NCBI GenBank assembly: GCA_963842445.1
Contig: CAWJHF010000003.1
Location: 143,342-207,341 of the forward strand
Length of the DNA: 64,000 nt
Source: an uncultured Verrucomicrobiae bacterium
GTDB lineage: Bacteria > Verrucomicrobiota > Verrucomicrobiia > Limisphaerales > UBA11358
Direction: 5' to 3'
Part shown: positions 1 through 64,000 of the stretch, in pieces
Layout of the letters: each line of letters begins with the position of its first letter
Position numbering within the stretch: the first letter of the stretch is position 1
Program-made: the position numbers and the translations under genes
Notes under the pieces: generated by a model
The model's database searches: none
What the model saw: the letters and a program-made list of their open reading frames with translations, nothing else
What the model was told of the DNA's origin: nothing

Positions 1-1355
1 GCGGCGAACAGATTGGCGCTGCTCATGGAGGCGATGGTATTGTAAAGAGCCAGTGAATTGGCGCTGGTCGCCCCGCCAATGGTCACTACACGGCTGGTGG
101 GAACGGTATTGCTGATGGTCACGCCGGCGTTGCACAGGGTGAAGGTGTTGCCGCTGGCAAAAGTGAATTGGGAATCAATAATTTGGACGCCCTTTACATT
201 GTAAAGGTCGAATGTCTTCGGAGCGGTGTTGGTGATGCAAACGAGCGTGAGATTCGATATGGGCATTTCCGTCGGACCCCAAATGATTCCACCGATGACG
301 GGTGAACTGGCAACGGTCAGGTTGCTGATGGTGATGTCGCGCCAGACGGGAGTGGTGGCGTTGACGGGCGCCGTATTGGAGGCGGCCAGGACTTCAGCGG
401 GCGTAATGTTATCGGGTGTTCCGGTGTCATTGTAATGACTGTAAATGACAATCGGCAGGTTCACATTGGTCATCGTGAGGTTGAAATAATTCAGGTTCTG
501 CACGGGGGCGCTGTTGTCCATATCGCACTTGATGCGAATGCCGTTTTGATTCCCATTGAAAGTGCAGTTGATGACGGTCAGGTTCGATACTCCCACGGAA
601 ATACTGCTGCCGATGGAAACGCCGTGCCCGGAGCCAAAAGTGCAATTGGTGATGAGCAGGTCGTTGAGCGGGCCGCTGGCGCCCATGGCGATGTTGTCGT
701 CGCCGACGCTGATGTGGCAATTCTCAATCACGCAATTGGTGCCCACGAAATCGAGTCCGTCGGTATTGGGCGAGGTCGAAGGCGCTCTCTCTGTGAGATT
801 GCTGATGGTGATGTTGCCGCCGTTATCTCTCACTCCGCAGTGATGATAGGGCGGGTTCTGGAAAGTGATGTCGTGAATGAAAAGACGGTTGCAGGAATAA
901 AGTTGAAGCAACAAGGGGCGGGCCAGACCGCTGTTGGTGGCATAGGCCGCCCACCACGCTGCGCCTTGACCGTCAATCGTGCCTGGTCCGCTGATTTCCA
1001 GGTCATGAACATTATCGCAGTAGATGAACTCGCTGGAACTGCCCGGATAAGTTCCATAGGGCAGCATCTGGAGCATCGCGTTGGTGTCCACCTGCAAATT
1101 GATGCTGCTAAGCAAGGTGATCGGCCCGCTCAAAAACGTGCCCGCAGGAATCTCGACGATGCCGCCGCCCGCCGCATTGGCTGCGTTGATGGCGTTTTGA
1201 ATGCTGGTCGTGTTATCCGTCACCCCGTCGCCGGTGGCACCATAAGCTGTGACATTGAAGATATTGGTCGGAATGGTCGGCATCGCCGGATTGGCGGCGT
1301 GAACCCAACCAGCCAAGGCCAGCCAGGCCCAAATGAAGACAGTTCTTTGTTCCAT
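1..1355 (-). CDS. Glycoside hydrolase family 28 (polygalacturonase-like) secreted protein, 3' end outside window
   Basis: Manual translation from ATG at 1355: MEQRTVFIWAWLALAGWVHAANP..FNVTAYGATGDGVTDNT; GH28 motifs NTDG, GDD, GHG and RIK present; not in ORF track because it runs off the edge. Confidence 0.88.
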   Translation of the reverse strand, partial: MEQRTVFIWAWLALAGWVHAANPAMPTIPTNIFNVTAYGATGDGVTDNTTSIQNAINAANAAGGGIVEIPAGTFLSGPITLLSSINLQVDTNAMLQMLPYGTYPGSSSEFIYCDNVHDLEISGPGTIDGQGAAWWAAYATNSGLARPLLLQLYSCNRLFIHDITFQNPPYHHCGVRDNGGNITISNLTERAPSTSPNTDGLDFVGTNCVIENCHISVGDDNIAMGASGPLNDLLITNCTFGSGHGVSIGSSISVGVSNLTVINCTFNGNQNGIRIKCDMDNSAPVQNLNYFNLTMTNVNLPIVIYSHYNDTGTPDNITPAEVLAASNTAPVNATTPVWRDITISNLTVASSPVIGGIIWGPTEMPISNLTLVCITNTAPKTFDLYNVKGVQIIDSQFTFASGNTFTLCNAGVTISNTVPTSRVVTIGGATSANSLALYNTIASMSSANLFA

Positions 1356-1444
1356 GAACGAAATTAAAAGTTTGAATGGAGCGGTATTGCCTTGACTTCG
1401 TGGACAATGTCAGGTTGTTGATGCTCGCCTTTCAAAAGTTCTCC

Positions 1445-4111
1445 TTACTGCAACACTTGCAGCCGGTAAAACCGCTGCGGGTCCGGCCCCATCAGATTCG
1501 TCACGCTCAACGTGGTATCCGCCGCCGTCAGCGCCCCACCCAAATTGATCCAGTTCGTCTGCAGCAGGTTCGTGTTGTACTGCAACTGATACACCGACCC
1601 CGGCACAGCGTTCCAACTGAACGCCAACTGGTCGCCGCTCGCGCTCAACAGTTGAAATGCCGGCAGCGGAGTGCCCGTCAGGCTCACGTCGTCCAGATCG
1701 AAATATTGCGGGTCATTCCGGGCCCCAAATTGCACCACGCTGCTGCTGCCGGTGGCCTGGACCGCAAATTGCAGGTTGGTCCAGATAAATGCCGGCAGGT
1801 TGGTCTGGTCATAAATGACATTCCCGTTCCAGGACACGCTGAATTCGCTGGGCAATCCGCCATCGGGATTCTCGAGCCAGAACGACAGCATGTAAGGTTC
1901 CCCGGGAATGGTGGGCACCGTTTCAGACAAATAACCCAGCGAACCTTCCGGGCCCAGGCGGGCGGCGTAATTGCCCGAATGGACGAAGGTGGGACTGCCG
2001 CTGACATAGGTGTTGGTGGTATTCCCTGAAAGATTCCAACTCGTGAAATCACCGGTCTCGAAACCGCCGTTCAAAATCAATGGCACCACCTGTAGCGTGG
2101 CTTGGCGGCTCTGGCTGGCACCGGTGTTCAGGTCGTTGAAAAAGATGGTTGCAGCATAGTTCCCCACCGGGAAGCCGGCCGCAGTGGCATTCAAGCTTAC
2201 CGTAACGGTGGTTTGTCCGCCGCCGGCCAGCGTGCCGTTGGTCGTCGAGGCATTGAGCCAGAGCGAGGTGTTGACGAGCGACCAGTTGAGGGAACTTCCG
2301 CCAGTATTGGTCAAGGTGTAATTCTGGGCAATCACGCCAGTCAGTTCTCCCACCGGAAAACCTGCGGCAAAAGCGTTGGCCGGCACGACTTGCAGCGCGT
2401 CGGGTGGCTGGACGAGGGCATTGATCAGGTTGGTTCCGGTCGGAGTGCCCCAACCGGTGCAAAGGTCATAACCGGTGACGGCGAAAAACTTGCTGGGGCT
2501 GTAAAAATTCGTGTTGTTGCCGGCTTTGATGTCATGGAAATCCGAGTTGTAATTCGTCCCCTTGCCGATGGCGTAAACGGCGGGGTTGATAAAACCGACG
2601 GGCGGGTAACCGTTGCCCGCGGCTTGCTGGTTGATCAACGCGGCAAAGCCCGCCCACAATGGGGCCGCGCAACTCGTGCCCCCGACATCCGAATATTGCA
2701 GGCCATTGTCCGCGATCACGAAAACATTGTCGGCGGTCAAGGCGACATCAGGGACATTACGGTGAGTTGTGGATCCCCGGTTCAACGTCATGCTGATGCC
2801 CTGTTGCCATGACGGAATTGAGTAGATGGAGCTTATGCCACCTCCACTGGCATTGCCGTATCCCCAGTTCCAGACCTTTTCAGAAGTCCAGGTTCCGCCC
2901 GCACCGGTTGTCAAAGTTGTTCCCCCGACAAGTGTAACCAAAGGACTGTCTTCATACTGAAAAATCCCAGGATAATATGCCCCCTCGTCACCGGAAGCCT
3001 GCAAAAACGTCTGTCCTTGCATGGCAAACTGTGTGTAAATCGCAGCATATTGCGAGCTGTCGCCGATCACCCAAGAGGAACTGATTTGATCGGCCAGATC
3101 GTCATCGGCAATCTTGCTCAGAATGTCACCATCTATTGCAGGACTGTCACCGGGACCTTCATAGACAATGATTTGGGACAGACTGGGAGCCATGCAATTC
3201 ACCATCTCAATGTCCAGCGCCACCTCAACATTAACGTCGTCGCCCTTGGCAGGCGCCGGCGGACCGCCATCCACCCTCACATTTTGCAGCGGAACGCTGG
3301 GCAGCCCGGCCAGAGCCACGTAATTTGAGATGTCACCGGGAAAGTAGTCAGCACACTCGAAAAGGGCGACGGCCTGCCCCGTCCCCGTAAGTGACACGCC
3401 CGGAGCGTAAGCCTTCCTGAAATCGTACCCAAAGTAAGAGCCAAATCCGTCCGGCGCGGATCCGGTCAACGATTGATTCGTCGAAGATTGACTGCCGGAG
3501 GCCCGGCGGTAAAGCGGGCGTGGCAGAACGTAATTGTTGAGGCCAATGATGCTCGATACCGGCACTGACAGATCCAGCGACGGTTCGACATCCGGCGCAT
3601 AAAACGTCCGGTTTTCCGTCGGGTGCTGATAGACGCGCATCGTTACGTGAAACGTCTTCTGGATCTCCGCCACCGGCCCGTCCACATCCAGCAACACGCG
3701 GTTGGGGTGTGTGCCGGCTATCGTCAAACCGTTCGCCCTCGCAAAAGCGATGACTGCCAGATAATCCTGTTCCGTAGGGCCGAATTGTTCCGTAAACTGC
3801 TGAGGCGTCAGATAGTGATGATAATTGGGGCTGGCCGGGTCGTAAATTTGCTGGAGCAGATTGGTCAACGCCTCCGGGTTGCGCAAGGGGAGACTGATTG
3901 CCAGTCTCAAGCGCTGTGAAGCTGGCAGAACGCTGACCGGTTGCAAATGCAAGCTGGCCACTGCTGCTGGTATGTGGCCTCGCAGTACCTGCCGCCCGGC
4001 CGCCTGGGCAGGTGCGGCGAGCATAGGAAACAGTGGCAGGCACGCGACGGCAGCCAGGCGCCCGATCAAAGACAATCGTCCAGTAGTTTTTGGAAAAAAC
4101 TTCTTGTTCAT
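1445..4111 (-). CDS. S53 (sedolisin/kumamolisin) serine peptidase with prodomain, BACON-like/carbohydrate-binding-like domains and C-terminal FYR domain
   Basis: Signal peptide, pro-kumamolisin activation domain, EVALD, SGD and GGTSCAAP motifs; start taken at MNKKFF. Confidence 0.9.
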   Translation of the reverse strand: MNKKFFPKTTGRLSLIGRLAAVACLPLFPMLAAPAQAAGRQVLRGHIPAAVASLHLQPVSVLPASQRLRLAISLPLRNPEALTNLLQQIYDPASPNYHHYLTPQQFTEQFGPTEQDYLAVIAFARANGLTIAGTHPNRVLLDVDGPVAEIQKTFHVTMRVYQHPTENRTFYAPDVEPSLDLSVPVSSIIGLNNYVLPRPLYRRASGSQSSTNQSLTGSAPDGFGSYFGYDFRKAYAPGVSLTGTGQAVALFECADYFPGDISNYVALAGLPSVPLQNVRVDGGPPAPAKGDDVNVEVALDIEMVNCMAPSLSQIIVYEGPGDSPAIDGDILSKIADDDLADQISSSWVIGDSSQYAAIYTQFAMQGQTFLQASGDEGAYYPGIFQYEDSPLVTLVGGTTLTTGAGGTWTSEKVWNWGYGNASGGGISSIYSIPSWQQGISMTLNRGSTTHRNVPDVALTADNVFVIADNGLQYSDVGGTSCAAPLWAGFAALINQQAAGNGYPPVGFINPAVYAIGKGTNYNSDFHDIKAGNNTNFYSPSKFFAVTGYDLCTGWGTPTGTNLINALVQPPDALQVVPANAFAAGFPVGELTGVIAQNYTLTNTGGSSLNWSLVNTSLWLNASTTNGTLAGGGQTTVTVSLNATAAGFPVGNYAATIFFNDLNTGASQSRQATLQVVPLILNGGFETGDFTSWNLSGNTTNTYVSGSPTFVHSGNYAARLGPEGSLGYLSETVPTIPGEPYMLSFWLENPDGGLPSEFSVSWNGNVIYDQTNLPAFIWTNLQFAVQATGSSSVVQFGARNDPQYFDLDDVSLTGTPLPAFQLLSASGDQLAFSWNAVPGSVYQLQYNTNLLQTNWINLGGALTAADTTLSVTNLMGPDPQRFYRLQVLQ

Positions 4112-4297
4112 GGCCGGTTGGCAGAAGACAAAGGTTGCTCGCATAAAAAACAACTGCATAGTCAGCCGAGGATTCACCTCGGAATTCAGACAGATACTGC
4201 GCCGAACGTCAAGTTTCACAAGCCATAAAATCGGCGATGACAGTGTCGCTTGCGCACTTATGGCGCTGTGGACTGCGCCAAGGCGGACGGCGGCACT

Positions 4298-7200
4298 TCA
4301 GGGCGACACCATGAGGCGATAAAACCGCTGTGGCGAGGATCCGATGGCATTGGTGTCGGATACCGTCAAAGTACCGTTGGTGGCAATGAGTGGCTTGCCA
4401 AGATTAATCCAGTTGGTCTGAAGCAAATTGGTGTTGTATTGCACCTGATAAATTAATCCAGCCATTGTCCCCCAAGTAAGATTGAAGGTGCTGGAAGTTT
4501 GGGTTGTTGCCCGGAACGCCGGCACTGGAACCGGCGTTACGCTAATGTCATCCAGGCCGAGATAGTATGGGGTGTCGTCAAATCCAAACTGGAGAACCGT
4601 GCTGGCGCTGGTGGCCGTGACAATGAATTGCAAATTGGTCCAAGTGGTAAATGGCATGTTGGTCTGGCTGAAGACGGGTGTTCCGTTCCATTGCACGAGA
4701 AATTGATTGGGGGTGGCTCCATGTGAGTTATTAGGATTGTCCAGCCACAGCGAGAGCAAATAGTTCTGTCCGGCAACGGTTGACAAGGTCTGGGAAAGAT
4801 AACCCAGTGAACCAGAAGGACCCAGCGCCGCGCCGTAAGTGCCTGAATGCACGAAATGCGAATTACTAGTAACCACGGTGTCAGCGGTGTTCCCGGATAG
4901 ACTCCAACTGGTAAAAGAGCCGGTCTCAAATCCGCCGTTCTGAACCAGCGGCCCCACCTGCAAAGTGAACGGCAAGCCAACCGTCCAGCCGTTCTGGTTG
5001 GTGAACACCAGGCTGGCCGTGTAAGTTCCCGCCGCCAGACTATAGGCGGCAGAAGTCAAGCTGGCCGTCAACGTGGTCTGTCCTCCGACCGATAATGTTC
5101 CGCTGGTGGGCGAAGCGTTCAGCCAAGTCGCCGGGTTGAGGAGGCTCCAGCTCAAGGAAACCAAGCCCAGGTTGGTCAACACGAAATTTTGCGAAGTAAT
5201 GCTGAATGGTCCACCGAGCAAACCGCCGGAGTTGAAACCGCCTGGTGGCAAAACAGCCAGCGGGGGCAGGACTTGCAGCGTGAACTGACGGGGCTGGGCA
5301 ATGCCGGTTGCCTGATTGGTAAACCAGACGCTGGCGGAGTAGCTGCCCACCGCCAGGCTGTTGGCCGCCGACGTCAGGCTGGCTGTGACGCTGGTTTGCT
5401 GGCCGCCCGCAAGCGTGCCGCTGCCCGGCGAAACGTTGAGCCACGACAAGGTGTTGATCAGGCTCCAGTTCAGCGAGGACACGGTGGAGTTGGTCAGCGT
5501 GAGCGTCTGGGGCGCGCCGCTGAAAGGCCCGCCAATTGGACCGCTTGCCGCGAAACCCGTTAATGGCGTGATGCCCAAGCTGTCAGGCGGAGCGAGCGCG
5601 TTGATCAGATTTTGTCCGTTGGGCGTGCCCAGACCAGTGCAAAGGTCATAACCGTTTGTGGCGTAAAACAGATTGGGGCTGCTAGACCAGGTGTTGTTGC
5701 CGATCGTGATGTCGTTAAAACAATTGGTGTAGTTCGTCCCGGCGGCCAGGCTGTAAATGGCGGGGTTGATGAAGCCCACCGGCGATTTTCCATTGGCCGC
5801 GGCCTGTTGATTGACGAGCGCGTTGAAGCCCGCCCACAACGGCGCCGCAAAACTGGTGCCGCCCCAACCATCCGAACCCTGGCCGTTGCCGCCGTAAACG
5901 ATATACATGTCTTCATAAGCGTTCATGGCCACATCAGGAATATTCCGGTTGGTGGTCGAGCCGCCCCTGCCCGCCATGTTGCTGATGTTGGTCTGCCAGC
6001 CTGGAATGGCATAGTAGGAACTGATTCCGCCACTGCTGCCGGCACCGCCGCCTTGATTCCACACTGTTTCCGACACGTAGGCTGCGACGGCGCCGTTCAT
6101 CGTCAACTGTGTGCCGCCCACCTGCGTGATGTACGGGTTGCTCGACGGCGTATTATCCAACGACGGGTTGTCAACGCCGTTGACAGAACTTGCGCCCGTC
6201 GTAAAAGCGTCGCTGTCACCGGAAGCGTTGAAAAATGACTGCCCGACCGCCTGCATGCTTTTGAAGATGTTGTCTGTCGTTGTGCTTGGTCCGAGGTTCC
6301 AGCCCCAGGAACTGCTCAAGTTTTTCACCGTGTTGCTGAAGGTAAGCATGGAGTTCAAAACGGAGTTGGGCTGGTTACCCTCAAACACCACAATTTTTGC
6401 CAGTCCCGGTGCCATGGCCATCGCCATTTCAATATCCAGGGATACTTCAGCGTTCGCATTTTGAATGCCGCTGTAGCCAGGGATCCCGCTGACCCCGTTT
6501 GTCAAAACAGTTTGTATGACGATGTTCGTCCGCCCGCCGCCCGCCGCCACCGCGTAAGCCACGATGTCATTGGAATAAAAACCGTCCAATTCGAACAAGC
6601 CGACCATCTGGCCCGTGCCCGTCAAAGCCACGTTGGGCGCGTAGGCGTTGCGAAAATCATTGCCGAAATAGTCGCCGGAGCCGTCCGGAGCCGAGCCGCT
6701 TCGGGGCGTGGCCTGAGCCGCAGCCTGCGCTGCGTCAAGGCGGTGGATTTTCGGATGCGGACGGGAAAAGTCGCTCAACCCTTGAATGTCCGCCACCGGC
6801 AACCCCGGATCCACCGACGGTTCCACATCCGGCGCAAAAAAATCGCGCGCCTCCGTCGGATGGCGGTAGGTCCGCAAGGTGATGTGAAACGCCCTTTCGA
6901 TCGCCGATGCCGGGCCGGTCACGTCCAGGACCAAGCGGTTCGCGCTCGTGCCCGCCACGGTCAAACCGTTCCGCTGCGCAAAATCAATGACCGATTGATA
7001 ATCCTGTTCCGTGGGGCCGAACCGTTCCGTGAATTGCTCCAGCGTCAGAAATTTGTGGTAATTCGTGCTGCCCGGATCGTAAAGCTGTTGCAGCAAAGCA
7101 TCGAGCGCCGCCCCGTTCCGCAACGGCAGGCCGATGGCCAGTTGCAGACTTTTTGTCGCCGGCAGTTGACCCGTTGGCTGCAAATTGTAACGCGCAATCG

Positions 7201-7318
7201 CCGGCGGCACGTGTCCGTGCAAAACCTGTCTTTCCCCCGCCATGCCCGGAAAAATTGCACTGAAAAACAACGCGATGGCGATGCCCGTTACATCCAATAA
7301 CGACCGAAATTTCAACAT
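4298..7318 (-). CDS. S53 serine peptidase, tandem paralogue with an extra Ig/BACON-like domain
   Basis: EVSLD, SGD, GGTSFAAP, YDLCTGLGTP; same architecture as neighbour; start uncertain (7318 or 7360). Confidence 0.9.
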   Translation of the reverse strand: MLKFRSLLDVTGIAIALFFSAIFPGMAGERQVLHGHVPPAIARYNLQPTGQLPATKSLQLAIGLPLRNGAALDALLQQLYDPGSTNYHKFLTLEQFTERFGPTEQDYQSVIDFAQRNGLTVAGTSANRLVLDVTGPASAIERAFHITLRTYRHPTEARDFFAPDVEPSVDPGLPVADIQGLSDFSRPHPKIHRLDAAQAAAQATPRSGSAPDGSGDYFGNDFRNAYAPNVALTGTGQMVGLFELDGFYSNDIVAYAVAAGGGRTNIVIQTVLTNGVSGIPGYSGIQNANAEVSLDIEMAMAMAPGLAKIVVFEGNQPNSVLNSMLTFSNTVKNLSSSWGWNLGPSTTTDNIFKSMQAVGQSFFNASGDSDAFTTGASSVNGVDNPSLDNTPSSNPYITQVGGTQLTMNGAVAAYVSETVWNQGGGAGSSGGISSYYAIPGWQTNISNMAGRGGSTTNRNIPDVAMNAYEDMYIVYGGNGQGSDGWGGTSFAAPLWAGFNALVNQQAAANGKSPVGFINPAIYSLAAGTNYTNCFNDITIGNNTWSSSPNLFYATNGYDLCTGLGTPNGQNLINALAPPDSLGITPLTGFAASGPIGGPFSGAPQTLTLTNSTVSSLNWSLINTLSWLNVSPGSGTLAGGQQTSVTASLTSAANSLAVGSYSASVWFTNQATGIAQPRQFTLQVLPPLAVLPPGGFNSGGLLGGPFSITSQNFVLTNLGLVSLSWSLLNPATWLNASPTSGTLSVGGQTTLTASLTSAAYSLAAGTYTASLVFTNQNGWTVGLPFTLQVGPLVQNGGFETGSFTSWSLSGNTADTVVTSNSHFVHSGTYGAALGPSGSLGYLSQTLSTVAGQNYLLSLWLDNPNNSHGATPNQFLVQWNGTPVFSQTNMPFTTWTNLQFIVTATSASTVLQFGFDDTPYYLGLDDISVTPVPVPAFRATTQTSSTFNLTWGTMAGLIYQVQYNTNLLQTNWINLGKPLIATNGTLTVSDTNAIGSSPQRFYRLMVSP

Positions 7319-7538
7319 AAGGCGCAGTTTTGAATAATGGCAATCCGTAACGGCCGACATCCGCCGGGCACAGTCTTTGTTTTAATTCGCACAGGCTGTT
7401 AAAAAGCAAACCGCGTTCCACATTTAAGCGGAAACAATGTATATTTGTAGCGCAATTTATGCTCAGATGACACATAAATCAAATCCGGTATTATCGAAAA
7501 AAATTGCCCGGCTCCGTCCGTGACTTTAACGTGCGTTT

Positions 7539-8321
7539 GTGGCCGCCAAACTTACCATTCTCGGCAGCGGTTCCGGCGGGAATTGCGCCTATGTTGAAAC
7601 CGCTGAGGCGCGGATACTTGTGGATGCCGGGTTCAGCCCGCGGCAGATCCGCCAGCGCCTTGGGGCGATCGGCCGCGTGCCGGAGAATCTCACCGCCATT
7701 CTCATCACCCACGAACACACCGATCATATCCAGGGACTCACCGGCATCGCGCAAAAACTCAACATCCCCATCTACTGCAACCGCGCCACCAAAGATGAAT
7801 TTGAACGCATCCTCGAAACCCGCTTCGACTGCCGGCTCTTCGACACCGGCGCGAGCTTTGAAATCGCCGACGTGCTGGTGGACACCTTCACCATCCCGCA
7901 TGACGCCCAGGACCCTGTCGGTTTTCTGCTCCGCACCGCCGCCGGCAACATCGGGTTCGCCACCGACCTCGGCCACATGACCAAGCTGGTAATCGAACGC
8001 ACGCGCGCCGCGAATGTCCTCGTCCTCGAATCCAACCACGACGTGAAGATGCTTCAGGATTGCCCGCGCCGCTCGTGGAGTCTCAAGCAGCGCATTCTTG
8101 GCCGCCACGGCCATCTCTCGAACGAAGCCGCTGCCGAAGCCGTCGCGAAAATCATGTCTGCCGAACTGCGCCACCTCTACCTTGCCCACCTCAGTCGCGA
8201 ATGCAACCGCCCTGAACTCGCCCATTACGTCATGGCTGAACAGCTCCACCACATCGGTGCTACTCATGTTCAACTTCAACTCGCCGCGCAAGATGTGCCG
8301 TGCAAGACTTTGGAGCTTTGA
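7539..8321 (+). CDS. MBL-fold metallo-hydrolase (YycJ/WalJ-like)
   Basis: GSGSGGN, THEHTDH, HDA, ESNHD, GHLSN, AHLS motifs. Confidence 0.88.
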   Translation: MAAKLTILGSGSGGNCAYVETAEARILVDAGFSPRQIRQRLGAIGRVPENLTAILITHEHTDHIQGLTGIAQKLNIPIYCNRATKDEFERILETRFDCRLFDTGASFEIADVLVDTFTIPHDAQDPVGFLLRTAAGNIGFATDLGHMTKLVIERTRAANVLVLESNHDVKMLQDCPRRSWSLKQRILGRHGHLSNEAAAEAVAKIMSAELRHLYLAHLSRECNRPELAHYVMAEQLHHIGATHVQLQLAAQDVPCKTLEL

Positions 8322-8388
8322 GATTCCAATCTGGAATCTTGAAGAATGGCTTGAACATTAAATAACTGCGTGCGTTTTAGCGAATAAA

Positions 8389-8469
8389 ATGGCTGAATTG
8401 AACATTCAAAAAATCTCCTCGTTCGATTCACCTGAACTCCAAGCTTACGCCACGATGCAGCTTGCCTGA
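8389..8469 (+). pseudogene. Orphan 5' copy of the trmH-family gene (26-codon mini-ORF)
   Basis: MAELNIQKISSFDSPELQAYATMQLA* aligns with the start of 9036-9902 (MLRIQKISSFNSPELQPYATMKR). Confidence 0.85.
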
Positions 8470-8490
8470 AAAATCAAACCGGCGTATCGT
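8462..8490 (+). promoter_or_regulatory. Putative sigma70 promoter for a leaderless TA transcript
   Basis: TTGCCT-17nt-TATCGT, ATG 6 nt after the -10 box, no SD. Confidence 0.55.
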
Positions 8491-8496
8491 TTTGGC

Positions 8497-8709
8497 ATGC
8501 GAAAAGAACGCGTCTATCACTGCGATCCGGAAATCCTTGGGGGCACGCTGGTCTTCAAGGGCACGCGCGTGCCGGTGCAAAGTCTTTTCGACCATCTCAA
8601 GGCGGGCGATTCCATCGAGGATTTTTTGGAAGGTTTCCCCAGTGTGAAGCGTTCGCAGGTGCTGGCCGTACTCCGGGAAATGGAAATGGAAGTTCTCGCC
8701 CACGCCTGA
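8497..8709 (+). CDS. DUF433 family antitoxin (VapB45-like)
   Basis: DPEILGGTLVFKGTRVPV..L..G.S.E.FLE.FPS signature. Confidence 0.9.
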   Translation: MRKERVYHCDPEILGGTLVFKGTRVPVQSLFDHLKAGDSIEDFLEGFPSVKRSQVLAVLREMEMEVLAHA

Positions 8710-8710
8710 T

Positions 8711-9031
8711 GTGAGAATTCTTCTGGATGAAAACCTGGATTGGCGGTTGGGGCACTTTCTTCCCGGGCACGAGGTCAAATCCGTCCCGCGCCTCGGTTGG
8801 GCAGGATTGAAAAATGGGATACTTCTTCGCCGGGCGAATGAAAGTTTCGACGTGCTTATTACCATGGACAACCCTATGGTCAGTCAACAGAATCTGTCGA
8901 AACTCAAGATCGCCGTAGTCGTCTTGCGTGCACCGTCGAATCGCCTGGCAGATACCAGCCCGCTCATGCGGCAAGTTCTTGCGCTGCTGCCACGTTTAAA
9001 GCTAGGAAAAGTAGCGAGGGTGGCGGCTTGA
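8711..9031 (+). CDS. DUF5615 PIN-like toxin (VapC45-like)
   Basis: MRILLDENL..GWAGLKNG.LL..FDVLITMD; directly follows DUF433. Confidence 0.88.
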   Translation: MRILLDENLDWRLGHFLPGHEVKSVPRLGWAGLKNGILLRRANESFDVLITMDNPMVSQQNLSKLKIAVVVLRAPSNRLADTSPLMRQVLALLPRLKLGKVARVAA

Positions 9032-9035
9032 GTTC

Positions 9036-9902
9036 ATGCTACGCATCCAAAAAATCTCCTCTTTCAATTCGCCCGAACTCCAGCCTTACGCCACGATGAA
9101 GCGGCCGCTGGAGCAGGAACGGCAGGGTATCTTCGTAGCCGAAGGGGTAAAAGTCGTGCGGCGGCTGCTCGAAAGCCATTTCACCGTTACTTCGGTCGTG
9201 CTGCCGGAAAAATGGCTGGACGATTTCCGTCCGCGGATTGAAGCGCGCCCGGAACCCATCACGGTTTATCTCGCCGAAAAGAAATTTCTGGAAGGGCTGG
9301 TCGGCTTTTCTATGTTCCAGGGGGTCCTCGCCGTCGGGAAAATTCCGCCACCCGTTTCGCTCGACGAACTCCTGCAAAAAAGTCCCCAGCCGCGGCTCCT
9401 GGTCGCCGTGGACGCATTAACCAACGCCGAAAATCTTGGCGCCCTCGTCCGGAATTGCGTCGCCTTTGGCGTTCAGGCGTTGCTCGTAGGCGAAACTTCC
9501 AGCAGCCCGTTCCTGCGCCGCGCCGTCCGCAATTCCATGGGCACCATTTTTCAATTGCCGGTCATCGAACTGGCGAAACTCGGCCAACGGCATCAGTTCA
9601 CCACCAAACCGCATACCACGAACCTGACGCTCGCGGAATGTTTGAAGGAGCTTCGCGTCCGTGGTGTCCGCTGTATCGCGGCGCATCCGCACACGGACAA
9701 GAAGGTCTTGTCCCAGGCGGATTTTTCCGGCGATTGTTGCATTGTCTTTGGCAGCGAAGGCGACGGGCTTTCTGTACCGGTGCGGGAAGCGTGCGATGAA
9801 GCGGTGGCCATTCCGATGCCGCCGGCGGTGGATTCACTCAACGTCGGCGCGGCGGCGGCGGTTTTTCTTTATGAGGCGAACCGGCAGCGAAAACATTCCT
9901 AA
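9036..9902 (+). CDS. TrmH/SpoU family RNA 2'-O-methyltransferase
   Basis: F.AEG, NLGALVR, FGSEGDG, IPM...VDSLNV SPOUT motifs. Confidence 0.92.
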   Translation: MLRIQKISSFNSPELQPYATMKRPLEQERQGIFVAEGVKVVRRLLESHFTVTSVVLPEKWLDDFRPRIEARPEPITVYLAEKKFLEGLVGFSMFQGVLAVGKIPPPVSLDELLQKSPQPRLLVAVDALTNAENLGALVRNCVAFGVQALLVGETSSSPFLRRAVRNSMGTIFQLPVIELAKLGQRHQFTTKPHTTNLTLAECLKELRVRGVRCIAAHPHTDKKVLSQADFSGDCCIVFGSEGDGLSVPVREACDEAVAIPMPPAVDSLNVGAAAAVFLYEANRQRKHS

Positions 9903-9965
9903 ATTGCTGGACAAATTGGATTTGTCGCCAAGACTGCCTTTGGTTCCTTCACAAGAACAAATCGT

Positions 9966-10208
9966 ATGAACCAAAATCAATTGGCGAATGTTCTCATCAA
10001 GATTCTCGGCCTGTATTTTTGCGTGGATGGGTTCGTGCGCATAGTTTCCGGGGTGCTTAATTTGCTTGCCATGCTGACGAGCCGAAACGGCTTCGGGTCA
10101 TTCTACGCCTGGGTCAGTCCATTTATCGGGTTGATCCTGGCTGCCATTGGCTTTCTCTTAATCGTGTTAAGCCGGGCGATTGCCGACATTTTGTTCAAGA
10201 ACGAATGA
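9966..10208 (+). CDS. Small membrane protein (2 predicted TM)
   Basis: 80-aa ORF with two hydrophobic segments filling the trmH-glnE gap. Confidence 0.6.
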   Translation: MNQNQLANVLIKILGLYFCVDGFVRIVSGVLNLLAMLTSRNGFGSFYAWVSPFIGLILAAIGFLLIVLSRAIADILFKNE

Positions 10209-10229
10209 TTGATGGAAGCCGTTCCAAAA

Positions 10230-13200
10230 TCAAAACGGAAACACCTTCGCATAAACCTCTCTGATTGCTCTGCGCCATTTGGCCAGCGCCTTTCTGAATT
10301 TATCCGGCGTCGCAAAACCGCAGCGCACCGAGACGCGGTAATATGCCGGCGCATCGTCCGGCAAAACTGTTTCGCCTTCGTAACTCCATCGTCGCAGGAT
10401 GCCTTCGACGCGGCGCAATCGCCGGTAATTCTTAATCAGCTTGTCCCAATCGGCACGTGTGAGCAGTTGGAGTTTACGCTTCGGCGTGCCTTTGGCCGAA
10501 ACACAATCTGAAGATTGAACTCCAATCACATTCCGACCGCGTTCGAGCGCCCGAAGCGTGTTGGCCTCCTGCCAGCCGTGTTCCAGGCACAGCGCCTGTG
10601 CGATAAATTCCGCGTCCATGAAACCGCCCCTGCCGGTTTTAATGGCCAGATCATCCTGACCGCGCGGCGTCCGTTCTTTCTCGATGCGCATCCGCATTTG
10701 GTGGATTTGTTCCTTCCAGTCCAGTGTGAAACAAGCTGGTAATGCAGGACAGGCGTCCTGCCTGTCTCTCTTTTCTCTTTTCCGTTGAGATGGAGACAGG
10801 CGGGACGCCTGTCCTACGTTGGAAAAATCCGTCAACGCCGCCGCTAATTTCTGAAACTGTTCGCCCAATTTCATATCGCCCGCCACCGGACGTGTGCGGG
10901 TGAGCGCTTGGATTTCCCAAAGCTGCGCGCGTTTGCGATAGTATTCTTCGTAGGCCGCCAGCGTATTGACGAGCAGGCCCTTTTCGCCGTCCGGCCGCAG
11001 GCGCGCGTCGGTCTGAAACACCGTCCCCTGCTCCGTCCGACGCGACAGCAAGTCCATCACTTCCACGGCCAGCCGCTGAAATTTCGCCAGCCCCCTCGTT
11101 TTCGCGCCCGCGACAAACACGATGTCGAGGTCGGAGCCGTAATCAATTTCGCAACCGGCCAGTTTGCCGAGACCAATGATGCTGAATGGCGGCGTTTTAA
11201 TTTTATTTTTACGCATCACAACCTCGACCGCATATCGCAAGCAGGCGTCGGCCAGCGCGGAAAGCTCTTCCAGATTCTGCTCGAAATCGGCGAGCCCGAG
11301 GATGTCGCGCAGCCCGAGCCGCATCAACTCGGCCTCGTGATAACGGCGCAGCCAGAGAAACTGGTCTTCGTCGGCGAGGCCATAGCGCAGGTCCTTCAAA
11401 ATTTCCGGCGCGGTTTTGTGCTGGCGCAGGCGGCCACTGTTCACCAAGTCGTCAATCAAATCCGGCGTGTGAATGGCGACCTCAGCCAGAAATTCGGAGC
11501 GATCGAACAACAGCAGCAGCAGCTCAAACGCCGGCGGATTGCTGTTCCACATTTCAAACAACGCGGTGCGCGTGCCGTAAGCCTCAATGAAACTTTCCAA
11601 ACGTGTCAGCACCCGGTCGGGGTCGGAAAGGATTTGCGACCTGGGGACCGTACCCGTATTCGCTGCGTTTCGCCGCATGTTTCGGGCAAAGGGCCAGAAA
11701 TTTCAAAATCAGTTGCCGCACCAGTTCCGTGGTATGCGGTGAGACGTGAACATAACCCGGCCCTTCCGCAAATTCTTTCAACAACCGGACCGCCGACTCC
11801 GGCTCGCGAAACGAATGCGCCGCCAGCAAATCCTTCCATTTCGCCTCCGCGCCATCGAATTCTTCCGGCAGGATTGCCTCCGCCGGTTTTGCCGTTTCCG
11901 CCTTCAGGAGCTGGTCGTAAACCCGGCGCACGTTGCCGGTGTGCGTTTTCAGCGCCGCTTCAAATTCGTCCAAAGACTTGAAGCCCATCAACCTTGCCAG
12001 TCGCAGCCGGGCCGGGTGGTCTTCGGGAATGGTGTGGGTTTGCTGATTTTCCTCCATTTGCAGGCGGTGCTCGACGTCGCGGAGAAAACGGTAGGCGGCA
12101 TCGAGTTGCTGCGCGTCCTCTTCCGCGAGCAATTTATATTGCGCGAGCTTGGCGAGGCACGGAAGCGTTTGCGCGGTTTGCAGAAACGGCAGCCGTCCGG
12201 CGTGCAGGATTTGCAGCGACTGGACGACGAATTCAATTTCGCGAATGCCACCGCGCCCCAACTTGACGTTGCGCTCCAATTCTTCCGCACGCACAACTTC
12301 CCGCTCAATCCGGTCCTTGACCGCGGCAACTTCGCGGAGCACGTCGGCACTCAGCGAAGGCGGGAACCGGAAGGACTGAATCATTTCGAGAAACTCGGCG
12401 GCCAGGCCTTCATCGCCGGCCACACATCGCGCCTTGATGAGTATCATGCGCTCCCACGTCTGGCCCCATTGCGCGTAATAATTTTCGTAACTCTCGAGCG
12501 AACGCGCCAGCGGTCCGGCATCGCCCTCTGGCCGTAACCGCAAGTCAATGCGGAACAAAAAGCCTTCCGCCGTCACCCGCGAAACCTCGGCGGCAAACGC
12601 CTCGGCGAGTTTGTTGAAAAACTGGTGACTGGACAGCGTCGAACGCGGCGCCTTCCCCGGGGTGGGCGGTTCCTTGAAGACCTGTCCTTCATCGTTGTAA
12701 AGAAACAGCACGTCCACGTCGGAACTGTAATTGAGTTCCTGTCCGCCGAGTTTGCCCATGCCGAGCACGCAAAATTCCGTCGGCTGCCAGTTGCCTTCGG
12801 CGTCCTGGTGATAGGGCCGGCCGAACTTTTCAAAAAACTGTTGCCGGCAAATGCGCCAGACGGCATTGAGGCAGACATCCGCCACATCGGAGATTTCCCT
12901 GGTGATTTCGACGACGTTGCCGAGGCGTGCGAGATCGCGCGCGGCAATACGGAGCATTTCGCGTTGCTTGAAGCGGCGCAGTTCCGTGAGCGCGCCGGTG
13001 TAATCGCGCGCGGCAAGTTTTGGCTTCAACCAGCCTTCGACCTCGCGCTGAAATCCCTGCGCCCGGCGCGGATACTTAAGCCGCCCGGCTTCAAGCATCG
13101 AAAGCCAGCCGGGATTGGCGACAAGCAACCCGCCAAGCGCCCGCGAGCCGCTGAACAAGGCAACGAGAATGCGAGCTTGTTCGTCCGACATTTTCTGCAA

Positions 13201-13302
13201 TTCCGCCCCGGCCGGCGTGGCGGACAACAGATCGAGAAAATGGTTCACCCACTGCGGGTCCGCCGCGGATTTGACTACCCTGGCCCAACGCGGATTTTTC
13301 AT
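10230..13302 (-). CDS. glnE: Glutamine synthetase adenylyltransferase GlnE, frameshifted near 11640-11690
   Basis: Two nucleotidyltransferase domains (GMGKLGGQELNYSSDVD, DLRLRPEG; GLGKLAGCEIDYGSDLD, DARLRPDG) split over ORFs 11584-13302 and 10230-11678. Confidence 0.9.
10467..10525. repeat. Degenerate palindromic REP-like element in frame in glnE
   Basis: TTGGAGTTTACGCTTCGGCGTG...CACAATCTGAAGATTGAACTCCAA inverted arms; peptide GVQSSDC..TPKRKLQ. Confidence 0.6.
10744..10817. repeat. GTAG-type REP-like palindrome in frame in glnE
   Basis: GCAGGACAGGCGTCCTGCCTGTCTC...GAGACAGGCGGGACGCCTGTCCTAC; a half copy also at ~60027-60051. Confidence 0.8.
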
Positions 13303-13319
13303 CGGTGAAGCGCCACAAG

Positions 13320-14336
13320 CTAATGCGGCACAGTTTCGAGGGTGACAGGCACGGCGCTGCGTTCGCCAGCGGGCTTCAGTCTTGTGAAAAGCCCGCGCCA
13401 AAAACCGATTCCATAAAGCAAATGCGTCAGCACCATGAGCGGCAATGCGCAGAGGCTGCGGGGAATCCCGCCCCGCGCCATCAAAACTGCGGTTTGTGCC
13501 AGCAACGCCAGCGTGTAAAAGGCGAGCGGTATGAGGCCAATCCAGCCCAAAAACGGCGACGCGACGAGGTAAAGGCAAAACAGTGGCGGCGCGAAATTGA
13601 GGGCGGAGCCGGTCGTGGGATGCTCCCGAAACTGTTCCGCCCTGCCTCGCCCATAGTTTGTCAGCATTTTTGCGAACGCTTTCAGCGTCCGTCGCGGCCG
13701 GCGATAAACAAAAAATCCAGGGTCGTATAACAGCTTTCCACCCTGCTTCCGGATTTCGTCCATCAAGGCGTTCTCCTCGTTGGGATACAACGCTTCATTG
13801 AAACCGCCGAGTTTCAGCATCGTGTCCCGGCGCGCGGCGAGGTTGCAGAGGATTAATTCCTTTTCACTCGTTTCGCGCAGCACGCCGACGCTCGCGTAAC
13901 GGGTGCGGCTTGGGCCGAAGGCAAGCCAGCTTCCGAGCACCAGCGCAAAAACCTGTTCCAGCATTGGCGCGTCCGGCGGACAAAGATTGGGTCCGCCCAT
14001 AATCTGGACCTTGGGATCAAGGAAATGCTCGACCGCCCGACGCAAATTATCGGGCTGTGCCATCGAATCGTCGTCGAGGAAATAAATCCATTCTCCGCGC
14101 GCAGCGCGCATCGCGGCATTGCGTTGGACGGAGGGCTGCCTGCCTCGCGCGATGAGGATTTCGAGCTTGTCATGCGGATAATCGAGCGCGCGAGCCGACG
14201 CTGCGGCCGCGGGTTCGGTCTGGTCGGGCCGCGCAGCGATGATAATCGTTACACCTGGCAAGGTTTCGCTCACGGACAAGAAGCTAAACTTCGGGGTTGC
14301 GGGTTCAAAGTTCAAAGTTTCGGCTAAAGTGTTCAA
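13320..14336 (-). CDS. Glycosyltransferase family 2
   Basis: QRNAAMRAARGEWIYFLDDD, GGFNE..YPNEE, C-terminal TM helices. Confidence 0.85.
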   Translation of the reverse strand: MNTLAETLNFEPATPKFSFLSVSETLPGVTIIIAARPDQTEPAAAASARALDYPHDKLEILIARGRQPSVQRNAAMRAARGEWIYFLDDDSMAQPDNLRRAVEHFLDPKVQIMGGPNLCPPDAPMLEQVFALVLGSWLAFGPSRTRYASVGVLRETSEKELILCNLAARRDTMLKLGGFNEALYPNEENALMDEIRKQGGKLLYDPGFFVYRRPRRTLKAFAKMLTNYGRGRAEQFREHPTTGSALNFAPPLFCLYLVASPFLGWIGLIPLAFYTLALLAQTAVLMARGGIPRSLCALPLMVLTHLLYGIGFWRGLFTRLKPAGERSAVPVTLETVPH

Positions 14337-14419
14337 CCTTCGCTGCCGACGCCGCAGTTGCCCACGAAAAACGTTTTGACAAGCGGCGGGGGCAATTTAG
14401 ATTGCCTGCCGTTCTGGAT

Positions 14420-14495
14420 GGGGTCGTAGCTCAGTTGGTAGAGCACCACAATGGCATTGTGGGGGTCAGGGGTTCGAGCCCCCTCGGCTCCACCA
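14420..14495 (+). tRNA. tRNA-Ala(GGC)
   Basis: GGGGTCGTAGCTCAGTTGGTAGAGC..CCACA-AT-GGC-AT-TGTGG..GGTTCGAGCC..CCA, 76 nt. Confidence 0.96.
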
Positions 14496-14600
14496 GCCTT
14501 CGCTTGGAGCGCAGCGGAAAGCGAAGGCTGCCGCGCCGTAGCGCAGCGAAGGCGGGCTTGCATCAAGCTCCGTTTCGAGCTGCGGCTCGGCAAGCCAGCC
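14496..14600. repeat. Multi-hairpin element directly after tRNA-Ala
   Basis: GCCTTCGCTT...AAGCGAAGGC stem followed by further GC-rich stems. Confidence 0.5.
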
Positions 14601-14635
14601 AAAACAAATGCAATTTACCCGGTTAACATTCTCCA

Positions 14636-15460
14636 ATGAAACATTCAAACCAATCGTCATTAAAAAACAAATGGGTCTTGATCACCGGCGCATCGAGCGG
14701 ATTTGGCGCGGCGGCAGCGCGCGCTTTCGGCGCCGAAGGCGCAAAACTCCTGCTCGGGGCGCGGCGTGTTTACCGGCTGAAAAAAGTCGCCGCCGAAGCA
14801 CGCAAAGCCGGAGCAGCGGAGGCGCAATTCCACACATTGGACGTGTCGAAAACGCCAAGCGTGGAAACGTTCATCATCTGGGTGAAGTCCAAAATCCAAG
14901 ACCCCGGACGCCAGAAGCCAAACCCAACGTGCCTGCACGTCTTGATCAACAATGCCGGCGGCGCACACGGCTTGGACACCGTCGCCAAGGGCAAGGACGC
15001 GGACTGGGAGGCGATGATTCAGTCGAACGTGCTCGGCTTGGTGCGCATGACGCGCGCGGCGCTGCCACTCATGCCTCGTGACGGTGGCGCAAGCATCATC
15101 AACATCGGTTCGGTGGCCGGCCACACGGCTTACGAAGGCGGAGCGGTGTATTGCGCGGCGAAGGCGGGCGAACTGCAAATCACACGCGCTCTGCGGCATG
15201 AATTGCTCGGCACCGGCATCCGCGTCGGCACGGTGGACCCGGGCCTGGCGGAAACGGAGTTTTCCCTCGTGCGTTTCAAAGGCGACACAGCACAGGCGAA
15301 AAAAATCTATGAAGGCATGAATCCTCTGACCGCTGAAGACATCGCAGAAATCCTGGTCTGGGTCGCCAGCCGCCCATCGCACGTGAACATTGATGAGTTG
15401 ATTGTGAAGCCGGTTGATCAGGCGGAAGTGGGAAAGGTTTTTCGCAGGAAAACCGGTTGA
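14636..15460 (+). CDS. Short-chain dehydrogenase/reductase (YdfG-like)
   Basis: TGASSGFG, NNAG, YCAAK, DPGLAETEFS.VRF.GD. Confidence 0.9.
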   Translation: MKHSNQSSLKNKWVLITGASSGFGAAAARAFGAEGAKLLLGARRVYRLKKVAAEARKAGAAEAQFHTLDVSKTPSVETFIIWVKSKIQDPGRQKPNPTCLHVLINNAGGAHGLDTVAKGKDADWEAMIQSNVLGLVRMTRAALPLMPRDGGASIINIGSVAGHTAYEGGAVYCAAKAGELQITRALRHELLGTGIRVGTVDPGLAETEFSLVRFKGDTAQAKKIYEGMNPLTAEDIAEILVWVASRPSHVNIDELIVKPVDQAEVGKVFRRKTG

Positions 15461-15464
15461 TTTT

Positions 15465-16634
15465 TCAAATCCCCCGATTGGCACGCCAGAGCAGCACCGC
15501 GCCGACAGCTTGAAAAATAAAATTTGGCAGCCAGAGAATCAGGTGCGGTACAAATTCAGGCCGGGCGGACAGCGCTTCCCCCAGCATGATGAAAGTGTAA
15601 TAAACCAGCACCAGCATCAGCGCGATGGCGACACCGACATTGGTCTCGCGCCGATGCACGCGAATGCCGAGCGGAATCCCGACGAGCGTGAACCCGAAGC
15701 ACGCGAACGAAAACGCGATTTGCCGGTTCATTTCCACGAGGACCGGCTCGGTCAAATCGCTCCGCTGTTTTTCCGCTTCGCGAAGTTGCGCGCGCAATTC
15801 GTCTGAAGAAGCCTCCACCATAACCGGCAGTGAACCCAATTTTTCCTCCAAATCATGCAGCACCTCGCGCAACTGCCAGAAAGTCATGTCACTGATCTTG
15901 GGTTTGTAAGTCTGGTTCGTCGCCACGTTGAGGTCGAAATTCAAGGTCAGCTCGGGAGACGAACCGATGCTGATGCGCGCTCCGCTGAAAGTGACCGTCC
16001 GCGCGTCGAACAAATGCAGAATGAGTTGCTTGTTTGGCAGGTCCGTCTCGAACCGGCCGCGCGGGGCGCGCAAGGTTGTTTCCGCGTTGGTCTCGTTCCC
16101 GTATTTCAGGATCCGCACGTCCTCCAGATTCCCGTCGTGGTTTTTCGCCGCGTAAAAAATATAACCCGGAAAATCGTTGATGACCTTGCCTTCGGGCAAT
16201 TGCGCCCTGTCCAGATCGGAAAGAAACCGGCTTTTCAGGTTGATGTAGGCGACCCGAGACCAGGGGCCGAGGTCCATGTTGAACCACGCGCTGACACCGC
16301 AGCAAAACAGGCTGAACAACAACACGGGTAAAATAAGCGAGAACAGACTGATGCCGCTCGCGCGGGCCGCGGTCAATTCCTGATCGGCGCTAAATCTCCC
16401 GAACACCAGCAAGGCCGCGGTGATAAATCCCATGGGCAAGGCATAAACGCACGCAAAGGGAATCAGCAGTCCGACGGCCTTCAAGACCAGCCACAAGCTC
16501 ACCTGCCCTTTGACCAGCAAAGGAAGAATTTCATGAAGCACGTTGAAGAGCAGCACCACAAAAGTGAAAACCGTCACCGTCATCAGCAACGAGACGAGGA
16601 TTTCGTGGACCAGGTATTTGTGCAGTATTTTCAC
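15465..16634 (-). CDS. LptF/LptG family LPS export permease
   Basis: 3 TM + periplasmic domain + 3 TM; RFSADQELTAARASGIS, WLPN motifs; GTG start. Confidence 0.88.
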   Translation of the reverse strand: MKILHKYLVHEILVSLLMTVTVFTFVVLLFNVLHEILPLLVKGQVSLWLVLKAVGLLIPFACVYALPMGFITAALLVFGRFSADQELTAARASGISLFSLILPVLLFSLFCCGVSAWFNMDLGPWSRVAYINLKSRFLSDLDRAQLPEGKVINDFPGYIFYAAKNHDGNLEDVRILKYGNETNAETTLRAPRGRFETDLPNKQLILHLFDARTVTFSGARISIGSSPELTLNFDLNVATNQTYKPKISDMTFWQLREVLHDLEEKLGSLPVMVEASSDELRAQLREAEKQRSDLTEPVLVEMNRQIAFSFACFGFTLVGIPLGIRVHRRETNVGVAIALMLVLVYYTFIMLGEALSARPEFVPHLILWLPNFIFQAVGAVLLWRANRGI

Positions 16635-16749
16635 GATGTCGGACGTGCAAAGCGAAAATGCCTGATTCTGCACGCCAATCAAGCGCAACTTCGCATGGAT
16701 AAACTCGGAGCCGAATTGCCGGCGGCGGGGAAAGAATGGGGAACTCGGG

Positions 16750-17322
16750 TCACCAATCTTTGACGGGCTGGTTCTGATTTTCTGGTTTTCCCCGCGGCTT
16801 CAATTGCAGGACCTGTTCGCTGCCTTTTTGCGCGTCCAACAAGCGCTTCGCCTCTTCCGGCGTCATCTGCCCCGCGGCCACCGGCTGGCCCTGTTCATTT
16901 TGATTTTCCTGCTTTTCGCCAGATTTTTGTTCTTGCTGCCCGGCGTTTTTCTGGCCGGATTGGTTCTGTTCGTTCTGCTTTTGCTGCTGTGAATTCTGTT
17001 GGGACGGCTGTTGCTTCTGTTGTTGCTGCTTTTGCCGGCTGTTTGATTTCTGCTGCTGCGATTGATTCTGCTGGTTTTGTTGCGATTGATTGTTTTGCGA
17101 TTGTTGCTGGCTCTGTTGTTTTAACAGCTCATACAACTTTTTCAGTTTCACATCATCGGGATAACGTTTCAGCCCCTCTTCCACCGGCGCCAAGGCTTGG
17201 GGAATGTTGTTGGAAATGTAGAAATGCGCGCCGCTGTTGAAAAAATCATCGGCGGTTTGCGCGCAGGCTGCCTGCCATGCCATCAGCAGGCTAACGCTGA
17301 TTGGGAGCGACAATCGCATCAA
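16750..17322 (-). CDS. Q-rich BatC-tail-like exported protein
   Basis: Signal peptide, long Q/N tract, MTPEEAKRLLDA, C-terminal KDW. Confidence 0.75.
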   Translation of the reverse strand: MMRLSLPISVSLLMAWQAACAQTADDFFNSGAHFYISNNIPQALAPVEEGLKRYPDDVKLKKLYELLKQQSQQQSQNNQSQQNQQNQSQQQKSNSRQKQQQQKQQPSQQNSQQQKQNEQNQSGQKNAGQQEQKSGEKQENQNEQGQPVAAGQMTPEEAKRLLDAQKGSEQVLQLKPRGKPENQNQPVKDW

Positions 17323-19024
17323 TGTCCTTCAATTTTTTGGTGTAATCCTGGAATTTTTTGGCCGCAATTGGATTGTTCAAACTTTCCATGATTTCCAGCG
17401 CGCGGTGATACTCATTGCGCCGGACCGCCTCATCAGCCGCCAGCTTGGCTCTCCGCATCGCTTCGCGCAGTTGCGCGATCAATCCAATCTGCCTCTTCAC
17501 GAACGACAGATTGTAGGCGGCATCCATGTCATTCGTGTTCAATTCAGCCGCGTGCTCATAACATATCACCGCTTGTTGCCAGGTTTCCTCCATCGCATCC
17601 AGGCCTTCTGTGTCCGGCTCGAATTTAAGTTCACCCTGGCGGTACAGCGTGTTGCCCAAATTGTAATACGCCGGCTGTTGCAGTTTCAAATCCGGCGACA
17701 ACGTCGCCGTCTTGAAATCGTTCAACGCCGCGTCAAAATTTGTTGCGCGATACGCCGCCGCGCCCGCGTTGAAGACCAGACGCAAATCGTTCGTGTTCAC
17801 TTGTGCGAGCTGTTCAAATTCCTGCAAAGCGTTCGTGTAATTGCCCGCGTTGTATTCGCGCAATGCGCTCGTGGGTGACGCAGCTGCGTTACTGCAAACA
17901 GCCACCGCCAGCAATGCCACCAGCATTGCGACCGGAACGCCGGCCTCTGCCGCGCCGAAGCTTCCGAGCGAAGGCTGGTCCGGTCCGGCCCGTTTCAATC
18001 GGCCAACCGCCTCACGCCGGGCCGGAGACCGGCGTTCCGGCAAAAACATTTCCGCCAGCAGCAGCAAAACCGCCGCCGCCAGCGGCCAATGAAATTGATC
18101 GTGGTATTGTTTGATTACCAGCTCCTTGTTCTCCGATTTCGGCAGCGGCGCGAGTCCGCGCTCGTAAAGCACGTCCATCGTGTTCGCGCCACGCCAAGGC
18201 AGATAAAACCCGCCCGTTGTCGCAGCGATTTGCTGCAATAGCGTCTCATTCAGATGTGATTTCACCACGTTGCCGTCCGGGTCGCGGATATAATCCGAGT
18301 TGCCATTCGCATCCGTAGTCCGCAACAAGGCGCCTTCCGCCGTTCCGATGCCGATGGTGAAGATTTTCATGCCGGCCTTCGCCGCGTCCTGTGCCGCGGC
18401 GAGTGCGGCGGCTTCGTTGACGTTGTCCTCGCCGTCGGTCAACAGCACCAGCACCCGCTGTCCGCCGCCCTCCTTGAACGCGGTCTGCGCCGTTTGAATG
18501 GCGCCGGCAATCGCCGTGCCGCCCAGTGAAACCGAGTTCACGTCCAGCGCCTGGACGCTTTGCTCAAACGCCGTGTTATCAGTCGTCACGGGACATTCCA
18601 AAAAGGCGTCCCCGGCAAATGCCACGAGGCCGACCCGGTCGGCCTTCGCCGCCCGCGCCAATTCCAGCGCGGCCAGTTTGGCATGTTCGAGCCGGTTCGG
18701 CGCAATGTCCTCGGCCAGCATTGATTTTGAAGTGTCCACGGCGACAACGATGTCCAGTCCGCGCTGCTCGACTTCCTGCAAATCAAACCCGTGCTGTGGC
18801 CGCGCCAGTGCCACAATCAAAAGCGCGATGGCCGAAATCAAAAGGGCGAACCGGATTTTCCGCCGCGCTGGTGAAATGCCAACCGTCAGGCTCGCAAGCA
18901 GCCGTGCCTCGATAAATTGCGTCAGCAGTTTTTGCCGCGCGCGTTCGCGCCACCAGAAAAACAGAGCCAGCGCCGGCGGCAAAACCAGCAGCAGCCAGAG
19001 AATTTGCGGATGCTCGAATCTCAT
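17291..19024 (-). CDS. batB: vWA + TPR protein (BatB with BatC-like TPR)
   Basis: DTSKSM MIDAS, DIAPNRL, TDGED, YNLGN TPR motifs. Confidence 0.85.
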   Translation of the reverse strand: MRFEHPQILWLLLVLPPALALFFWWRERARQKLLTQFIEARLLASLTVGISPARRKIRFALLISAIALLIVALARPQHGFDLQEVEQRGLDIVVAVDTSKSMLAEDIAPNRLEHAKLAALELARAAKADRVGLVAFAGDAFLECPVTTDNTAFEQSVQALDVNSVSLGGTAIAGAIQTAQTAFKEGGGQRVLVLLTDGEDNVNEAAALAAAQDAAKAGMKIFTIGIGTAEGALLRTTDANGNSDYIRDPDGNVVKSHLNETLLQQIAATTGGFYLPWRGANTMDVLYERGLAPLPKSENKELVIKQYHDQFHWPLAAAVLLLLAEMFLPERRSPARREAVGRLKRAGPDQPSLGSFGAAEAGVPVAMLVALLAVAVCSNAAASPTSALREYNAGNYTNALQEFEQLAQVNTNDLRLVFNAGAAAYRATNFDAALNDFKTATLSPDLKLQQPAYYNLGNTLYRQGELKFEPDTEGLDAMEETWQQAVICYEHAAELNTNDMDAAYNLSFVKRQIGLIAQLREAMRRAKLAADEAVRRNEYHRALEIMESLNNPIAAKKFQDYTKKLKDIDAIVAPNQR

Positions 19025-19992
19025 GGCAACCTCCGTAAAATAGTTTGTCCCAGCATCACCTCGACCAGCAGCAACGCCAGTCCGCACGCGACCCCCCACG
19101 GAAACAATTCCTTGAACTCCGTGTATTTGCTGATGACTGCTTCGGTTTTCTCCAATTTATCAATGTCCGCGTAAATGGCCTTGAGTTCTTCCGTGTTATT
19201 GGCGCGATAAAATTTGCCACTGGCAATTTGGGCAATTTGCCGCAACGCGTCCTCGTCCGGCAAATAATCCTGCGACAATCCCATCGCCTGCACCATTTCC
19301 CGGTTGCCCAATCCAATGGTGTAGATTTTGATGCCGACCACTGCTGCCGCCCTCGCCGCCGTGAACGGATCAACTTCGCCTGAATTGTTTCCACCATCAG
19401 TCATCAGGATGACGACTTTGCTCTTGGCCTTCAGGTCGCGCAGGCGGTTGAGCGCTGTCGTCAATCCATCACCAATCGCCGTGCGGTCTGGATTGATCAC
19501 CCCGATGTCAAGCCGGTCCAGGTCTTCAGTCAAAAAATCATGATCCAGCGTCAGCGGCGTCGCGATGAACGCGTGCGTGGCAAAAACCACCAACCCGATC
19601 CGATCATTCGGCCGGCCCTCAATAAATTTATTCAAAACGGCCTGCGCTACGTCAAAGCGGCTGATGCGTTGGCCCCCCTTGATGTAATCCGGGGTGGTCA
19701 TGCTGCCGGACATATCGAGTGTCACCACAATGTCAATGCCGCTCGCCTTCACCTCCGTCGTGCTCTTTGCCAGACGCGGTTGCGCCAGCGCGACGATGAA
19801 TAACGCCAGCGCCAACCAGCGCAAAGCCGTCAGAAGTGCGCCGGCACGCGAACGCCGGACGCTCGTCAAGCCTTTCATCAGTTGCAGTGACGAATATAAA
19901 AACGCCGGTTGCGAACCGCGCCAGCCTTTCAGCCACGCCAGCAATGGCAGCAACAGGAGCAACAGCAAAAAATATGGATGAGCGAAGGTCAT
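19021..19992 (-). CDS. batA: vWA domain protein BatA
   Basis: ALAQP, DMSGSM, DRIGLVVF, TAIGDGL, TDG, IDKLEK. Confidence 0.9.
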   Translation of the reverse strand: MTFAHPYFLLLLLLLPLLAWLKGWRGSQPAFLYSSLQLMKGLTSVRRSRAGALLTALRWLALALFIVALAQPRLAKSTTEVKASGIDIVVTLDMSGSMTTPDYIKGGQRISRFDVAQAVLNKFIEGRPNDRIGLVVFATHAFIATPLTLDHDFLTEDLDRLDIGVINPDRTAIGDGLTTALNRLRDLKAKSKVVILMTDGGNNSGEVDPFTAARAAAVVGIKIYTIGLGNREMVQAMGLSQDYLPDEDALRQIAQIASGKFYRANNTEELKAIYADIDKLEKTEAVISKYTEFKELFPWGVACGLALLLVEVMLGQTILRRLP

Positions 19993-20537
19993 TGACTAAC
20001 ATCCTGGGTCTGGAGTCCGGGTTCCGGAGTTTCCACCGGCGGCAGTTCCGGTTTTGGTTCGGTTTCTTCAACGAGCCGAAGCGCAGCGGAATGCAATTCA
20101 CGCAATTCCTGTTCGCCCGGTTCGTATTTGGCGAACTTCACGAGGTCGCAGCTCTCCAGAAATTCGCCCAGTTTTTCCTTCTGCTCCGCCATCAACCGGT
20201 CGGTGGATTGCAATTCATGCAAAAATTCCTCGGTCGTCCGCTCCGGCGCGCGAAAATCAAATCGTTCTTCGAGATAAAACCGGATCGTGTCCGAAACCAG
20301 AATGCAGAATTCCTTTGGCTGTGAAATCAACGCCAGCGCTTCCTCCAGCTTTTGTTTCGCGCGGACATGCGCCGGTACGGGTGGCTCGACTGAAATTTGC
20401 GAGCGCCGTTTTTGCCGCCAATTCCAGACGAAAACAAGGACGGCGGCCAGCGCAACCAGCGTCCACCAAAGCCATTCCCAGCCATTCGGAATCACCAACG
20501 GCGGCTTGATGTCGCGGATGTCGTTCGCGTTGGTCAT
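19989..20537 (-). CDS. bat-operon membrane-anchored protein (DUF4381-like)
   Basis: DIRDIKPP, one TM, ERTTEEFL, DLVKFAKY; usual position between DUF58 and batA. Confidence 0.75.
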   Translation of the reverse strand: MTNANDIRDIKPPLVIPNGWEWLWWTLVALAAVLVFVWNWRQKRRSQISVEPPVPAHVRAKQKLEEALALISQPKEFCILVSDTIRFYLEERFDFRAPERTTEEFLHELQSTDRLMAEQKEKLGEFLESCDLVKFAKYEPGEQELRELHSAALRLVEETEPKPELPPVETPEPGLQTQDVSQ

Positions 20538-20549
20538 GGTCTTGTTACC

Positions 20550-20617
20550 GTAGGAGCCGACATAAGGAGGCTCTGACTCTCCCTTTTAAGAACGAGACTC
20601 CTCACGTCCTCTTCCAC
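20550..20617. repeat. REP-like doublet, family GTAGGAG.CGA.GT.A.GAG.CTC (copy 1 of 4)
   Basis: Inverted arms; related copies at 26127-26218, 61745-61817 and 63494-63568. Confidence 0.75.
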
Positions 20618-20637
20618 AAAGTTCAAATGCCTTTGGC

Positions 20638-21615
20638 TCATCCGCGCAATCTCCGCTTTTCCCGGTTCTCAAAAAACCTTCCCAATGCCGCCGAGTAAGC
20701 TTCACCCGTGTGGAGTTGAATGGTGTCAATGCCGGAAGACCGGAATTGCCGCGCCAGATCCTCATTCTGCTTTCGCTGGCGCAATGCAAATGCGTCGCGG
20801 CTGCCCGCGTCGCCGGTGTTGAGCTCCAAGATTTCGCCGGTCTCGGCATCCTCCAGGATCAAACGCCCAAGGGCCGGCAATTCGAGTTCATAGCGATCCG
20901 TGATTTGCACGGCCACGACGTCGTGGCGGCGATTGGCCATGCGCAAGGCGGTTTGAACCGCTTGCGGCAATACGCCGGTTTTGGACTGCGCGGGTGTGTC
21001 CGCGCTTTGTTTCAACGCGACCTGTCGCGTGGTTGAAATCGGGGACGCGTCACCGCACTCCAAAAAATCCGAAATGACGACCGCGATGGCCTTGTGCGGC
21101 AAAACGCGGCCCATGAATTCCAGCGCGTGGACCAAATCCGTTCCGCGCCGTTTCGGCTCGGAGAAAAGCACTTCGCGAATCACCCGCAACACGTGACCGC
21201 GGCCCTTGCGCGGCGGGATGAACTTTTCCACCTCGTCCGTGAACAGGAGCAGGCCGACCTTGTCGTTGTTGCGGATGGCGGAGAAGGCGAGCACGGAGGC
21301 GATCTCGGCGGCGAGTTCGCGTTTGGACTGGTCGCGCGAGCCGAATAGTCCCGATCCGCTCACGTCCACGACCAGCATCACCGTCAATTCGCGTTCCTCG
21401 ACGAATTTTTTAATGAACGGATGGTTCATACGCGCGGTGACGTTCCAGTCAATGGTGCGCACGTCGTCGCCGGGCTGGTATTCGCGCACCTCGTCGAAAT
21501 TCATCCCCTGCCCTTTGAAGACGGAATGGTACTGGCCCGCGAGCGTCTCGGTCACGAGCCGGTTCGTGCGCAACTCGATCTGCCGGATTTTTTTGAGAAT
21601 CTCGCGGGGAATCAT
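20638..21615 (-). CDS. DUF58 protein (MoxR-associated)
   Basis: FKGQGMNFDEVREYQPGDDVRTIDWNVTAR, EERE, DVSGS, ISDF. Confidence 0.92.
   Translation of the reverse strand: MIPREILKKIRQIELRTNRLVTETLAGQYHSVFKGQGMNFDEVREYQPGDDVRTIDWNVTARMNHPFIKKFVEERELTVMLVVDVSGSGLFGSRDQSKRELAAEIASVLAFSAIRNNDKVGLLLFTDEVEKFIPPRKGRGHVLRVIREVLFSEPKRRGTDLVHALEFMGRVLPHKAIAVVISDFLECGDASPISTTRQVALKQSADTPAQSKTGVLPQAVQTALRMANRRHDVVAVQITDRYELELPALGRLILEDAETGEILELNTGDAGSRDAFALRQRKQNEDLARQFRSSGIDTIQLHTGEAYSAALGRFFENREKRRLRG
20979..21065. repeat. Palindromic element in frame in the DUF58 gene
   Basis: TTTTGGACTGCG...CGCACTCCAAAA; adds ECGDASP..SADTPAQSK after ISDF. Confidence 0.7.
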
Positions 21616-21620
21616 GGGTG

Positions 21621-21648
21621 GCGTGATGCGTGATGCGTGATGCGTGAT
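21621..21648. repeat. Heptamer tandem repeat (GCGTGAT)x4
   Basis: Directly visible, just upstream of the DUF58 start codon. Confidence 0.9.
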
Positions 21649-21662
21649 GCGGAAAACCCTGC

Positions 21663-21690
21663 TTGCGCGGGCAAATCAACGGAGTAAATT
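21663..21690 (+). promoter_or_regulatory. Putative promoter for a leaderless TA transcript
   Basis: TTGCGC-16nt-TAAATT, ATG 6 nt downstream; resembles 8462-8499. Confidence 0.5.
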
Positions 21691-21696
21691 GTTGGC

Positions 21697-21924
21697 ATGA
21701 GTGCGACGGAAATTCTTGAAGAACTGCGTCGGATGCCGGAAGTGGAACGACGTGAACTCGTTGAAACCATTGAATTGGAATTTGGCGATTTCGACGATAA
21801 ACTCACACTGGAGCAAAAAACCGAACTCGATCGCCGTGCGGAAGAATTTCGCAAAAACCCGCGCGATGGAATTCCATTTGAACAAGTCCGCGAAGAGGCC
21901 CGCAAACGCTTCGGTTGGAAATGA
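21697..21924 (+). CDS. Addiction-module antitoxin (TIGR02574-like)
   Basis: L..ERRELVE.I...LT.EQK.ELDRR..E...NP..GIP.EQV signature. Confidence 0.88.
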   Translation: MSATEILEELRRMPEVERRELVETIELEFGDFDDKLTLEQKTELDRRAEEFRKNPRDGIPFEQVREEARKRFGWK

Positions 21925-22217
21925 AGCGGGTGTGGCTCAAATCGCCCGCCGACTTGGATTACCTTCAAGCGTTGGAATGGTATGAAGAACGGCGGCCAGG
22001 CTTGGGGCAGGAATTCGACGCCGAACTTCTGGCGCTGTTCGAGCGCATCAAACAAAACCCTGAACTTTTCCAGAAAGAAACCGCTGTTGTTTGCAAGGCG
22101 CGGATGCCGCATTTCAAATACCGGATTTACTTCACGGTTGAGGGTGATGAAATCGGTGTGCTTGCCATCTGGCATCCCAGCCGGAATCCCGAAGCGCTGC
22201 GCCGCCGGCTGAAATGA
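21921..22217 (+). CDS. RelE/ParE family toxin
   Basis: A.LD..A..WYEERRPGLGQEF, F.Y.IYF, VLAIWH.SR.P; ATGA overlap with antitoxin. Confidence 0.88.
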   Translation: MKRVWLKSPADLDYLQALEWYEERRPGLGQEFDAELLALFERIKQNPELFQKETAVVCKARMPHFKYRIYFTVEGDEIGVLAIWHPSRNPEALRRRLK

Positions 22218-22220
22218 AAA

Positions 22221-22301
22221 GCCCGCGAGCGTTTCGGTCACGATGCGGTTCGTACGAATCTCGATCTGCCGGATTTTTTTGAGAATCTCGCGGGGGATCA
22301 T
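22221..22301 (-). pseudogene. Orphan 5' copy (27 codons) of the DUF58 gene; frame stays open to 21612
   Basis: MIPREILKKIRQIEIRTNRIVTETLAG vs MIPREILKKIRQIELRTNRLVTETLAG at 21535-21615. Confidence 0.9.
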
Positions 22302-22310
22302 ACGGGATTT

Positions 22311-24344
22311 TTAATTTTTAATGCGCTGTACTTGCACGGCACTGATCAATAAATCGTCACCGCCGTTGAAAAATCGGAAATCGGAAAACTTATTTTCCGA
22401 ACCACCAAAACCGGCATCGTTCACAAAAAATTGAGCCAACTTCCATTGTCCTGAATTCATGCGGCGAACAGAATAGGGATAATGTTTGTATGCTCCGCCC
22501 AGCGGTTGTCGAATATCCGTTGAATCATAATCCAATCCAATATCACCGGAACCGGAATCAAAATATGCCAAGTCAATTTCCAATGTCTTGGCGGGTTCTG
22601 GACGAAATTCATCGGGAACTTTTAGATAAAAGTAATTCGATGACGAGCGTTTCGGCACAAGCCAGCAATGTCTGCCTTCGCGTTCCTCAATCGAGAATTG
22701 GCCGTCGTCTTGAAATACCGGTGTCAATCCTTGATCACTATTTGGCAGGCCAATGATCTTTTGCATATCCGTGTTGTAGTAAGCACGAATCGTCGCAAAC
22801 TCATCTTTGGGCAAAAGAAATACATACTGCCCTGGATAGGCCGCCTCAACCCGGTCTAACACCCGTTTGATTGCGGAATAACCATGGTCGCCTTGATAAA
22901 AACCGCCAACGATACAAGTAAATCCGCAGAATATTGGTTTATGAGGGTCTGGTTTTATCTTTACGATTTGATTGAATAAAGCCTCTTCATTGTCCGCGCC
23001 CCAAGTATCAACTTTTGGTGGAAAACCAGCTTTAATTCTCCAGCCTTCGCCGAACAATCCATCGAAACCACAAGTTGTCATGTATAGGCTGTATTTTGGA
23101 CTGGGATTCGGCGCAATCCAAATGCGGCCTGAATGAAATCCAGCATCTAAACACCAACGATGATTCAAATTACACCAAGCAGGGAAAAGTCTGTCGCTAA
23201 AATCTTGAATGAAAACATATTGAAATCCTGTTGGGCCGGCAACCAATTCGTCATTGGTTGTTATTTTTGAGTAATACCAGTCCAGCAATGGAGAATCTAA
23301 TTCCTGTAACGCAGGAGCGAGTGCCGTGGCGACTGGAACTTTTCCGCGCGCCGGGTCGTGCCAAAATTTATAGAGCGGATTTTGGTCGAATTCGAGATTG
23401 TCGCCGTCGCTCCACATGATGTGGGCATAGACTTTTCCTGCTTCAGCTTTAATCGCTTTACCCGGCGTCTGTGTGTAACTCTTGTTTGGAAAACTCGACC
23501 AAAAACTTCCATTCGCATATAGCACACTTACGACGTAACCAATGCCATGCGTATTGGCAACGATGTTGCCGGCATCACCAGTGTTTGCATATCCCATCAA
23601 TGAAGTGCCAACACCGTAACCGGGTGTTCTGAAAATTTTTTCAACCTCCGGCCGCTCTTTGTCGAAATCCAGCCAAAAAACAAACCCTTTGCTTGCTACT
23701 GCGTAATCCGTTATGGGGCTATCATGGTCGGGGGCCACAAAAACCACTTTCTTGGTGCAGTGGGGCATCAGATTTGCCAGAGCCCAATCATAAGCTTCAA
23801 TTCGATTTGACCATATATTTCGGAAATCTTCCACGTCTCCTTTCCAGCTGAATTCGGAAATCAATTCATCTTTAATCGGCTCTGTTACCGGAATTCCATC
23901 TTGCTGTGAACCGGACATCAAAGCCAAATACCAGGTCCAATCTTTTTCGGGATCGTAAATGAACATTTTCTTTACTTGCCCCTGATATTTCTGAAAAAGC
24001 GTTCTCAATCCGGCATTGGTTCCCGTCAGTCTCGGCAATTCTATGTAAGGCTTTCCACAGTCCTTCAGTGGATTCCAATCCCACGGATTATTAATGAGAT
24101 AAACTTCGGCGGATTTTTGATTGATCAACCCTTGCAATGCCCGAGCAGTCATCCATGCGTTTCCGCTGTCTTTGTTGATATTGACAACACAAGCGTTCGT
24201 TGCCGCCGGCATTTTGGGAAACATTCCACTCGCGGCTTGCGCTGTTAGTTGGAACAAGCACGGAGAGAAAAAGAAAATTGCCACAAATAAATTCCGGCAA
24301 CATTTCAACCTTCGCTGTATGCACTCGTTCAAAATCATTTTCAC
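22311..24344 (-). CDS. GxGYxYP-family putative glycoside hydrolase, secreted, with C-terminal beta-sandwich domain
   Basis: ALQGLIN, DYAVA, SDGDN, WYY..T.ND.LVAGPTGFQY; visibly AT-richer than flanks. Confidence 0.75.
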   Translation of the reverse strand: MKMILNECIQRRLKCCRNLFVAIFFFSPCLFQLTAQAASGMFPKMPAATNACVVNINKDSGNAWMTARALQGLINQKSAEVYLINNPWDWNPLKDCGKPYIELPRLTGTNAGLRTLFQKYQGQVKKMFIYDPEKDWTWYLALMSGSQQDGIPVTEPIKDELISEFSWKGDVEDFRNIWSNRIEAYDWALANLMPHCTKKVVFVAPDHDSPITDYAVASKGFVFWLDFDKERPEVEKIFRTPGYGVGTSLMGYANTGDAGNIVANTHGIGYVVSVLYANGSFWSSFPNKSYTQTPGKAIKAEAGKVYAHIMWSDGDNLEFDQNPLYKFWHDPARGKVPVATALAPALQELDSPLLDWYYSKITTNDELVAGPTGFQYVFIQDFSDRLFPAWCNLNHRWCLDAGFHSGRIWIAPNPSPKYSLYMTTCGFDGLFGEGWRIKAGFPPKVDTWGADNEEALFNQIVKIKPDPHKPIFCGFTCIVGGFYQGDHGYSAIKRVLDRVEAAYPGQYVFLLPKDEFATIRAYYNTDMQKIIGLPNSDQGLTPVFQDDGQFSIEEREGRHCWLVPKRSSSNYFYLKVPDEFRPEPAKTLEIDLAYFDSGSGDIGLDYDSTDIRQPLGGAYKHYPYSVRRMNSGQWKLAQFFVNDAGFGGSENKFSDFRFFNGGDDLLISAVQVQRIKN

Positions 24345-25330
24345 GGCACCGGCAGTTCATCGAAAATCTTCTGGATGACCGTTTCGCTGGTTTTTTCCTC
24401 GGCTTCGGCTTCGTAGGTGATGGCCACGCGGTGGCGGAGCACATCCATGCCGATGCTTTTCACGTCCTGCGGCGTAACGTAGCCGCGGCCTTTGAGGAAC
24501 GCATACGCCTTGGCGGCGAGCGTCAGGTTGATGGTCGCGCGCGGCGATGCGCCGAGCTGGATGAAGTCCTTCACGGCTATCTTGTAGTGGTCCGGGTCGC
24601 GCGTGGCGCAGACGAGATCCACAATGTATTCCTTCACCTTGTCGTCCACGTAAATGTCGTTGATGACTTCGCGGGCTTTGAGGATTTGCTTCGCCTCGAC
24701 GACCGCGCTGGCGGTGGGCGTGCCGGACGTGCGGGCCATGAGGTCGAGGATCTGCCGTTCCTCGGCGCGGGAGGGGTAACCGATTTTCAATTTCAACATG
24801 AAGCGGTCCACCTGCGCTTCGGGCAACGGGTAGGTACCTTCCTGTTCGATGGGATTTTGCGTGGCCAGCACCAGGAACGGTTCCTCGAGCTTGAAGGTTT
24901 GCTCGCCGATGGTGACCTGTTTTTCCTGCATGGCTTCGAGCAACGCGCTTTGCACCTTGGCCGGCGCGCGATTGATTTCGTCGGCGAGGATGAGATTGGC
25001 GAAAATTGGCCCTTTGCGCGTGCTGAAACTGCCGGATTGCGGGTTGTAAATCTGTGTGCCGATGACGTCGGCGGGCAGCATGTCCGGCGTGAATTGCAGG
25101 CGCGAGAATTTGACGTGGATGCAATTCGCCAGTGATTTGACGGCCAGTGTCTTGGCCAGGCCGGGCACGCCTTCGAGGAGAACATGGCCGTTGGCAAGCA
25201 AGCCGATGACAAGCCGCTCGGTCAGATAGGTCTGGCCGACAATGACTTTGCCAAGCTCGGTGAATAGTGGATGAGTAAATGCGCTTGCTTCTTTTACCGC
25301 GTCGTTGATTGCAGAGATTCCCGTGTTCAT
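24341..25330 (-). CDS. moxR: MoxR family AAA+ ATPase
   Basis: LLEGVPGLAKT, QFTPDMLPAD, ADEINRA, ATQNPIEQEGTYPLPEAQ.DRF. Confidence 0.95.
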   Translation of the reverse strand: MNTGISAINDAVKEASAFTHPLFTELGKVIVGQTYLTERLVIGLLANGHVLLEGVPGLAKTLAVKSLANCIHVKFSRLQFTPDMLPADVIGTQIYNPQSGSFSTRKGPIFANLILADEINRAPAKVQSALLEAMQEKQVTIGEQTFKLEEPFLVLATQNPIEQEGTYPLPEAQVDRFMLKLKIGYPSRAEERQILDLMARTSGTPTASAVVEAKQILKAREVINDIYVDDKVKEYIVDLVCATRDPDHYKIAVKDFIQLGASPRATINLTLAAKAYAFLKGRGYVTPQDVKSIGMDVLRHRVAITYEAEAEEKTSETVIQKIFDELPVP

Positions 25331-25391
25331 TTTTGTTGATTATTTTTTCGATGGACAAAAAAACCGTGGCTGCGTTCAAGCAAAATTTATG

Positions 25392-26246
25392 TCACGCGCC
25401 AGGCAGAATCTCAACCTGCTTCACCGCCAGCCAGCCGATTTTCCCGGAACCGTCGGCAACCTGCACCCAGTCGCCGTGCCGGTCCATGATCGCGAGTTCC
25501 GCGCCATCACGCGTGATGAAAGCGCTTTGCGCCTCACCAAACGGCCCACTGCGCGCCGTCACTTCCATTAAAACCACCACAGCGGTCTGCCTGGAAAAAT
25601 GTTCTGCCGCCTGCAAGCCCAGCGCCGCGCCGAATAGAACGGTCAGAACTGCGAAAAGGGATGTTGCGCTCTTCAATTTCGCACCGGACGCAGGGCGGAT
25701 CTGTCGCGCTGCGTGCAAAATAAACGTCAGCCAAAACGCACCCGCCGCCAGCATCGTCCATTCGTTAAGCGTCAACTGGCCGAGCCATCCTTGCCAGCGG
25801 CTTTCGCGAATTGTCGAGCCTTGAACCTGGTTGCGGACGAATTGCAGGTTGGCGCGGATTTCCGCGTCACGCGGTGCCAGGAGCGCAGCCTGGCGATAAG
25901 AGGCAATGGCCTTGCCGAGATTGCCCGCTTTGAATTCCGCGTTGCCACAGTTAAACAGCAGTGCCGGTGACTGCGCGCCGGTTTGCAAGATTTTTTCGTA
26001 GGCGCCCGCCGCCTCGGCAAATTTTCCCTCGGCGTAAAGTTTGTTCGCCGCCGAAAAATCTACGGCAACACCTGCCGCGAGAATGTTCCCGGCGGAAATC
26101 AGCAGGAACAGCAAACTCAAACCCCAGTAGGAACCGGGGTAACGAGGCTCAAACTTAAATTGGAAATCAGAAATTGGAAATTGGGAATAAATCAGAGACT
26201 CCTTACGTCGTCTCCCACAAAGGTAAAATGAAAACCTCGTTTTCAT
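25392..26246 (-). CDS. batE: BatE-like TPR + SH3 protein
   Basis: AN.LY..G.F..A...Y, N.GNA TPR, two TM, W.QV....K.GW; a REP element occupies the N-terminus. Confidence 0.8.
   Translation of the reverse strand: MKTRFSFYLCGRRRKESLIYSQFPISDFQFKFEPRYPGSYWGLSLLFLLISAGNILAAGVAVDFSAANKLYAEGKFAEAAGAYEKILQTGAQSPALLFNCGNAEFKAGNLGKAIASYRQAALLAPRDAEIRANLQFVRNQVQGSTIRESRWQGWLGQLTLNEWTMLAAGAFWLTFILHAARQIRPASGAKLKSATSLFAVLTVLFGAALGLQAAEHFSRQTAVVVLMEVTARSGPFGEAQSAFITRDGAELAIMDRHGDWVQVADGSGKIGWLAVKQVEILPGA
26127..26218. repeat. REP-like doublet with internal AAATTGG heptamers, inside the batE 5' coding region
   Basis: GTAGGAACCGGGGTAACGAGGCTC...GAGACTCCTTACGTCGTCTCCCAC. Confidence 0.75.
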
Positions 26247-28174
26247 GCCTTTAACTTCTGGAGTTCACCGACGACATTTTCAAATTGCGCGGCGACCGAG
26301 TTCAATTCGCTGCTGCCGCGTACCGGCGCGTAGCGCGCCTGGTTGCAAAGCTGGAACAACTCACGCAATCCGTTCAGTAGATTTTCCGAAGCGCCCCGCA
26401 GCGCGGGATGTTCATCAATCAAATTTTCCGTGATTGACGACGCCGGACAATCGAGCCGTTCGCCAAGCTGTTCCTGCAACAGCCGGAACAGCATGGCAAA
26501 AAATTCGTCCGGCTTGTTCTCCGCCGCGCATTTTTTCAAATCGTCCATCCCACTGGCGATAAGCTGGGCGACAGCACGTTGTCGCCGCAGGCGCGGGTTG
26601 TTGGCCAGACTGTCCGCGCGTTTGCGCCACACCAACGCCGCCAGAAATCCGAGCACCGGCAATCCCTGCAGCGCGAGAAATACCGGCCGGATCACAAGCG
26701 GAGGGCCGGCCGCCACCAGCGCGCCCATTTCCTCCTTGATGGGCATAATGTCCTGCGGCGAAGAAGGATTTTGCGCGCCGCCGGCCCTGACCGCTGCGCT
26801 CGCGGGCACGGTGGCCTTTCCGGCCGAACGGACCGCGAGCGGCACGGAGGGCTGTGTAAGCGTGCGGTAATTCCCGTCGTCAGGATCGAAAAATGAAAAG
26901 GACAATTGCGGCAATTGATGGACGTCCGTGCTTTGCGGTGTGACGATTTCCTCGAACGTTTTTGTCCCTTCGATGCCAAGCTGGTCGCTGTTTTCGATTT
27001 TCGACGTGGGCGGAAAGAGTTTGAAACCGTTCCAGCCCGACTGATCGGGCAATTTTAACACGCCGAAATCGCCGCGACCAGCGATTTGGATATGCACGGT
27101 GATGGGGTCGCCCACGGCAACGTTCGTCGGCCCGGCGGTGGTGGTCATCGTGTAATGGCCGACCGCGCCATTGAAATCCGCCGGCCTGCCTTCCGCCGGC
27201 AGCGGCAGCGAGTCCACACCCAGCGTGTCGGTGGCGACTGAAATCGGTCTTTGGACGTTGCGGCGGAACATTCCAAACGGGTCGAAAAATGGGTCAGACT
27301 GGCGATCATTCGACGGAACAAGCAGGACCATGGTGACGGTGACGGGGCCGATGTGCAACGTGCCGGCTTTGGTTGCGGTCAAAGCGAGTTTGGCCGGGAT
27401 GACGTTGTAAATGGCGTCGCCGATTTGCACGAGACTTTGATTGTCGCCGGCGATCTTTCCGACGGAAAATCCGTCCGCCGGCACGCCGGTGATTTGCGGC
27501 TGCCTTGCCAATTGCGTGTCCTGCCGGTAAAAAAGTTGGAGGTCGGCGGTGATGGTCTCGCCCGCATAAACTTCCCGCTTGGGCAGGGCCAGTCTTGCGA
27601 AGGCAATCTGCGAATCGGCGTTGGCCCCGGCCGGCTGCGGCGCACCGGGTTTGGTGACCGTCAATTTCAACGGCTGGCTGGTCAACGTCTGTCCACCCAC
27701 ATTCGCCGTCAGCGCCGGGATGATGAATTGGCCCGCCTGCGTGGGCGTGACCACGTAATTGAACGAGTCATAACTGGTGCGGTTCCCGTTGATGTTGACG
27801 TCTATATGCGCCGGCCCGCCGACCAGCACGAGTTGAAGATTCGACACGGTCATGGACGAGGGCAGTTGTTCCGGCGAGCCGCCTTCAAATTTCAATAATA
27901 GCGTCGCGGTCTCGCCCAGCACGATGGTATCGCGATCCAAAGAGGCGGTAAAGCTCGTCGCCCGGGCAGTGATCACACCGAAACCCAGCGCGCCCAGAAA
28001 CAAAAGAACGGCAAGGCAAAATGGAATCACTCTCCGGTTGCACACCCGGAAAAAGCATTTTGCCGAAGGCGGATCCCCGCGGGCCGCAAGGGGAAAACCC
28101 AACGACTCGCTTTCATTCTCAGTTTGTTTTTGGCCATTATCCATCCACTCAACAAAAAGACATCGTCCACGCAA
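26243..28174 (-). CDS. batD: BatD family protein (start uncertain)
   Basis: ASLDR..I.LGE, G.F.IPA, YAGE, F.GAVG.Y, TM, QARYAP. Confidence 0.85.
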   Translation of the reverse strand: MRGRCLFVEWMDNGQKQTENESESLGFPLAARGDPPSAKCFFRVCNRRVIPFCLAVLLFLGALGFGVITARATSFTASLDRDTIVLGETATLLLKFEGGSPEQLPSSMTVSNLQLVLVGGPAHIDVNINGNRTSYDSFNYVVTPTQAGQFIIPALTANVGGQTLTSQPLKLTVTKPGAPQPAGANADSQIAFARLALPKREVYAGETITADLQLFYRQDTQLARQPQITGVPADGFSVGKIAGDNQSLVQIGDAIYNVIPAKLALTATKAGTLHIGPVTVTMVLLVPSNDRQSDPFFDPFGMFRRNVQRPISVATDTLGVDSLPLPAEGRPADFNGAVGHYTMTTTAGPTNVAVGDPITVHIQIAGRGDFGVLKLPDQSGWNGFKLFPPTSKIENSDQLGIEGTKTFEEIVTPQSTDVHQLPQLSFSFFDPDDGNYRTLTQPSVPLAVRSAGKATVPASAAVRAGGAQNPSSPQDIMPIKEEMGALVAAGPPLVIRPVFLALQGLPVLGFLAALVWRKRADSLANNPRLRRQRAVAQLIASGMDDLKKCAAENKPDEFFAMLFRLLQEQLGERLDCPASSITENLIDEHPALRGASENLLNGLRELFQLCNQARYAPVRGSSELNSVAAQFENVVGELQKLKA

Positions 28175-28273
28175 AAATGTTCATGCTTCCTGAACGTGAC
28201 TATTCTGGCGGTTATTTCTCGCTGGCGGTTGCCGTGCTCTTTGTGCAATCCCGTGTTGTTGAAGCGCGGGATA

Positions 28274-28349
<76 letters not shown>

Positions 28350-28443
28350 ATAACTATTGCAAACATTGACGTTTTTTAGCTTTTTAAAATCTTCTATTTT
28401 CCTGTTGCATCCTGTTTTTGCATCCCGTATATTGTTTTCAGCT

Positions 28444-29700
28444 ATGAGAACACTATCCGAAACTGCAACGGCAGGCGCACAAAGCCAGCTTACTAACCCG
28501 CTGCCCCGTTCAACCAAGAAATCAACCTGGTGGAAGCGAGGCGAGCACTTAGTCCAGCATACGCCAACAGGGACATTTTACTGCCGTCTAAAAGTCAAAG
28601 GCAAGACGATTCGTGCCAGTCTCAATACGGATGTTTTCACTACGGCGCGGCTTCGGTTGCCGGACAAAATCAAAATTCTTCGCAAGCCAAAGGCGGAAAC
28701 CGGCACGTTCGGCGATGGGCGGCTCAAATATGAGACGGAATCGCGCAACGGTTACACGTCGAAGAAAAACCGTTTCGTGAAACTCGCGCCTTTGAGCATT
28801 GCCTACCGCTTGCGCTGTCTCGAATGTCTCCGGCGTTCGTTGGTCGAAACGCTGATTCATCCGGGCAAGACGTGGAAATCATTGAGCGAACAAGCCCGGC
28901 ACGATGCGTTTGCCAAGCTGGACGCGATCAACGCCCGCGCCTTCACCCAAGAACATTGTGAGGCGTGGCAGTCCCGCTTCTCGGATTATGCGCCGTCAGT
29001 CTTTAACAACACGGTGAATACGTTTCGCCGCGTTCTCGAATTGGCCGGACTGCCGCATGATGAAAACCCGGCTTTCAAAATCGGGCGCAGAGACATTCTC
29101 GAAAAACCGATACGGCTTCCGCGTCCTGAACAGTTTGACCGTATCATTCAACTTGTCGAAACGTCCGGCGCGGCACAGGCGCGGGATTGTGCCGACTTAA
29201 TCCGGTTTCTCGCGTTCACCGGCACACGAATCAGCGAGGCAAAACGCGCAGTCTGGTCTGACGTGGACTGGCAGGAAAACACGCTTCAAATCCACAGTGT
29301 CAAAGTCAGAGGCGCGCATGACGGCGAAGTGACGCGCGTAATTCCGTTGAATCCGGCGTTAAAGCAGTTGCTTGAACGGCTGCGGCAGGAACAAAAATCG
29401 AAACCCACAGATCGCATTTGCGGAGTTTCCGAATGTCAGCGGAGCCTTGACCGGGCTTGCAAATTGACAGGATGCAAACGCATCACGCATCACGATCTGC
29501 GGCATTATTTCGTGACCAAATGCCTTCAAGCTGGTGTTGACGTGTTCACGCTGGCGAAATGGGTTGGACACCGAGACAACGGCAAGCTACTGCTAAAGGT
29601 ATATTCTCACCTACAGGCCGAGCACTCGCAAGAGCAGGCCGCCAAAGTGAAGTTCGGCGCGGCTCCGCTGTCAGGCTTGCGCCAACCTCTTTTGAATTAG
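28444..29700 (+). CDS. Tyrosine recombinase / phage-type integrase
   Basis: TGTRISEA, HDLRH, WVGH, Y(VYSH) catalytic residues; N-terminal arm-like region; next to tRNA-Phe. Confidence 0.9.
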   Translation: MRTLSETATAGAQSQLTNPLPRSTKKSTWWKRGEHLVQHTPTGTFYCRLKVKGKTIRASLNTDVFTTARLRLPDKIKILRKPKAETGTFGDGRLKYETESRNGYTSKKNRFVKLAPLSIAYRLRCLECLRRSLVETLIHPGKTWKSLSEQARHDAFAKLDAINARAFTQEHCEAWQSRFSDYAPSVFNNTVNTFRRVLELAGLPHDENPAFKIGRRDILEKPIRLPRPEQFDRIIQLVETSGAAQARDCADLIRFLAFTGTRISEAKRAVWSDVDWQENTLQIHSVKVRGAHDGEVTRVIPLNPALKQLLERLRQEQKSKPTDRICGVSECQRSLDRACKLTGCKRITHHDLRHYFVTKCLQAGVDVFTLAKWVGHRDNGKLLLKVYSHLQAEHSQEQAAKVKFGAAPLSGLRQPLLN

Positions 29701-30117
29701 CGATGACACCCTTGCGGAATTCTTCAACTGGCATTCCCAAAAACGGAGGACCGACCAACCTTTTTCTCGCAATTGCCGTCTCACTCGCAAATCCCGTTTG
29801 CGGTTAAGTTCAATTTTAAGACGCCAATAGGGAACGTTTGAAGCAGGGGAGCTATAACACCTCGGGCAACCGTGCCAGAAGCATCCGTCAACGAAGACTG
29901 CGAGTCTCTGTTTCGGAAACAAAAAATCAGGCTTACCCGGCAACGTAGCTTCGTGCATTTTCCATCCAGCTACTGAGGCTCTGACGAGTATGCCGCGAAG
30001 TTTTGCCTCAGTCGTCTTATTGCCTCGTCCTCGAATCGCGCTCATTGTGCGTGAGCGGCGTTGCGGAACATTCTTGAACCCGCCGCCGCGCAGAAGGCTT
30101 TTCAATTTCGATTCCAA
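29671..30117 (-). CDS. vsr: Very-short-patch repair endonuclease Vsr
   Basis: RS.TMSAIR, LPGKPD, VFVDGCFWHGCP, N..RD, GWSVLRFWEC. Confidence 0.92.
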   Translation of the reverse strand: MESKLKSLLRGGGFKNVPQRRSRTMSAIRGRGNKTTEAKLRGILVRASVAGWKMHEATLPGKPDFLFPKQRLAVFVDGCFWHGCPRCYSSPASNVPYWRLKIELNRKRDLRVRRQLREKGWSVLRFWECQLKNSARVSSLIQKRLAQA

Positions 30118-30119
30118 CC

Positions 30120-30420
30120 TTAAACTCCCTCGTCGTAAAAAGCCGAAATTGCGGAAGCAAACCAAAACAACTCATTCTCTGAAAAATCCTTCCGCACCCA
30201 TTCAGGCAAACTTTGCCGAGGAAACCTCAACTGCTTTAGGGCATTGGCGAGCGCATCAATCTTCCGATTTATTTTGTCTTCGAGATTGCCAGCCTGTGTT
30301 CCGCTAGAAAGAGCTTTCGATAGCGCGAGGACGACTTCTAGGAAAACGAAGGCGGCTGACTGTGGATCGTCCGGGGAACCGATAAAGGCCCAAAAGTCTC
30401 TACCAATTCTGCGGTAAAGG
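30120..30420 (-). pseudogene. 3' fragment (~99 codons) of a probable type II restriction endonuclease
   Basis: Open frame LYRRIGRDFWAFIG...FWFASAISAFYDEGV* with no start, ending 2 nt before vsr; function inferred from the G.DFW.F motif and vsr linkage. Confidence 0.5.
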
Positions 30421-30911
30421 TGAGTTACCTCAACAAGTACTCGCCTGTGTCAATAACCTACGAGGGGATGGATTCGCTCTCGGCTGCGGAGAACCGTCCA
30501 CTGTGGGACACGGACGCGAACCCAACGGTGAATTTCCTTCTCCAAGAATTGCAGGCGAATGAAGACGTGGAGTTGGGCATCTACCCCGACAAGTCCGAGG
30601 TTATTGGGCATGCGCTGACTCTGACCGGCCTTACTTGGATTGATGCGGACAACAGCCTCACATTCAATGTGGGCGACACGTTGAGACTCGACATCATGGA
30701 CCCGGCTAACCCAAATGGGAACACACCATTGGTGCTCAAACCGGGCAACAACCCGGGCGACCCCATGACAATCTCGGGCGGGCCTTACAACAACTATGTC
30801 CTAGAGGTCGCTCTGGCGGAAAGTATTCCTGAGCCGATGACAGTCAGTTTGTTACTGCTGGGTGCCAGCGCGGTTCTCGGCGGTTTGCGACTACGCCGCC
30901 GATCATCGTAA
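30420..30911 (+). pseudogene. PEP-CTERM protein, apparently 5'-truncated
   Basis: Ends IPEP + TM + RLRRR; no signal peptide at start. Confidence 0.7.
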
Positions 30912-30955
30912 ATCATCATTATTCGTTCCTGACTCGCTCGGTATCCACCGACGAC

Positions 30956-30986
30956 AAAGCCGAACCGGAAAACTGGTTTGGCTTTT
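30956..30986. terminator. Probable bidirectional intrinsic terminator
   Basis: AAAGCCGAACCGG-AAAA-CTGGTTTGGCTTTT between convergent genes. Confidence 0.65.
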
Positions 30987-30995
30987 CATTTAATC

Positions 30996-33707
30996 TCATA
31001 TTATTTGCGGCTGTGCTTTTTCCGGATCCACGCCCAGGTCTTTGATGGCCTTTTCCACAAGCTGTTGCTCAACCAGTCTTTTCTCAGCTAGTGCAAAAAG
31101 CGCGGCGATAACGGTGGATTCTGCGTCAATTTCAAAAAATCGTCGTAGCCGCGCCCGTGTGTCGCTACGACCAAAGCCATCCGTGCCCAGCGTCATCAAA
31201 CCGCCCGGGATCCACGGCGCAATCTGATCGGGCACCAGCCGCATGTAATCCGAAACGGCAACGAAGGCCCCCCGCTCGTCCGCCAGCAAGGTTTCGACGT
31301 ATGATTTTTTCGCAAGCGCAGTTGGATGCAGCATGTTCCATCGTTTGCAACGGAGCGCATCAGTGCGGAGTAGTTTGTAACTCGTTGCGCTCCAAACGTC
31401 GGCGGAGACGTTGTAGCGTTCGGCCAGGATCTCTTGGGCTTTCAACGCGGAGTTGATGATTGAACCGCTGCCGAAGATGTGGGCCTTGAGCTTTTTGCCT
31501 TCCGGGCCGGGTTTGAATTTATACAAGCCTTTCAAAATGCCGTCTTCGACGCCCGCCGGCATCGGCGGCATGGCATAGTTTTCGTTGTAGAGCGAGAGGT
31601 AATAGAAAATTCCCTCGCCCTCGGCGAACATCCGGCGCAAGCCGTCGGCGATAATCACCGCCAGTTCGTAGGTGAACGCCGGATCGTAAGCCAGCAACGT
31701 CGGGATTGTGCTCGCGTGCAGCAGGCTGTGGCCGTCCTGGTGTTGAAGTCCTTCGCCGTTGAGCGTGGTGCGGCCCGCCGTTGCGCCGAGCAAAAAGCCT
31801 TTCGCCCGGATGTCACCCGCGAGCCAGAATAAATCTCCGACGCGTTGCGGTCCGAACATCGAATAATAAATGTAGAATGGAATGATCGGCACGCCATGCG
31901 TGGCGTAACTCGTGCCCGCCGCGATAAACGATGCAATCGAACCGGCCTCGGTAATGCCTTCCTCCAGAATCTGCCCGTCCTTCGCCTCGTGATAATAAAG
32001 CAGTGACTTGCTGTCCACCGGTTCGTAAAGCTGGCCCTTCGCGGAGTAGATGCCAATGTCCTTGAACAGCGCGTCCAGCCCGAACGTGCGTGCCTCGTCG
32101 GGAATAATCGGGACGATTTGCCGGCCGATGGCCCCGTGCCGCAATAGCACACTCGCCAAACGAACGAAAGCCATCGTCGTCGAGGCTTCCGTGGTCGAAC
32201 CTTTGAAAAATTCGGCGAAGTAATCGAGTTTCGGCACGTCGAGCGGCGGGGCGGTCACCTTGCGTTCCGGCAAAAAACCGCCAAGCGCCTTGCGGCGTTC
32301 GAGCAAATATTTCGTCTCCGGACTGTCCGGTGCCGGACGGAAAAACGGCGTTTCGGCGATGACGTCGTCGTTGATGGGGATTTTGAAGCGCTCGCGAAAT
32401 TCGCGAAGCTCCTTCTCATTCATCTTTTTTTGCTGATGCGAAATGTTTTTGCCCTCGCCCGCTTCACCCAAGCCGTAGCCTTTTACCGTCTTGGCCAGAA
32501 TGACTGTCGGCTGGCCCTTGTGTTCCACGGCCATTTTGTAGGCTGCGTACATTTTGCGCGCGTCATGTCCGCCGCGCAGCAGTTTGTGGATCTGGCCGTC
32601 GGTGAGATGATTCACCAGTTCCAGCAATTCGGGATATTTCCCGAAGAAATGCTTGCGCGTGTAGCTGCCCGGCTCGACGGAATACTTTTGGTAATTGCCG
32701 TCCACGGCTTCTTCCATGCGCTTGAGCAGCAGGCCGGACTTGTCGCGTGCGAGTAAATCGTCCCAGTCGGTGCCCCAAATGACCTTGATGACGTTCCAGC
32801 CCGCGCCGCGGAACACACCTTCAAGTTCCTGGATGATCTTGCCATTGCCGCGCACCGGACCGTCGAGCCGCTGTAAATTGCAGTTGATGACCCAAATCAG
32901 ATTGTCGAGGTTCTCGCGCGCACCGAGCGTGATGGCACCGAGCGTTTCCGGTTCGTCGCATTCGCCGTCACCGAGAAACGCCCAGAGTTTCGGCTCGTCC
33001 TTCCATTTCACCAGGCCGCGCGCCTGCAGGTAACGGTTGAAACGCGCCTGATACAGCGACAGCATCGGGCCGAGGCCCATCGAGACCGTCGGGAATTGCC
33101 AGAACTCCGGCATCAAATACGGGTGCGGATACGACGACAACCCGCCGCCCTCGGCAAGTTCCTGCCGGAAATTTTGCAGTTGCTGCTCGTCCAGCCGCCC
33201 TTCAAGAAATGCGCGCGCATACATTCCCGGCGCGGCGTGGCCTTGAAAGTAAACAATGTCGCCGGGAAAATCTTCCGTGCGCCCGCGCAGAAAATGGTTG
33301 AACGCCACCTCGTAAAGCGTCGCCGCCGAGGCGTAAGTCGAAATGTGGCCGCCCACGTTGGTGGTGGAATTCGCCTTGACCACCATCGCCATCGCGTTCC
33401 AGCGGATGTAGCTCTTGATGCGGCGCTCGATATCGCGGTTGCCCGGAAACGGCGCCTGTTGCTCGGGCGGAATGGTGTTGACGTAAGGCGTGTTGAAACC
33501 GCAACCGGCGCCCGATGCCACCGCTCGCAGTTTTTCGGCGAGTTTTTCCAGCAACCTTGCCGTCCGCTCCGGCCCCTGGCTCTCCAATACCAGTTCAAAA
33601 ACCGATTGCAACGATTCCAACCCTTTGTCGCCGGTGCCGGTGCCGGATGATGAAGCGGAGCGCGAACCGTAAATTTCTTTTGTCTGAATGCTCACTGTGT
33701 TACCCAC
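30996..33707 (-). CDS. aceE: Pyruvate dehydrogenase E1 (homodimeric)
   Basis: YVNTIP, GGHISTYAS, LSSYPHP, FPTVSMGLG, GDGE, NCNLQRLDG, GEGLQHQDG, GTDGFGRSD. Confidence 0.97.
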   Translation of the reverse strand: MGNTVSIQTKEIYGSRSASSSGTGTGDKGLESLQSVFELVLESQGPERTARLLEKLAEKLRAVASGAGCGFNTPYVNTIPPEQQAPFPGNRDIERRIKSYIRWNAMAMVVKANSTTNVGGHISTYASAATLYEVAFNHFLRGRTEDFPGDIVYFQGHAAPGMYARAFLEGRLDEQQLQNFRQELAEGGGLSSYPHPYLMPEFWQFPTVSMGLGPMLSLYQARFNRYLQARGLVKWKDEPKLWAFLGDGECDEPETLGAITLGARENLDNLIWVINCNLQRLDGPVRGNGKIIQELEGVFRGAGWNVIKVIWGTDWDDLLARDKSGLLLKRMEEAVDGNYQKYSVEPGSYTRKHFFGKYPELLELVNHLTDGQIHKLLRGGHDARKMYAAYKMAVEHKGQPTVILAKTVKGYGLGEAGEGKNISHQQKKMNEKELREFRERFKIPINDDVIAETPFFRPAPDSPETKYLLERRKALGGFLPERKVTAPPLDVPKLDYFAEFFKGSTTEASTTMAFVRLASVLLRHGAIGRQIVPIIPDEARTFGLDALFKDIGIYSAKGQLYEPVDSKSLLYYHEAKDGQILEEGITEAGSIASFIAAGTSYATHGVPIIPFYIYYSMFGPQRVGDLFWLAGDIRAKGFLLGATAGRTTLNGEGLQHQDGHSLLHASTIPTLLAYDPAFTYELAVIIADGLRRMFAEGEGIFYYLSLYNENYAMPPMPAGVEDGILKGLYKFKPGPEGKKLKAHIFGSGSIINSALKAQEILAERYNVSADVWSATSYKLLRTDALRCKRWNMLHPTALAKKSYVETLLADERGAFVAVSDYMRLVPDQIAPWIPGGLMTLGTDGFGRSDTRARLRRFFEIDAESTVIAALFALAEKRLVEQQLVEKAIKDLGVDPEKAQPQII

Positions 33708-33788
33708 TTATTTCTGTCACGCAAAATGCGCACAGGCAATAAAGCCCAATCTGGCCGTCAACGCCAGTGAAATCAGCACAACTGCAAA

Positions 33789-34532
33789 ATGAAATTACTC
33801 GACCTGACGTTTCCCTCACCCGCCGAAAACCTCGCATACGACGAGGCGCTGCTCGACTGGTGTGAAACCGCTGATGGTGAGGAAGTCCTCCGCTTTTGGG
33901 AATCGCCCGAACCTTTTGTCGTCGTTGGTTATGCAAACAAAGTCACATCCGAGGTCAACGTCGCGGCATGCGGAACAAAAGGAATTCCCGTTTACCGCCG
34001 TTGTTCCGGCGGCGGCGCCGTGTTGCAAGGCCCCGGCTGCCTTAATTACACCCTGGTTTTGAAAATCACCGAGGACAGTCCGCTTCACAACATCACCTCG
34101 GCAAACCGGTTCATCATGGAACGCAACCGCGCGGCGATTGAATCACTTTGCCCTGGACGCCAGACCCCAGACCCCAGACCCCGCATCGCCGTTCGCGGCC
34201 ACACCGATCTTTGCCTCGGCGATTTGAAATTTTCCGGCAACTCGCAACGGCGTCGAAAACATTTCCTGCTTTTCCACGGAACGTTTTTGTTGAACTTCGA
34301 TCTTGCGCTCGTGAATCAAGTATTACGGATGCCATCGAAACAACCGGACTATCGCAAACGCCGGACGCATGCCAAATTTCTGACAAATTTGAACATGCCC
34401 GCCGAAAAGGTGAAAACCGTGCTGCAAAAGGCGTGGGACGCCGACTCACCGATGAAAAATCCGCCGATGGGAAAAGCCGCCGTACTTGTCCGGGAAAAAT
34501 ATGCCACTTCAGAGTGGAATCAGAGGTTCTGA
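33789..34532 (+). CDS. Lipoate-protein ligase A family
   Basis: ENLA.DEALL, RRCSGGGAV, KFSGNSQ, HGT; divergent from aceE. Confidence 0.9.
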   Translation: MKLLDLTFPSPAENLAYDEALLDWCETADGEEVLRFWESPEPFVVVGYANKVTSEVNVAACGTKGIPVYRRCSGGGAVLQGPGCLNYTLVLKITEDSPLHNITSANRFIMERNRAAIESLCPGRQTPDPRPRIAVRGHTDLCLGDLKFSGNSQRRRKHFLLFHGTFLLNFDLALVNQVLRMPSKQPDYRKRRTHAKFLTNLNMPAEKVKTVLQKAWDADSPMKNPPMGKAAVLVREKYATSEWNQRF

Positions 34533-34793
34533 CAGCGGCATAGTTGAGAATGGGATGTAAATTACCTCAGGACACTTAATGGCAGGGTGGCAGAGGCTCA
34601 ATTTGTTCTTCTCCAATTTCTATCCGTCACCAAAAAAAACTGCCGTTCCGTCAGGATTTTCCACGGTTCACTTGCCGCATCCTATAGAATTCGAGGTACT
34701 TAGCCAGGCAAAGCCTGCTTTGGTTTCTGTATCATTTTTTGGCATGAAAACAGCTTTTGGGACACCGGCAAAACCGAAACAAAAGGTTTACAA

Positions 34794-37700
34794 GTGAAAA
34801 ATACGTCTGATATGCAAAAAAGTGGACAGGCCTGTCTTACAAGTGGACAAAGGCCAGAACTTTCACTGCAGCTTCAGGAAACTTCCAGTCGCCTCCCGCA
34901 GAATGCTGTTTCCGCCGGAAATTTCCTTTATAACGGTCGGAATGATACGATCGTTAAGGCTACACTGCCCTTCAAATTATGGCCTTGCCTTCTGACATCT
35001 CACATCACCAAGGCAATGTTAATCCTGGTGATGGCAGGTAGCTTGGCCATGTCGGCGCGGGCGCAAAGCAACATCGTCTATGCCGTCGAATACAATCAGT
35101 CAACCAACCTTTTCGGCACCATTAATCTGCTGAACGGCAGCTTTACCAAAATTTCCTCTGTCGGCGGAGCGGTTATCAACGACATTGCCTGCTGCCCCAC
35201 AAACGGAATGTTGTATGGGGTATCAAATTCCGCAGCCTTGGTAACGTTCAACAAGACAAATGGCGTGATGACCAGAGTTGCGGCCCTGAGTGTAAGCGGG
35301 ATTGAATCGTTGGCCTTCCGGCCAAGCGACGGGGTGCTGTTCGGAGCCACGGCGAGCAGATTGTACACGATTAACATCACCAATGGGACCGCAACTTCAG
35401 TCGGTTCTTATGGCAATGCCCACAACCTTACCACCGGGCAGAACATCCGTTTTGCACAGGACGGCAACCTTTATGTAAGCAATACAAGCACGAACACCGA
35501 CATCTACCGGATCAGCACTTCAACCGGCAGTGCGACGTGGATGGGAGAAGCCATCGGTTTCCCATATCTGATTCTTGAGAACAGCAGCACGAATATGTAT
35601 GGCTCCTACATCAGTCTGGGATCTTCAACCAACCCGTACCCCGTGCTGGTGACTTTCAATCTCAGCAGTTTCGTTGTTGGCGGGACCAATGCCAATGGCA
35701 GCACCCACCAGATTACACTCAATCTTGTGGGCGCCGGCACCAACTTTCCCGCCAATTTTAATTTCTCAGGCAATACTTCTCAGGCTGTCACCAATCTCAC
35801 CATCCCGGTTAGTGCGGTTGGGCCGGTGAGCCAGACCGTTTGTCCGGGTGACAGCGCGACCTTTAGTACGGTGGCTTCGGGGACCGGAACCTTACAGCTA
35901 TGCGTGGATGAAAAACAATGTGGCAATCAGCGGCCAAACCAACAGCAGTCTGACCTTGAACAACGTGAGCACCGGAGACGCGGCAACCTACAGCGTAATT
36001 GTAAACGGGTTGATGGGCAGCGTGACCAACAGCGCGACGCTGACAGTCAACATGCCGGTGACAGCGACATCGTTGAGCAATGTGACGGATTGTCCGGGCG
36101 ACAGTGCAACTTTCAGCACGGTGGCTTCGGGTACCGGTCCGTTCAGCTACGCGTGGTTGAAAAATGGAACCCTTATCTCCGGCCAGAACGGCAGCAGTCT
36201 GACTTTGAACAATGTGAGCGCCAGTGACATGGCAACCTACAGCGTGATCGTGAGCGGCGCCTGCGGTAGTGTGGTGACCAACAGCGCGACTTTGACAGTG
36301 AATGTGCCGGTAACGGTGACCGTGGCACCGGTGAGCCAGACGACCGTGGTGGGGAACAACGTCACGTTCAGCGTGACGGCGACCGGGACGGGTCTGAGCT
36401 ACCAATGGCTGTTTAACAGCGCGGTGATTGGAACCAGCAGCAGCCTGACGTTAAACAACGTGACCACCAGCCAGGCGGGAACTTATACGGTGATTGTCAG
36501 CGGCGCCTGCGGCAGCGTGACCAACAGCGCGACTTTGACAGTGAATGTGCCGGTGACGGTGACCGTGCCGCCAGTGAGCCAGACGACCGTGGTGGGGAGC
36601 AACGTCACGTTCAGCGTGACGGCGACCGGGACGGGTCTGAGCTATCAATGGCTGTTTAACAGCGCGGTGATCGGAACCAGCAGCAGCCTGACGTTAAACA
36701 ACGTGACCACCAGCCAGGCAGGTATTTACACCGTGATTGTCAGCGGCGCCTGCGGCAGCGTGACCAACAGCGCCACGCTGACGGTGAACGTGCCGGTGAC
36801 GGTGACCGTGCCGCCGGTGAGCCAGACGACGGTAGTGGGGAGCAACGTGACGTTCAGCGTGACGGCGACCGGGACGGGTCTGAGCTATCAATGGCTGTTT
36901 AACAGCGCGGTGATTGGAACCAGCAGCAGCCTGACGTTGAATAATGTAACAACGGATCAAGCGGGGATTTATACGGTAATTGTCAACGGTACCTGCGGCA
37001 GCGTGACCAACAGCGCGACTTTGACAGTGAACGTGCCGGTGACGGTGACCGTGCCGCCGGTGAGCCAGACGACCGTGGTGGGGAGCAACGTCACGTTCAG
37101 CGTGACGGCGACCGGGACGGGTTTGAGCTATCAATGGCTGTTTAACAGCGCGGTGATTGGAACCAGCAGCAGCCTGACGTTGAATAATGTAACAACGGAT
37201 CAAGCGGGAATTTATACGGTGATTGTCAACGGCGCCTGCGGTAGCGTGACCAACAGCGCGACTTTGACAGTGAACGTGCCAGTGACGGTGACCGTGCCGC
37301 CGGTGAGCCAGACGACCGTGGTGGGGAGCAACGTCACGTTCAGCGTGACGGCGAACGGGACGGGTCTGAGCTATCAATGGCTGTTTAACAGCGCGGTGAT
37401 TGGAACCAGCAGCAGCCTGACGTTGAATAATGTAACAACGGATCAAGCGGGAATTTATACGGTAATTGTCAACGGTGCCTGTGGCAGCGTGACCAACAGT
37501 GCGACCTTGACAGTGAATGTGCCGGTGACGGTGACCGTGCCGCCGGTGAGCCAGACGACCGTGGTGGGGAGCAACGTGACGTTCAGCGTGACGGCGAACG
37601 GGACAGGTTTGAGCTACCAATGGCTGTTTAACGGTTTGGTGATTGGAACCGATAGCAGTCTGGCATTGAACAACGTGACCACCAACCAAGCGGGAATTTA

Positions 37701-38490
37701 TACGGTAATTGTCAACGGTGCCTGTGGCAGCGTGACCAACAGCGCGACTTTGACAGTGAACGTGCCGGTGACGGTGACCGTGCCGCCGGCGAGCCAGACG
37801 ACGGTAGTGGGGAGCAACGTCACGTTCAGCGTGACGGCGACCGGGACCGGTTTGAGCTATCAATGGCTGTTCGGCGGTTCAGTGGTTGGGACGGCCAGCA
37901 GCCTGACGTTGAACAATGTGACCACCGGCCAGGCTGGCGTTTACACCGTGATTGTCAGTGGTGCCGACGATGACGATCCAGTCACCAACAGCGCCACGCT
38001 GACGGTGGACGTGCCGGTGACAGCGACCGCTTTGACCAATTTGGTGTGTAATCAGGGTGACAACGCAACGTTCAGCACGGTGGCTTCGGGCACCGGACCG
38101 TTCAACTACGCTTGGTTGAAGAACGGAAGCGTGATTTCCGGCCAGAACAATAACTGTTTGACTTTAAACAGCGTGAGCACCAATGACGCGGCGACTTACA
38201 GTGTAATCGCGAGCGGAGCGTGCAACAGCGTAACCAATAGCGCCACGCTGACGGTCAATCTTCTACAGCCGCCCAGGCTCTCAATCGTTCCCCAAGGAAA
38301 CGGCAGTGTGAAAGTTACCGCGTCGAATGGTGCTTCCGGTCAGAATTATGTGCTTTTGTATTCAACTAACCTGGTTAATTGGACAGTCATTAGCACGAAC
38401 ACGGCTGACTCAACCGGGGCAAGCACGTTCATCAACCTGGACGCCACGAACCATCCGTACGGCTTTTACCGGACCATGACGCCGCAATAA
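34794..38490 (+). CDS. Large secreted protein: propeller-like N-terminus, ~10 Ig-like domains, C-terminal FYR domain; frameshift at ~35888
   Basis: ORFs 34794-36227 and 35848-38490 join if one A is removed from ACCGGAACCTTAC (sister repeats read ACCGGTCCGTTC and ACCGGACCGTTC); real start may be ~35016. Confidence 0.8.
36298..38004 (+). repeat. Seven near-identical 243-bp (81-aa) Ig-domain tandem repeats
   Basis: Units start at 36298, 36541, 36784, 37027, 37270, 37513, 37756 (last unit 249 bp). Confidence 0.93.
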
Positions 38491-38559
38491 TAGAGTAACA
38501 GTAAAATTCGCGGCTTCGGCACGGGAGAATTACACGACCCGCAAATAGAACTTCAAATC

Positions 38560-38640
38560 AGATTTACGATACGCGATTTACGATTTACGAATCCATGCGC
38601 GATTCGGAGGCGTCTCGTAAATCGTATATCGAAAATCGGA
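38560..38640. repeat. Inverted heptamer arrays (GATTTAC)n ... (GTAAATC-like)n
   Basis: Between convergent genes; could fold as a hairpin. Confidence 0.7.
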
Positions 38641-38645
38641 AATAA

Positions 38646-39221
38646 TCAGAGTCTCTTTGCCAATTCCGCCCGGCTCTTCGCAAACACTTCCTTGTGCAGC
38701 GAATTGCCGTGTGCATCAATCGTGACGACCGCCGGGAAATCCTGCACTTCAAATTCCCAGATCGCTTCCGGCGCTCCGAATTTTTCCATCATATAGACGT
38801 TGCGCACTTTTTTGATGCACTCGGCCAGCACTTGGGCCGCGCCGCCAACCGCGTGCAAATACACGCAGCCGTAGTCGCTGCAGGCTGCCAGCGTTTTATC
38901 GCCCATGCCCCCCTTGCCGATGACGCCGCGGATGCCGAAATCGCGAATGATTTGCGCCTGATACGGCTCCTCGCGGATGGAAGTTGTCGGACCGGCGGCG
39001 GTGGCCTTCCAATTCCCCTGCTCATCCTTCATCACGACCGGGCCACAATGATAAAGAATCCCATCGCGCAGGTTCACGCCCGGCGGCAGCCTGCCGCCTT
39101 CGTGCAGATATTTGTGAACCGCGTCGCGCCCGGTGAACACGACGCCGGAAATCAAAACCTCGTCGCCGACTTTCAGCGCCCGGATTTTTTCTTCGGTGAA
39201 AGGAAATGAAAGTTTAATCAT
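38646..39221 (-). CDS. Class I (Fe-S) fumarate hydratase, beta subunit
   Basis: L.VGD.V.ISG, RDA.H, YHCGP, GPTTS.R, IGKGG, DAHGNSL. Confidence 0.92.
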   Translation of the reverse strand: MIKLSFPFTEEKIRALKVGDEVLISGVVFTGRDAVHKYLHEGGRLPPGVNLRDGILYHCGPVVMKDEQGNWKATAAGPTTSIREEPYQAQIIRDFGIRGVIGKGGMGDKTLAACSDYGCVYLHAVGGAAQVLAECIKKVRNVYMMEKFGAPEAIWEFEVQDFPAVVTIDAHGNSLHKEVFAKSRAELAKRL

Positions 39222-39229
39222 GGGGTGTT

Positions 39230-39976
39230 TTACTGTGGGCTCACGCCACCTTTTAATCCAGCTAAAAGCACGTTACTCAAGGTTGACTCACGAAATTCTT
39301 TGTCTCTGACAACTCTTTGGAGTGAATCAAGCACCTGCAAATAGTCCTTTTCGCCCTGAGATGGAGGTAATTGAGAATAACTTGTCGCGTTGAACCAACC
39401 TCCGCAGCGGTTGAGAATCGCAAAACCATTATAAATCAACTTTTCAATGTCTGCATACGGCACGCTACGCTTTGAATAGAAAATTTCCTCTCCTTCAACC
39501 AAGCCTTTATTCCTATGTGCCACAACATCTCCTCGCACTTGGTAAAGATTCTTCACGAGCGGGTTGTTGTCAGAGCAAAACCCAACGTCTTTCTCAATTT
39601 GTTTTGCATCTGGCGTTCCGAACACGTCTGCCAAATCTTCGCGGCTCTCATTGTTCTTTAATCGTTCAAGAAATGCCTTTCGACAAAAAATATGTGTGTT
39701 GGCCGGATCGCGAACAACTTCGAGTAGAAAACGGAGATGAACAGCACTGGAATCTTTATCATAGACGCGACACAAGTGCAGCACGGCAATTTCAATATGA
39801 GCGCGAGAGGTGTAACTCCAGAACCAAGGAGACCTTTCAAACACCTTCCTGTAGTTGGCTGAAGACTCTCCCAACCCTTTAAAGATGTTAAAGTGCGTGT
39901 TTGCATCCCAAAGGCCGTGAAAAACAACTTTTAGATATTCCTGGAAATCTTGAGCACTTTTCAGTTTCGTTCTCAT
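39230..39976 (-). CDS. HEPN-domain (AbiU2-like) putative RNase
   Basis: LHLCRVYD and RGDVVAH (Rx5H) motifs, helical protein, AT-rich, between the fumarase subunits. Confidence 0.65.
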   Translation of the reverse strand: MRTKLKSAQDFQEYLKVVFHGLWDANTHFNIFKGLGESSANYRKVFERSPWFWSYTSRAHIEIAVLHLCRVYDKDSSAVHLRFLLEVVRDPANTHIFCRKAFLERLKNNESREDLADVFGTPDAKQIEKDVGFCSDNNPLVKNLYQVRGDVVAHRNKGLVEGEEIFYSKRSVPYADIEKLIYNGFAILNRCGGWFNATSYSQLPPSQGEKDYLQVLDSLQRVVRDKEFRESTLSNVLLAGLKGGVSPQ

Positions 39977-39978
39977 GC

Positions 39979-40857
39979 TTAATACAACCACTTTCCAATC
40001 TTCCCATTTGCATCCAGCGTCACGCCCTGACGCCGATACGCCCAGCACATGTAGCTGACGCTGACGAAATAGGATGCGGGCAAGCGGTTCGCCGCGCAAA
40101 TCTTCACGCCCAGCAGCGTCGTCTTGCCGCCGAATCCCATCGGGCCGATGCCGAGTTCGTTTGCCGTCTTCAAAATGTCCTGCTCCAGCTTGTCCAGTTC
40201 CGGATTCGGATTGCGGTCGGGAATCAGCCGCAGGAATTGCGTCTTGCTCATCTCGTAGCCCGTCGCGCGGTCGCCGCCGATGCACACGCCGAGGATGCCC
40301 GGTCCGCAGCCTTTGCCCTGCGCCTGCAATACCGCATCGAGAATCACCTTGCGACAGCCGTCGAGGTCGCGGTTGGCCTGGAGTTTCTCACTTGGCAACG
40401 AGTACTGCGCGCCGACGTTTTCGCAGCCGCCGCCCTTGAGCACCAGCCGCACGCTGACTTCCGGCGAGCGATGCTGATGAAAATGAAACGCCGGCGCGCC
40501 CGGCCCGACGTTCGTGCCGTCGTTCCTGCCAGTAAGCGAATCCACGGAGTTTTGCCGGAGAAAACCTTTCTTCGTCGCCAGCTTTACGGCTTCCTTCGCC
40601 GTTTCTTCAAACGCAATCTGATCGAAGCCGACCGGAACATCCACATAAAACAGAATGCTGCCGGTGTCCTGGCAAATCGGCTGCGATTTTTGTTTGGCGA
40701 GTTCAACGTTGCGCTCAATGATTTTCAACGCGTTCTCGGCAATCGTGCCTTTCTTCTCCTGTTCCAATGAATCGAGAATTGCCTTTTGCACGTCGTCGGG
40801 AATTTCCGCCGAGGTGCGCCGGATCAATTCGAGCAGGGAATTTTGCAATTCAGACAT
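39979..40857 (-). CDS. Class I fumarate hydratase, alpha subunit
   Basis: PICQDTG, LRQNSVD, KGGGCEN, GIGPMGFGG, SYMCWA.R. Confidence 0.93.
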   Translation of the reverse strand: MSELQNSLLELIRRTSAEIPDDVQKAILDSLEQEKKGTIAENALKIIERNVELAKQKSQPICQDTGSILFYVDVPVGFDQIAFEETAKEAVKLATKKGFLRQNSVDSLTGRNDGTNVGPGAPAFHFHQHRSPEVSVRLVLKGGGCENVGAQYSLPSEKLQANRDLDGCRKVILDAVLQAQGKGCGPGILGVCIGGDRATGYEMSKTQFLRLIPDRNPNPELDKLEQDILKTANELGIGPMGFGGKTTLLGVKICAANRLPASYFVSVSYMCWAYRRQGVTLDANGKIGKWLY

Positions 40858-40869
40858 AATCGTCTGAAG

Positions 40870-41313
40870 CTACGATTTGTTCTGCGGTGCGTCAATCAAG
40901 TCAATCCGCCGCTGATGTCTCCCGCCCTCGAACGGCGTCGTCAGCCACACACGGACAATCTCGAGCGCGGTTTGGAGATTGACCAGCCGTGCGCCGATGG
41001 AAATGACATTGGCGTTGTTGTGTCGCCGCCCAAGTCGCGCGGACTCCACGTTCCAGCACACTGCGCAATAGACACCTTTGACCCGGTTTGCTGTTATCGC
41101 TTCACCATTGCCGGAACCGCCAAGCACAACACCGCGTTCAAATTCGCCACGGGCGACGGCCTCCGCCACGGGCCGGATGAACAGCGGATAATCCACCGGC
41201 TCCTCTGAATGCGTGCCATAATCCGTAACGTTGTGTCCAAGGCTTTGCAGCAGTTCCTTGATGACTTCCTTGTATCGAAAGCCAGCGTGGTCCGAGCCAA
41301 TGGCAATTTTCAT
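40870..41313 (-). CDS. rpiB: Ribose-5-phosphate isomerase B
   Basis: GSDHAG, DYP, GSGNG, HNNAN, FEGGRH.RR. Confidence 0.95.
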   Translation of the reverse strand: MKIAIGSDHAGFRYKEVIKELLQSLGHNVTDYGTHSEEPVDYPLFIRPVAEAVARGEFERGVVLGGSGNGEAITANRVKGVYCAVCWNVESARLGRRHNNANVISIGARLVNLQTALEIVRVWLTTPFEGGRHQRRIDLIDAPQNKS

Positions 41314-41424
41314 GAATTAAAATGTGCTGAAAGATGGCATGGCGGCTTTGACTTTTCCAGCCTGCAATCGATTTTGCCGCGAACGCAGGCTTGACGGAAA
41401 CGTCAAACCGGATTCCATTGCCTC

Positions 41425-42408
41425 ATGCGCGCCATGCTCCTCGAAGCGCCGCGACAACCACTGCGAGCCGTTGACCTGCCGACGCCGAAACCTGAGGCGA
41501 TGCAGGTTTTGGTGAAAGTGTCCGCCTGCGCCGTCTGCCGCACGGATTTGCACGTCGTGGACGGGGAACTTCCCAATCCAAAACTGCCGCTCGTCCCCGG
41601 CCACGAAATCGTCGGCGTCGTTGTCGAAAAAGGCAAAGGCGTTCAACGTTTCAAAATCGGCGACCGCGTGGGCATTCCGTGGCTCGGCTGGACGTGTGGC
41701 GAATGTGAGTTTTGCCGCAGCAAACGCGAGAATCTTTGCGACCGCGCCCGGTTCACCGGCTATACGCTGGATGGCGGCTACGCGGAATTTGCCGTCGCCG
41801 ATGAACGGTTTTGTTTTCCAATTCCAAAAAACTATTCCGACGCCGAGGCCGCTCCCCTCCTCTGCGCCGGATTGATCGGGTACCGTTCATTGGTCAAGAC
41901 CGGCTCGGCGAAGCGCCTCGGCATTTATGGCTTCGGCGCCGCCGCGCACATCGTGGCCCAAATCGCGCGTCATCAAGGGCGCGAAATTTATGCCTTCACA
42001 CGGCAGGGCGATTCGGAAGCGCAGGCATTCGCCAAATCGCTGGGCGCGGTCTGGGCGGGTGATTCGGAAACTCCGCCGCCGGAAAAATTGGACGCCGCCA
42101 TCATCTTCGCCCCCGTTGGCCCGCTCGTGCCACTGGCGCTAAAAGCCGTTGCAAAGGGCGGCACGGTTGTCTGCGGCGGCATTCACATGAGCGACATTCC
42201 GTCGTTTCCATACGAATGGCTCTGGCAGGAGCGTACGCTTTGTTCCGTAGCCAATCTCACCCGCCGTGATGGCGAGGAATTCTTCGCACTGGCGCCCAAG
42301 GTGCCGGTGCGGACGACGATTCAAACGTTTCCACTCACCGAAGCCAACGCGGTGTTGAGCCATCTTCGCAGTGGCCAAATCCACGGCGCCGCTGTGCTGG
42401 TGCCATAA
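41425..42408 (+). CDS. Zinc-dependent alcohol dehydrogenase family
   Basis: CRTDLH, GHE, CGEC..C, GIYGFGAAAH, GGIHMS. Confidence 0.93.
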   Translation: MRAMLLEAPRQPLRAVDLPTPKPEAMQVLVKVSACAVCRTDLHVVDGELPNPKLPLVPGHEIVGVVVEKGKGVQRFKIGDRVGIPWLGWTCGECEFCRSKRENLCDRARFTGYTLDGGYAEFAVADERFCFPIPKNYSDAEAAPLLCAGLIGYRSLVKTGSAKRLGIYGFGAAAHIVAQIARHQGREIYAFTRQGDSEAQAFAKSLGAVWAGDSETPPPEKLDAAIIFAPVGPLVPLALKAVAKGGTVVCGGIHMSDIPSFPYEWLWQERTLCSVANLTRRDGEEFFALAPKVPVRTTIQTFPLTEANAVLSHLRSGQIHGAAVLVP

Positions 42409-42410
42409 GT

Positions 42411-42478
42411 TGTAGCGGCGGCCCATGACCGCCGTGCCTTACATCTGGAGACGGCGACGCTCATAGAGCGCCACTACA
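42411..42478. repeat. GTAG-type REP-like doublet
   Basis: TGTAGCGGCG...CGCCACTACA inverted ends with internal stems. Confidence 0.7.
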
Positions 42479-42521
42479 AGTAAACTGGCGCGCGCGCAAA
42501 AGGAGGATTATAAGTGCGCTT

Positions 42522-44417
42522 GTGAAATCCGCCATCCGTGTCGCCACATCGCCGCCAAAACCGCTGATGGTTTTCGATGGCGACTGCAATTTCTGCACGC
42601 TCTGGATCCGCCGCTGGCAGCAAATGACCGGCGAGAGTGTGGATTATCTGCCCGCGCAAGACCCGCGCATCACCGCACAATTTCCCGAAATTCCCCGCGA
42701 ACAGTTCGACACGGCGGTCCAGCTCATTGAACCTGACGGCTCGGTCTATTCCGGTGCGGAAGCGGTGTTTCGCGTGCTCGCCAAAAAACCTTCCAAACAA
42801 TGGCTTTTGGAGTGGTACGAGTATTCACCCGCGTTCGCCAAATTCACCGAGCGCGCCTACAATTTCGTCGCAGGACACCGTACGCTTTTCTCACGGCTCA
42901 CCCGCTGGTTTTGGGGGCGGCACGTCGAACCACCGGCTCACTTTCTCACGCGCTGGATTTTTCTGCGCGCATTGGGTGTGATTTACCTCATCGCGTTCGT
43001 CTCACTGTGGACGCAAATCAGCGGACTGATTGGCCACGATGGTATTTTGCCGACTGACCGGTTCATGGCGGCGGTGCAACAGCAATGTGACCTGCAAGGA
43101 ATCGGCTTGGAACGGTTCCGTTTGTTGCCGACGTTGTGTTGGTTCAATTCTTCCGACGGTTCCCTGAATTTCCAATGCGCAGCCGGCGCGCTGCTGGCCA
43201 TCATTTTAATTGTTGGCATTGCGCCCGCGCCATGTCTTGCCTTGCTGTGGCTGCTGTATCTTTCGCTCGTGACGGTTGGACGCGATTTTCTCGGCTTTCA
43301 ATGGGACAACCTGCTGCTCGAAGCCGGCTTTCTCGCCATCTTCTTCGCGCCGTTGCAACTCTGGCCGCGACCTTCGCGGGAAGCGCCGCCATCCCGAATG
43401 GTGCTCTGGTTGCTGCGATTGTTGCTGTTCAAATTGATGTTCTCGTCCGGTTGCGTGAAATTGTTGAGCGGCGACCCGAATTGGCGCAATCTCACCGCAC
43501 TCACATTTCATTACCAAACCCAGCCCTTGCCAACCTGGGGCGGCTGGTATGCGAACCAATTACCATTGTGGTTTCAAAAAACATCGTGTGCCGCGATGTT
43601 TTGCATCGAACTTGGCGCGCCATTCCTGATTTTCACTCCGCGCAGATTGCGATTTTGCGGCGGCGCGGCTATTGCCTTCCTCCAGATTTTAATTCTTCTG
43701 ACCGGCAACTACACGTTTTTCAACTTACTAACGCTGGCCTTTTGCCTGTTGCTGCTCGACGACTTTGCTCTGTTGAAACTGACACCACTTAAGCTTCGCC
43801 CTGCTTTGGGTCCTGTCACTTGTCACTTGTCACTTGCCACTCACTGGCGCTGGCCTCGCGCCATCACCGTCCCCCTCGCCGGCTTCGTGATTATCCTTTC
43901 ACTTTTCCAAATGGGTCTCATGTTCGGTGTGCGGCCCGGCTGGTTGTTCCCGGTGGCGATCGTGGATGAATGGCTCACGCCGTTTCGCAGCTTCAACGGC
44001 TACGGCTTGTTCGCCGTGATGACCACCGGCCGTCGTGAAATCATCGTCGAAGGCAGCGACGACGGCGTGAATTGGTTGTCCTATGAATTCAAATACAAAC
44101 CCGGCGATGTAAACCGGAGGCCGGTTTTCGTTGCACCTCACCAACCGCGTTTGGACTGGCAGATGTGGTTCGCCGCGTTGGGCAGTTACCAGCAAAATCC
44201 GTGGTTCGCGAATTTCTGTCAACGTCTGCTGCAAGGATCACCGAAAGTCCTGGCCTTGCTCGACAAAAATCCCTTCCCTAATCACCCGCCGCGCCACATC
44301 CGGGCGGAATTTTACAGTTACCGTTTCACGAACTTCGCCGACCGCCGCGCCACGGGCGCTTGGTGGAAACGCGAATTCGTCGGGGAATACTTGCCGCCGA
44401 TTTCGCTTCGGGAATAG
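42522..44417 (+). CDS. DCC1-like thiol-disulfide oxidoreductase fused to a lipase maturation factor (LMF) domain
   Basis: N-terminal FDGDCNFC; FQWDNLLLEAGFL, HYQTQPLP, TGNY.FFN, PHQPRLDWQMWFAAL. Confidence 0.9.
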   Translation: MKSAIRVATSPPKPLMVFDGDCNFCTLWIRRWQQMTGESVDYLPAQDPRITAQFPEIPREQFDTAVQLIEPDGSVYSGAEAVFRVLAKKPSKQWLLEWYEYSPAFAKFTERAYNFVAGHRTLFSRLTRWFWGRHVEPPAHFLTRWIFLRALGVIYLIAFVSLWTQISGLIGHDGILPTDRFMAAVQQQCDLQGIGLERFRLLPTLCWFNSSDGSLNFQCAAGALLAIILIVGIAPAPCLALLWLLYLSLVTVGRDFLGFQWDNLLLEAGFLAIFFAPLQLWPRPSREAPPSRMVLWLLRLLLFKLMFSSGCVKLLSGDPNWRNLTALTFHYQTQPLPTWGGWYANQLPLWFQKTSCAAMFCIELGAPFLIFTPRRLRFCGGAAIAFLQILILLTGNYTFFNLLTLAFCLLLLDDFALLKLTPLKLRPALGPVTCHLSLATHWRWPRAITVPLAGFVIILSLFQMGLMFGVRPGWLFPVAIVDEWLTPFRSFNGYGLFAVMTTGRREIIVEGSDDGVNWLSYEFKYKPGDVNRRPVFVAPHQPRLDWQMWFAALGSYQQNPWFANFCQRLLQGSPKVLALLDKNPFPNHPPRHIRAEFYSYRFTNFADRRATGAWWKREFVGEYLPPISLRE

Positions 44418-44434
44418 ACTCAGGCCGTAAACTC

Positions 44435-46786
44435 ATGAGTGAAACATCCGACTCAGGCTGCTCCGGAGGCTTTGCCGAGGCGGGAGGCCGCGCGCCCGAC
44501 TGGTTCACGCCCCTGCGCTTCGGAATCCTGCTTGCGCTGCTCATTTTCGCCGCATTTCCGCAGGTCCTGCTGGGACTGCAAACGTTCGTCGTGCGCGACT
44601 ACGGATTTTTCGCCTATCCTCTCGCCTGTTTCCAGCAGCAATGTTTTCATCACGGCGAACTGCCATTCTGGGACCCCTACAACAACTGCGGCGTGCCGTT
44701 TCTTGCGCAATGGAACACAATGCCGCTCTATCCGCCGGCGTTGATTTATCTGCTGCTGCCTTTGACATGGTCGCTGAGCTTTTTCTGCCTGTTGCACCTG
44801 TGGTTTGCCGGGTTCGGCATGTTTTTCCTCGCGCGCAGGTGGACGGGGAACAATTTTGCGGCGGCCTTTGCGGGCGTGGCATTTTCATTCAACGGACTGT
44901 CACTCAATCTACTCATGTGGCCGAGTCACATGGCCACATTCAGTTGGATGCCATGGGTCGTGCTCACGGTCGAACTCGCGTGGCGCTGCGGCGGGCAAAA
45001 AATCATCCTGGCCGCGCTGGTGGGCGCCATGCAAATGCTCGGCGGCGGACCGGAAACCATTTTGCTCACCTGGCTCTTGCTGCTCGCGCTCTGGATTCAA
45101 CAATTCATTGCTGGTGGCGGTGACGCCCCGTCACCAGCCACTTCTGCGACGGGGGCGGCGCAACTACGTCCGGCCATGCTCTGGCGTTTTCCGCTGGTGG
45201 TGTTGCTGGTGACGGCGCTGACGGCGGCGCAATTGCTGCCGTTCCTTGACCTCTCCGCTCATTCGCAACGCAGTGTCGGCTACGCCGACACACGCTGGTC
45301 CATGCCCGGCTGGGGCTGGATGAGTTTTCTCGTGCCAATGGTGCATGGCAGCACGCGGACGGAAGGCGTCTTTTTCCAATACGGCCAATCGTGGACGTCA
45401 TCCTATTACCTCGGCATCGGCACGCTCTGGCTGGCGCTGCTCGCACTGTGGATGGTGCGGGAACGTCGCGTGTGGCTGCTGGGCGGAGCAACGATGCTCG
45501 CGCTGATTTTTGCCTTCGGGGAAAACACCTTCGTCTATCCCGCCGTGCGCAAAATCATCCCGCAACTCAGCTTTGTGACTTATCCCGTCAAATACCTGAC
45601 GCTCGTGACGTTTCTGATGCCGTTGCTCGCGGCGTTTGCCATCACCCGCCTGCAAAGCTTGCGAAGCGAAGAAAAAATGAATTTCAAGAAACACCTGATT
45701 TTCATCGGCGTCATTTTGTTCGCGCTCCTCGCAGGAATTCTTTTTTGGGCGTGGCGCTTCCCATTTCCAACGGATGACGTTCACGCGACGTTGTTTAATG
45801 GACTGTCGCGCGCATTTTTTCTGCTGTTGACCGGCGGGTTGCTGTTTCTCCTGACGCTGGAGGCCGGACCGGGATTGCGCCGCATCGCGCCACTGCTCTT
45901 GATTGTGGTCGCGTGGCTCGACGTCTTCACCCACGAGCCACCGCAAAACCCGACCGTGCCGCCTAGCGTCTATGAACTGAATCTGGCGCGCGCCGATTTG
46001 AAAATGGATCCACAGCCCGAACTCGGCGGTTCGCGCGCCATGGTCTCGCCGATGGCCGCGATTAAATTCATCCAATTTGCGTCGAACAACCCGAAAAACA
46101 ATTTTCTGGCGAAGCGGGCCGGCTATTGCGCCAACGTCAACCTGCTCGACGGCGTCCCGAAGGTGGACGGATTCTTTTCCATCACACCGCTTGAAAGCGA
46201 TGACGTGCTGTCGCTGTTTTACACCACGACCAACGCGAACTTCCCGCGGCTGGAGGATTTCATGGCCGTTTCGCAAATCACCGCGCCGGATCAATTTTAC
46301 CACTGGCAGGCGCGCCCGGCCTTTTTACCGCTTGTGACTGCCGGTCAGAAACCGGTCTTTCTCGACGACGCGGACACGTTGCGTGCCTTGACGCAGCCGG
46401 ATTTCGACGGAAGCAAAGCCGTTTTCCTCCCGCCGGAAGCAAAATCATTTGTGACGGTCACGAATCAAACAGCCGCCCGCGTGCTCAAATCGCATTTTGG
46501 AACTCAGAGCGTGGACATCGAAGTAGAAGCCGGCGCGCCGTCACTCGTCGTCGTGGCGCAGACCTGGTATCACAACTGGCACGCTGAGGTGGACGGCGAA
46601 CCGGCGCGGTTGCTGCGGGCGAACCATGCGTTTCAGGCAGTTGAAATTCCCGAGGGGCGGCATCGCGTCCAGTTGATTTACCGGGACGGTGCGTTTGAAA
46701 TGGGCGCGGGCGTTTCGCTGATGGCCTTGCTCGCGTGTCTCATTTGCGTGGCAGCTTCTTCTCGACAGAAAACGATACCCGGCTAG
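44435..46786 (+). CDS. YfhO-family multi-TM protein (GT-C-like)
   Basis: GELP.W.PY...G.PF, many TM helices, C-terminal W.A.VDG....L.RAN.AF.AV..P.G.H. Confidence 0.82.
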   Translation: MSETSDSGCSGGFAEAGGRAPDWFTPLRFGILLALLIFAAFPQVLLGLQTFVVRDYGFFAYPLACFQQQCFHHGELPFWDPYNNCGVPFLAQWNTMPLYPPALIYLLLPLTWSLSFFCLLHLWFAGFGMFFLARRWTGNNFAAAFAGVAFSFNGLSLNLLMWPSHMATFSWMPWVVLTVELAWRCGGQKIILAALVGAMQMLGGGPETILLTWLLLLALWIQQFIAGGGDAPSPATSATGAAQLRPAMLWRFPLVVLLVTALTAAQLLPFLDLSAHSQRSVGYADTRWSMPGWGWMSFLVPMVHGSTRTEGVFFQYGQSWTSSYYLGIGTLWLALLALWMVRERRVWLLGGATMLALIFAFGENTFVYPAVRKIIPQLSFVTYPVKYLTLVTFLMPLLAAFAITRLQSLRSEEKMNFKKHLIFIGVILFALLAGILFWAWRFPFPTDDVHATLFNGLSRAFFLLLTGGLLFLLTLEAGPGLRRIAPLLLIVVAWLDVFTHEPPQNPTVPPSVYELNLARADLKMDPQPELGGSRAMVSPMAAIKFIQFASNNPKNNFLAKRAGYCANVNLLDGVPKVDGFFSITPLESDDVLSLFYTTTNANFPRLEDFMAVSQITAPDQFYHWQARPAFLPLVTAGQKPVFLDDADTLRALTQPDFDGSKAVFLPPEAKSFVTVTNQTAARVLKSHFGTQSVDIEVEAGAPSLVVVAQTWYHNWHAEVDGEPARLLRANHAFQAVEIPEGRHRVQLIYRDGAFEMGAGVSLMALLACLICVAASSRQKTIPG

Positions 46787-46835
46787 TTTCGCAGCGCAAG
46801 AGATCCCATTCCAAAATATATTCACAAAAATTGTT

Positions 46836-47216
46836 TTAGCGTCTAAGTTCAACCTCGACCATTTCACAATTTTCGTCGAAGCCGCCCTCATCGAGACCTA
46901 CTGAGTACGTTAAATTCATCACACGACCATTTTCCCGAAACAGTTCAGGGTGAGCGCCATGATTGGGCGTCCCACTCATCTCTGACTGTGGCCCTTCCGC
47001 GAGCGTGCTGATAAGCCAATTGTAAGGAACTTTATTGACTGCTAGAATCTTGCCGCTCCTGATGTTCAGTTCAAACGCCACGACTTGCTCTCCCGGCTTT
47101 AGTCGGTCGGGAAAAGACAGTAAAACATCCGGGCCGCTGGCACCTGCCGGGGTGATGTGTGTGCAACCAGCGGCAAACACCGGCAGTAAAGCAAACACGA
47201 GCACGTAAATTCGCAT
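46836..47216 (-). CDS. Distal cassette ORF, putative lipoprotein; no attC found downstream
   Basis: ATG just after GTTAGGT; lipobox-like FAAGC. Confidence 0.6.
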   Translation of the reverse strand: MRIYVLVFALLPVFAAGCTHITPAGASGPDVLLSFPDRLKPGEQVVAFELNIRSGKILAVNKVPYNWLISTLAEGPQSEMSGTPNHGAHPELFRENGRVMNLTYSVGLDEGGFDENCEMVEVELRR

Positions 47217-47219
47217 GGC

Positions 47220-47470
47220 ACCTAACGTCCAGAGCTCAGCCACAGCCACCGGCGGCTGGCTCACGGGTGCAATCTGGACTCTCAAATCTCATAGCTCAAC
47301 CGAAATCTCAAGGGGCAGTGGCCGTTGGCTCCAGCGCGAGGCTGTGTGAAAACTCATTTTTCAACTATTCAATCCATCTGCTCGATTCATCAAAATGCTT
47401 CACAACCCAAATTTGATCGTTACCGAATTTCCTGCCGACACTTTTTACACAGGCTCGCGCAGTGTTAGGC
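47220..47470 (-). repeat. attC interrupted by a MITE
   Basis: ACCTAAC..GCTCAGCCAC...TTGGCTCCAGCGC[MITE]GCGCAGTGTTAGGC. Confidence 0.88.
47338..47456. mobile_element. 119-bp MITE with IS1182-like ends
   Basis: GAGGCTGTGTGAAAA...TTTTACACAGGCTC, flanked by a GCGC duplication; no transposase. Confidence 0.88.
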
Positions 47471-47480
47471 GACGATGTGT

Positions 47481-47760
47481 TCACGGGATATTCTGGGTGT
47501 TCCAGTCATCTCTTTGCAGCTCACCCCAATCAGCAGAAAAAACTTTGTAGCTTTTGGTAAACGGATTGAATTGTAGCAACGCTCGAAATTTGTAATCACC
47601 TGCCTTCGAGCTAGGATCAATCGCCCGACAAATGGCCGTCGGTTCCACATGGTAGGTCCCAAGGACCAATCTATACTCCTCAGATTGTGGAAGACTCGGT
47701 GACTGATATGGAGTGTTGCGTATTATCTGCCTGACTTGACATGACCCTGTCAGGACGACG
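47481..47760 (-). pseudogene. 5'-damaged cassette ORF remnant
   Basis: Open frame LVVLTGSCQVR...DWNTQNIP* ending just before an attC R'' box; no clear start. Confidence 0.35.
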
Positions 47761-47763
47761 AGC

Positions 47764-47974
47764 TAACAACCACGTTTCTACTCCGGCGGTTGCCGTTGCG
47801 CAACCGGTAAATCACCCCCAACTAAAACTGGCGCTGGACATGCATGTCCAATCCATCGTGGTGGCCGCGATGGCCGACGCCCTCCTCAAACCAGTCCGGC
47901 GATTCCGACCGCCGGATTTTCTGAGTTGGGTCAAAAGTCAACAGGCGGCGGGCTGGGCCATCGTCTCCTGCTAG
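47764..47974 (+). pseudogene. Probable IS110-family transposase N-terminal fragment where an attC is expected
   Basis: KLALDMHVQSIVV...FLSWV..Q......VSC* resembles the DEDD N-terminus (LD.H ... SCYEAG), cut at C. Confidence 0.55.
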
Positions 47975-47982
47975 GCGACTGT

Positions 47983-48378
47983 TCATGGCCAAAACCATAA
48001 CCACGTGACGAGCGAGACTAACAGCCCGGCCAACCCCAAAAGCTCGCTCAAACGCAGGCTGCGAAGATAACGAATATAATCCACTGGCAAGCCCGACCGA
48101 GCTGCTCGCCGAACGTCCAATACCGAAAATCCGGCGGCGGCGGCGAAAACGCCAACCATTAGCGATGGTAGCAGCCAATGGCTTTTGCCAATCAGATGTG
48201 GAGCGAGAGCCAGCGCTCCGCCAAGAACAGCCGCTGGAACCAAAAGCAACCACCCATTCTGCTCTGACGAACCGATAAGCTCCTTATGGTCGTCGCTGAG
48301 TGAACGTTTGGCACGCCTCTTGACGAGCACCGCCGCAGCCAGCAGCAGCATAAAAATGATCGCACCTGCGATAAACAT
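47983..48378 (-). CDS. Cassette ORF, 4-TM membrane protein
   Basis: ATG just after GTTAGGC; hydrophobic segments. Confidence 0.7.
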   Translation of the reverse strand: MFIAGAIIFMLLLAAAVLVKRRAKRSLSDDHKELIGSSEQNGWLLLVPAAVLGGALALAPHLIGKSHWLLPSLMVGVFAAAAGFSVLDVRRAARSGLPVDYIRYLRSLRLSELLGLAGLLVSLVTWLWFWP

Positions 48379-48383
48379 AAGTC

Positions 48384-48481
48384 GCCTAACGATCCAAAGC
48401 TGAGCCACGCCGGAACTGCGACATCCGCCAACCGGCGACTTCCCGGCAAACTGAAGGCGTAACCGGCGTTGGCTCCAGCGC
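48384..48481 (-). repeat. attC-A, large half (R'' end displaced to 51048-51061)
   Basis: GCCTAACGATCCAAAGCTGAGCC...TTGGCTCCAGCGC then IS1182. Confidence 0.88.
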
Positions 48482-50154
48482 GAGGCTGTGTGAAAAGTCG
48501 GTCATGATTTGAACAATTACGCCGACGGTTGGTCAGTGACAAGCATGAATCATCGCCCCGGACTGGATCGTTCCCAAACGTTGCTCTTCCCTGAACGACT
48601 GGAGGACTACATCGCCGCCGAAAACCCCGTACGCTTCCTCGACGCCTTCGTCGGTTCGCTCGATCTGCACGCGCTGGGCTTCGCCAAAGCCCGCTGCGCC
48701 GACACGGGCCGTCCCCCTTACGAACCGGCGGCGCTGCTCAAGCTCTACCTTTACGGTTATCTGCACCGAATCCGTTCCAGCCGGTGGCTGGAGGCCGAAT
48801 GCCAGCGCAACGTGGAGGTCATCTGGCTGACGGGCAAACAAGCCCCCGACCACAAGACCATCGCCGATTTCCGCAAGGACAACCTCAAACCGTTGCAGGC
48901 GGTGGCACGGCAGTTCACCGTGCTGTGCCGGAAACTGGAGTTGTTTGGTGGGCAACTGGTGGGAATCGATGGCACCAAGCTGGCGGCGGTCAACAGCAAG
49001 GACGCCCATTTCAATGAAAAGAAACTGCGCGACTTGATCGACCGCGCCGACGCGCAGATTGCCGAATATCTCAAGGGACTGGATGCCACTGACGCGGCGG
49101 AAAGGGCCAGCCCTGTTTGCAGCCGGGCGGAGTTGGCAGCCAAGATCGCGGCGCTGCAGGAGAAAAAGGACTGGCACGAGGAGTTGCTGGGGCAACTGGA
49201 CGCAGAGGAGAAACAAATCTCGGTGAGCGACCCGGACGCGCGGCGGCTGCGGGCTGGCGGCGGTGGCAGCGTGGTGGGTTACAATGTGCAAACGGCGGTC
49301 GATGCGAAGAACAAGCTGATCGCGGCAGCCAACCTGACCAATGAAGAGACGGATTTGCGGCAGTTATCGGGCATGGCACGGGCGGCCAAGGCGAATCTGC
49401 AAGTCGATCAGCTGGAAGTGGTGGCTGACACCGGTTACAGCACGACGGCGGAAGTGGCGGTGTGCGAACAACACGGGATCACGGCGTATGTGCCCAAGGC
49501 CGACACCAGCGCCAACACGGCGCAGGGATTATATGGCAAGAGCCGCTTTACTTACGATGCCACCAAGGATGTGTATGCGTGTCCGGCGGGAGCGGAGTTG
49601 ACTTACCGGTTCAGCACCGATGAAAAAGGACGGCAGGTGCGCTACTACCGGGCCAGCGGGTGCAAGGGCTGCGGGCTCAAGAGACAATGCACGCGCAACA
49701 AGGCCAACCGAACGATCACGCGGGAACAGGATGAAGCCGTGATGGAGGCGATGGCGGCGCGGGTCAAGGCCCACCCGGAGAAGCTCAAACTGCGCAAGCA
49801 GTTGTGCGAACATCCCTTTGGGACGATCAAGCGGTTTTTCGGCTACACCTACTTCCTGATGAAGGGGCTGGCCAAAGTGCGGGCCGAGTGGAGTCTGATG
49901 ACACTGGCCTACAATCTCAAGCGGGTGTTCAATCTGGTAAAGCTCGACCAACTGATGGCGGCGGTGGAGGGCAAAGTCCCGCAGGCGGTCTGAAAGGGGC
50001 GGGCAGACTTCTTTTTGGGCGAGGGGGACGCCCGATCATCCCCGTGGGCTACCATCACGGCTGGAACTTCCAGCCAAAAAAACCGGCGCACGGAATTTCA
50101 AATCACCGGGGAAACATTTTCGCATTCATCGCGCCGGAGTTTTCACACAGGCTC
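48482..50154 (+). mobile_element. IS1182-family insertion sequence, copy 1 (1673 bp)
   Basis: IRs GAGGCTGTGTGAAAA / TTTTCACACAGGCTC, GCGC on both sides. Confidence 0.93.
48545..49993 (+). CDS. IS1182 family transposase
   Basis: GRPPYEP..LLKLYLYGY..I.SSR, PDHKTIADFRK, IDGTK, DPDAR, GYNVQ, ADTGY, EHPFGTIK. Confidence 0.95.
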   Translation: MNHRPGLDRSQTLLFPERLEDYIAAENPVRFLDAFVGSLDLHALGFAKARCADTGRPPYEPAALLKLYLYGYLHRIRSSRWLEAECQRNVEVIWLTGKQAPDHKTIADFRKDNLKPLQAVARQFTVLCRKLELFGGQLVGIDGTKLAAVNSKDAHFNEKKLRDLIDRADAQIAEYLKGLDATDAAERASPVCSRAELAAKIAALQEKKDWHEELLGQLDAEEKQISVSDPDARRLRAGGGGSVVGYNVQTAVDAKNKLIAAANLTNEETDLRQLSGMARAAKANLQVDQLEVVADTGYSTTAEVAVCEQHGITAYVPKADTSANTAQGLYGKSRFTYDATKDVYACPAGAELTYRFSTDEKGRQVRYYRASGCKGCGLKRQCTRNKANRTITREQDEAVMEAMAARVKAHPEKLKLRKQLCEHPFGTIKRFFGYTYFLMKGLAKVRAEWSLMTLAYNLKRVFNLVKLDQLMAAVEGKVPQAV

Positions 50155-50271
50155 GCGCTGGAGCCAACGCCGACTGCCCCTTGAGTTTATGGATGGTTTG
50201 AGTTATACAACGATTATTGAGCTTGCGGAGCCACTTGCCCGTCGGCGTGGCTCAGCTTTGGATCGTTAGGC
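50155..50271 (+). repeat. attC-B, large half, inverted (R'' end at 52735-52748)
   Basis: GCGCTGGAGCCAACGCCGAC...GGCTCAGCTTTGGATCGTTAGGC, 127-bp family in the opposite orientation. Confidence 0.88.
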
Positions 50272-50315
50272 ATCATTTTGTCACAAACATAAATAACAAT
50301 AAATGGAGATTAAAT

Positions 50316-50600
50316 ATGAAACTGAACATTAGAGCGTTTGCGCTGACTTGTGGCATACTCTGGGGACTAGGGCTATTTTCTCTTACTTGGTGGTTTATCG
50401 CATTTGATGGTTCCACCGGAGAGCCTACGCTCATCGGTAAGATATATCGCGGTTATACCATTTCCCCAATCGGCAGCATAATAGGATTGGTATATGCGTT
50501 CTTCGATGCTTTGGTTGGCGGTGCGATATTTGCGTGGCTCTATAATAAGATAGCAGGTTGTGCCGAAGAAAAGCAGAGTCAAGTCAGTCATGATGCCTAA
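50316..50600 (+). CDS. Inverted-segment cassette: small membrane protein of a family often annotated as bacteriophage holin
   Basis: MKLN..AFAL.CG.LWG...Y.GY.....GS.IG..Y.F.D...G..FAWLYN; GGAG RBS. Confidence 0.7.
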   Translation: MKLNIRAFALTCGILWGLGLFSLTWWFIAFDGSTGEPTLIGKIYRGYTISPIGSIIGLVYAFFDALVGGAIFAWLYNKIAGCAEEKQSQVSHDA

Positions 50601-50721
50601 CACCACGCTGGAGCCAACGCCGACTGCCCCTTGAGTTTATGGATGATTTGGGTTATACAACGATTATCGAGCTTGCGGAGCCGCTTGCCCGTCGGCGTGG
50701 CTCAGCTTTGGATCGTTAGGC
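50595..50721 (+). repeat. attC (127-bp family), inverted
   Basis: GCCTAACACCACGCTGGAGCC...GGCTCAGCTTTGGATCGTTAGGC. Confidence 0.92.
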
Positions 50722-50741
50722 CGACTGGCGCATATTTTGTA

Positions 50742-51053
50742 ATGAGACAGCTTTTCTTTTTATCATTGGTGGCTGCGATGATTGCGTCCATCGTTCTCAT
50801 GGTGCGTCGTCCAGTGCGGTTGCTTGCCACTATCCAGATTATTCTTACGGCACTCGTCGTCGTTGGTTTTGCTGTCGGCATGAAGATGGCTTTGTGGATA
50901 CATTCGATGTCCATGTCTGACCCGGTGCGGCAGGAGTGGCAGCCGCGAGTCAGTGTGATTGGAGCCGTTTTGTGGTTTGGGACGATTATTCCGTGGTTAC
51001 TTTTTACGATTTACCATGTCATTATTGTTGTCAGGCGGAAGTCGTCGGCCTAA
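50742..51053 (+). CDS. Inverted-segment cassette: 3-TM membrane protein
   Basis: Stop TAA lies inside R'' (GCCTAAC). Confidence 0.7.
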   Translation: MRQLFFLSLVAAMIASIVLMVRRPVRLLATIQIILTALVVVGFAVGMKMALWIHSMSMSDPVRQEWQPRVSVIGAVLWFGTIIPWLLFTIYHVIIVVRRKSSA

Positions 51054-51061
51054 CACCGCGC

Positions 51062-52734
51062 GAGCCTGTGTGAAAACTCCGGCGCGATGAATGCGAAAAT
51101 GTTTCCCCGGTGATTTGAAATTCCGTGCGCCGGTTTTTTTGGCTGGAAGTTCCAGCCGTGATGGTAGCCCACGGGGATGATCGGGCGTCCCCCTCGCCCA
51201 AAAAGAAGTCTGCCCGCCCCTTTCAGACCGCCTGCGGGACTTTGCCCTCCACCGCCGCCATCAGTTGGTCGAGCTTTACCAGATTGAACACCCGCTTGAG
51301 ATTGTAGGCCAGTGTCATCAGACTCCACTCGGCCCGCACTTTGGCCAGCCCCTTCATCAGGAAGTAGGTGTAGCCGAAAAACCGCTTGATCGTCCCAAAG
51401 GGATGTTCGCACAACTGCTTGCGCAGTTTGAGCTTCTCCGGGTGGGCCTTGACCCGCGCCGCCATCGCCTCCATCACGGCTTCATCCTGTTCCCGCGTGA
51501 TCGTTCGGTTGGCCTTGTTGCGCGTGCATTGTCTCTTGAGCCCGCAGCCCTTGCACCCGCTGGCCCGGTAGTAGCGCACCTGCCGTCCTTTTTCATCGGT
51601 GCTGAACCGGTAAGTCAACTCCGCTCCCGCCGGACACGCATACACATCCTTGGTGGCATCGTAAGTAAAGCGGCTCTTGCCATATAATCCCTGCGCCGTG
51701 TTGGCGCTGGTGTCGGCCTTGGGCACATACGCCGTGATCCCGTGTTGTTCGCACACCGCCACTTCCGCCGTCGTGCTGTAACCGGTGTCAGCCACCACTT
51801 CCAGCTGATCGACTTGCAGATTCGCCTTGGCCGCCCGTGCCATGCCCGATAACTGCCGCAAATCCGTCTCTTCATTGGTCAGGTTGGCTGCCGCGATCAG
51901 CTTGTTCTTCGCATCGACCGCCGTTTGCACATTGTAACCCACCACGCTGCCACCGCCGCCAGCCCGCAGCCGCCGCGCGTCCGGGTCGCTCACCGAGATT
52001 TGTTTCTCCTCTGCGTCCAGTTGCCCCAGCAACTCCTCGTGCCAGTCCTTTTTCTCCTGCAGCGCCGCGATCTTGGCTGCCAACTCCGCCCGGCTGCAAA
52101 CAGGGCTGGCCCTTTCCGCCGCGTCAGTGGCATCCAGTCCCTTGAGATATTCGGCAATCTGTGCGTCGGCGCGGTTGATCAAGTCGCGCAGTTTCTTTTC
52201 ATTGAAATGGGCGTCCTTGCTGTTGACCGCCGCCAGCTTGGTGCCATCGATTCCCACCAGTTGCCCACCAAACAACTCCAGTTTCCGGCACAGCACGGTG
52301 AACTGCCGTGCCACCGCCTGCAACGGTTTGAGGTTGTCCTTGCGGAAATCGGCGATGGTCTTGTGGTTGGGGGCTTGTTTGCCCGTCAGCCAGATGACCT
52401 CCACGTTGCGCTGGCATTCGGCCTCCAGCCACCGGCTGGAACGGATTCGGTGCAGATAACCGTAAAGGTAGAGCTTGAGCAGCGCCGCCGGTTCGTAAGG
52501 GGGACGGCCCGTGTCGGCGCAGCGGGCTTTGGCGAAGCCCAGCGCGTGCAGATCGAGCGAACCGACGAAGGCGTCGAGGAAGCGTACGGGGTTTTCGGCG
52601 GCGATGTAGTCCTCCAGTCGTTCAGGGAAGAGCAACGTTTGGGAACGATCCAGTCCGGGGCGATGATTCATGCTTGTCACTGACCAACCGTCGGCGTAAT
52701 TGTTCAAATCATGACCGACTTTTCACACAGCCTC
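51062..52734 (-). mobile_element. IS1182-family insertion sequence, copy 2 (1673 bp, inverted)
   Basis: Near-identical to copy 1 (APDHK/APNHK and LIDRA/LINRA differ); GCGC flanks. Confidence 0.93.
51223..52671 (-). CDS. IS1182 family transposase
   Basis: Same protein as 48545-49993 except two D>N changes. Confidence 0.95.
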   Translation of the reverse strand: MNHRPGLDRSQTLLFPERLEDYIAAENPVRFLDAFVGSLDLHALGFAKARCADTGRPPYEPAALLKLYLYGYLHRIRSSRWLEAECQRNVEVIWLTGKQAPNHKTIADFRKDNLKPLQAVARQFTVLCRKLELFGGQLVGIDGTKLAAVNSKDAHFNEKKLRDLINRADAQIAEYLKGLDATDAAERASPVCSRAELAAKIAALQEKKDWHEELLGQLDAEEKQISVSDPDARRLRAGGGGSVVGYNVQTAVDAKNKLIAAANLTNEETDLRQLSGMARAAKANLQVDQLEVVADTGYSTTAEVAVCEQHGITAYVPKADTSANTAQGLYGKSRFTYDATKDVYACPAGAELTYRFSTDEKGRQVRYYRASGCKGCGLKRQCTRNKANRTITREQDEAVMEAMAARVKAHPEKLKLRKQLCEHPFGTIKRFFGYTYFLMKGLAKVRAEWSLMTLAYNLKRVFNLVKLDQLMAAVEGKVPQAV

Positions 52735-52742
52735 GCGCGGTG

Positions 52743-53114
52743 TTAGGCCGAAACGCTTCGTCGAGAAAACAATAAGATGCCAGCCGAAGCGACCGCCAAG
52801 ACATCAAACGCAACTCCGACAGCAGAATATGGAGCCTGATCAAAAAATGCGAATAATCCCATCAAGCTCGCCGTCACGGTGAGGAGCGCAACAATCCCCA
52901 TGAGAATACTCGCCCATCTCGCTCCCCGGAAAACATAAAAGCTGCCCACCGTGCCAACCAGATACAAAAGTGCAAAAAATGTGACCACCGCCAAACCATC
53001 GGGGCGGTAATTGGTGGTGGTGACGATGTAGCGAACAGCCAATGATAACGAAACGCACAAATAGCCGCAAATCGCTATCCAAAGTATTCCGAGAATCTGA
53101 TGTATCGTTTTCAT
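52743..53114 (-). CDS. Cassette ORF, 4-TM membrane protein
   Basis: Fills the cassette; stop in R''. Confidence 0.75.
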   Translation of the reverse strand: MKTIHQILGILWIAICGYLCVSLSLAVRYIVTTTNYRPDGLAVVTFFALLYLVGTVGSFYVFRGARWASILMGIVALLTVTASLMGLFAFFDQAPYSAVGVAFDVLAVASAGILLFSRRSVSA

Positions 53115-53130
53115 AGTTATGTCGGTTTCG

Positions 53131-53257
53131 GCCTAACGATCCAAAGCTGAGCCACGCCGACCGGCGAGCGGCTCCGCAATCTCGATAACCGTTGTATAAC
53201 TCAAACCATCCATAAACTCAAGGGGCAGTCGGCGTTGGCTCCAGCGCGGTGTTAGGC
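53131..53257 (-). repeat. attC (127-bp family)
   Basis: GCCTAAC...GTTAGGC with GCTGAGCC / GGCTCCAGC L boxes. Confidence 0.93.
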
Positions 53258-53260
53258 CAC

Positions 53261-53725
53261 TCATCCATGTGCCTGAATCTCCTTCTGACGCTGCTCCGGC
53301 AAATGTGAAATCACTTCAGCAGGCACGGCACAAGGGAAATGTGAATCGAAGTTAGTCCCTCTAAATACTCCGGGGTAAGTCGCGCTTCCGCTCGACTTGT
53401 CACCATGAGTCTCTGTGTAAAGCCAAATAATACGGTTGCCGTCATAAGCCCACACTCTGGACTTGTTCTCAATAAAGACGAACCAGCCCGCCTGTGCATT
53501 CCATTTGAAGCTCACACCGCCGGAGGCGGGATGTGCAAAATCTATCAAATCTTCCGAGACTCCAATTTTCCAAGATTCATCCGGCGTAGTCTGTGTGCAG
53601 AACGTGGTAATAAACATCGGCTGAAACGGTGGCGGTGCTGCTGCTTGGGTGTGAACCGGTGAAGGCGAGTGACATCCCACGAGCAATGTCACGGCGACGA
53701 ATAGGATTGGAATGGTGTAGCGCAT
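53261..53725 (-). CDS. Cassette ORF, putative lipoprotein
   Basis: MRYTIPILFVAVTLLVGC lipobox. Confidence 0.75.
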   Translation of the reverse strand: MRYTIPILFVAVTLLVGCHSPSPVHTQAAAPPPFQPMFITTFCTQTTPDESWKIGVSEDLIDFAHPASGGVSFKWNAQAGWFVFIENKSRVWAYDGNRIIWLYTETHGDKSSGSATYPGVFRGTNFDSHFPCAVPAEVISHLPEQRQKEIQAHG

Positions 53726-53734
53726 AGTAAAGTG

Positions 53735-53833
53735 GCCTAACGAAAAAAGCTGAGCCACCGCCGACCTGCGACGTGAACCGCGATAGCGGAACGGACAGCG
53801 CCAACGGCGGTTGGCTCCGGCGACTTGTTAGGC
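53735..53833 (-). repeat. attC (99-bp family)
   Basis: GCCTAAC..GCTGAGCCACCGCC...GGCGGTTGGCTCCGGCGACTTGTTAGGC. Confidence 0.92.
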
Positions 53834-53847
53834 CACCAACGAAAAAT

Positions 53848-54117
53848 ATGAAAATAATACTCGAAGTAGAAAACGCGAATCCGTTCCAAGCTGGATGGCT
53901 CGCCTGCCACATGGGACTGCCGAAAGACAGTCTCAAGCTCAAAGGCATCTCGCAAGAATCGTGGAACGAAGGATGGAGAATGCGCCAAGAAACCGCCGAC
54001 ATGGAAACTCCCGACGATGCGGGACACGGCGGCTGCCATGTCGCTTTCCTGATGGAAGCAACCAACCCGCTGCCTGAATTTGTGCGCCATAAAGTGAGCG
54101 TGCGACTGGTGGCCTAA
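53848..54117 (+). CDS. Reverse-oriented cassette ORF, Rmf/CrpP-like motif
   Basis: FQAGW.A...G......SW.EGW; frame open back to GTG 53773 inside attC; stop is the TAA of the next core site. Confidence 0.55.
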   Translation: MKIILEVENANPFQAGWLACHMGLPKDSLKLKGISQESWNEGWRMRQETADMETPDDAGHGGCHVAFLMEATNPLPEFVRHKVSVRLVA

Positions 54118-54238
54118 CGATCCAAAGCTGAGCCACGCCGACGGGCGAGCGGCTCCGCAATCTCGATAACCGTTGTCCAACTCAAACCGTCCATAAACTC
54201 AAGGGGTAGTCGGCGTTGGCTCCAGCGCGGTGTTAGGC
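54112..54238 (-). repeat. attC (127-bp family)
   Basis: Near-identical to 53131-53257. Confidence 0.93.
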
Positions 54239-54239
54239 G

Positions 54240-54581
54240 TCATGGATAAACTCTCTGGCCATCCACCAAACAGGATGGTGGCTCACCTACTCGCCCGATG
54301 GTGTAAGTCCCGCCTGCTGGACGAACGACCACACCATTCGTGGCGTAGCAATTTGTAATCCCACCGTTGAGATAAGGCAAAAGCTCCGCCCATGTCGGCG
54401 TATCATTGGTGGTCTTGCCGGTTTCATACATCCACTCGGTCTTGGCTCCCTCAATCTGTCGCAAACTATTGACGTAAAAATTGGATGATGATGTGGAACG
54501 TGCTCTGATGAAATTCGGGATAGCGACTGCCAAAACCACCACGGCAATCGCCGCCAGAACTATGATGAACACTTTCGACAT
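54240..54581 (-). CDS. Cassette ORF, pilin/pseudopilin-like without a prepilin cleavage motif
   Basis: TM then AIPNFIRAR..S...NSLRQIEGAK..W. Confidence 0.65.
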   Translation of the reverse strand: MSKVFIIVLAAIAVVVLAVAIPNFIRARSTSSSNFYVNSLRQIEGAKTEWMYETGKTTNDTPTWAELLPYLNGGITNCYATNGVVVRPAGGTYTIGRVGEPPSCLVDGQRVYP

Positions 54582-54594
54582 ACGCTCGAATGAC

Positions 54595-54721
54595 GCCTAA
54601 CGATCCAAAGCTGAGCCACGCCGACGGGCGAGCGGCTCCGCAAACTCGATAATCGTTGTATAACCCAAATCATCCATAAACTCAAGGGGCAGTCGGCGTT
54701 GGCTCCAGCGCGGTGTTAGGC
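54595..54721 (-). repeat. attC (127-bp family)
   Basis: Near-identical to 53131-53257. Confidence 0.93.
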
Positions 54722-54725
54722 GGCG

Positions 54726-55139
54726 TCATTGTGAACCTCTATCTGCTACCCACTTCTTCATGTGCTCGTCCACATCTCTGAAGACCGCTGGAATGTCAGA
54801 CGCATGGACTTGTGCCATCTGTTCGCGCGTCATGCCCACGTCACCAAAGCCGGGCCACTTCTCACGAAGATACCGAATATGCTCCCTCGCGCAAGGCTCG
54901 CACATGAAACTAACCCGATGTGTGCCGCTCATAAGCGCCAGAGGGTCATATCCTCCGCTGAATGGCTCGCCGCCACAATACCGGCAACCTGCCTTCAACG
55001 CGGTGGTCATCTCATGCGCTTGGGTCGGACTGGAAGCCGCAAAACACTCATCACATAAATCCCTGGATGTGACCGCATCACCCATAATCGTGTTGAAGTG
55101 GCAAGTGGCTTCTCGCTGATGGCAAATCTCGCAAAGCAT
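54726..55139 (-). CDS. Cassette ORF with four CxxC motifs, McsA-like N-terminus
   Basis: MLCEICHQREATCH...LCDEC, CRYC, CEPC. Confidence 0.7.
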   Translation of the reverse strand: MLCEICHQREATCHFNTIMGDAVTSRDLCDECFAASSPTQAHEMTTALKAGCRYCGGEPFSGGYDPLALMSGTHRVSFMCEPCAREHIRYLREKWPGFGDVGMTREQMAQVHASDIPAVFRDVDEHMKKWVADRGSQ

Positions 55140-55154
55140 ATCGTGATGTGAGCC

Positions 55155-55253
55155 GCCTAACGTAGAAAGCTGAGCCACCGCCGACTCGCGACGTGAACCG
55201 CGACAGCGGAACTGACAGCAACTCCGGCGGTTGGCTCCGGCGACTTGTTAGGC
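55155..55253 (-). repeat. attC (99-bp family)
   Basis: Similar to 53735-53833. Confidence 0.92.
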
Positions 55254-55658
55254 CGAACGTCCATATCTCAAAACAACAATGATGTAATACGCCAATGATG
55301 TAAATACTGGAACTAGACCAATCAAACCCCACTGCCAAGAAGCAAAATAATGGCTGTCTGTTCCGGGATTGTGGATAACCAACAACAGAGATATGGCGGC
55401 GAGGGAAGCACATATAGTGCGGCGAATGCTCGCAAACAATCTGATGGAGTCGCTGCGAAATCCAAAAAGCATACGCAAAATCTCACCGCAGCCCCAAATC
55501 AAGATAATCGCATTCGTGAATATCAACACGGGAATACCAAACGCGGCTATGACGAAAAATAGGAATGTGGGAACGCCGAGTATGACCAAGCCGCCAATCT
55601 CAAATATCGAAAGAAATATCGTGAGTGCCAATCTGGTATTTTTGCTTGTCAAATCCAT
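55248..55658 (-). CDS. Cassette ORF, multi-TM membrane protein
   Basis: Hydrophobic; stop in R''; start 55658 or 55670. Confidence 0.7.
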   Translation of the reverse strand: MDLTSKNTRLALTIFLSIFEIGGLVILGVPTFLFFVIAAFGIPVLIFTNAIILIWGCGEILRMLFGFRSDSIRLFASIRRTICASLAAISLLLVIHNPGTDSHYFASWQWGLIGLVPVFTSLAYYIIVVLRYGRSA

Positions 55659-55674
55659 ACGATGTGGCATTTCG

Positions 55675-55803
55675 GCCTAACGATCCAAAGCTGAGCCACG
55701 GCGAGCGGAAAGGCGGTCTGAAATGAAACCGCACCGTCCAAATTTCCGCACACGGTCGAAAACTAAAGGAACACTCGCCGTTGGCTCCAGCGCGGTGTTA
55801 GGT
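55675..55803 (-). repeat. attC (129 bp)
   Basis: GCCTAAC..GCTGAGCCACGGCGAG...CTCGCCGTTGGCTCCAGC..GTTAGGT. Confidence 0.92.
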
Positions 55804-55834
55804 GTCATGGTTGAAGGTGAAAAAGACATGATGG

Positions 55835-56239
55835 CTATGACTGTGGTGCTCCCAAATCAGCGAGTAGCTTGCGTAGCCGGTGAATCTCTCCCACCAACGC
55901 CGGAACATCTTCGCGTGCCTTCGATATGAAATCCTTATCCGCATCTTTGCCAACACACTCAAGCGCCACCGTGAGCGTCGGCTTGCCGGCATCGCTCGAC
56001 TTGCGAAGCCGCTCAACCCAATACGGCTCGCCACCAATCTTGCCTGCTGGAAATATGACGTTGTCATTATCAAACCGGCGTCCGTCTGGTGTAAAGCTCT
56101 CCATCGGAGTCTTGGTGTGCAAACCTCCTGCGTCGGATGTCTTCTTATCGTCGGTGTGCTTGCCGGGCCGCCAATACCACGGACCAGGTGTCGCTCGGTC
56201 GGCTCGCTGCTCAATCTCCTCAATTTCTTTGATGGTCAT
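55835..56239 (-). CDS. Cassette ORF, phage Ead/Ea22-like protein
   Basis: EI..RA.RATPGPW ... D.DFI..AREDVPALV.EI.RLR motif typical of small phage early proteins. Confidence 0.7.
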   Translation of the reverse strand: MTIKEIEEIEQRADRATPGPWYWRPGKHTDDKKTSDAGGLHTKTPMESFTPDGRRFDNDNVIFPAGKIGGEPYWVERLRKSSDAGKPTLTVALECVGKDADKDFISKAREDVPALVGEIHRLRKLLADLGAPQS

Positions 56240-56263
56240 AAAATCAAAACGTGCCGCAATGAC

Positions 56264-56362
56264 ACCTAACGTTCAGAGCTCAGGCACGCGGGGACAACCA
56301 GCGTGAACCGCGAAGCGGAACTGCAACGGCCATCCCGCGTTGCCTGCAGCGATTTGTTAGCC
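56264..56362 (-). repeat. attC (99-bp family, diverged)
   Basis: ACCTAAC..GCTCAGGCACGCGGG...CCCGCGTTGCCTGCAGC..GTTAGCC. Confidence 0.9.
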
Positions 56363-56381
56363 CACGTCTTCATTCGTCCGA

Positions 56382-56834
56382 TCATCTCTTCTCGAAAATC
56401 ATCGTCTCGTCGCTGTCAGGGTCACCGAAAATCATGACAACACGATAAGGTGCTTGCTTGCCGCTCAAACATGCGTCCTCGATGCGGGGCTGAGAATCAA
56501 ACCGCACACCCCACATGTCGTGTCCATCAGTCGAGCCAACAATCGCACATCTCCAGCGACCGGTCGTTGACAAGAAATCTGACTGCCCCGAATTCACATA
56601 GTTCGTCACACCAAATGCCCCATCCGGCTTCAAATCCAATCGGCACTGTCGCCCATGAAGCACGGCCAGCCCATTGGTCGTAACGGACTGCGCAACGAGC
56701 ACATAACTGCCTACCACATCTTCCTTCTTCGGCTCATTGGTCGTGAACGGCTTCCCGGATACAGCTCCGGCATTAAAACCGGAGTCGCAACCAGCAGCCA
56801 AGAGCGAAACGAGAATGACGAGCAGCAAGCGCAT
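56382..56834 (-). CDS. Cassette ORF, putative lipoprotein
   Basis: MRLLLVILVSLLAAGC lipobox. Confidence 0.78.
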   Translation of the reverse strand: MRLLLVILVSLLAAGCDSGFNAGAVSGKPFTTNEPKKEDVVGSYVLVAQSVTTNGLAVLHGRQCRLDLKPDGAFGVTNYVNSGQSDFLSTTGRWRCAIVGSTDGHDMWGVRFDSQPRIEDACLSGKQAPYRVVMIFGDPDSDETMIFEKR

Positions 56835-56837
56835 GTG

Positions 56838-56963
56838 GGCTAACGTCCAAGCTCAGCCACCGCCGCGGAGGATGGCGCTGAACTGCAATCCTGACAATCG
56901 AATTTCATAAAATCGTCCAACTGACCGGCGTAGCGGCGGTTGGCTGCAGCGCCATTGTTAGGC
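56838..56963 (-). repeat. attC (126 bp)
   Basis: GGCTAAC..GCTCAGCCACCGCCGC...GCGGCGGTTGGCTGCAGC..GTTAGGC. Confidence 0.9.
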
Positions 56964-57410
56964 ATACGAAAATATCTCTCCTCTTCGGAACCGGACACGG
57001 CTCAAAATGAGTGAAAGCGGCCACGGTGCCGACAGAAATATCGTAATCGCCCAAAACTCAAGCGTCTCAAAAAACTGGTCAAAAAGTATATCAAACTCGA
57101 CAACTATCAAAAACAAACTAACGCAAAGCGGTAATAGGGAGACGATAAGCGATGGACCGAAAACTATCCGCGAAAAAACGAGCCAACGATTTGGGATAAC
57201 CACGAGGACGGCAAGCAGCGATACAATGATGATGGAAAAGTATAGCCGGTGGTAATATGCTGGAGTCCCCCAATCTGTTGCGTCGCGAGGTGGCGAGGCG
57301 GCGCGCAACATATAAATATCCAAACCAATCATAAACCAAGCAACTGCGATTGCTTCGATACTCGCGAAGATTTTGCAAGCAATGGCGGGTGGTTTCAAAC
57401 TCGATTGCAT
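56958..57410 (-). CDS. Cassette ORF, 4-TM membrane protein
   Basis: Hydrophobic; stop in R''. Confidence 0.72.
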   Translation of the reverse strand: MQSSLKPPAIACKIFASIEAIAVAWFMIGLDIYMLRAASPPRDATDWGTPAYYHRLYFSIIIVSLLAVLVVIPNRWLVFSRIVFGPSLIVSLLPLCVSLFLIVVEFDILFDQFFETLEFWAITIFLSAPWPLSLILSRVRFRRGEIFSYA

Positions 57411-57422
57411 GGGGCGTAGTAT

Positions 57423-57548
57423 GCCTAACGAAAAAAGCTGAGCCACGCCGACCGGCGAGCGGCTCCGCAATCTCGATAATCGTTGTATAACCTAAACCAT
57501 CCATAAACTCAAGGGGCAGTCGGCGTTGGCTCCAGCGCGGTGTTAGGC
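57423..57548 (-). repeat. attC (127-bp family, 126 bp)
   Basis: Near-identical loop to 53131-53257. Confidence 0.93.
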
Positions 57549-57833
57549 CGTCGTCTTTCGTGTGCCATAATTCCAAAAGAAATGTATGAGCGCAACGTCC
57601 ATGCCGGCAACCAACACGAAAATCACAAAAGCCTCACGACTCGCATTAACAGAATCCTGCCGCTCCGCTTCCGCAATAGCCGCATCCTGCTCCGCCTTGG
57701 GACTTGATTGATGTGTCGTCAGAGCCTGCATCATGCGTGGACTGACTCTCGACCCAAAGTGTGGCATGAGCATCCAGAGCAACTGCACAGCAATGAAACT
57801 AACAATCAACAGTCTTACAATGTTCTTGCTCAT
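57543..57833 (-). CDS. Cassette ORF, 2-TM protein
   Basis: Fills the cassette; stop in R''. Confidence 0.72.
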   Translation of the reverse strand: MSKNIVRLLIVSFIAVQLLWMLMPHFGSRVSPRMMQALTTHQSSPKAEQDAAIAEAERQDSVNASREAFVIFVLVAGMDVALIHFFWNYGTRKTTA

Positions 57834-57850
57834 CGCGAGTAACGGACGCG

Positions 57851-57985
57851 GCCTAACGACTCAAGCTCAGCCACAGCCACGACGAACGCGGCTGAGGCCG
57901 GGCAAAACCAAAAGGATGAAAATGCAAAATAATCATACGCAAAACTGCCGGGGCAGTGGCTGTTGGCTGCAGCGCATTGTTAGGC
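57851..57985 (-). repeat. attC (135 bp)
   Basis: GCCTAAC..GCTCAGCCACAGCCAC...GTGGCTGTTGGCTGCAGC..GTTAGGC. Confidence 0.92.
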
Positions 57986-57986
57986 A

Positions 57987-58283
57987 TCAGCCCATCGAAC
58001 CTCCGCCGGAAACGTTTGGTCTATCCGTCAAAGTATTATGAAGCTCTTCGATTTGCTTTTGCTGCCTCTGTATCTGCTCGTCTTTCTCGCGTATGGCGCG
58101 CTCGATGGCTGCCTCACACTTTTTGTCGGCGGCGGCAAGCTGCTTGTCAAGCTCGTTTATCTTAGTAACCGCCGTCTCATGCTCGTGCTCGATGCGCTCA
58201 TTCTTTTTGTGGAGTCTGATAGCCCACATAAAAAGAACAATGGACAGCGATGCGAAGAAACCGGCTGTAATGGTCATGTCCAT
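57987..58283 (-). CDS. Cassette ORF, N-terminal TM plus coiled coil
   Basis: MDMTITAGFFASLSIVLFMW then E/K/Q-rich heptads. Confidence 0.7.
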   Translation of the reverse strand: MDMTITAGFFASLSIVLFMWAIRLHKKNERIEHEHETAVTKINELDKQLAAADKKCEAAIERAIREKDEQIQRQQKQIEELHNTLTDRPNVSGGGSMG

Positions 58284-58303
58284 ATTTCTAAAGCGACGCT
58301 GAT

Positions 58304-58425
58304 GCCTAACGATGGCGCTGAGGCGTGCGCTCCCAAACCAAACGCCAACCCGAAAGGATAAATATGGCAAATGACAATCGCATAACTGAGGGCGTAATCG
58401 CATCGCCTCCAGCAACTTGTTATCC
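58304..58425 (-). repeat. attC of the first cassette (122 bp)
   Basis: GCCTAAC..GCTGAGGCG...CGCCTCCAGC..GTTATCCGC; R'' complements GCGGATAAC at the attI junction over 9 bp. Confidence 0.85.
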
Positions 58426-58690
58426 GCGAAAGGCGACACAATACGAAGGCGAACTCATCCAGCACAGCACATGCCCGCACTGCTCTCATACACCACTCCG
58501 CGAAGGGCCGCACGGCGGGATGTCTCTCAATGTTCTGTGCCCTAAATGCCATCACGAATTTATGTGCGCTCCGGCGCCGACGTGGTGCGAAATGATGGGG
58601 CCAGCATCCGCAGACCGGCTCGCGTGGCCATACGGAATCAAAGCGGATAACAGTATTTCGGTTGAAGTTTCACGGTCTAATTCCGCTTGA
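58364..58690 (+). CDS. Reverse-oriented first-cassette ORF (zinc ribbon) starting inside attC and stopping inside attI
   Basis: GAAAGGA-ATG in the attC loop; CPHC..L.EGP.GG.S.N..CPKC. Confidence 0.65.
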   Translation: MANDNRITEGVIASPPATCYPRKATQYEGELIQHSTCPHCSHTPLREGPHGGMSLNVLCPKCHHEFMCAPAPTWCEMMGPASADRLAWPYGIKADNSISVEVSRSNSA

Positions 58691-58695
58691 TTTTT
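58645..58695 (-). other. attI site (core GTTATCC on the minus strand)
   Basis: Last GTT core before intI, not part of a palindrome; upstream boundary approximate. Confidence 0.75.
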
Positions 58696-58698
58696 GAC

Positions 58699-58727
58699 AT
58701 TAGAAGCTTGTAAAAGACCGTTGTCAA
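58699..58727 (-). promoter_or_regulatory. Candidate cassette promoter Pc
   Basis: TTGACA-17nt-TCTAAT on the minus strand, pointing into attI. Confidence 0.5.
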
Positions 58728-58743
58728 GTGCAATTTTTCATTA

Positions 58744-59796
58744 ATGAATGTCCAACCACCCATCGGCGAAAGGCTGCACCGGCCATTGGAAAGGCTGACG
58801 CCCAATCCCAAACTGAAATTCATGGACCAGTGCCGGGAGGTGATGCGGTTCCACCGGCTGGCGTTGCGCACAGAGGAGGCGTATTTGCAGTGGATCAAAC
58901 GGTTTATTCTCTTTCATCATAAACGGCATCCCAAGGAGATGGGGGAAGCGGAGGTGGAAGCTTTTCTGACGCATCTGGCAGCGGACCGGCTGGTGGCGGC
59001 CAGCACGCAAAACCAGGCGTTGGGGGCGTTGTTGTTCATGTATCAAAAGGTGCTGGGGCGGGAGCTGGAGTTTATGGAGGGGTTTGACCGGGCGCAGCGG
59101 CGGCAGCGGGTGCCGGTGGTGCTGAGCCGGGAGGAGGCGCGGCGGCTGTTGACGGCGGTGCCGGAAAAATACCGGTTGTTCTGCCAGTTGCTTTACGGAA
59201 CGGGGATGCGGTTGATGGAGGGATTGCGGCTGCGGGTGAAGGATGTGGATTTTGAGCGGAATCAGATTGTGGTGCATGACGGCAAGGGGATGAAGGACCG
59301 GGTGACGATGCTGCCCGACAAGCTAAAGCTTGAACTCCAACGGCACCTGGAACGAGTAAAATTATTGCATGAGAAGGATCTGGCGGCGGGGCTGGGAACG
59401 GTCTGGCTGCCGGGGGCGTTGAAGGTGAAGTATCCGGGCGCGGAACGGGAATGGGTGTGGCAGTGGGTTTTTCCCGCGTCGGGATTATCGAACGATCCGC
59501 AGAGTGTGAATCCCGGCGCGCACGGAGCAACGCGCTCCACCTTGCGGCGGCATCATTTGAATGAGACGAGTGTGCAACGGGTGATGAAGGAGGCGGTGGC
59601 GGTGGCGCGGATTGACAAGCGGGCAAGCTGCCATACGCTGCGGCATTCGTTTGCGACGCATCTTTTGGAGAATGGCTATGATATCCGGACGGTGCAGGAT
59701 TTACTCGGACACAAGGATGTGACGACAACGCAGATTTACACACACGTGATGCAGAAACCGGGAATCGGGGTGAGGAGTCCGCTGGACAGTATGTAG
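58744..59796 (+). CDS. intI: Integron integrase
   Basis: [22 protein letters not shown], integron-specific VWLP.AL..KYP.A..EW.WQWVFPA..RHH insertion, [26 protein letters not shown]. Confidence 0.97.
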
Positions 59797-59804
59797 GGTT
59801 TTGG

Positions 59805-60022
59805 GTCTGGCGTCTGGCGTCTGGGACAAAATGGAAGGTTGAAGGTTGAAGGTTGAGAGATAGGGAATGGGAAACATCGAACATCGAACACTGAACATTG
59901 AACATTCAACATCGAATTTGAAAACAAGGCTTTGGCGGGGCGCCGAAAGGGACAGGCGCCTATGCCCCCCGGGAACATGACCCTGAACATCGAACATTCA
60001 ACATCGAACATCGAAGATTGAA
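59805..60022. repeat. Cluster of 7-bp tandem repeats (TCTGGCG, AAGGTTG, AACATCG/AACATTG)
   Basis: Directly visible arrays after the intI stop. Confidence 0.88.
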
Positions 60023-60115
60023 GATGGAGACAGGCGAGACGCCCGTCCTGCGGTCTTGAGTTCCGGCGCGTTGAATTTGCTTTCGCAGCGCACGGGCGTT
60101 TGCTAGAAAAGTTCC

Positions 60116-61054
60116 GTGCGCAAAATCCTGGGAATCGTTTTTGGATTCTGGCTGGGCGGGCTGCTGCTGGACGCGGGCGCGGTCACGCTGTCATTGACCG
60201 ACGGCACGTCGTTGAGCGGTGATGCCGTCAAGTATGACGACAACGGCATCCTGATCCACACGCCGGAGGATGCTTATACGAACGTGACGTGGACAATGTT
60301 TTCGCAGGACGCGCTCAAGCAACTGGCGCAAAACCCGAAAATCAAACCGTTCGTCAATCCGTTCATTATCCCGCCAGTGCAACAGCGTCCAAAGGAGGAA
60401 ATCAAAATTCAGCAGGTTTCGCGGCTGGAAGAGCCACCAAAAGCCTCATTGTTCGCCGCGCTGTTTTCGTCGTCGGTCGGATTGGCGGTAATATTCCTGA
60501 TTTACGGGGCGAATCTTTATGCGGCGATGGAGATCGCCGCTTTTCGCGGGCGCCCCATCGGCATGGTGATGGGGGTGGCGGCGGTGCTGCCGGTCCTGGG
60601 ACCGATTATTTTTCTGTCCATGCCCACGCGGGGCGAGCCGACCGCGGAGCCGGTCGCGCAGACCGAAGCTGAAACGGTGGCCGTGCCGGGCGTCGCGCCG
60701 GCGCCGACACGGGTGCAACCGCCGGGCGGAATTCACATTACCTCGTCATCGTGGCAGCAAGGGCCGCCCACCGAGAAACCCGCACCGCAGATTTTCCAGC
60801 GCGGACAGTTCATGTTCAACCGCCGGTTTTTCGAGACGAAGTTCCCGAATTTCTTCAGCCTCGTCCGGCGTGAAGCGGACAAGGACATGGTGTTGCTCGT
60901 GAAAACGCCGCGTGGGCAGTATGAGGTCAATCGCATCACGCGCATTGCGGCCAACGACATGCATTTTGAGGTCGCGCATGGCGCGGCGCGGCAGGAGGTG
61001 ATGGTGCCGTTCGGGGAAATCCAGGAAATCCAACTCAAACACAAGGATGCGTGA
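60116..61054 (+). CDS. Conserved-looking hypothetical membrane protein
   Basis: Signal peptide, 2 TM, Pro-rich linker, C-terminal domain; backbone-like codon usage. Confidence 0.75.
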   Translation: MRKILGIVFGFWLGGLLLDAGAVTLSLTDGTSLSGDAVKYDDNGILIHTPEDAYTNVTWTMFSQDALKQLAQNPKIKPFVNPFIIPPVQQRPKEEIKIQQVSRLEEPPKASLFAALFSSSVGLAVIFLIYGANLYAAMEIAAFRGRPIGMVMGVAAVLPVLGPIIFLSMPTRGEPTAEPVAQTEAETVAVPGVAPAPTRVQPPGGIHITSSSWQQGPPTEKPAPQIFQRGQFMFNRRFFETKFPNFFSLVRREADKDMVLLVKTPRGQYEVNRITRIAANDMHFEVAHGAARQEVMVPFGEIQEIQLKHKDA

Positions 61055-61061
61055 AACGGGA

Positions 61062-61151
61062 GTGTGACATGTGGTATGTGACACGTGGCACGGAAGCTGT
61101 TCCTGCGCGGCGTGGAGTTTTCCTGTCACTTGTCATCCGTCACTTGTCACT
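61062..61151. repeat. Inverted heptamer arrays (GTGACAC-like)x4 ... (TGTCACT-like)x4
   Basis: Directly visible upstream of adk. Confidence 0.75.
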
Positions 61152-61154
61152 TTT

Positions 61155-61739
61155 ATGAAATACCGGACGATTCTCATGTTTGGCGCGCCGGGCTCGGGCA
61201 AGGGCACGCAGGGAAAAATTCTCGGCACCATTCCGAATTTTTTCCACTGCGCCTGCGGCGACGTGTTCCGCAGCCTGCGTCCGGACAGTCCGCTTGGCAA
61301 AATTTTCATCGCCTACTCCGGCCGCGGCCGGCTGGTGCCCGACGCGCCGACGGTCGAGCTGTGGCGGCGGTTCATTGCCGCCAGCACGAAGATGGGGCGG
61401 TTTCATCCCGCCGAGGACACGCTCGTGCTCGACGGCATCCCCCGCAACGTGGCGCAAGCGGGAATGTTGGGCGACGTGCTTGACGTGATCGCCGTTTTTT
61501 ACCTCACCTGCGCCAACCAGAAAAATCTCGTGACGCGCCTGCAACGCCGCGCCATCAAGGAAAACCGGCTGGACGACGCGAACCTCGATGTCATCCGCGA
61601 CCGCCTGAAAATTTATGGGCAGGAAACCAAGCCCGTGCTCAATTTTTACGGCAAAAAAGCCGTTCATCGCATCAATGCCGATGGAACACCGGCCAGGACG
61701 TTTTTGGACATCCTCAAACGCGTCGTCAAACTCAAATAG
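61155..61739 (+). CDS. adk: Adenylate kinase family (short LID)
   Basis: GAPGSGKGTQ, GDVFR, G.LVPD, LDGIPR, R.DD, Y..ET.PV. Confidence 0.85.
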   Translation: MKYRTILMFGAPGSGKGTQGKILGTIPNFFHCACGDVFRSLRPDSPLGKIFIAYSGRGRLVPDAPTVELWRRFIAASTKMGRFHPAEDTLVLDGIPRNVAQAGMLGDVLDVIAVFYLTCANQKNLVTRLQRRAIKENRLDDANLDVIRDRLKIYGQETKPVLNFYGKKAVHRINADGTPARTFLDILKRVVKLK

Positions 61740-61744
61740 ATTTT

Positions 61745-61817
61745 GCAGGAGCCGAGGTAACGAGGCTCAAATATCCAAAGTGAACATTATTCAGAGCCTC
61801 CTCACGTCGGCTCCTAC
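61745..61817. repeat. REP-like doublet (copy 3 of family)
   Basis: GCAGGAGCCGAGGTAACGAGGCTC...GAGCCTCCTCACGTCGGCTCCTAC. Confidence 0.8.
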
Positions 61818-61859
61818 TTTTTCCTTTCACCCGCGCGCGATTTCGTTTTCGCTGAATCC

Positions 61860-62870
61860 ATGACGACATTGCAAATCATTTTCATGGGCACGGCGGAATT
61901 GTCCTGCGCCAGTCTGGAAAAACTGGCGGGTACGCAGGGATTCCAAATCACCGGTGTCGTCACGCAACCCGACCGGCCCAAGGGCCGCGAGCTCAAGGCG
62001 CAGTCGTCACCGGTCAAAACGCTCGCGCGGCGGCTGGGTTTGCCCGTGCTCCAGCCGGCCCGCGCCCGCAACGAAAAATTCATCGCCGAACTCCGTGCTT
62101 TGCAGCCCGATCTCATTTTAGTTGTCGCTTACGGACAGATTTTGCCGCAGAGCATTCTCGACCTGCCGCGCCACGGCTGTCTGAACGTCCACACCTCGTT
62201 GCTGCCCAGGTATCGCGGCGCGGCACCGATTCAGTGGGCGATTGCCAACGGCGACGCCGAGACGGGTGTTACCATCATGAAAATGGACGCGGGATTGGAC
62301 ACCGGACCGATTGTTTCGCAACGGCGCACGCCCATCCGGCCTGAGGACAATTCGGCCACGTTGCACGACCGGCTGGCGCGGCTCGGCGCGGAATTACTGG
62401 TGGAAACCATTCCCGGTTACGTCGCCGGGAAAATCCAGCCGGCGCCGCAGCCCGCCGCAGGCGTGAGCCAGGCGCCCAAAATCAAAAAGGAGGACGGACG
62501 CATTGATTGGAACCTGTCCGCGAAAACGATTTGGAACCGGCTGCGCGCCTTCACGCCGTGGCCGGGCTCGTTCACATTTTGGTTGGGAGTTCCACCTTCA
62601 GGCGGCAACGTCATTCAGAAGGGAAAACCGCTTGAAGGCGGAACTCCGAACGCGCCTCGACCGATGCTGCTGAAAATCTGGCGGGCGGAAATCGTCGAAA
62701 AATCCGATGAAGCTGGAACCATTTTATCAGCGGACAAAAATGGAATCGTTGTCGCCTGCGGCCAAAATGCGCTGCGGATTCTGGAGTTGCAGCGCGAAGG
62801 CGGGCGGCGATTAAGCGCGCAGGAATTTTTGGCGGGGCATCCGTTGAAGGCGGGCGAAAGGTTTAAATAG
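61860..62870 (+). CDS. fmt: Methionyl-tRNA formyltransferase
   Basis: FMGT, TQPDRPKGR, VAYGQIL, NVHTSLLPRYRGAAPIQ, MDAGLDTG. Confidence 0.96.
   Translation: MTTLQIIFMGTAELSCASLEKLAGTQGFQITGVVTQPDRPKGRELKAQSSPVKTLARRLGLPVLQPARARNEKFIAELRALQPDLILVVAYGQILPQSILDLPRHGCLNVHTSLLPRYRGAAPIQWAIANGDAETGVTIMKMDAGLDTGPIVSQRRTPIRPEDNSATLHDRLARLGAELLVETIPGYVAGKIQPAPQPAAGVSQAPKIKKEDGRIDWNLSAKTIWNRLRAFTPWPGSFTFWLGVPPSGGNVIQKGKPLEGGTPNAPRPMLLKIWRAEIVEKSDEAGTILSADKNGIVVACGQNALRILELQREGGRRLSAQEFLAGHPLKAGERFK
62583..62650. repeat. Palindromic element in frame in fmt
   Basis: TTGGGAGTTCCACCTTCAGGCGG...CCGCTTGAAGGCGGAACTCCGAA; peptide GVPPSGG..PLEGGTPN. Confidence 0.78.
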
Positions 62871-62875
62871 ATATC

Positions 62876-63062
62876 TGTCCCAAAGGGACAACGGAAATCA
62901 GCCAGCCACAAAGTGGCTGGGGCAATCAACCGACGGCATTGCGTCCCGAAGGGACGATGGAAAAGTTGCGCATTTTCCACCGTCCTTTCAGGACGGAAAT
63001 CATTTGGGAGCAACATACCCGGCACGATGTGCCGGGCTAAGTTCCAACGCTGCTTCGCGGCT
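62876..63062. repeat. Multi-hairpin REP-like cluster between fmt and arsC
   Basis: TGTCCC-AAA-GGGACA, CCAGCCAC..GTGGCTGG, CGTCCC-GAA-GGGACG, CCCGGCAC..GTGCCGGG. Confidence 0.7.
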
Positions 63063-63489
63063 TTTCCGCATCCCGCATTCCCGCCGCGTAAGCGTCGAAC
63101 ACGCGGCGCATTTCGTCGCGGATTTTGCGAAAGCACGCCAGGATTTCTTCTTCGCTACCAGTCGCCCTGGCCGGATCAAAGAACGGCCAGTGATGGCGGT
63201 TTACCTGACCGGGAAAAATCGGGCAGGCCTGGTCCACGTTGCCGCAGACAGTGATGACGGTGTGGACCGGCTGGTCCAGAAATTCCTTCAGGTGTTTTGA
63301 GCGATGGCCGGAAATATCAATGCCAACCTCGGCCATGACTTTGATGGCCAGCGGATGAACGCAGCCGGTGGGTTTTGAGCCGGCGCTTTGGACGGTCACG
63401 AGTTCGCCCGCCGCTGCGCGTAAAAAGCCTTCGGCCATGTGACTGCGGCACGAGTTGCCGGTGCAAAGGATGAGAATGGTGGGTTTCAT
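63037..63489 (-). CDS. arsC: Arsenate reductase (LMW-PTP type)
   Basis: [22 protein letters not shown]; downstream of acr3. Confidence 0.93.
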
Positions 63490-63493
63490 ATTT

Positions 63494-63568
63494 GTAGGAG
63501 ACGACGTGAGGAGTCTCAATTTTTTAGTTCATTGGTTTCAATTAGAGACTCGTTACCTCGTCTCCTAC
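63494..63568. repeat. REP-like doublet (copy 4), supplies the acr3 stop codon
   Basis: GTAGGAGACGACGTGAGGAGTCTC...GAGACTCGTTACCTCGTCTCCTAC. Confidence 0.82.
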
Positions 63569-64000
63569 TTTAATTTTCGCCTGATACCAGCCGCGCGAGC
63601 GGTTGCAGACGTGGCAGACGGAAAGCATCACCGGCACTTCGACGAGCACACCGACGACGGTGGCCAGCGCCGCGCCGGAGCCGGGGCCGAACAGCGTGAT
63701 GGCCACGGCCACGGCCAGTTCGAAGAAATTGCTCGCGCCGATGAGCGCGCCCGGTGACGCGACGTTGTGCGGCACTTTGAACCGGCGCATCAGCAAATAG
63801 GCGAGCGATGAATTGAAATAGACCTGGATGACAATCGGCACGGCCAGCAGGAGCACCGCGAACCAGCGCGTGGTGAGGTTTTCCGCCTGGAAGGCAAAGA
63901 TGAGCACGAGCGTCAGCAACAGCGCAAAGATGGTCACGGGATGAAATTTTGGCAGAAACTTTTGCTCGAACCAATCCTTGCCGTGCGATTTCAAAAGCGC
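63542..64000 (-). CDS. acr3: Acr3 arsenite efflux transporter, 3' part
   Basis: LIGASNFFELAVAVAI.LFG..SGAALATVVG.LVEVPVML. Confidence 0.95.
   Translation of the reverse strand, partial: ALLKSHGKDWFEQKFLPKFHPVTIFALLLTLVLIFAFQAENLTTRWFAVLLLAVPIVIQVYFNSSLAYLLMRRFKVPHNVASPGALIGASNFFELAVAVAITLFGPGSGAALATVVGVLVEVPVMLSVCHVCNRSRGWYQAKIKVGDEVTSL

What the first reader, a model, noticed from the sequence alone, without database searches (positions are those of the whole stretch)
47334..52738. IS1182-family elements target attC sites at one fixed GCGC
Seen: all three IS1182-type insertions in the 64 kb (MITE 47338, IS 48482, IS 51062) sit at the same position, GGCTCCA-GCGC-(A/G)GTGTTAGG, between the R'' and L'' boxes of three different attC sites, each with GCGC on both sides. 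Known: attC targeting is established for IS1111-attC elements and group IIC introns; I do not know of it for IS1182 DDE elements. Inference: structure- or sequence-guided targeting that disables attC and locks cassettes together.
Basis: partly seen in the sequence, partly recalled or inferred. Interest (0 to 1): 0.85.

Follow-up and report, generated by a model that had tools for sequence, protein, structure and literature searches.

The report
Jumping gene that homes to integron sites
A family of small jumping genes in soil and wetland Verrucomicrobia inserts almost only into the recombination sites of integron gene cassettes, always at the same spot and in the same direction, a habit so far described only for two unrelated kinds of mobile element.

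Summary
The window carries two 1673-bp IS1182-family elements (48482-50154 +, 51062-52734 -) and one 119-bp MITE with the same ends (47338-47456). Each is bounded by GCGC inside an attC site, 3 nt from the R'' box. Genome-wide, all 8 elements (4 IS, 3 MITEs, 1 remnant) and all 15 readable junctions abut attC halves. The genome has 43,575 GCGC sites, and attCs cover 0.25% of it.

Relatives at 60-87% transposase identity form one clade (SH-aLRT 100). They show the same junction: 17 of 22 readable right flanks have GTTRRRY at TSD+3, against 0 of 86 in the 44-51% relatives. The junction occurs in 16 of 401 genomes of the order.

One correction: the two window IS copies carry swapped attC halves, so the two cassettes between them are inverted.

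Most likely this is a DDE transposase lineage retargeted to the R''-L'' spacer of attC, making a 4-bp duplication. Whether it reads sequence, fold or bound integrase is open. That it disables attC is inferred. I found no report of this in five literature searches. It is a new variant of a known kind.

The parts
47221..47337 (+). L-side of the most distal attC of the array, ending in the left GCGC copy (47334-47337)
   Evidence: attC-profile hit, hmm positions 2-118, stopping at the MITE end (C3 190562-190679); sequence
47338..47456 (+). 119-bp MITE with the IS's terminal inverted repeats and no ORF
   Evidence: IR matches at 47338 and 47456. It shares only about 17-20 terminal bases with the IS. 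Two more copies at 85% and 82% identity lie in attCs on C8
47457..47470 (+). Right GCGC copy, AGT, and the R'' box complement GTTAGGC of the same attC
48384..48481 (+). L-side of attC X, ending in GCGC
   Evidence: attC-profile hit, hmm 1-118, ending at the IS end (C3 191725-191823)
48482..50154 (+). IS_A, a 1673-bp IS1182-family element. The transposase ORF is 48509-49993; the likely true start is the ATG at 48545
   Evidence: Database clusters of this protein are 481-482 aa
50155..50271 (-). L-side of attC Y in inverted orientation, starting with GCGC
   Evidence: attC-profile hit on the - strand, hmm 1-118 (C3 193612-193495)
50272..51061 (+). Two inverted cassettes with an intact attC at 50595-50721 (inverted). 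The segment ends with the reverse complement of an R''-side half and GCGC (51048-51061)
   Evidence: ORFs lie on the + strand here but on the - strand elsewhere in the array. The attC hit is on the - strand. Sequence
51062..52734 (-). IS_B, the second copy, differing from IS_A at 3 positions; transposase 52707-51223
52735..52748 (+). GCGC, GGT and GTTAGGC: the R''-side half next to IS_B
53131..57985 (+). Nine uninterrupted attC sites of the same array: 53131-53257, 53735-53833, 54112-54238, 54595-54721, 55155-55253, 55675-55802, 56840-56963, 57423-57548, 57851-57985. Those with a single GCGC at the target position serve as empty sites for comparison
   Evidence: hairpin folds
58819..59793 (+). 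Integron integrase gene intI, divergent from the cassettes
   Evidence: TIGR02249 at 456.4 bits, over its cut-off of 265 (C3 202160-203134)

Best explanation
This is a lineage of IS1182-family DDE insertion sequences (1.67 kb, one transposase of about 482 aa, 15-bp terminal inverted repeats GAGGCTGTGTGAAAA) together with derived 119-bp MITEs. They transpose site- and orientation-specifically into integron attC sites. Integration is at GCG(C/A), 3 nt from the R'' box, in the spacer between R'' and L''. It duplicates 4 bp, and the transposase gene points against the cassettes.

Shown: the position, the duplication, the orientation, the genome-wide exclusivity, and conservation across one transposase clade in many Verrucomicrobia and metagenomes.

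Inferred: the transposase itself recognises about 20 bp of duplex attC sequence, with consensus GTTGGCTCCA|GCGC|RKKGTTAGGC. This would be an inherited site-specific habit of this IS1182 subgroup retargeted to attC.

Also inferred: the insertion parts R'' from the rest of the site, so that the attC can no longer fold and the two neighbouring cassettes become one unit. Multiple copies then drive inversions and deletions in the array.
For: Family: NF033551 at 420.8 bits against a cut-off of 270.

Own genome:
- 4 IS copies at 99.8-100% identity, 3 MITEs and 1 right-end remnant.
- All 15 readable junctions abut attC halves, with different cassettes beyond them.
- Intact attCs carry one GCGC where occupied ones carry two, which gives the 4-bp duplication.
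- The genome has 43,575 GCGC sites; attC-profile hits cover 0.25% of it. All 20 copies of GCGC[AG][GT][GT]GTTAGGC are attC-derived.
- Seven of the 20 attC-profile hits with the exact CAGCGC(G/A)GTGTTAG context are occupied, against 0 of 42 others. The motif was read from the occupied sites, so this split is partly circular.

Other genomes and metagenomes:
- In elements at 60% identity or more, 17 of 22 readable right flanks have GTTRRRY at TSD+3, against 0 of 86 in the 44-51% relatives. In 9 of 16 the complementary box lies 83-125 nt upstream, against 0 of 68.
- An attC profile from the window gives 37 hits in 17 of 28 clade loci (79 kb), against 0 in 144 outgroup loci (592 kb). In 11 of the 25 loci that have a left IS end, the hit stops exactly at that end.
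- The clade is one branch of 25 rows with SH-aLRT 100.
- The junction pattern occurs 42 times in 16 of 401 genomes of the order (13 of 165 genera), and 0 times for the reversed control.
- In five of those genomes, 44 of 49 IS ends abut attC halves, 2 abut another copy, and 3 abut other DNA (classed by eye).

For duplex and sequence recognition: a 4-bp duplication at one place, a fixed orientation, a strong flank consensus over 25 left and 24 right unique flanks, and a sister clade that is also site-specific for another sequence.
Against: Not every clade member fits.
- Five of 22 right flanks lack the box: L009 (the inversion partner), L115 (a tandem copy), L010, L018 and L121.
- L111, L118 and L121 have left flanks unlike attC.
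- Three of 49 ends lie in other DNA.
- The five genomes were chosen because they had junctions, so that fraction is biased upward.
- One event in the window joined the IS ends to an attC in the reverse orientation (the inversion), so orientation is not absolute.

Other limits.
- Nothing distinguishes recognition of sequence from recognition of the fold or of bound IntI. All attCs share the fold, and the conserved bases are also the integrase's own boxes.
- No empty orthologous site was recovered.
- Loss of attC function is not tested. The MITE's arms can pair with each other, so a MITE-bearing attC might still fold.
Confidence: 0.88

Rival explanations
1. Targeting is real but is guided by structure or by a partner protein. 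The transposase would recognise the folded or extruded attC, or attC bound by the integron integrase, rather than a duplex sequence.
For: Some IS1182-family members target inverted repeats or stem-loops of varied sequence. IS1272 does so, and that paper cites Siguier et al. as noting that some members target palindromes (passages of PMC5678879). In the predicted hairpin the GCGC lies at the edge of the unpaired spacer between the R and L stems. Left flanks vary among clade members (CTCCAGCGC, CTGCAGCGC, CTCCGGCGC). For the dif-hunting IS1202 group the authors suggest contact with bound XerC.
Against: A 4-bp duplication at a single place implies staggered joining to an ordinary duplex. Attack on a hairpin stem would duplicate or delete the whole stem, as proposed for IS1272. 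In the window's genome only one attC sequence subtype is occupied although all subtypes share the fold.
Confidence: 0.25
2. There is no targeting. The IS prefers GCGC anywhere, and only copies in harmless cassette arrays survive selection.
For: Cassette arrays are largely unexpressed, so insertions there should cost little; this is general knowledge, not tested here.
Against: Survival in a permissive region cannot explain one nucleotide position and one orientation in all 15 readable junctions of the genome. The genome holds 43,575 GCGC sites, and many of them lie inside the arrays but outside attC. Nor can it explain the same junction in 15 other genomes of the order.
Confidence: 0.02
3. The copies spread without transposition, either by integrase-mediated cassette movement or by gene conversion between near-identical attC repeats.
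For: The 127-bp attCs of one subtype are nearly identical, so they offer homology on the L side.
Against: Homology on the R'' side is only about 14 bp, and the cassettes on both sides differ in every copy. A cassette carrying the IS would carry its own ORF along. Terminal inverted repeats with a 4-bp duplication, MITEs with the same ends, and the same position in attCs of different sequence in other genomes all point to transposition.
Confidence: 0.03
4. An element-encoded RNA guides the choice of target, as seekRNA or bridge RNA does in IS1111 and IS110.
For: The IS has a 161-bp non-coding tail after the transposase gene. The known attC-hunting IS elements use such a guide.
Against: The longest word shared between the IS (either strand) and the attC target is 8-9 nt. 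Shuffled IS sequences reach 8 or more in 183 of 200 trials. The MITEs share only the terminal ~20 bases. The enzyme is a DDE transposase, not a DEDD one. A split or structured guide was not tested.
Confidence: 0.03

Closest known systems
IS1111-attC group (ISPa21, ISPst6, ISKpn4; IS1111/IS110 family)
   Same: These are insertion sequences found only in attC sites, forming a monophyletic subgroup of their family. They insert near the 5' end of the attC and antisense to cassette transcription (PMC3001079 discussion; PMC11187229; passages read). The element here also sits at the R''-L'' (5') end with its transposase gene against the cassettes.
   Different: Those elements use a DEDD transposase guided by a seekRNA and move through a circle. 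That they have sub-terminal repeats and make no typical duplication is recalled, not read here. The element here has a DDE transposase of the IS1182 family, terminal inverted repeats, a 4-bp duplication and derived MITEs, and shows no sign of a guide. It is not a member.
Group IIC-attC introns
   Same: They form a monophyletic attC-specific subset of a wider mobile family. They are inserted in the bottom strand, opposite to cassette transcription, and can block read-through (PMC3001079 abstract and passages).
   Different: They are retroelements with a ribozyme and a reverse transcriptase. No Rfam family reaches its gathering score in window 46500-59000, and the only ORF here is a DDE transposase.
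IS1182 family, including IS1272 (stem-loop-replacing transposition)
   Same: The same transposase family. IS1272 targets inverted repeats, and that paper cites Siguier et al. as noting that some family members target palindromes (PMC5678879 passages). attC is an imperfect palindrome, and the sister clade found here targets a palindromic consensus.
   Different: IS1272 accepts inverted repeats of different sequence and size, deletes them and leaves no duplication. The clade here uses one defined off-centre position in one kind of site, with a 4-bp duplication and a fixed orientation.
ISAjo2 group of the IS1202 family ('dif site hunters')
   Same: These are DDE insertion sequences found in one orientation at a fixed distance (5 bp) from the binding site of a tyrosine recombinase (XerC at dif or pdif). 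They make a short duplication and carry no accessory gene (PMC10132070 abstract and passages). This is the best mechanistic analogue.
   Different: A different IS family, a different recombination site (dif, not attC), and insertion beside the site rather than between two recombinase-binding boxes.

Membership tests
IS1182 family | Transposase matches the family's curated model over its cut-off | tested here: met
   NF033551 at 420.8 bits against 270, covering residues 20-475 of 494
IS1182 family | DDE catalytic domain with the N-terminal DUF772 domain | tested here: met
   PF13751, PF05598 and PF01609 are all over their cut-offs. The individual D, D and E residues were not mapped
IS1182 family | Terminal inverted repeats and a single transposase ORF in a 1.3-2 kb element (size range recalled) | tested here: met
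   1673 bp; the 15-bp ends differ at 1 position; one ORF of 494 aa
Integron attC site (the target) | R'' RYYYAAC and R' GTTRRRY boxes 50-150 nt apart in an imperfect palindrome | tested here: met
   GCCTAAC...GTTAGGC sites of 99-135 nt. They fold as hairpins of -23.5 to -24.7 kcal/mol, z-scores -2.1 to -3.2
Integron attC site (the target) | Arrayed between short co-oriented ORFs next to an integron integrase | tested here: met
   62 profile hits in the genome, in arrays of 13-18 sites beside three intI genes that pass TIGR02249's cut-off. ORFs lie on the - strand
Integron attC site (the target) | Extrahelical bases on the R''-L'' arm of the recombining strand | tested here: inconclusive
   The predicted fold has bulged T and C on the 3' arm of the + strand. 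The usual G and T identities (recalled) are not matched, and no IntegronFinder model was available
Integron attC site (the target) | Recombined by IntI | not testable with these tools
   Needs an excision or integration assay
IS1111-attC group | DEDD transposase of the IS110/IS1111 type with a seekRNA region | tested here: not met
   The only ORF is a DDE IS1182 transposase. No complementarity to the target beyond chance
Group IIC-attC intron | Group II ribozyme and a reverse transcriptase ORF | tested here: not met
   No Rfam match at gathering score in 46500-59000. The ORF is a transposase
MITE derived from this IS | Short, no ORF, same terminal repeats and same duplication as the parent IS, several copies | tested here: met
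   118-119 bp. The first 17 and the last ~13 bases match the IS. GCGC flanks. Three copies in the genome and one in L108

The most novel reading that the evidence does not exclude
This DDE transposase lineage does not simply read a sequence. It recognises the integron recombination site as a structure, or through the integrase bound to it. That would explain why three unrelated mobile elements (group IIC introns, IS1111 elements and this IS1182 clade) all end up at the 5' arm of attC in the antisense orientation. Head-to-tail IRR-GCGC-IRL junctions in three assemblies would then be circle junctions of a copy-out, paste-in pathway, which has not been described for IS1182.
Probability: 0.2. Interest if true: 0.85.

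Novelty: new variant of a known kind. Interest (0 to 1): 0.7.

Why it matters
Integron attC sites were known as homing targets for two mobile lineages, IS1111-attC elements and group IIC-attC introns. A third, mechanistically different lineage (a classical DDE insertion sequence with its own MITEs) landing at the same arm in the same antisense direction would show that attC is a recurrent safe harbour. It would also give a natural three-way comparison of how site-specific targeting evolves.

The clade is abundant: at least 120 protein clusters at 73% identity or more in public data. It therefore probably shapes chromosomal integrons in soil, peat and wetland Verrucomicrobia by fusing cassettes, inverting or deleting array segments, and seeding attC clusters that lack an integrase.

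A single-protein DDE transposase with a target of about 20 bp and a fixed orientation is also a tractable model for target choice, in a family whose transposition I believe (from recall, not from a search) to be little studied.

Tried and rejected
RNA guide. I looked for words shared between the IS (both strands) and the attC target. The longest were 8-9 nt, as in shuffled IS. Rejected as far as contiguous matches go.

Rfam scan of 46500-59000: no family at gathering score. So there is no intron and no curated attC model to lean on.

My first attC finder, a box regex plus an arm-pairing score, was too strict and gave only 8 sites. I replaced it with an nhmmer profile built from 7 window attCs.

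Local palindromy around the insertion point. The attC-clade flanks are no more complementary to their own partner than to another element's (4.94 against 4.93 of 16). With gapped scoring both the clade and the outgroup exceed shuffles only modestly. The idea that the IS sits at the centre of a small local palindrome is rejected for the attC clade.

Public runs. Twenty runs hold part of the stretch, the best with 0.48 of its words. Laying Logan contigs of X1-X4 gave short pieces only. There was no joint across an empty site and no test of the inversion. I draw no habitat or expression claim from them.

Literature. I ran five searches aimed at attC targeting: IS1182 with attC (13 papers; passages of 4 read); IS1111-attC (10); attC/insertion sequences/target specificity/transposase (170, 25 listed); six phrases for targeting attC (13); attC/DDE/IS5/gene cassette/MITE (17). 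None reports an IS1182 or other DDE IS that targets attC. A sixth search, on the IS1182 family, target site duplication and palindromes, led to the IS1272 paper. Tetu and Holmes 2008 (PMC2447020) and Post and Hall 2009 are not held, ISfinder and TnPedia cannot be searched here, and supplements were not opened. Any of these could hold a prior note.

No structure prediction or complex prediction was run, because none would have decided the question.

Full report
WHAT IS IN THE WINDOW.

The region 47221-58300 is the cassette array of a chromosomal integron. It holds 14 hits to an attC profile and short ORFs on the - strand. A divergent integron integrase lies at 58819-59793 and scores 456.4 bits on TIGR02249, whose cut-off is 265.

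Three mobile insertions lie in the distal part of the array:
- a 119-bp MITE at 47338-47456;
- a 1673-bp element, IS_A, at 48482-50154 on the + strand;
- a second copy, IS_B, at 51062-52734 on the - strand.

Each ends in the 15-bp inverted repeat GAGGCTGTGTGAAAA, and each has GCGC on both sides. The 494-aa ORF is an IS1182-family DDE transposase: NF033551 at 420.8 bits against 270, plus Pfam DDE_Tnp_1_6, DUF772 and DDE_Tnp_1. Database clusters of the same protein are 481-482 aa, so the real start is probably the ATG at 48545.

Uninterrupted attCs of the same subtype read ...GTTGGCTCCA-GCGC-GGT-GTTAGGC with one GCGC. The elements therefore made a 4-bp duplication, 3 nt from the 7-bp box. In the predicted hairpin the GCGC lies at the edge of the unpaired spacer between the R and L stems.

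A CORRECTION: THE INVERSION.

IS_A has an L-side half on its left and the reverse complement of another L-side half on its right. IS_B has the reverse complement of an R''-side half on one side and an R''-side half on the other. The two cassettes between them, and the attC at 50595-50721, are in the opposite orientation to the rest of the array.

The structure is L_X | IS_A | rc(L_Y) ... rc(R_X) | IS_B | R_Y. Two routes give it: an intramolecular transposition into a second attC that inverts the intervening DNA, or a reverse-orientation insertion followed by recombination between the copies. Either way the new junctions join the IS ends to attC Y in the opposite sense to all other cases, so orientation specificity is strong but not absolute. 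I cannot exclude an assembly effect at inverted repeats; laid public contigs were too short to tell.

IS IT MORE THAN CHANCE?

In the window's own 3.77-Mb assembly, blastn finds:
- 4 full IS copies at 99.8-100% identity (two in the window, one on C1, one on C4);
- 3 MITEs (the window's, and two on C8 at 85% and 82% identity);
- one 173-bp right-end remnant on C9.

All 15 readable junctions abut attC halves at the same position. The cassettes beyond them differ in every case, so these are separate events. The IS copies differ from each other at 1-5 positions.

The genome has 43,575 GCGC sites, and the 62 attC-profile hits cover 0.25% of it. All 20 copies of GCGC[AG][GT][GT]GTTAGGC belong to attCs: 14 lie in intact sites and 6 next to IS or MITE ends. 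The looser motif GCGM-N3-GTTRRRY occurs 147 times. The only copies outside attC-profile hits that carry an element are the R''-side halves of occupied attCs.

The genome has three integrons, one on each of C3, C1 and C4, and each holds at least one IS copy.

Within the genome only one attC subtype is hit. Seven of the 20 profile hits with CAGCGC(G/A)GTGTTAG context are occupied, against 0 of 42 others. My hand hypergeometric figure is about 1.6e-4. It is overstated, because the sites are kin and the motif was read from the occupied sites.

DOES IT HOLD ELSEWHERE?

Three searches gave relatives: a protein search of 201 genomes of the same order, a pattern-plus-tblastn scan of GTDB genomes, and one of JGI metagenomes. 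Together they gave 178 elements.

Titles name Verrucomicrobia or Verrucomicrobiae for the two close genome hits, L026 at 87% and L027 at 71%.

Thirty-two elements, the 4 copies in the window's genome included, have 60% transposase identity or more. Results for them, against the 44-51% relatives:

| Test | Clade (60% or more) | Relatives (44-51%) |
|---|---|---|
| GTTRRRY at duplication+3, readable right flanks | 17 of 22 | 0 of 86 |
| That box with its complement 83-125 nt upstream | 9 of 16 | 0 of 68 |

The five misses among the 22 right flanks are L009 (the inversion partner), L115 (a tandem copy), L010, L018 and L121.

The attC profile from the window gives 37 hits in 17 of 28 clade loci (79 kb) and none in 144 outgroup loci (592 kb). 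In 11 of the 25 loci with a left IS end, the hit stops exactly at that end. Several loci show further intact attCs around the IS.

I built a maximum-likelihood tree (quick search, LG+G4). It used all 26 unique rows above 51% identity plus 45 rows drawn at random from the 135 unique outgroup rows. Rows under 400 aa were dropped and identical rows merged. All GCGC-flanked elements fall in one branch of 25 rows with SH-aLRT 100, apart from a 38-row branch (96) whose members duplicate GACC, GGTC or GGCC.

The junction pattern (IS end, GCGM, NNN, GTTRRRY) occurs 42 times in 16 of 401 genomes of the order, in 13 of 165 genera. The reversed control gives none.

In five of those genomes, picked because each had at least 3 junctions and therefore biased, I listed every IS end with 25 following bases and classed them by eye. 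Of 49 ends:
- 31 abut the R'' side; three of these have one mismatch in the box, and one has the box at a different distance;
- 13 abut the L side;
- 2 are the two strands of one head-to-tail IS-GCGC-IS junction;
- 3 lie in other DNA.

Duplications other than GCGC occur: GCGA, GTGA, TCAC and ACGC.

The flank consensus over 25 unique left and 24 unique right flanks is GTTGGCTCCA | GCGC | RKK GTTAGGC. At least 120 protein clusters at 73% identity or more exist in public data.

HOW IT MOST LIKELY WORKS.

Terminal inverted repeats, a DDE transposase, a short duplication and trans-mobilisable MITEs together describe ordinary DDE transposition. What is unusual is target choice. I favour recognition of duplex sequence by the transposase itself, for five reasons:
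- a 4-bp duplication at one place implies staggered joining to a normal duplex;
- orientation is fixed although GCGC is a palindrome, so asymmetric flanks must be read;
- the flanks are strongly conserved;
- only one attC subtype is used in the window's genome, although all subtypes share the fold;
- the sister clade is also site-specific, for another consensus, ATGTCCGCTTTT | GACC | CAAAGCGGACAT, so site-specific insertion looks ancestral and attC looks like a retargeting.

The main rival is recognition of the fold or of bound integrase. It is kept alive by three points. IS1272, of the same family, targets stem-loops of varied sequence, and some IS1182 members are reported to target palindromes (PMC5678879 passages). 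The GCGC lies at the unpaired spacer. The left flank varies among clade members.

I found no sign of an RNA guide. Spread by integrase or by gene conversion does not fit the differing cassettes and the 14-bp R'' side. Survival in harmless DNA cannot give one position.

CONSEQUENCES (INFERRED).

The IS puts 1.7 kb between R'' and the rest of the site. The hairpin that IntI needs should then not form, and the two adjacent cassettes would behave as one. The MITE's own arms pair over 19 bp, so a MITE-bearing site might still fold; this is untested.

Signs of rearrangement by the copies:
- the inversion in the window;
- unequal duplication copies in L116, L011 and C8:6297;
- an IS remnant at the edge of an attC cluster without an integrase on C9.

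This fits the suggestion of Cury et al. that IS elements create such clusters (PMC4889954 passage).

COMPARISON WITH WHAT IS KNOWN.

IS1111-attC elements and group IIC-attC introns are the described attC hunters. Both are monophyletic subsets of wider families, and both sit near the 5' end of attC, antisense to the cassettes (PMC3001079 passages; PMC11187229 passages). The clade here does the same with a different enzyme, so it works like them but belongs to neither.

Among DDE elements the nearest analogue is the ISAjo2 group of the IS1202 family. Those elements sit 5 bp from the XerC box of dif and pdif sites, in one orientation, with a 5-bp duplication (PMC10132070 abstract and passages).

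Five searches aimed at attC targeting gave no report of an IS1182 or other DDE insertion sequence that targets attC. One plant-microbiome survey notes that 49% of the transposases found in cassette amplicons were IS5-family, without analysing their sites (PMC11089894 passage). The two founding IS1111-attC papers, ISfinder and TnPedia were not available to me, so the novelty claim is moderate rather than firm.

VERDICT.

Targeting is supported. The way the target is recognised and the effect on the cassettes remain open. This is a new variant of a known kind. Interest 0.7.

Noticed in passing
window 50155-51061: Two cassettes and their attC are inverted between the two inverted IS copies. The new junctions join the IS ends to attC in the reverse sense to all other insertions seen.
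   Followed up: partly
G000 C3:202160-203134, C1:394776-395750, C4:475808-476746: One 3.77-Mb genome carries three integron integrases over the TIGR02249 cut-off, each with an array of 13-18 attCs. Further attC clusters without an integrase lie on C7, C8, C9, C2 and C15.
   Followed up: partly
L010:226-231; L115:1766-1771; G199:C192:103-148: Head-to-tail junctions, right IS end-GCGC-left IS end, occur in three assemblies. They may be tandem insertions into the flanking duplication or junctions of a circular intermediate.
   Followed up: no
L028-L105 and L125-L185 (Alphaproteobacteria and other titles): The sister clade at 44-51% identity duplicates GACC, GGTC or GGCC inside a conserved, imperfectly palindromic consensus, ATGTCCGCTTTT|GACC|CAAAGCGGACAT. 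Pairwise palindromy of single sites is weak.
   Followed up: partly
G000 C9:264033-264205: A 173-bp right-end remnant of the IS (82% identity) lies next to GCGG-TTT-GTTAGGC at the edge of an attC cluster that has no integrase. The DNA on its other side is unrelated.
   Followed up: no
L116; L011; G000 C8:6297-6414: The two copies of the duplication are unequal (GCGA/GCGC, GTGA/ACGC, GTGA/GCGC). This suggests recombination between copies sitting in different attCs, which would delete the cassettes between them.
   Followed up: no
L013 and L017: Two elements at 40-44% identity are flanked by ...GCGGCGTT(A/C)A on both sides in inverted sense, which points to yet another palindromic target.
   Followed up: no
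window 48509-48545: The ORF listed from the TTG at 48509 is 494 aa, but database clusters of the same protein are 481-482 aa. The start is therefore probably the ATG at 48545.
   Followed up: no
G000 C15:247482: One copy of CAGCGC(G/A)GTGTTAG lies outside every attC-profile hit. It may be a lone or degenerate attC.
   Followed up: no

Follow-up and report, generated by a model that had tools for sequence, protein, structure and literature searches.

We found that the window, the whole stretch of 64,000 nucleotides analysed here, carries a classical chromosomal integron made up mostly of ordinary sense cassettes, plus two of reverse polarity (cassettes 1 and 10). In the reading that we consider probable, the gene of cassette 1 starts inside the cassette's own recombination site, at an ATG in the attC loop (position 58364), the gene of cassette 10 starts at an ATG of its own, and the other loop ATGs are not used. 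In both reverse-polarity cassettes, the gene lies on the bottom strand of attC, with the cassette's own attC at its 5' end. Related cassette arrays, from bacteria and from phages, also show the layout with the start in the cassette's own attC, and we found no published description of it.

The integron belongs to the chromosome of a Verrucomicrobiota bacterium. Its integrase gene, intI, encodes a tyrosine recombinase whose best tblastn matches are in MAGs of Verrucomicrobiota; contig C1 carries a second copy, which matches it at 1051 of 1053 nucleotides. The attC array adjoins intI and extends leftwards from it, and intI is divergent from the sense cassettes. The same geometry is seen at 80 related intI loci, where 151 of 152 attC hits share the strand of intI and the 150 hits used are, without exception, upstream of intI. 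Within the window's own genome, sense orientation was called for 44 of 51 cassettes. Comparison with the genome's second integron fixes the attI junction, as identity between the two starts at 58648 (TAAC...); contigs from other metagenomes depart from the window sequence at 58651. The array also carries IS insertions in attC sites and one inversion bounded by IS copies.

Table 1. Features of the integron, in window coordinates
Feature	Position	Strand	Observation
IS copies	48509-49993 and 51223-52707	+ and -, respectively	segment between them is inverted
Rest of the cassette array, sense genes	46800..58303	-	attC hits and ORFs
attC of cassette 10 (99 nt), with GTG 53773	53735..53833	+	one frame open across the whole site
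Reversed gene of cassette 10 (89 aa)	53848..54117	+	own ATG 15 nt past attC; TAA stop is that of the cassette-terminal GCCTAA
attC with loop ATG 55723	55675..55803	+	start unused by a gene
attC of cassette 2, loop with AAGGA and ATG 57916/57922	57851..57985	+	starts unused by a gene
attC of cassette 1, bottom strand on +	58304..58425	+	covariance model R1, 64.6 bits on the + strand
Cassette 1, reverse polarity (own attC, then gene body)	58310..58650	+	complementary ends GGATAA/C (58645-58651) and R'' GTTATCC (58419-58425)
ORF1, candidate 108-aa zinc-ribbon protein	58364..58690	+	residues 1-20 from attC, 21-96 from the cassette body, 97-108 from attI
attI side of the junction	58651..58743		crossover between 58650 and 58651
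intI, integron integrase gene (350 aa)	58744..59796	+	Pfam Phage_integrase (E = 3.1e-37) and Phage_int_SAM_4 (E = 3.5e-30)

The attC sites are genuine: their R and L boxes are paired, two bases are bulged in the 3' arm on the + strand, and 7 of 20 consensus pairs show compensatory changes (from the alignment and the fold). The attC model has 66 matches in the genome, and the + strand of the window is the bottom strand of attC. The original prediction was that attC doubles as a ribosome binding site and N-terminal leader for reversed cassettes, and it named four starts on this strand. All four are present (ATG 58364 after GAAAGGA, ATG 57916/57922 after AAGGA, ATG 55723 after GGAAAGG, and GTG 53773), and all four frames cross the 3' arm of attC (L''/R'') without a stop. 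The idea of a start and leader module holds up for reverse-polarity cassettes and breaks down as a general property of attC. Within the window, two of the four starts face sense genes and a third is passed over in favour of the gene's own ATG; the + strand of the commonest attC type (127 nt, 4 copies) lacks any ATG. The original prediction also saw a hint about the origin of cassettes, on which these results have no direct bearing.

In cassette 1, the attC loop contains GAAAGGA (58352-58358) followed by ATG 58364, which opens a frame beginning MANDNRITEG (ORF1). A HMMER search with ORF1 gave 97 matches at E ≤ 1e-3, and the conserved core starts at residue 21, which is the exact end of attC. 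The best match, P0057 (E = 3.6e-22, residues 21-92 of the query), is not part of any cassette, and an ATG of its own precedes the shared core by about 10 codons. The AF2 model of ORF1 has pLDDT values of 95-98 at residues 21-90 and of 57-69 at both ends. From residue 2 to residue 52, ORF1 has no in-frame ATG, GTG, or TTG, and the only alternative start, an in-frame GTG at 58325, is likewise inside attC. Translation of the zinc-ribbon protein would have to begin in the unpaired attC loop, at ATG 58364; the frame would pass through the L''/R'' arm, giving an unstructured leader of about 20 residues, and would then span the cassette body, which corresponds exactly to the predicted folded core. 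(The predicted fold of the attC RNA is no more stable than that of shuffled sequences, and it pairs the ATG in part.) The anatomy, the cassette boundaries, the homology, the need for this start, and the recurrence of the layout elsewhere are observed; we infer that ATG 58364 is used and that a promoter serves the + strand. Because ORF1 has no stop of its own within the cassette, it ends 13 codons into attI. With its start in attC and its stop beyond the cassette, the start moves with the cassette and the tail depends on the neighbour. Cassette 1 is indeed a discrete, mobile unit of attC plus body with an AAC boundary: metagenome runs X2 and X3 contain 58308-58651 with 0-3 differences and with different flanks at both ends.

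The lack of a stop within the cassette means that the C-terminus varies with context, and it could also mean that a gene fragment is being carried without function. Cassette 1 would then be a silent, end-trimmed piece of a reversed gene, and the frame into attC and attI would be a leftover from which no protein is made. This is unlikely. It would fit with the absence of both a start and a stop from the cassette body, with an ORF1 tail that differs among other array contexts, and with a word-based search that gave no close relative of the window's protein. It would also fit with our failure to find any RNA run containing the stretch or any sigma-70-like promoter on either strand of 57800-58800, but the promoter scan may be ill suited to this phylum, as it also missed the expected cassette promoter. 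A silent fragment does not explain, however, why the entire conserved core has been kept and folds confidently, why the copies in other metagenomes are so similar, or why the start-in-attC layout is found again in independent reversed genes. Furthermore, R'' of cassette 1 is GTTATCC instead of the usual GTTAGGC, and the usual form would place a TAG in the ORF1 frame.

Cassette 10 also has a genuine reversed gene, and GTG 53773 is in frame with it. The seven homologues P0001, P0003, and P0005-P0009 (55-89% identity) all start at the methionine that matches ATG 53848; across the family, 8 of 8 members start at this position, which is outside attC. This conserved ATG rules out GTG 53773 as a needed start, and cassette 10 would use its own ATG, just beyond attC. 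The claim that in two cassettes these starts lead into the only plausible gene was thus right for ATG 58364 and wrong for GTG 53773; a start available only in the cassette's own attC loop was found for cassette 1 and not for cassette 10. The peptide encoded by the attC of cassette 10 is found in 47 database "proteins", at the start of 12 of them and in the middle or at the C-terminus of the other 35.

The starts at 57916/57922 and 55723 were rejected as gene starts because they are antisense to sense-strand genes and their frames stop early. The + strand ORF from 57922 stops at 58041, just 56 nt into the cassette (there are 2 stops within the body in the frame of the ATG), and opposite it, on the - strand, is an ORF (57987-58283) that matches Pfam Holin_BhlA at 25 bits (cutoff 22.6). 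The ORF from 55723 ends 126 nt into its cassette, whose 460-nt body has 7 stops in that frame and whose best ORF (55835-56239) is on the - strand. These loop ATGs probably come from an attC subfamily with a common loop sequence and would go unused by the sense cassettes.

A second alternative is that chance and composition account for every loop start, ATG 58364 included, with none of them functional: the loops are purine-rich on the bottom strand, so SD-like words and ATGs would arise freely there. Among 97 intact attC sites (of 116; the other 19 were cut off at the ends or split by an IS), 11 bottom-strand loops had an SD-like motif and an ATG whose frame was open to the end of attC, as compared to 7.0 ± 2.2 in 300 dinucleotide shuffles of the loops. 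As 20 of the 300 shuffles reached 11, the enrichment that had been proposed as a check of the original prediction is not significant. On the top strand, there was 1 such loop versus 2.0 in the shuffles, and bottom-strand loop ATGs were below the shuffle expectation (52 versus 63.2). These counts imply that the strand asymmetry is mostly compositional. Chance would also agree with the finding that two of the three frames cross the attC arms without a stop, with the early ends of two of the four named starts against sense genes, and with the little use of SD motifs in this genome: gene starts show no enrichment of SD-like motifs (9% of 383, versus 7% of 326 internal ATGs), so the ribosome binding site part of the proposal is doubtful for this host, and GAAAGGA may be irrelevant. 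Nevertheless, we consider chance decidedly unlikely, as it leaves unexplained a homology-supported core that begins exactly at the end of attC with no other start, a strand-specific association of loop ATGs with frames that span the cassette, and the recurrence of this layout across four unrelated gene families.

That association was found in a set of 386 frames, all on the bottom strand and drawn from four sources. The frame was open across the cassette in 28 of 75 cases with a loop ATG, versus 16 of 311 without one (odds ratio 11, p = 4.5e-12), and there was no association in the top-strand control (5/24 with a loop ATG versus 65/277 without). Similarly, in 19 cassettes with an SD-like motif and ATG, the frame of the ATG was free of stops in 11, versus 3 of 38 for the other bottom-strand frames. 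In the window's own genome, just 3 of 8 such frames span their own cassette, which speaks against the main reading; in IMG/VR contigs with the same attC family, the loop-ATG frame is open through the body in 13 of 18 cassettes.

Besides ORF1 and the gene of cassette 10, the genes found on the attC bottom strand are a DUF4326 gene, Dam, and methylases, all in related arrays. A DUF4326 cassette (E = 6.6e-25) that is present in three copies at locus L120 has its domain from residue 29, and the next start is at residue 40. For a Dam methylase cassette at L180 (E = 4.2e-30), the next start is at residue 60, and a Dam-like cassette at L182, behind a 201-nt attC, likewise needs a start in its own attC. 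For the N6_N4 methylase at L183 and the methylase at L119, a GTG just beyond attC could serve instead. Stops supplied by the neighbour also recur: attI provides the stop of ORF1, and the next attC loop provides those of ORFs at L119 and L120. The reversed genes in the related arrays belong to phage-type families (phrog_464, phrog_111, phrog_67, and phrog_954).

It is very improbable that the gene of cassette 1 starts instead at a non-canonical codon just past attC, or by reinitiation, with the leader outside the protein: many family members do start just 2-8 residues ahead of the shared motif, the true start of cassette 10 is just beyond its attC, and the leader is predicted to be unstructured, but the stretch without any in-frame ATG, GTG, or TTG speaks against it, and other family members bear N-terminal extensions of 20-50 residues, which implies that a leader is tolerated.

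Going beyond a start at ATG 58364, a bolder and doubtful proposal is that the bottom strand forms a second translated layer in arrays carrying this attC subfamily: loop-ATG frames would be kept free of stops across whole cassettes even opposite genuine sense genes and a chain of ORFs would run from loop to loop, often with ATGA overlaps, to within about 50 nt of intI. ORFs do tile the + strands of L119 (3327 to 5891) and L120 (1699 to 5894), and one of the overlapped sense genes is backed by remote homologues (34% identity, E = 1.4e-22). In shuffles of synonymous codons, the probability of having no stop ranged from <0.0003 to 0.092 for 7 of 8 such cassettes and was 0.36 for the other one; these eight were chosen for being open, the signal is from two or three arrays, and the coding strand is mostly unsettled. 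As a control, in 106 sense genes the antisense stops were as numerous as expected and 3 of 318 frames were free of stops. If the proposal is true, translated antisense transcription could drive or tune the expression of the integrase, and antisense transcription could also expose the recombinogenic bottom strand.

A classical cassette is a promoterless ORF followed by its attC, and it is expressed from Pc. The integron in the window has the same intI, attI, attC hairpins (with R/L boxes and extrahelical bases), and conserved AAC boundary, and most of its cassettes share this layout. In contrast, the coding strand of cassettes 1 and 10 is the attC bottom strand, so that attC is at the 5' end of the gene, and the attC of cassette 1 holds the start codon and about 20 codons.

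ORF-11 and ORF-18 in attI1, along with short attC ORFs, assist the translation of downstream cassettes, according to the portion of PMC8876359 that we consulted. There too, a recombination site contains a translation start and a frame crosses the crossover point. However, those ORFs are short and on the sense strand, and they act by coupling or by hairpin melting for the next cassette (same portion of PMC8876359); the start in cassette 1 lies on the other strand and continues in frame into the gene of the cassette itself. We rejected a leader ORF of the ORF-11 type because the starts in the window are antisense and are either fused to their own cassette or run against it.

In the chromosomal integrons of Vibrio, toxin-antitoxin cassettes are reverse-oriented, two-gene modules with their own promoters (PMC11023631, in the sections available to us). 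They resemble the reversed cassettes in that Pc does not read their genes, and those sections describe no start codon in attC. The reversed cassettes here are instead single small phage-type genes that are trimmed to the cassette ends. We rejected an inverted cassette of the toxin-antitoxin type for cassette 1: it has a single 108-aa ORF with no toxin-antitoxin family in Pfam and no promoter-like site (in a scan that is weak for this phylum).

Phage clusters of attC sites (CALINs) carry orphan DNA methyltransferases, according to the part of PMC9892861 at hand; that part is silent on the polarity of the genes and on attC-internal starts. The gene types (methylases) are the same, and the same attC family is found in IMG/VR contigs. 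The layout here differs in its setting, a chromosomal integron of a bacterium, where it sits immediately upstream of intI and points in its direction.

In the textbook view, an integron cassette is a promoterless gene with its recombination site behind it, and attC is treated as non-coding DNA. In a reversed cassette, attC would give the start codon and the first ~20 codons, and the neighbouring site would give the stop. Coding would also constrain the sequence of attC, as R'' of cassette 1 is off consensus just where the consensus would make a stop. For annotation, this means that reversed cassette genes are liable to be given wrong starts or to be omitted, and that open attC frames yield spurious database proteins, such as the 47 above. 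For models of expression, it means that reversed genes cannot be read from Pc; their direction is towards intI. Finally, the phage-type families among the reversed genes (methylases and DUF4326) bear on the passage of cassettes between phage and bacterial pools.

The window holds an integron in which intI, the gene for a tyrosine-recombinase integrase, adjoins an array of attC sites (see the table for coordinates). Twelve of these sites could be aligned with their R and L boxes paired. Compensatory changes occur in 7 of 20 pairs of the alignment, and two columns are bulged, both in the + strand's 3' arm. A covariance model made from the twelve aligned sites (R1) matched 66 sites in the same genome, spread over several arrays. 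The closest relatives of IntI are found in MAGs of Verrucomicrobiota (Limisphaerales-type). The intI of a second integron in this genome matches the window's at 1051 of 1053 nt, and its attI is also nearly identical. The first cassette of the second integron differs from that of the window integron.

On three independent grounds, the + strand is the bottom strand of the attC sites: the extrahelical bases sit in its 3' arm; R1 matches fall on the strand of intI; and the unit that moves consists of an attC and the DNA on its right. For the second of these, we turned 80 IntI loci by the direction of intI, and found that 151 of 152 model matches were on the intI strand and that all of the matches used (150/150) were upstream of intI. 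As to the moving unit, identity between the window and the second integron begins at 58648, and contigs from two lake-water runs (X2 and X3) contain 58308-58651 with 0-3 differences and different sequence beyond both ends. Because the moving unit is an attC and its right-hand DNA, cassette 1 spans 58310-58650. Its end (GGATAA/C) pairs with its own R'' box.

The original prediction was that attC loops supply a ribosome binding site, a start codon, and an N-terminal leader to genes that are reversed within their cassettes, and it named four starts on the + strand (ATG 58364, ATG 57916/57922, ATG 55723, and GTG 53773). All four are present in the sequence, and each reads out via L''/R''. The idea of a start and leader within attC holds for cassette 1, and it also holds for a class of cassettes that recurs and that we call reverse-polarity cassettes (those whose gene is on the attC bottom strand, with the cassette's own attC at the gene's 5' end), but it is wrong or unneeded at the other three sites.

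In cassette 1, ATG 58364 is preceded by GAAAGGA and opens a frame of 108 amino acids (ORF1), which reads toward intI; the ATG of intI is 54 nt past the ORF1 stop. A HMMER search of 1.84 billion representatives gave 97 matches at E <= 1e-3, and these define a family of zinc ribbons with two CxxC motifs. The best match was P0057 (E 3.6e-22, query 21-92). The conserved core begins at residue 21, which is the end of the attC, and the final 13 codons are attI sequence. The AlphaFold2 model has pLDDT values of 95-98 at residues 21-90 and of 57-69 at residues 1-20 and 91-108. There is no in-frame ATG, GTG, or TTG between residues 1 and 53. Judging from the sequence, ATG 58364 is needed if the ORF1 gene is expressed at all. 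The R'' box of cassette 1 is GTTATCC; the consensus, GTTAGGC, would put a TAG in the frame of ORF1.

P0057, the closest homologue of ORF1, lies outside any cassette and has an ATG of its own. Two other homologues (P0059 and P0070) have N-terminal extensions that are similar to the ORF1 leader. In searches beside those ORF1 homologues whose DNA was covered, which do not include P0059 and P0070, the R1 model found no attC. A word-based protein search with ORF1 gave no match, and neither Pfam nor PHROGs assigned it to a family. The RNA fold of attC1, the attC of cassette 1, has a z-score of -0.04 and so counts neither for nor against the reading. A sigma-70-like scan, which may not suit this phylum, identified no promoters or terminators on either strand of 57800-58800, and the runs listed as containing 57800-59300 include DNA contigs only and no RNA run.

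We asked whether a bottom-strand frame with an ATG in the attC loop is open across the body of its own cassette, with frames that lack a loop ATG as the controls. We considered cassettes from the window's own genome, class relatives, IntI loci, and IMG/VR contigs (attC pattern search); we counted a frame only if it had no stop in the attC's 3' arm, dropped near-duplicate bodies, and excluded bodies of more than 1200 nt. The body was at least 90% open for 14 of 22 frames with a Shine-Dalgarno-like sequence (SD) and ATG in the loop, for 14 of 53 with a loop ATG and no SD, and for 16 of 311 with no loop ATG. With any loop ATG, the proportion was 28/75 (versus none, odds ratio 11, Fisher p 4.5e-12). 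In the top-strand control, which starts in the attC of the upstream cassette and runs on into the body, the proportions were 5/24 and 65/277 (p = 1). Within 19 cassettes with SD and ATG, the frame of the ATG was stop-free in 11, and the other two bottom-strand frames were stop-free in 3 of 38 cases. The signal is uneven across sources (3/8 in the own genome, 9/12 in IntI loci, and 13/19 in IMG/VR), and that from the IntI loci comes nearly all from two arrays, L119 and L120. For dN/dS on cassette bodies, all-against-all blastn yielded too few homologous pairs.

Enrichment of SD and ATG in the loops, compared by strand to shuffled loops as was suggested with the original prediction, was not significant. 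In 97 intact attC sites (from 116, of which 66 were from the own genome and 50 from relatives' loci; 19 truncated or IS-split sites were left out), we observed 11 bottom-strand cases of SD and ATG open to the attC end versus 7.0 +/- 2.2 in 300 loop shuffles, and 20 of the 300 shuffles had 11 or more. These loops are not independent because they come from a single attC subfamily, whose members share a loop sequence. Bottom-strand ATGs of any kind numbered 52, with 63.2 expected from the shuffles, and on the top strand there was 1 case of SD and ATG open to the attC end, with 2.0 expected. Thus, composition largely accounts for the raw difference between the strands in the own genome (10/66 versus 1/66). 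That attC acts as a ribosome binding site is doubtful in this host: an SD-like 4-mer lies ahead of 9% of 383 fairly unambiguous starts versus 7% of 326 internal ATGs, and translation initiation in this genome seems to be largely SD-independent.

As for the other three starts, GTG 53773 is in frame with a genuine reversed gene in cassette 10. In all 8 aligned members of that gene's family (55-89% identity), however, the first residue corresponds to the Met of ATG 53848, which is 15 nt beyond the attC end. A scan of genome contigs for the family found no relative. The 99-nt type of attC has one frame that is open throughout, which is the frame of GTG 53773. Its peptide, carried by many metagenome proteins (P0010-P0056), is conserved at about 95% identity over many metagenome contigs. 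We found 47 database "proteins" that match only this peptide, of which 12 have it at the start and 35 have it internally or at the C terminus. Since the frame is fully open, dozens of deposited gene-caller "proteins" are read-throughs of attC. The remaining two starts each oppose a - strand ORF: the frame from ATG 57916/57922 ends 56 nt into the body and has 2 stops, and the frame from ATG 55723 ends 126 nt into the body and has 7 stops. The - strand ORF of cassette 2, which is opposed by ATG 57916/57922, exceeds the Pfam threshold for BhlA holin.

Related arrays contain reversed genes with identifiable domains (table), all from phage-type families according to PHROGs. In the DUF4326 cassette, no start codon precedes residue 40 other than the loop ATG and a GTG in the arm of the attC. 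In L182, the variable loop of the attC codes for 52 residues, including two CxxC pairs, at the N terminus of the downstream Dam-like methylase, so the two arms of this attC bracket the 5' part of the gene. For the methylases of L183 and L119, there is a GTG a few codons beyond the attC, so the start is ambiguous. Many such reversed ORFs lack a stop within their own cassette and terminate in attI or in the loop of the following attC. For reverse-polarity cassettes, the anatomy, the need for the start in attC, and the recurrence are shown.

Features of the window and of related arrays and contigs
Feature	Location	Strand	Details
intI, tyrosine-recombinase integrase	58744-59796	+	Pfam Phage_integrase E 3.1e-37, SAM_4 E 3.5e-30
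attC array	~58700 to ~46800		runs leftwards; attC sites
attC1 (cassette 1)	58304-58425
ORF1	58364-58690	+	zinc-ribbon protein
Cassette 2 attC	57851-57985
99-nt attCs	53735-53833 (cassette 10), 55155-55253
Reversed gene, cassette 10	53848-54117	+
Second integron	C1:393918-395753
DUF4326 cassette	L120, three copies		Pfam E 6.6e-25; domain from residue 29
Dam methylase	L180		E 4.2e-30; next start at residue 60
Dam-like methylase	L182, attC 11427-11627		201-nt attC
N6_N4 methylase	L183		E 7.5e-33
Methylase	L119:5283		phrog_954, E 4.7e-60
Loop-to-loop ORF tiling	L119:3327-5891; L120:1699-5894	+
IS, 494-aa DDE transposase	48440-50140	+	Pfam DDE_Tnp_1_6, DUF772
IS, 494-aa DDE transposase	51060-52735	-	Pfam DDE_Tnp_1_6, DUF772
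Same IS elsewhere	C1:385873, C4:463913, L089, L140
Segment between the IS copies	50141-51059		inverted; two cassettes, one and a half attCs
Miniature MITE-like IS derivative	~47340-47460
371-aa ORF	C1:383479, C1:390530, C9:187562	attC bottom strand	each starts 53 nt past attC end
371-aa ORF fragment	47741-47974

For counting reversed cassettes, we rejected coding-strand classifiers, as both miscall validated genes: a genome-trained 3-periodic Markov model chose the right frame for 615 of 728 held-out pieces and miscalled one validated sense gene, and a cassette-trained model called three validated reversed genes "sense." Strand tallies are therefore only rough. By these rough calls, the own genome has 44 sense and 7 reverse cassettes (n = 51), five of the 7 being IS insertions and one doubtful, and 37 of 40 in class relatives are sense. 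Thus, reverse-polarity cassettes are a small minority in the own genome; L119, L120, and the IMG/VR arrays have many of them.

In several arrays and genomes, the IS with a 494-aa transposase has inserted at one and the same point of the 3' arm of attC, which follows ...CCAGCGCG; it looks like a DDE-type IS that targets attC. Its miniature derivative is at the same attC position. The segment between the two inverted copies in the window is itself inverted, with a match of the model to its attC on the - strand. Similar partial array inversions mediated by IS have been demonstrated experimentally in Vibrio cholerae (PMC11023631). The 371-aa ORF, which has a fragment in the window array, is probably another IS transposase.

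On the + strand of L119 and L120, ORFs are tiled from loop to loop with frequent ATGA overlaps, and the last ends about 47 nt before intI. Some overlap sense genes that are plausible; one such sense gene, in L120, is validated by remote homologues (34% identity, E 1.4e-22), next to which the R1 model found no attC. For eight cassettes that were picked because they are open, and whose coding strand is unsettled for most, synonymous-codon shuffles with the sense protein fixed gave a stop-free bottom frame with P <0.0003, 0.006, 0.024, 0.002, 0.004, 0.092, 0.008, and 0.36. For 106 control sense genes, antisense stops were as expected, and 3, 0, and 0 of 106 had stop-free frames. We regard the stop-free antisense frames opposite sense genes in L119 and L120 as an unexplained extra and not as the finding.

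On the sense strand, starts inside recombination sites are known: attI1 contains ORF-11 and ORF-18, and attC can contain short ORFs that assist the next cassette (PMC8876359). The excerpts consulted also describe antisense promoters in gene-less cassettes (10.1101/2023.11.21.568050) and phage attC clusters that bear methylases (PMC9892861). Neither literature searches nor the portions consulted of these three sources, PMC11023631, and 10.1101/2022.02.06.479319 gave a mention of a reverse cassette gene that starts inside its own attC, though supplements may list orientations.

In a reverse-polarity cassette, the gene lies on the bottom strand with its 5' end at its own attC, and its start codon is most likely the one in the unpaired attC loop. 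We infer that the loop ATG is actually used, and likewise the source of + strand transcription. In the most likely mechanism, translation would pass through the L''/R'' arm, which would yield a short unstructured leader; the frame would then cross a body cut down to the conserved core, and would terminate in whichever site adjoins.
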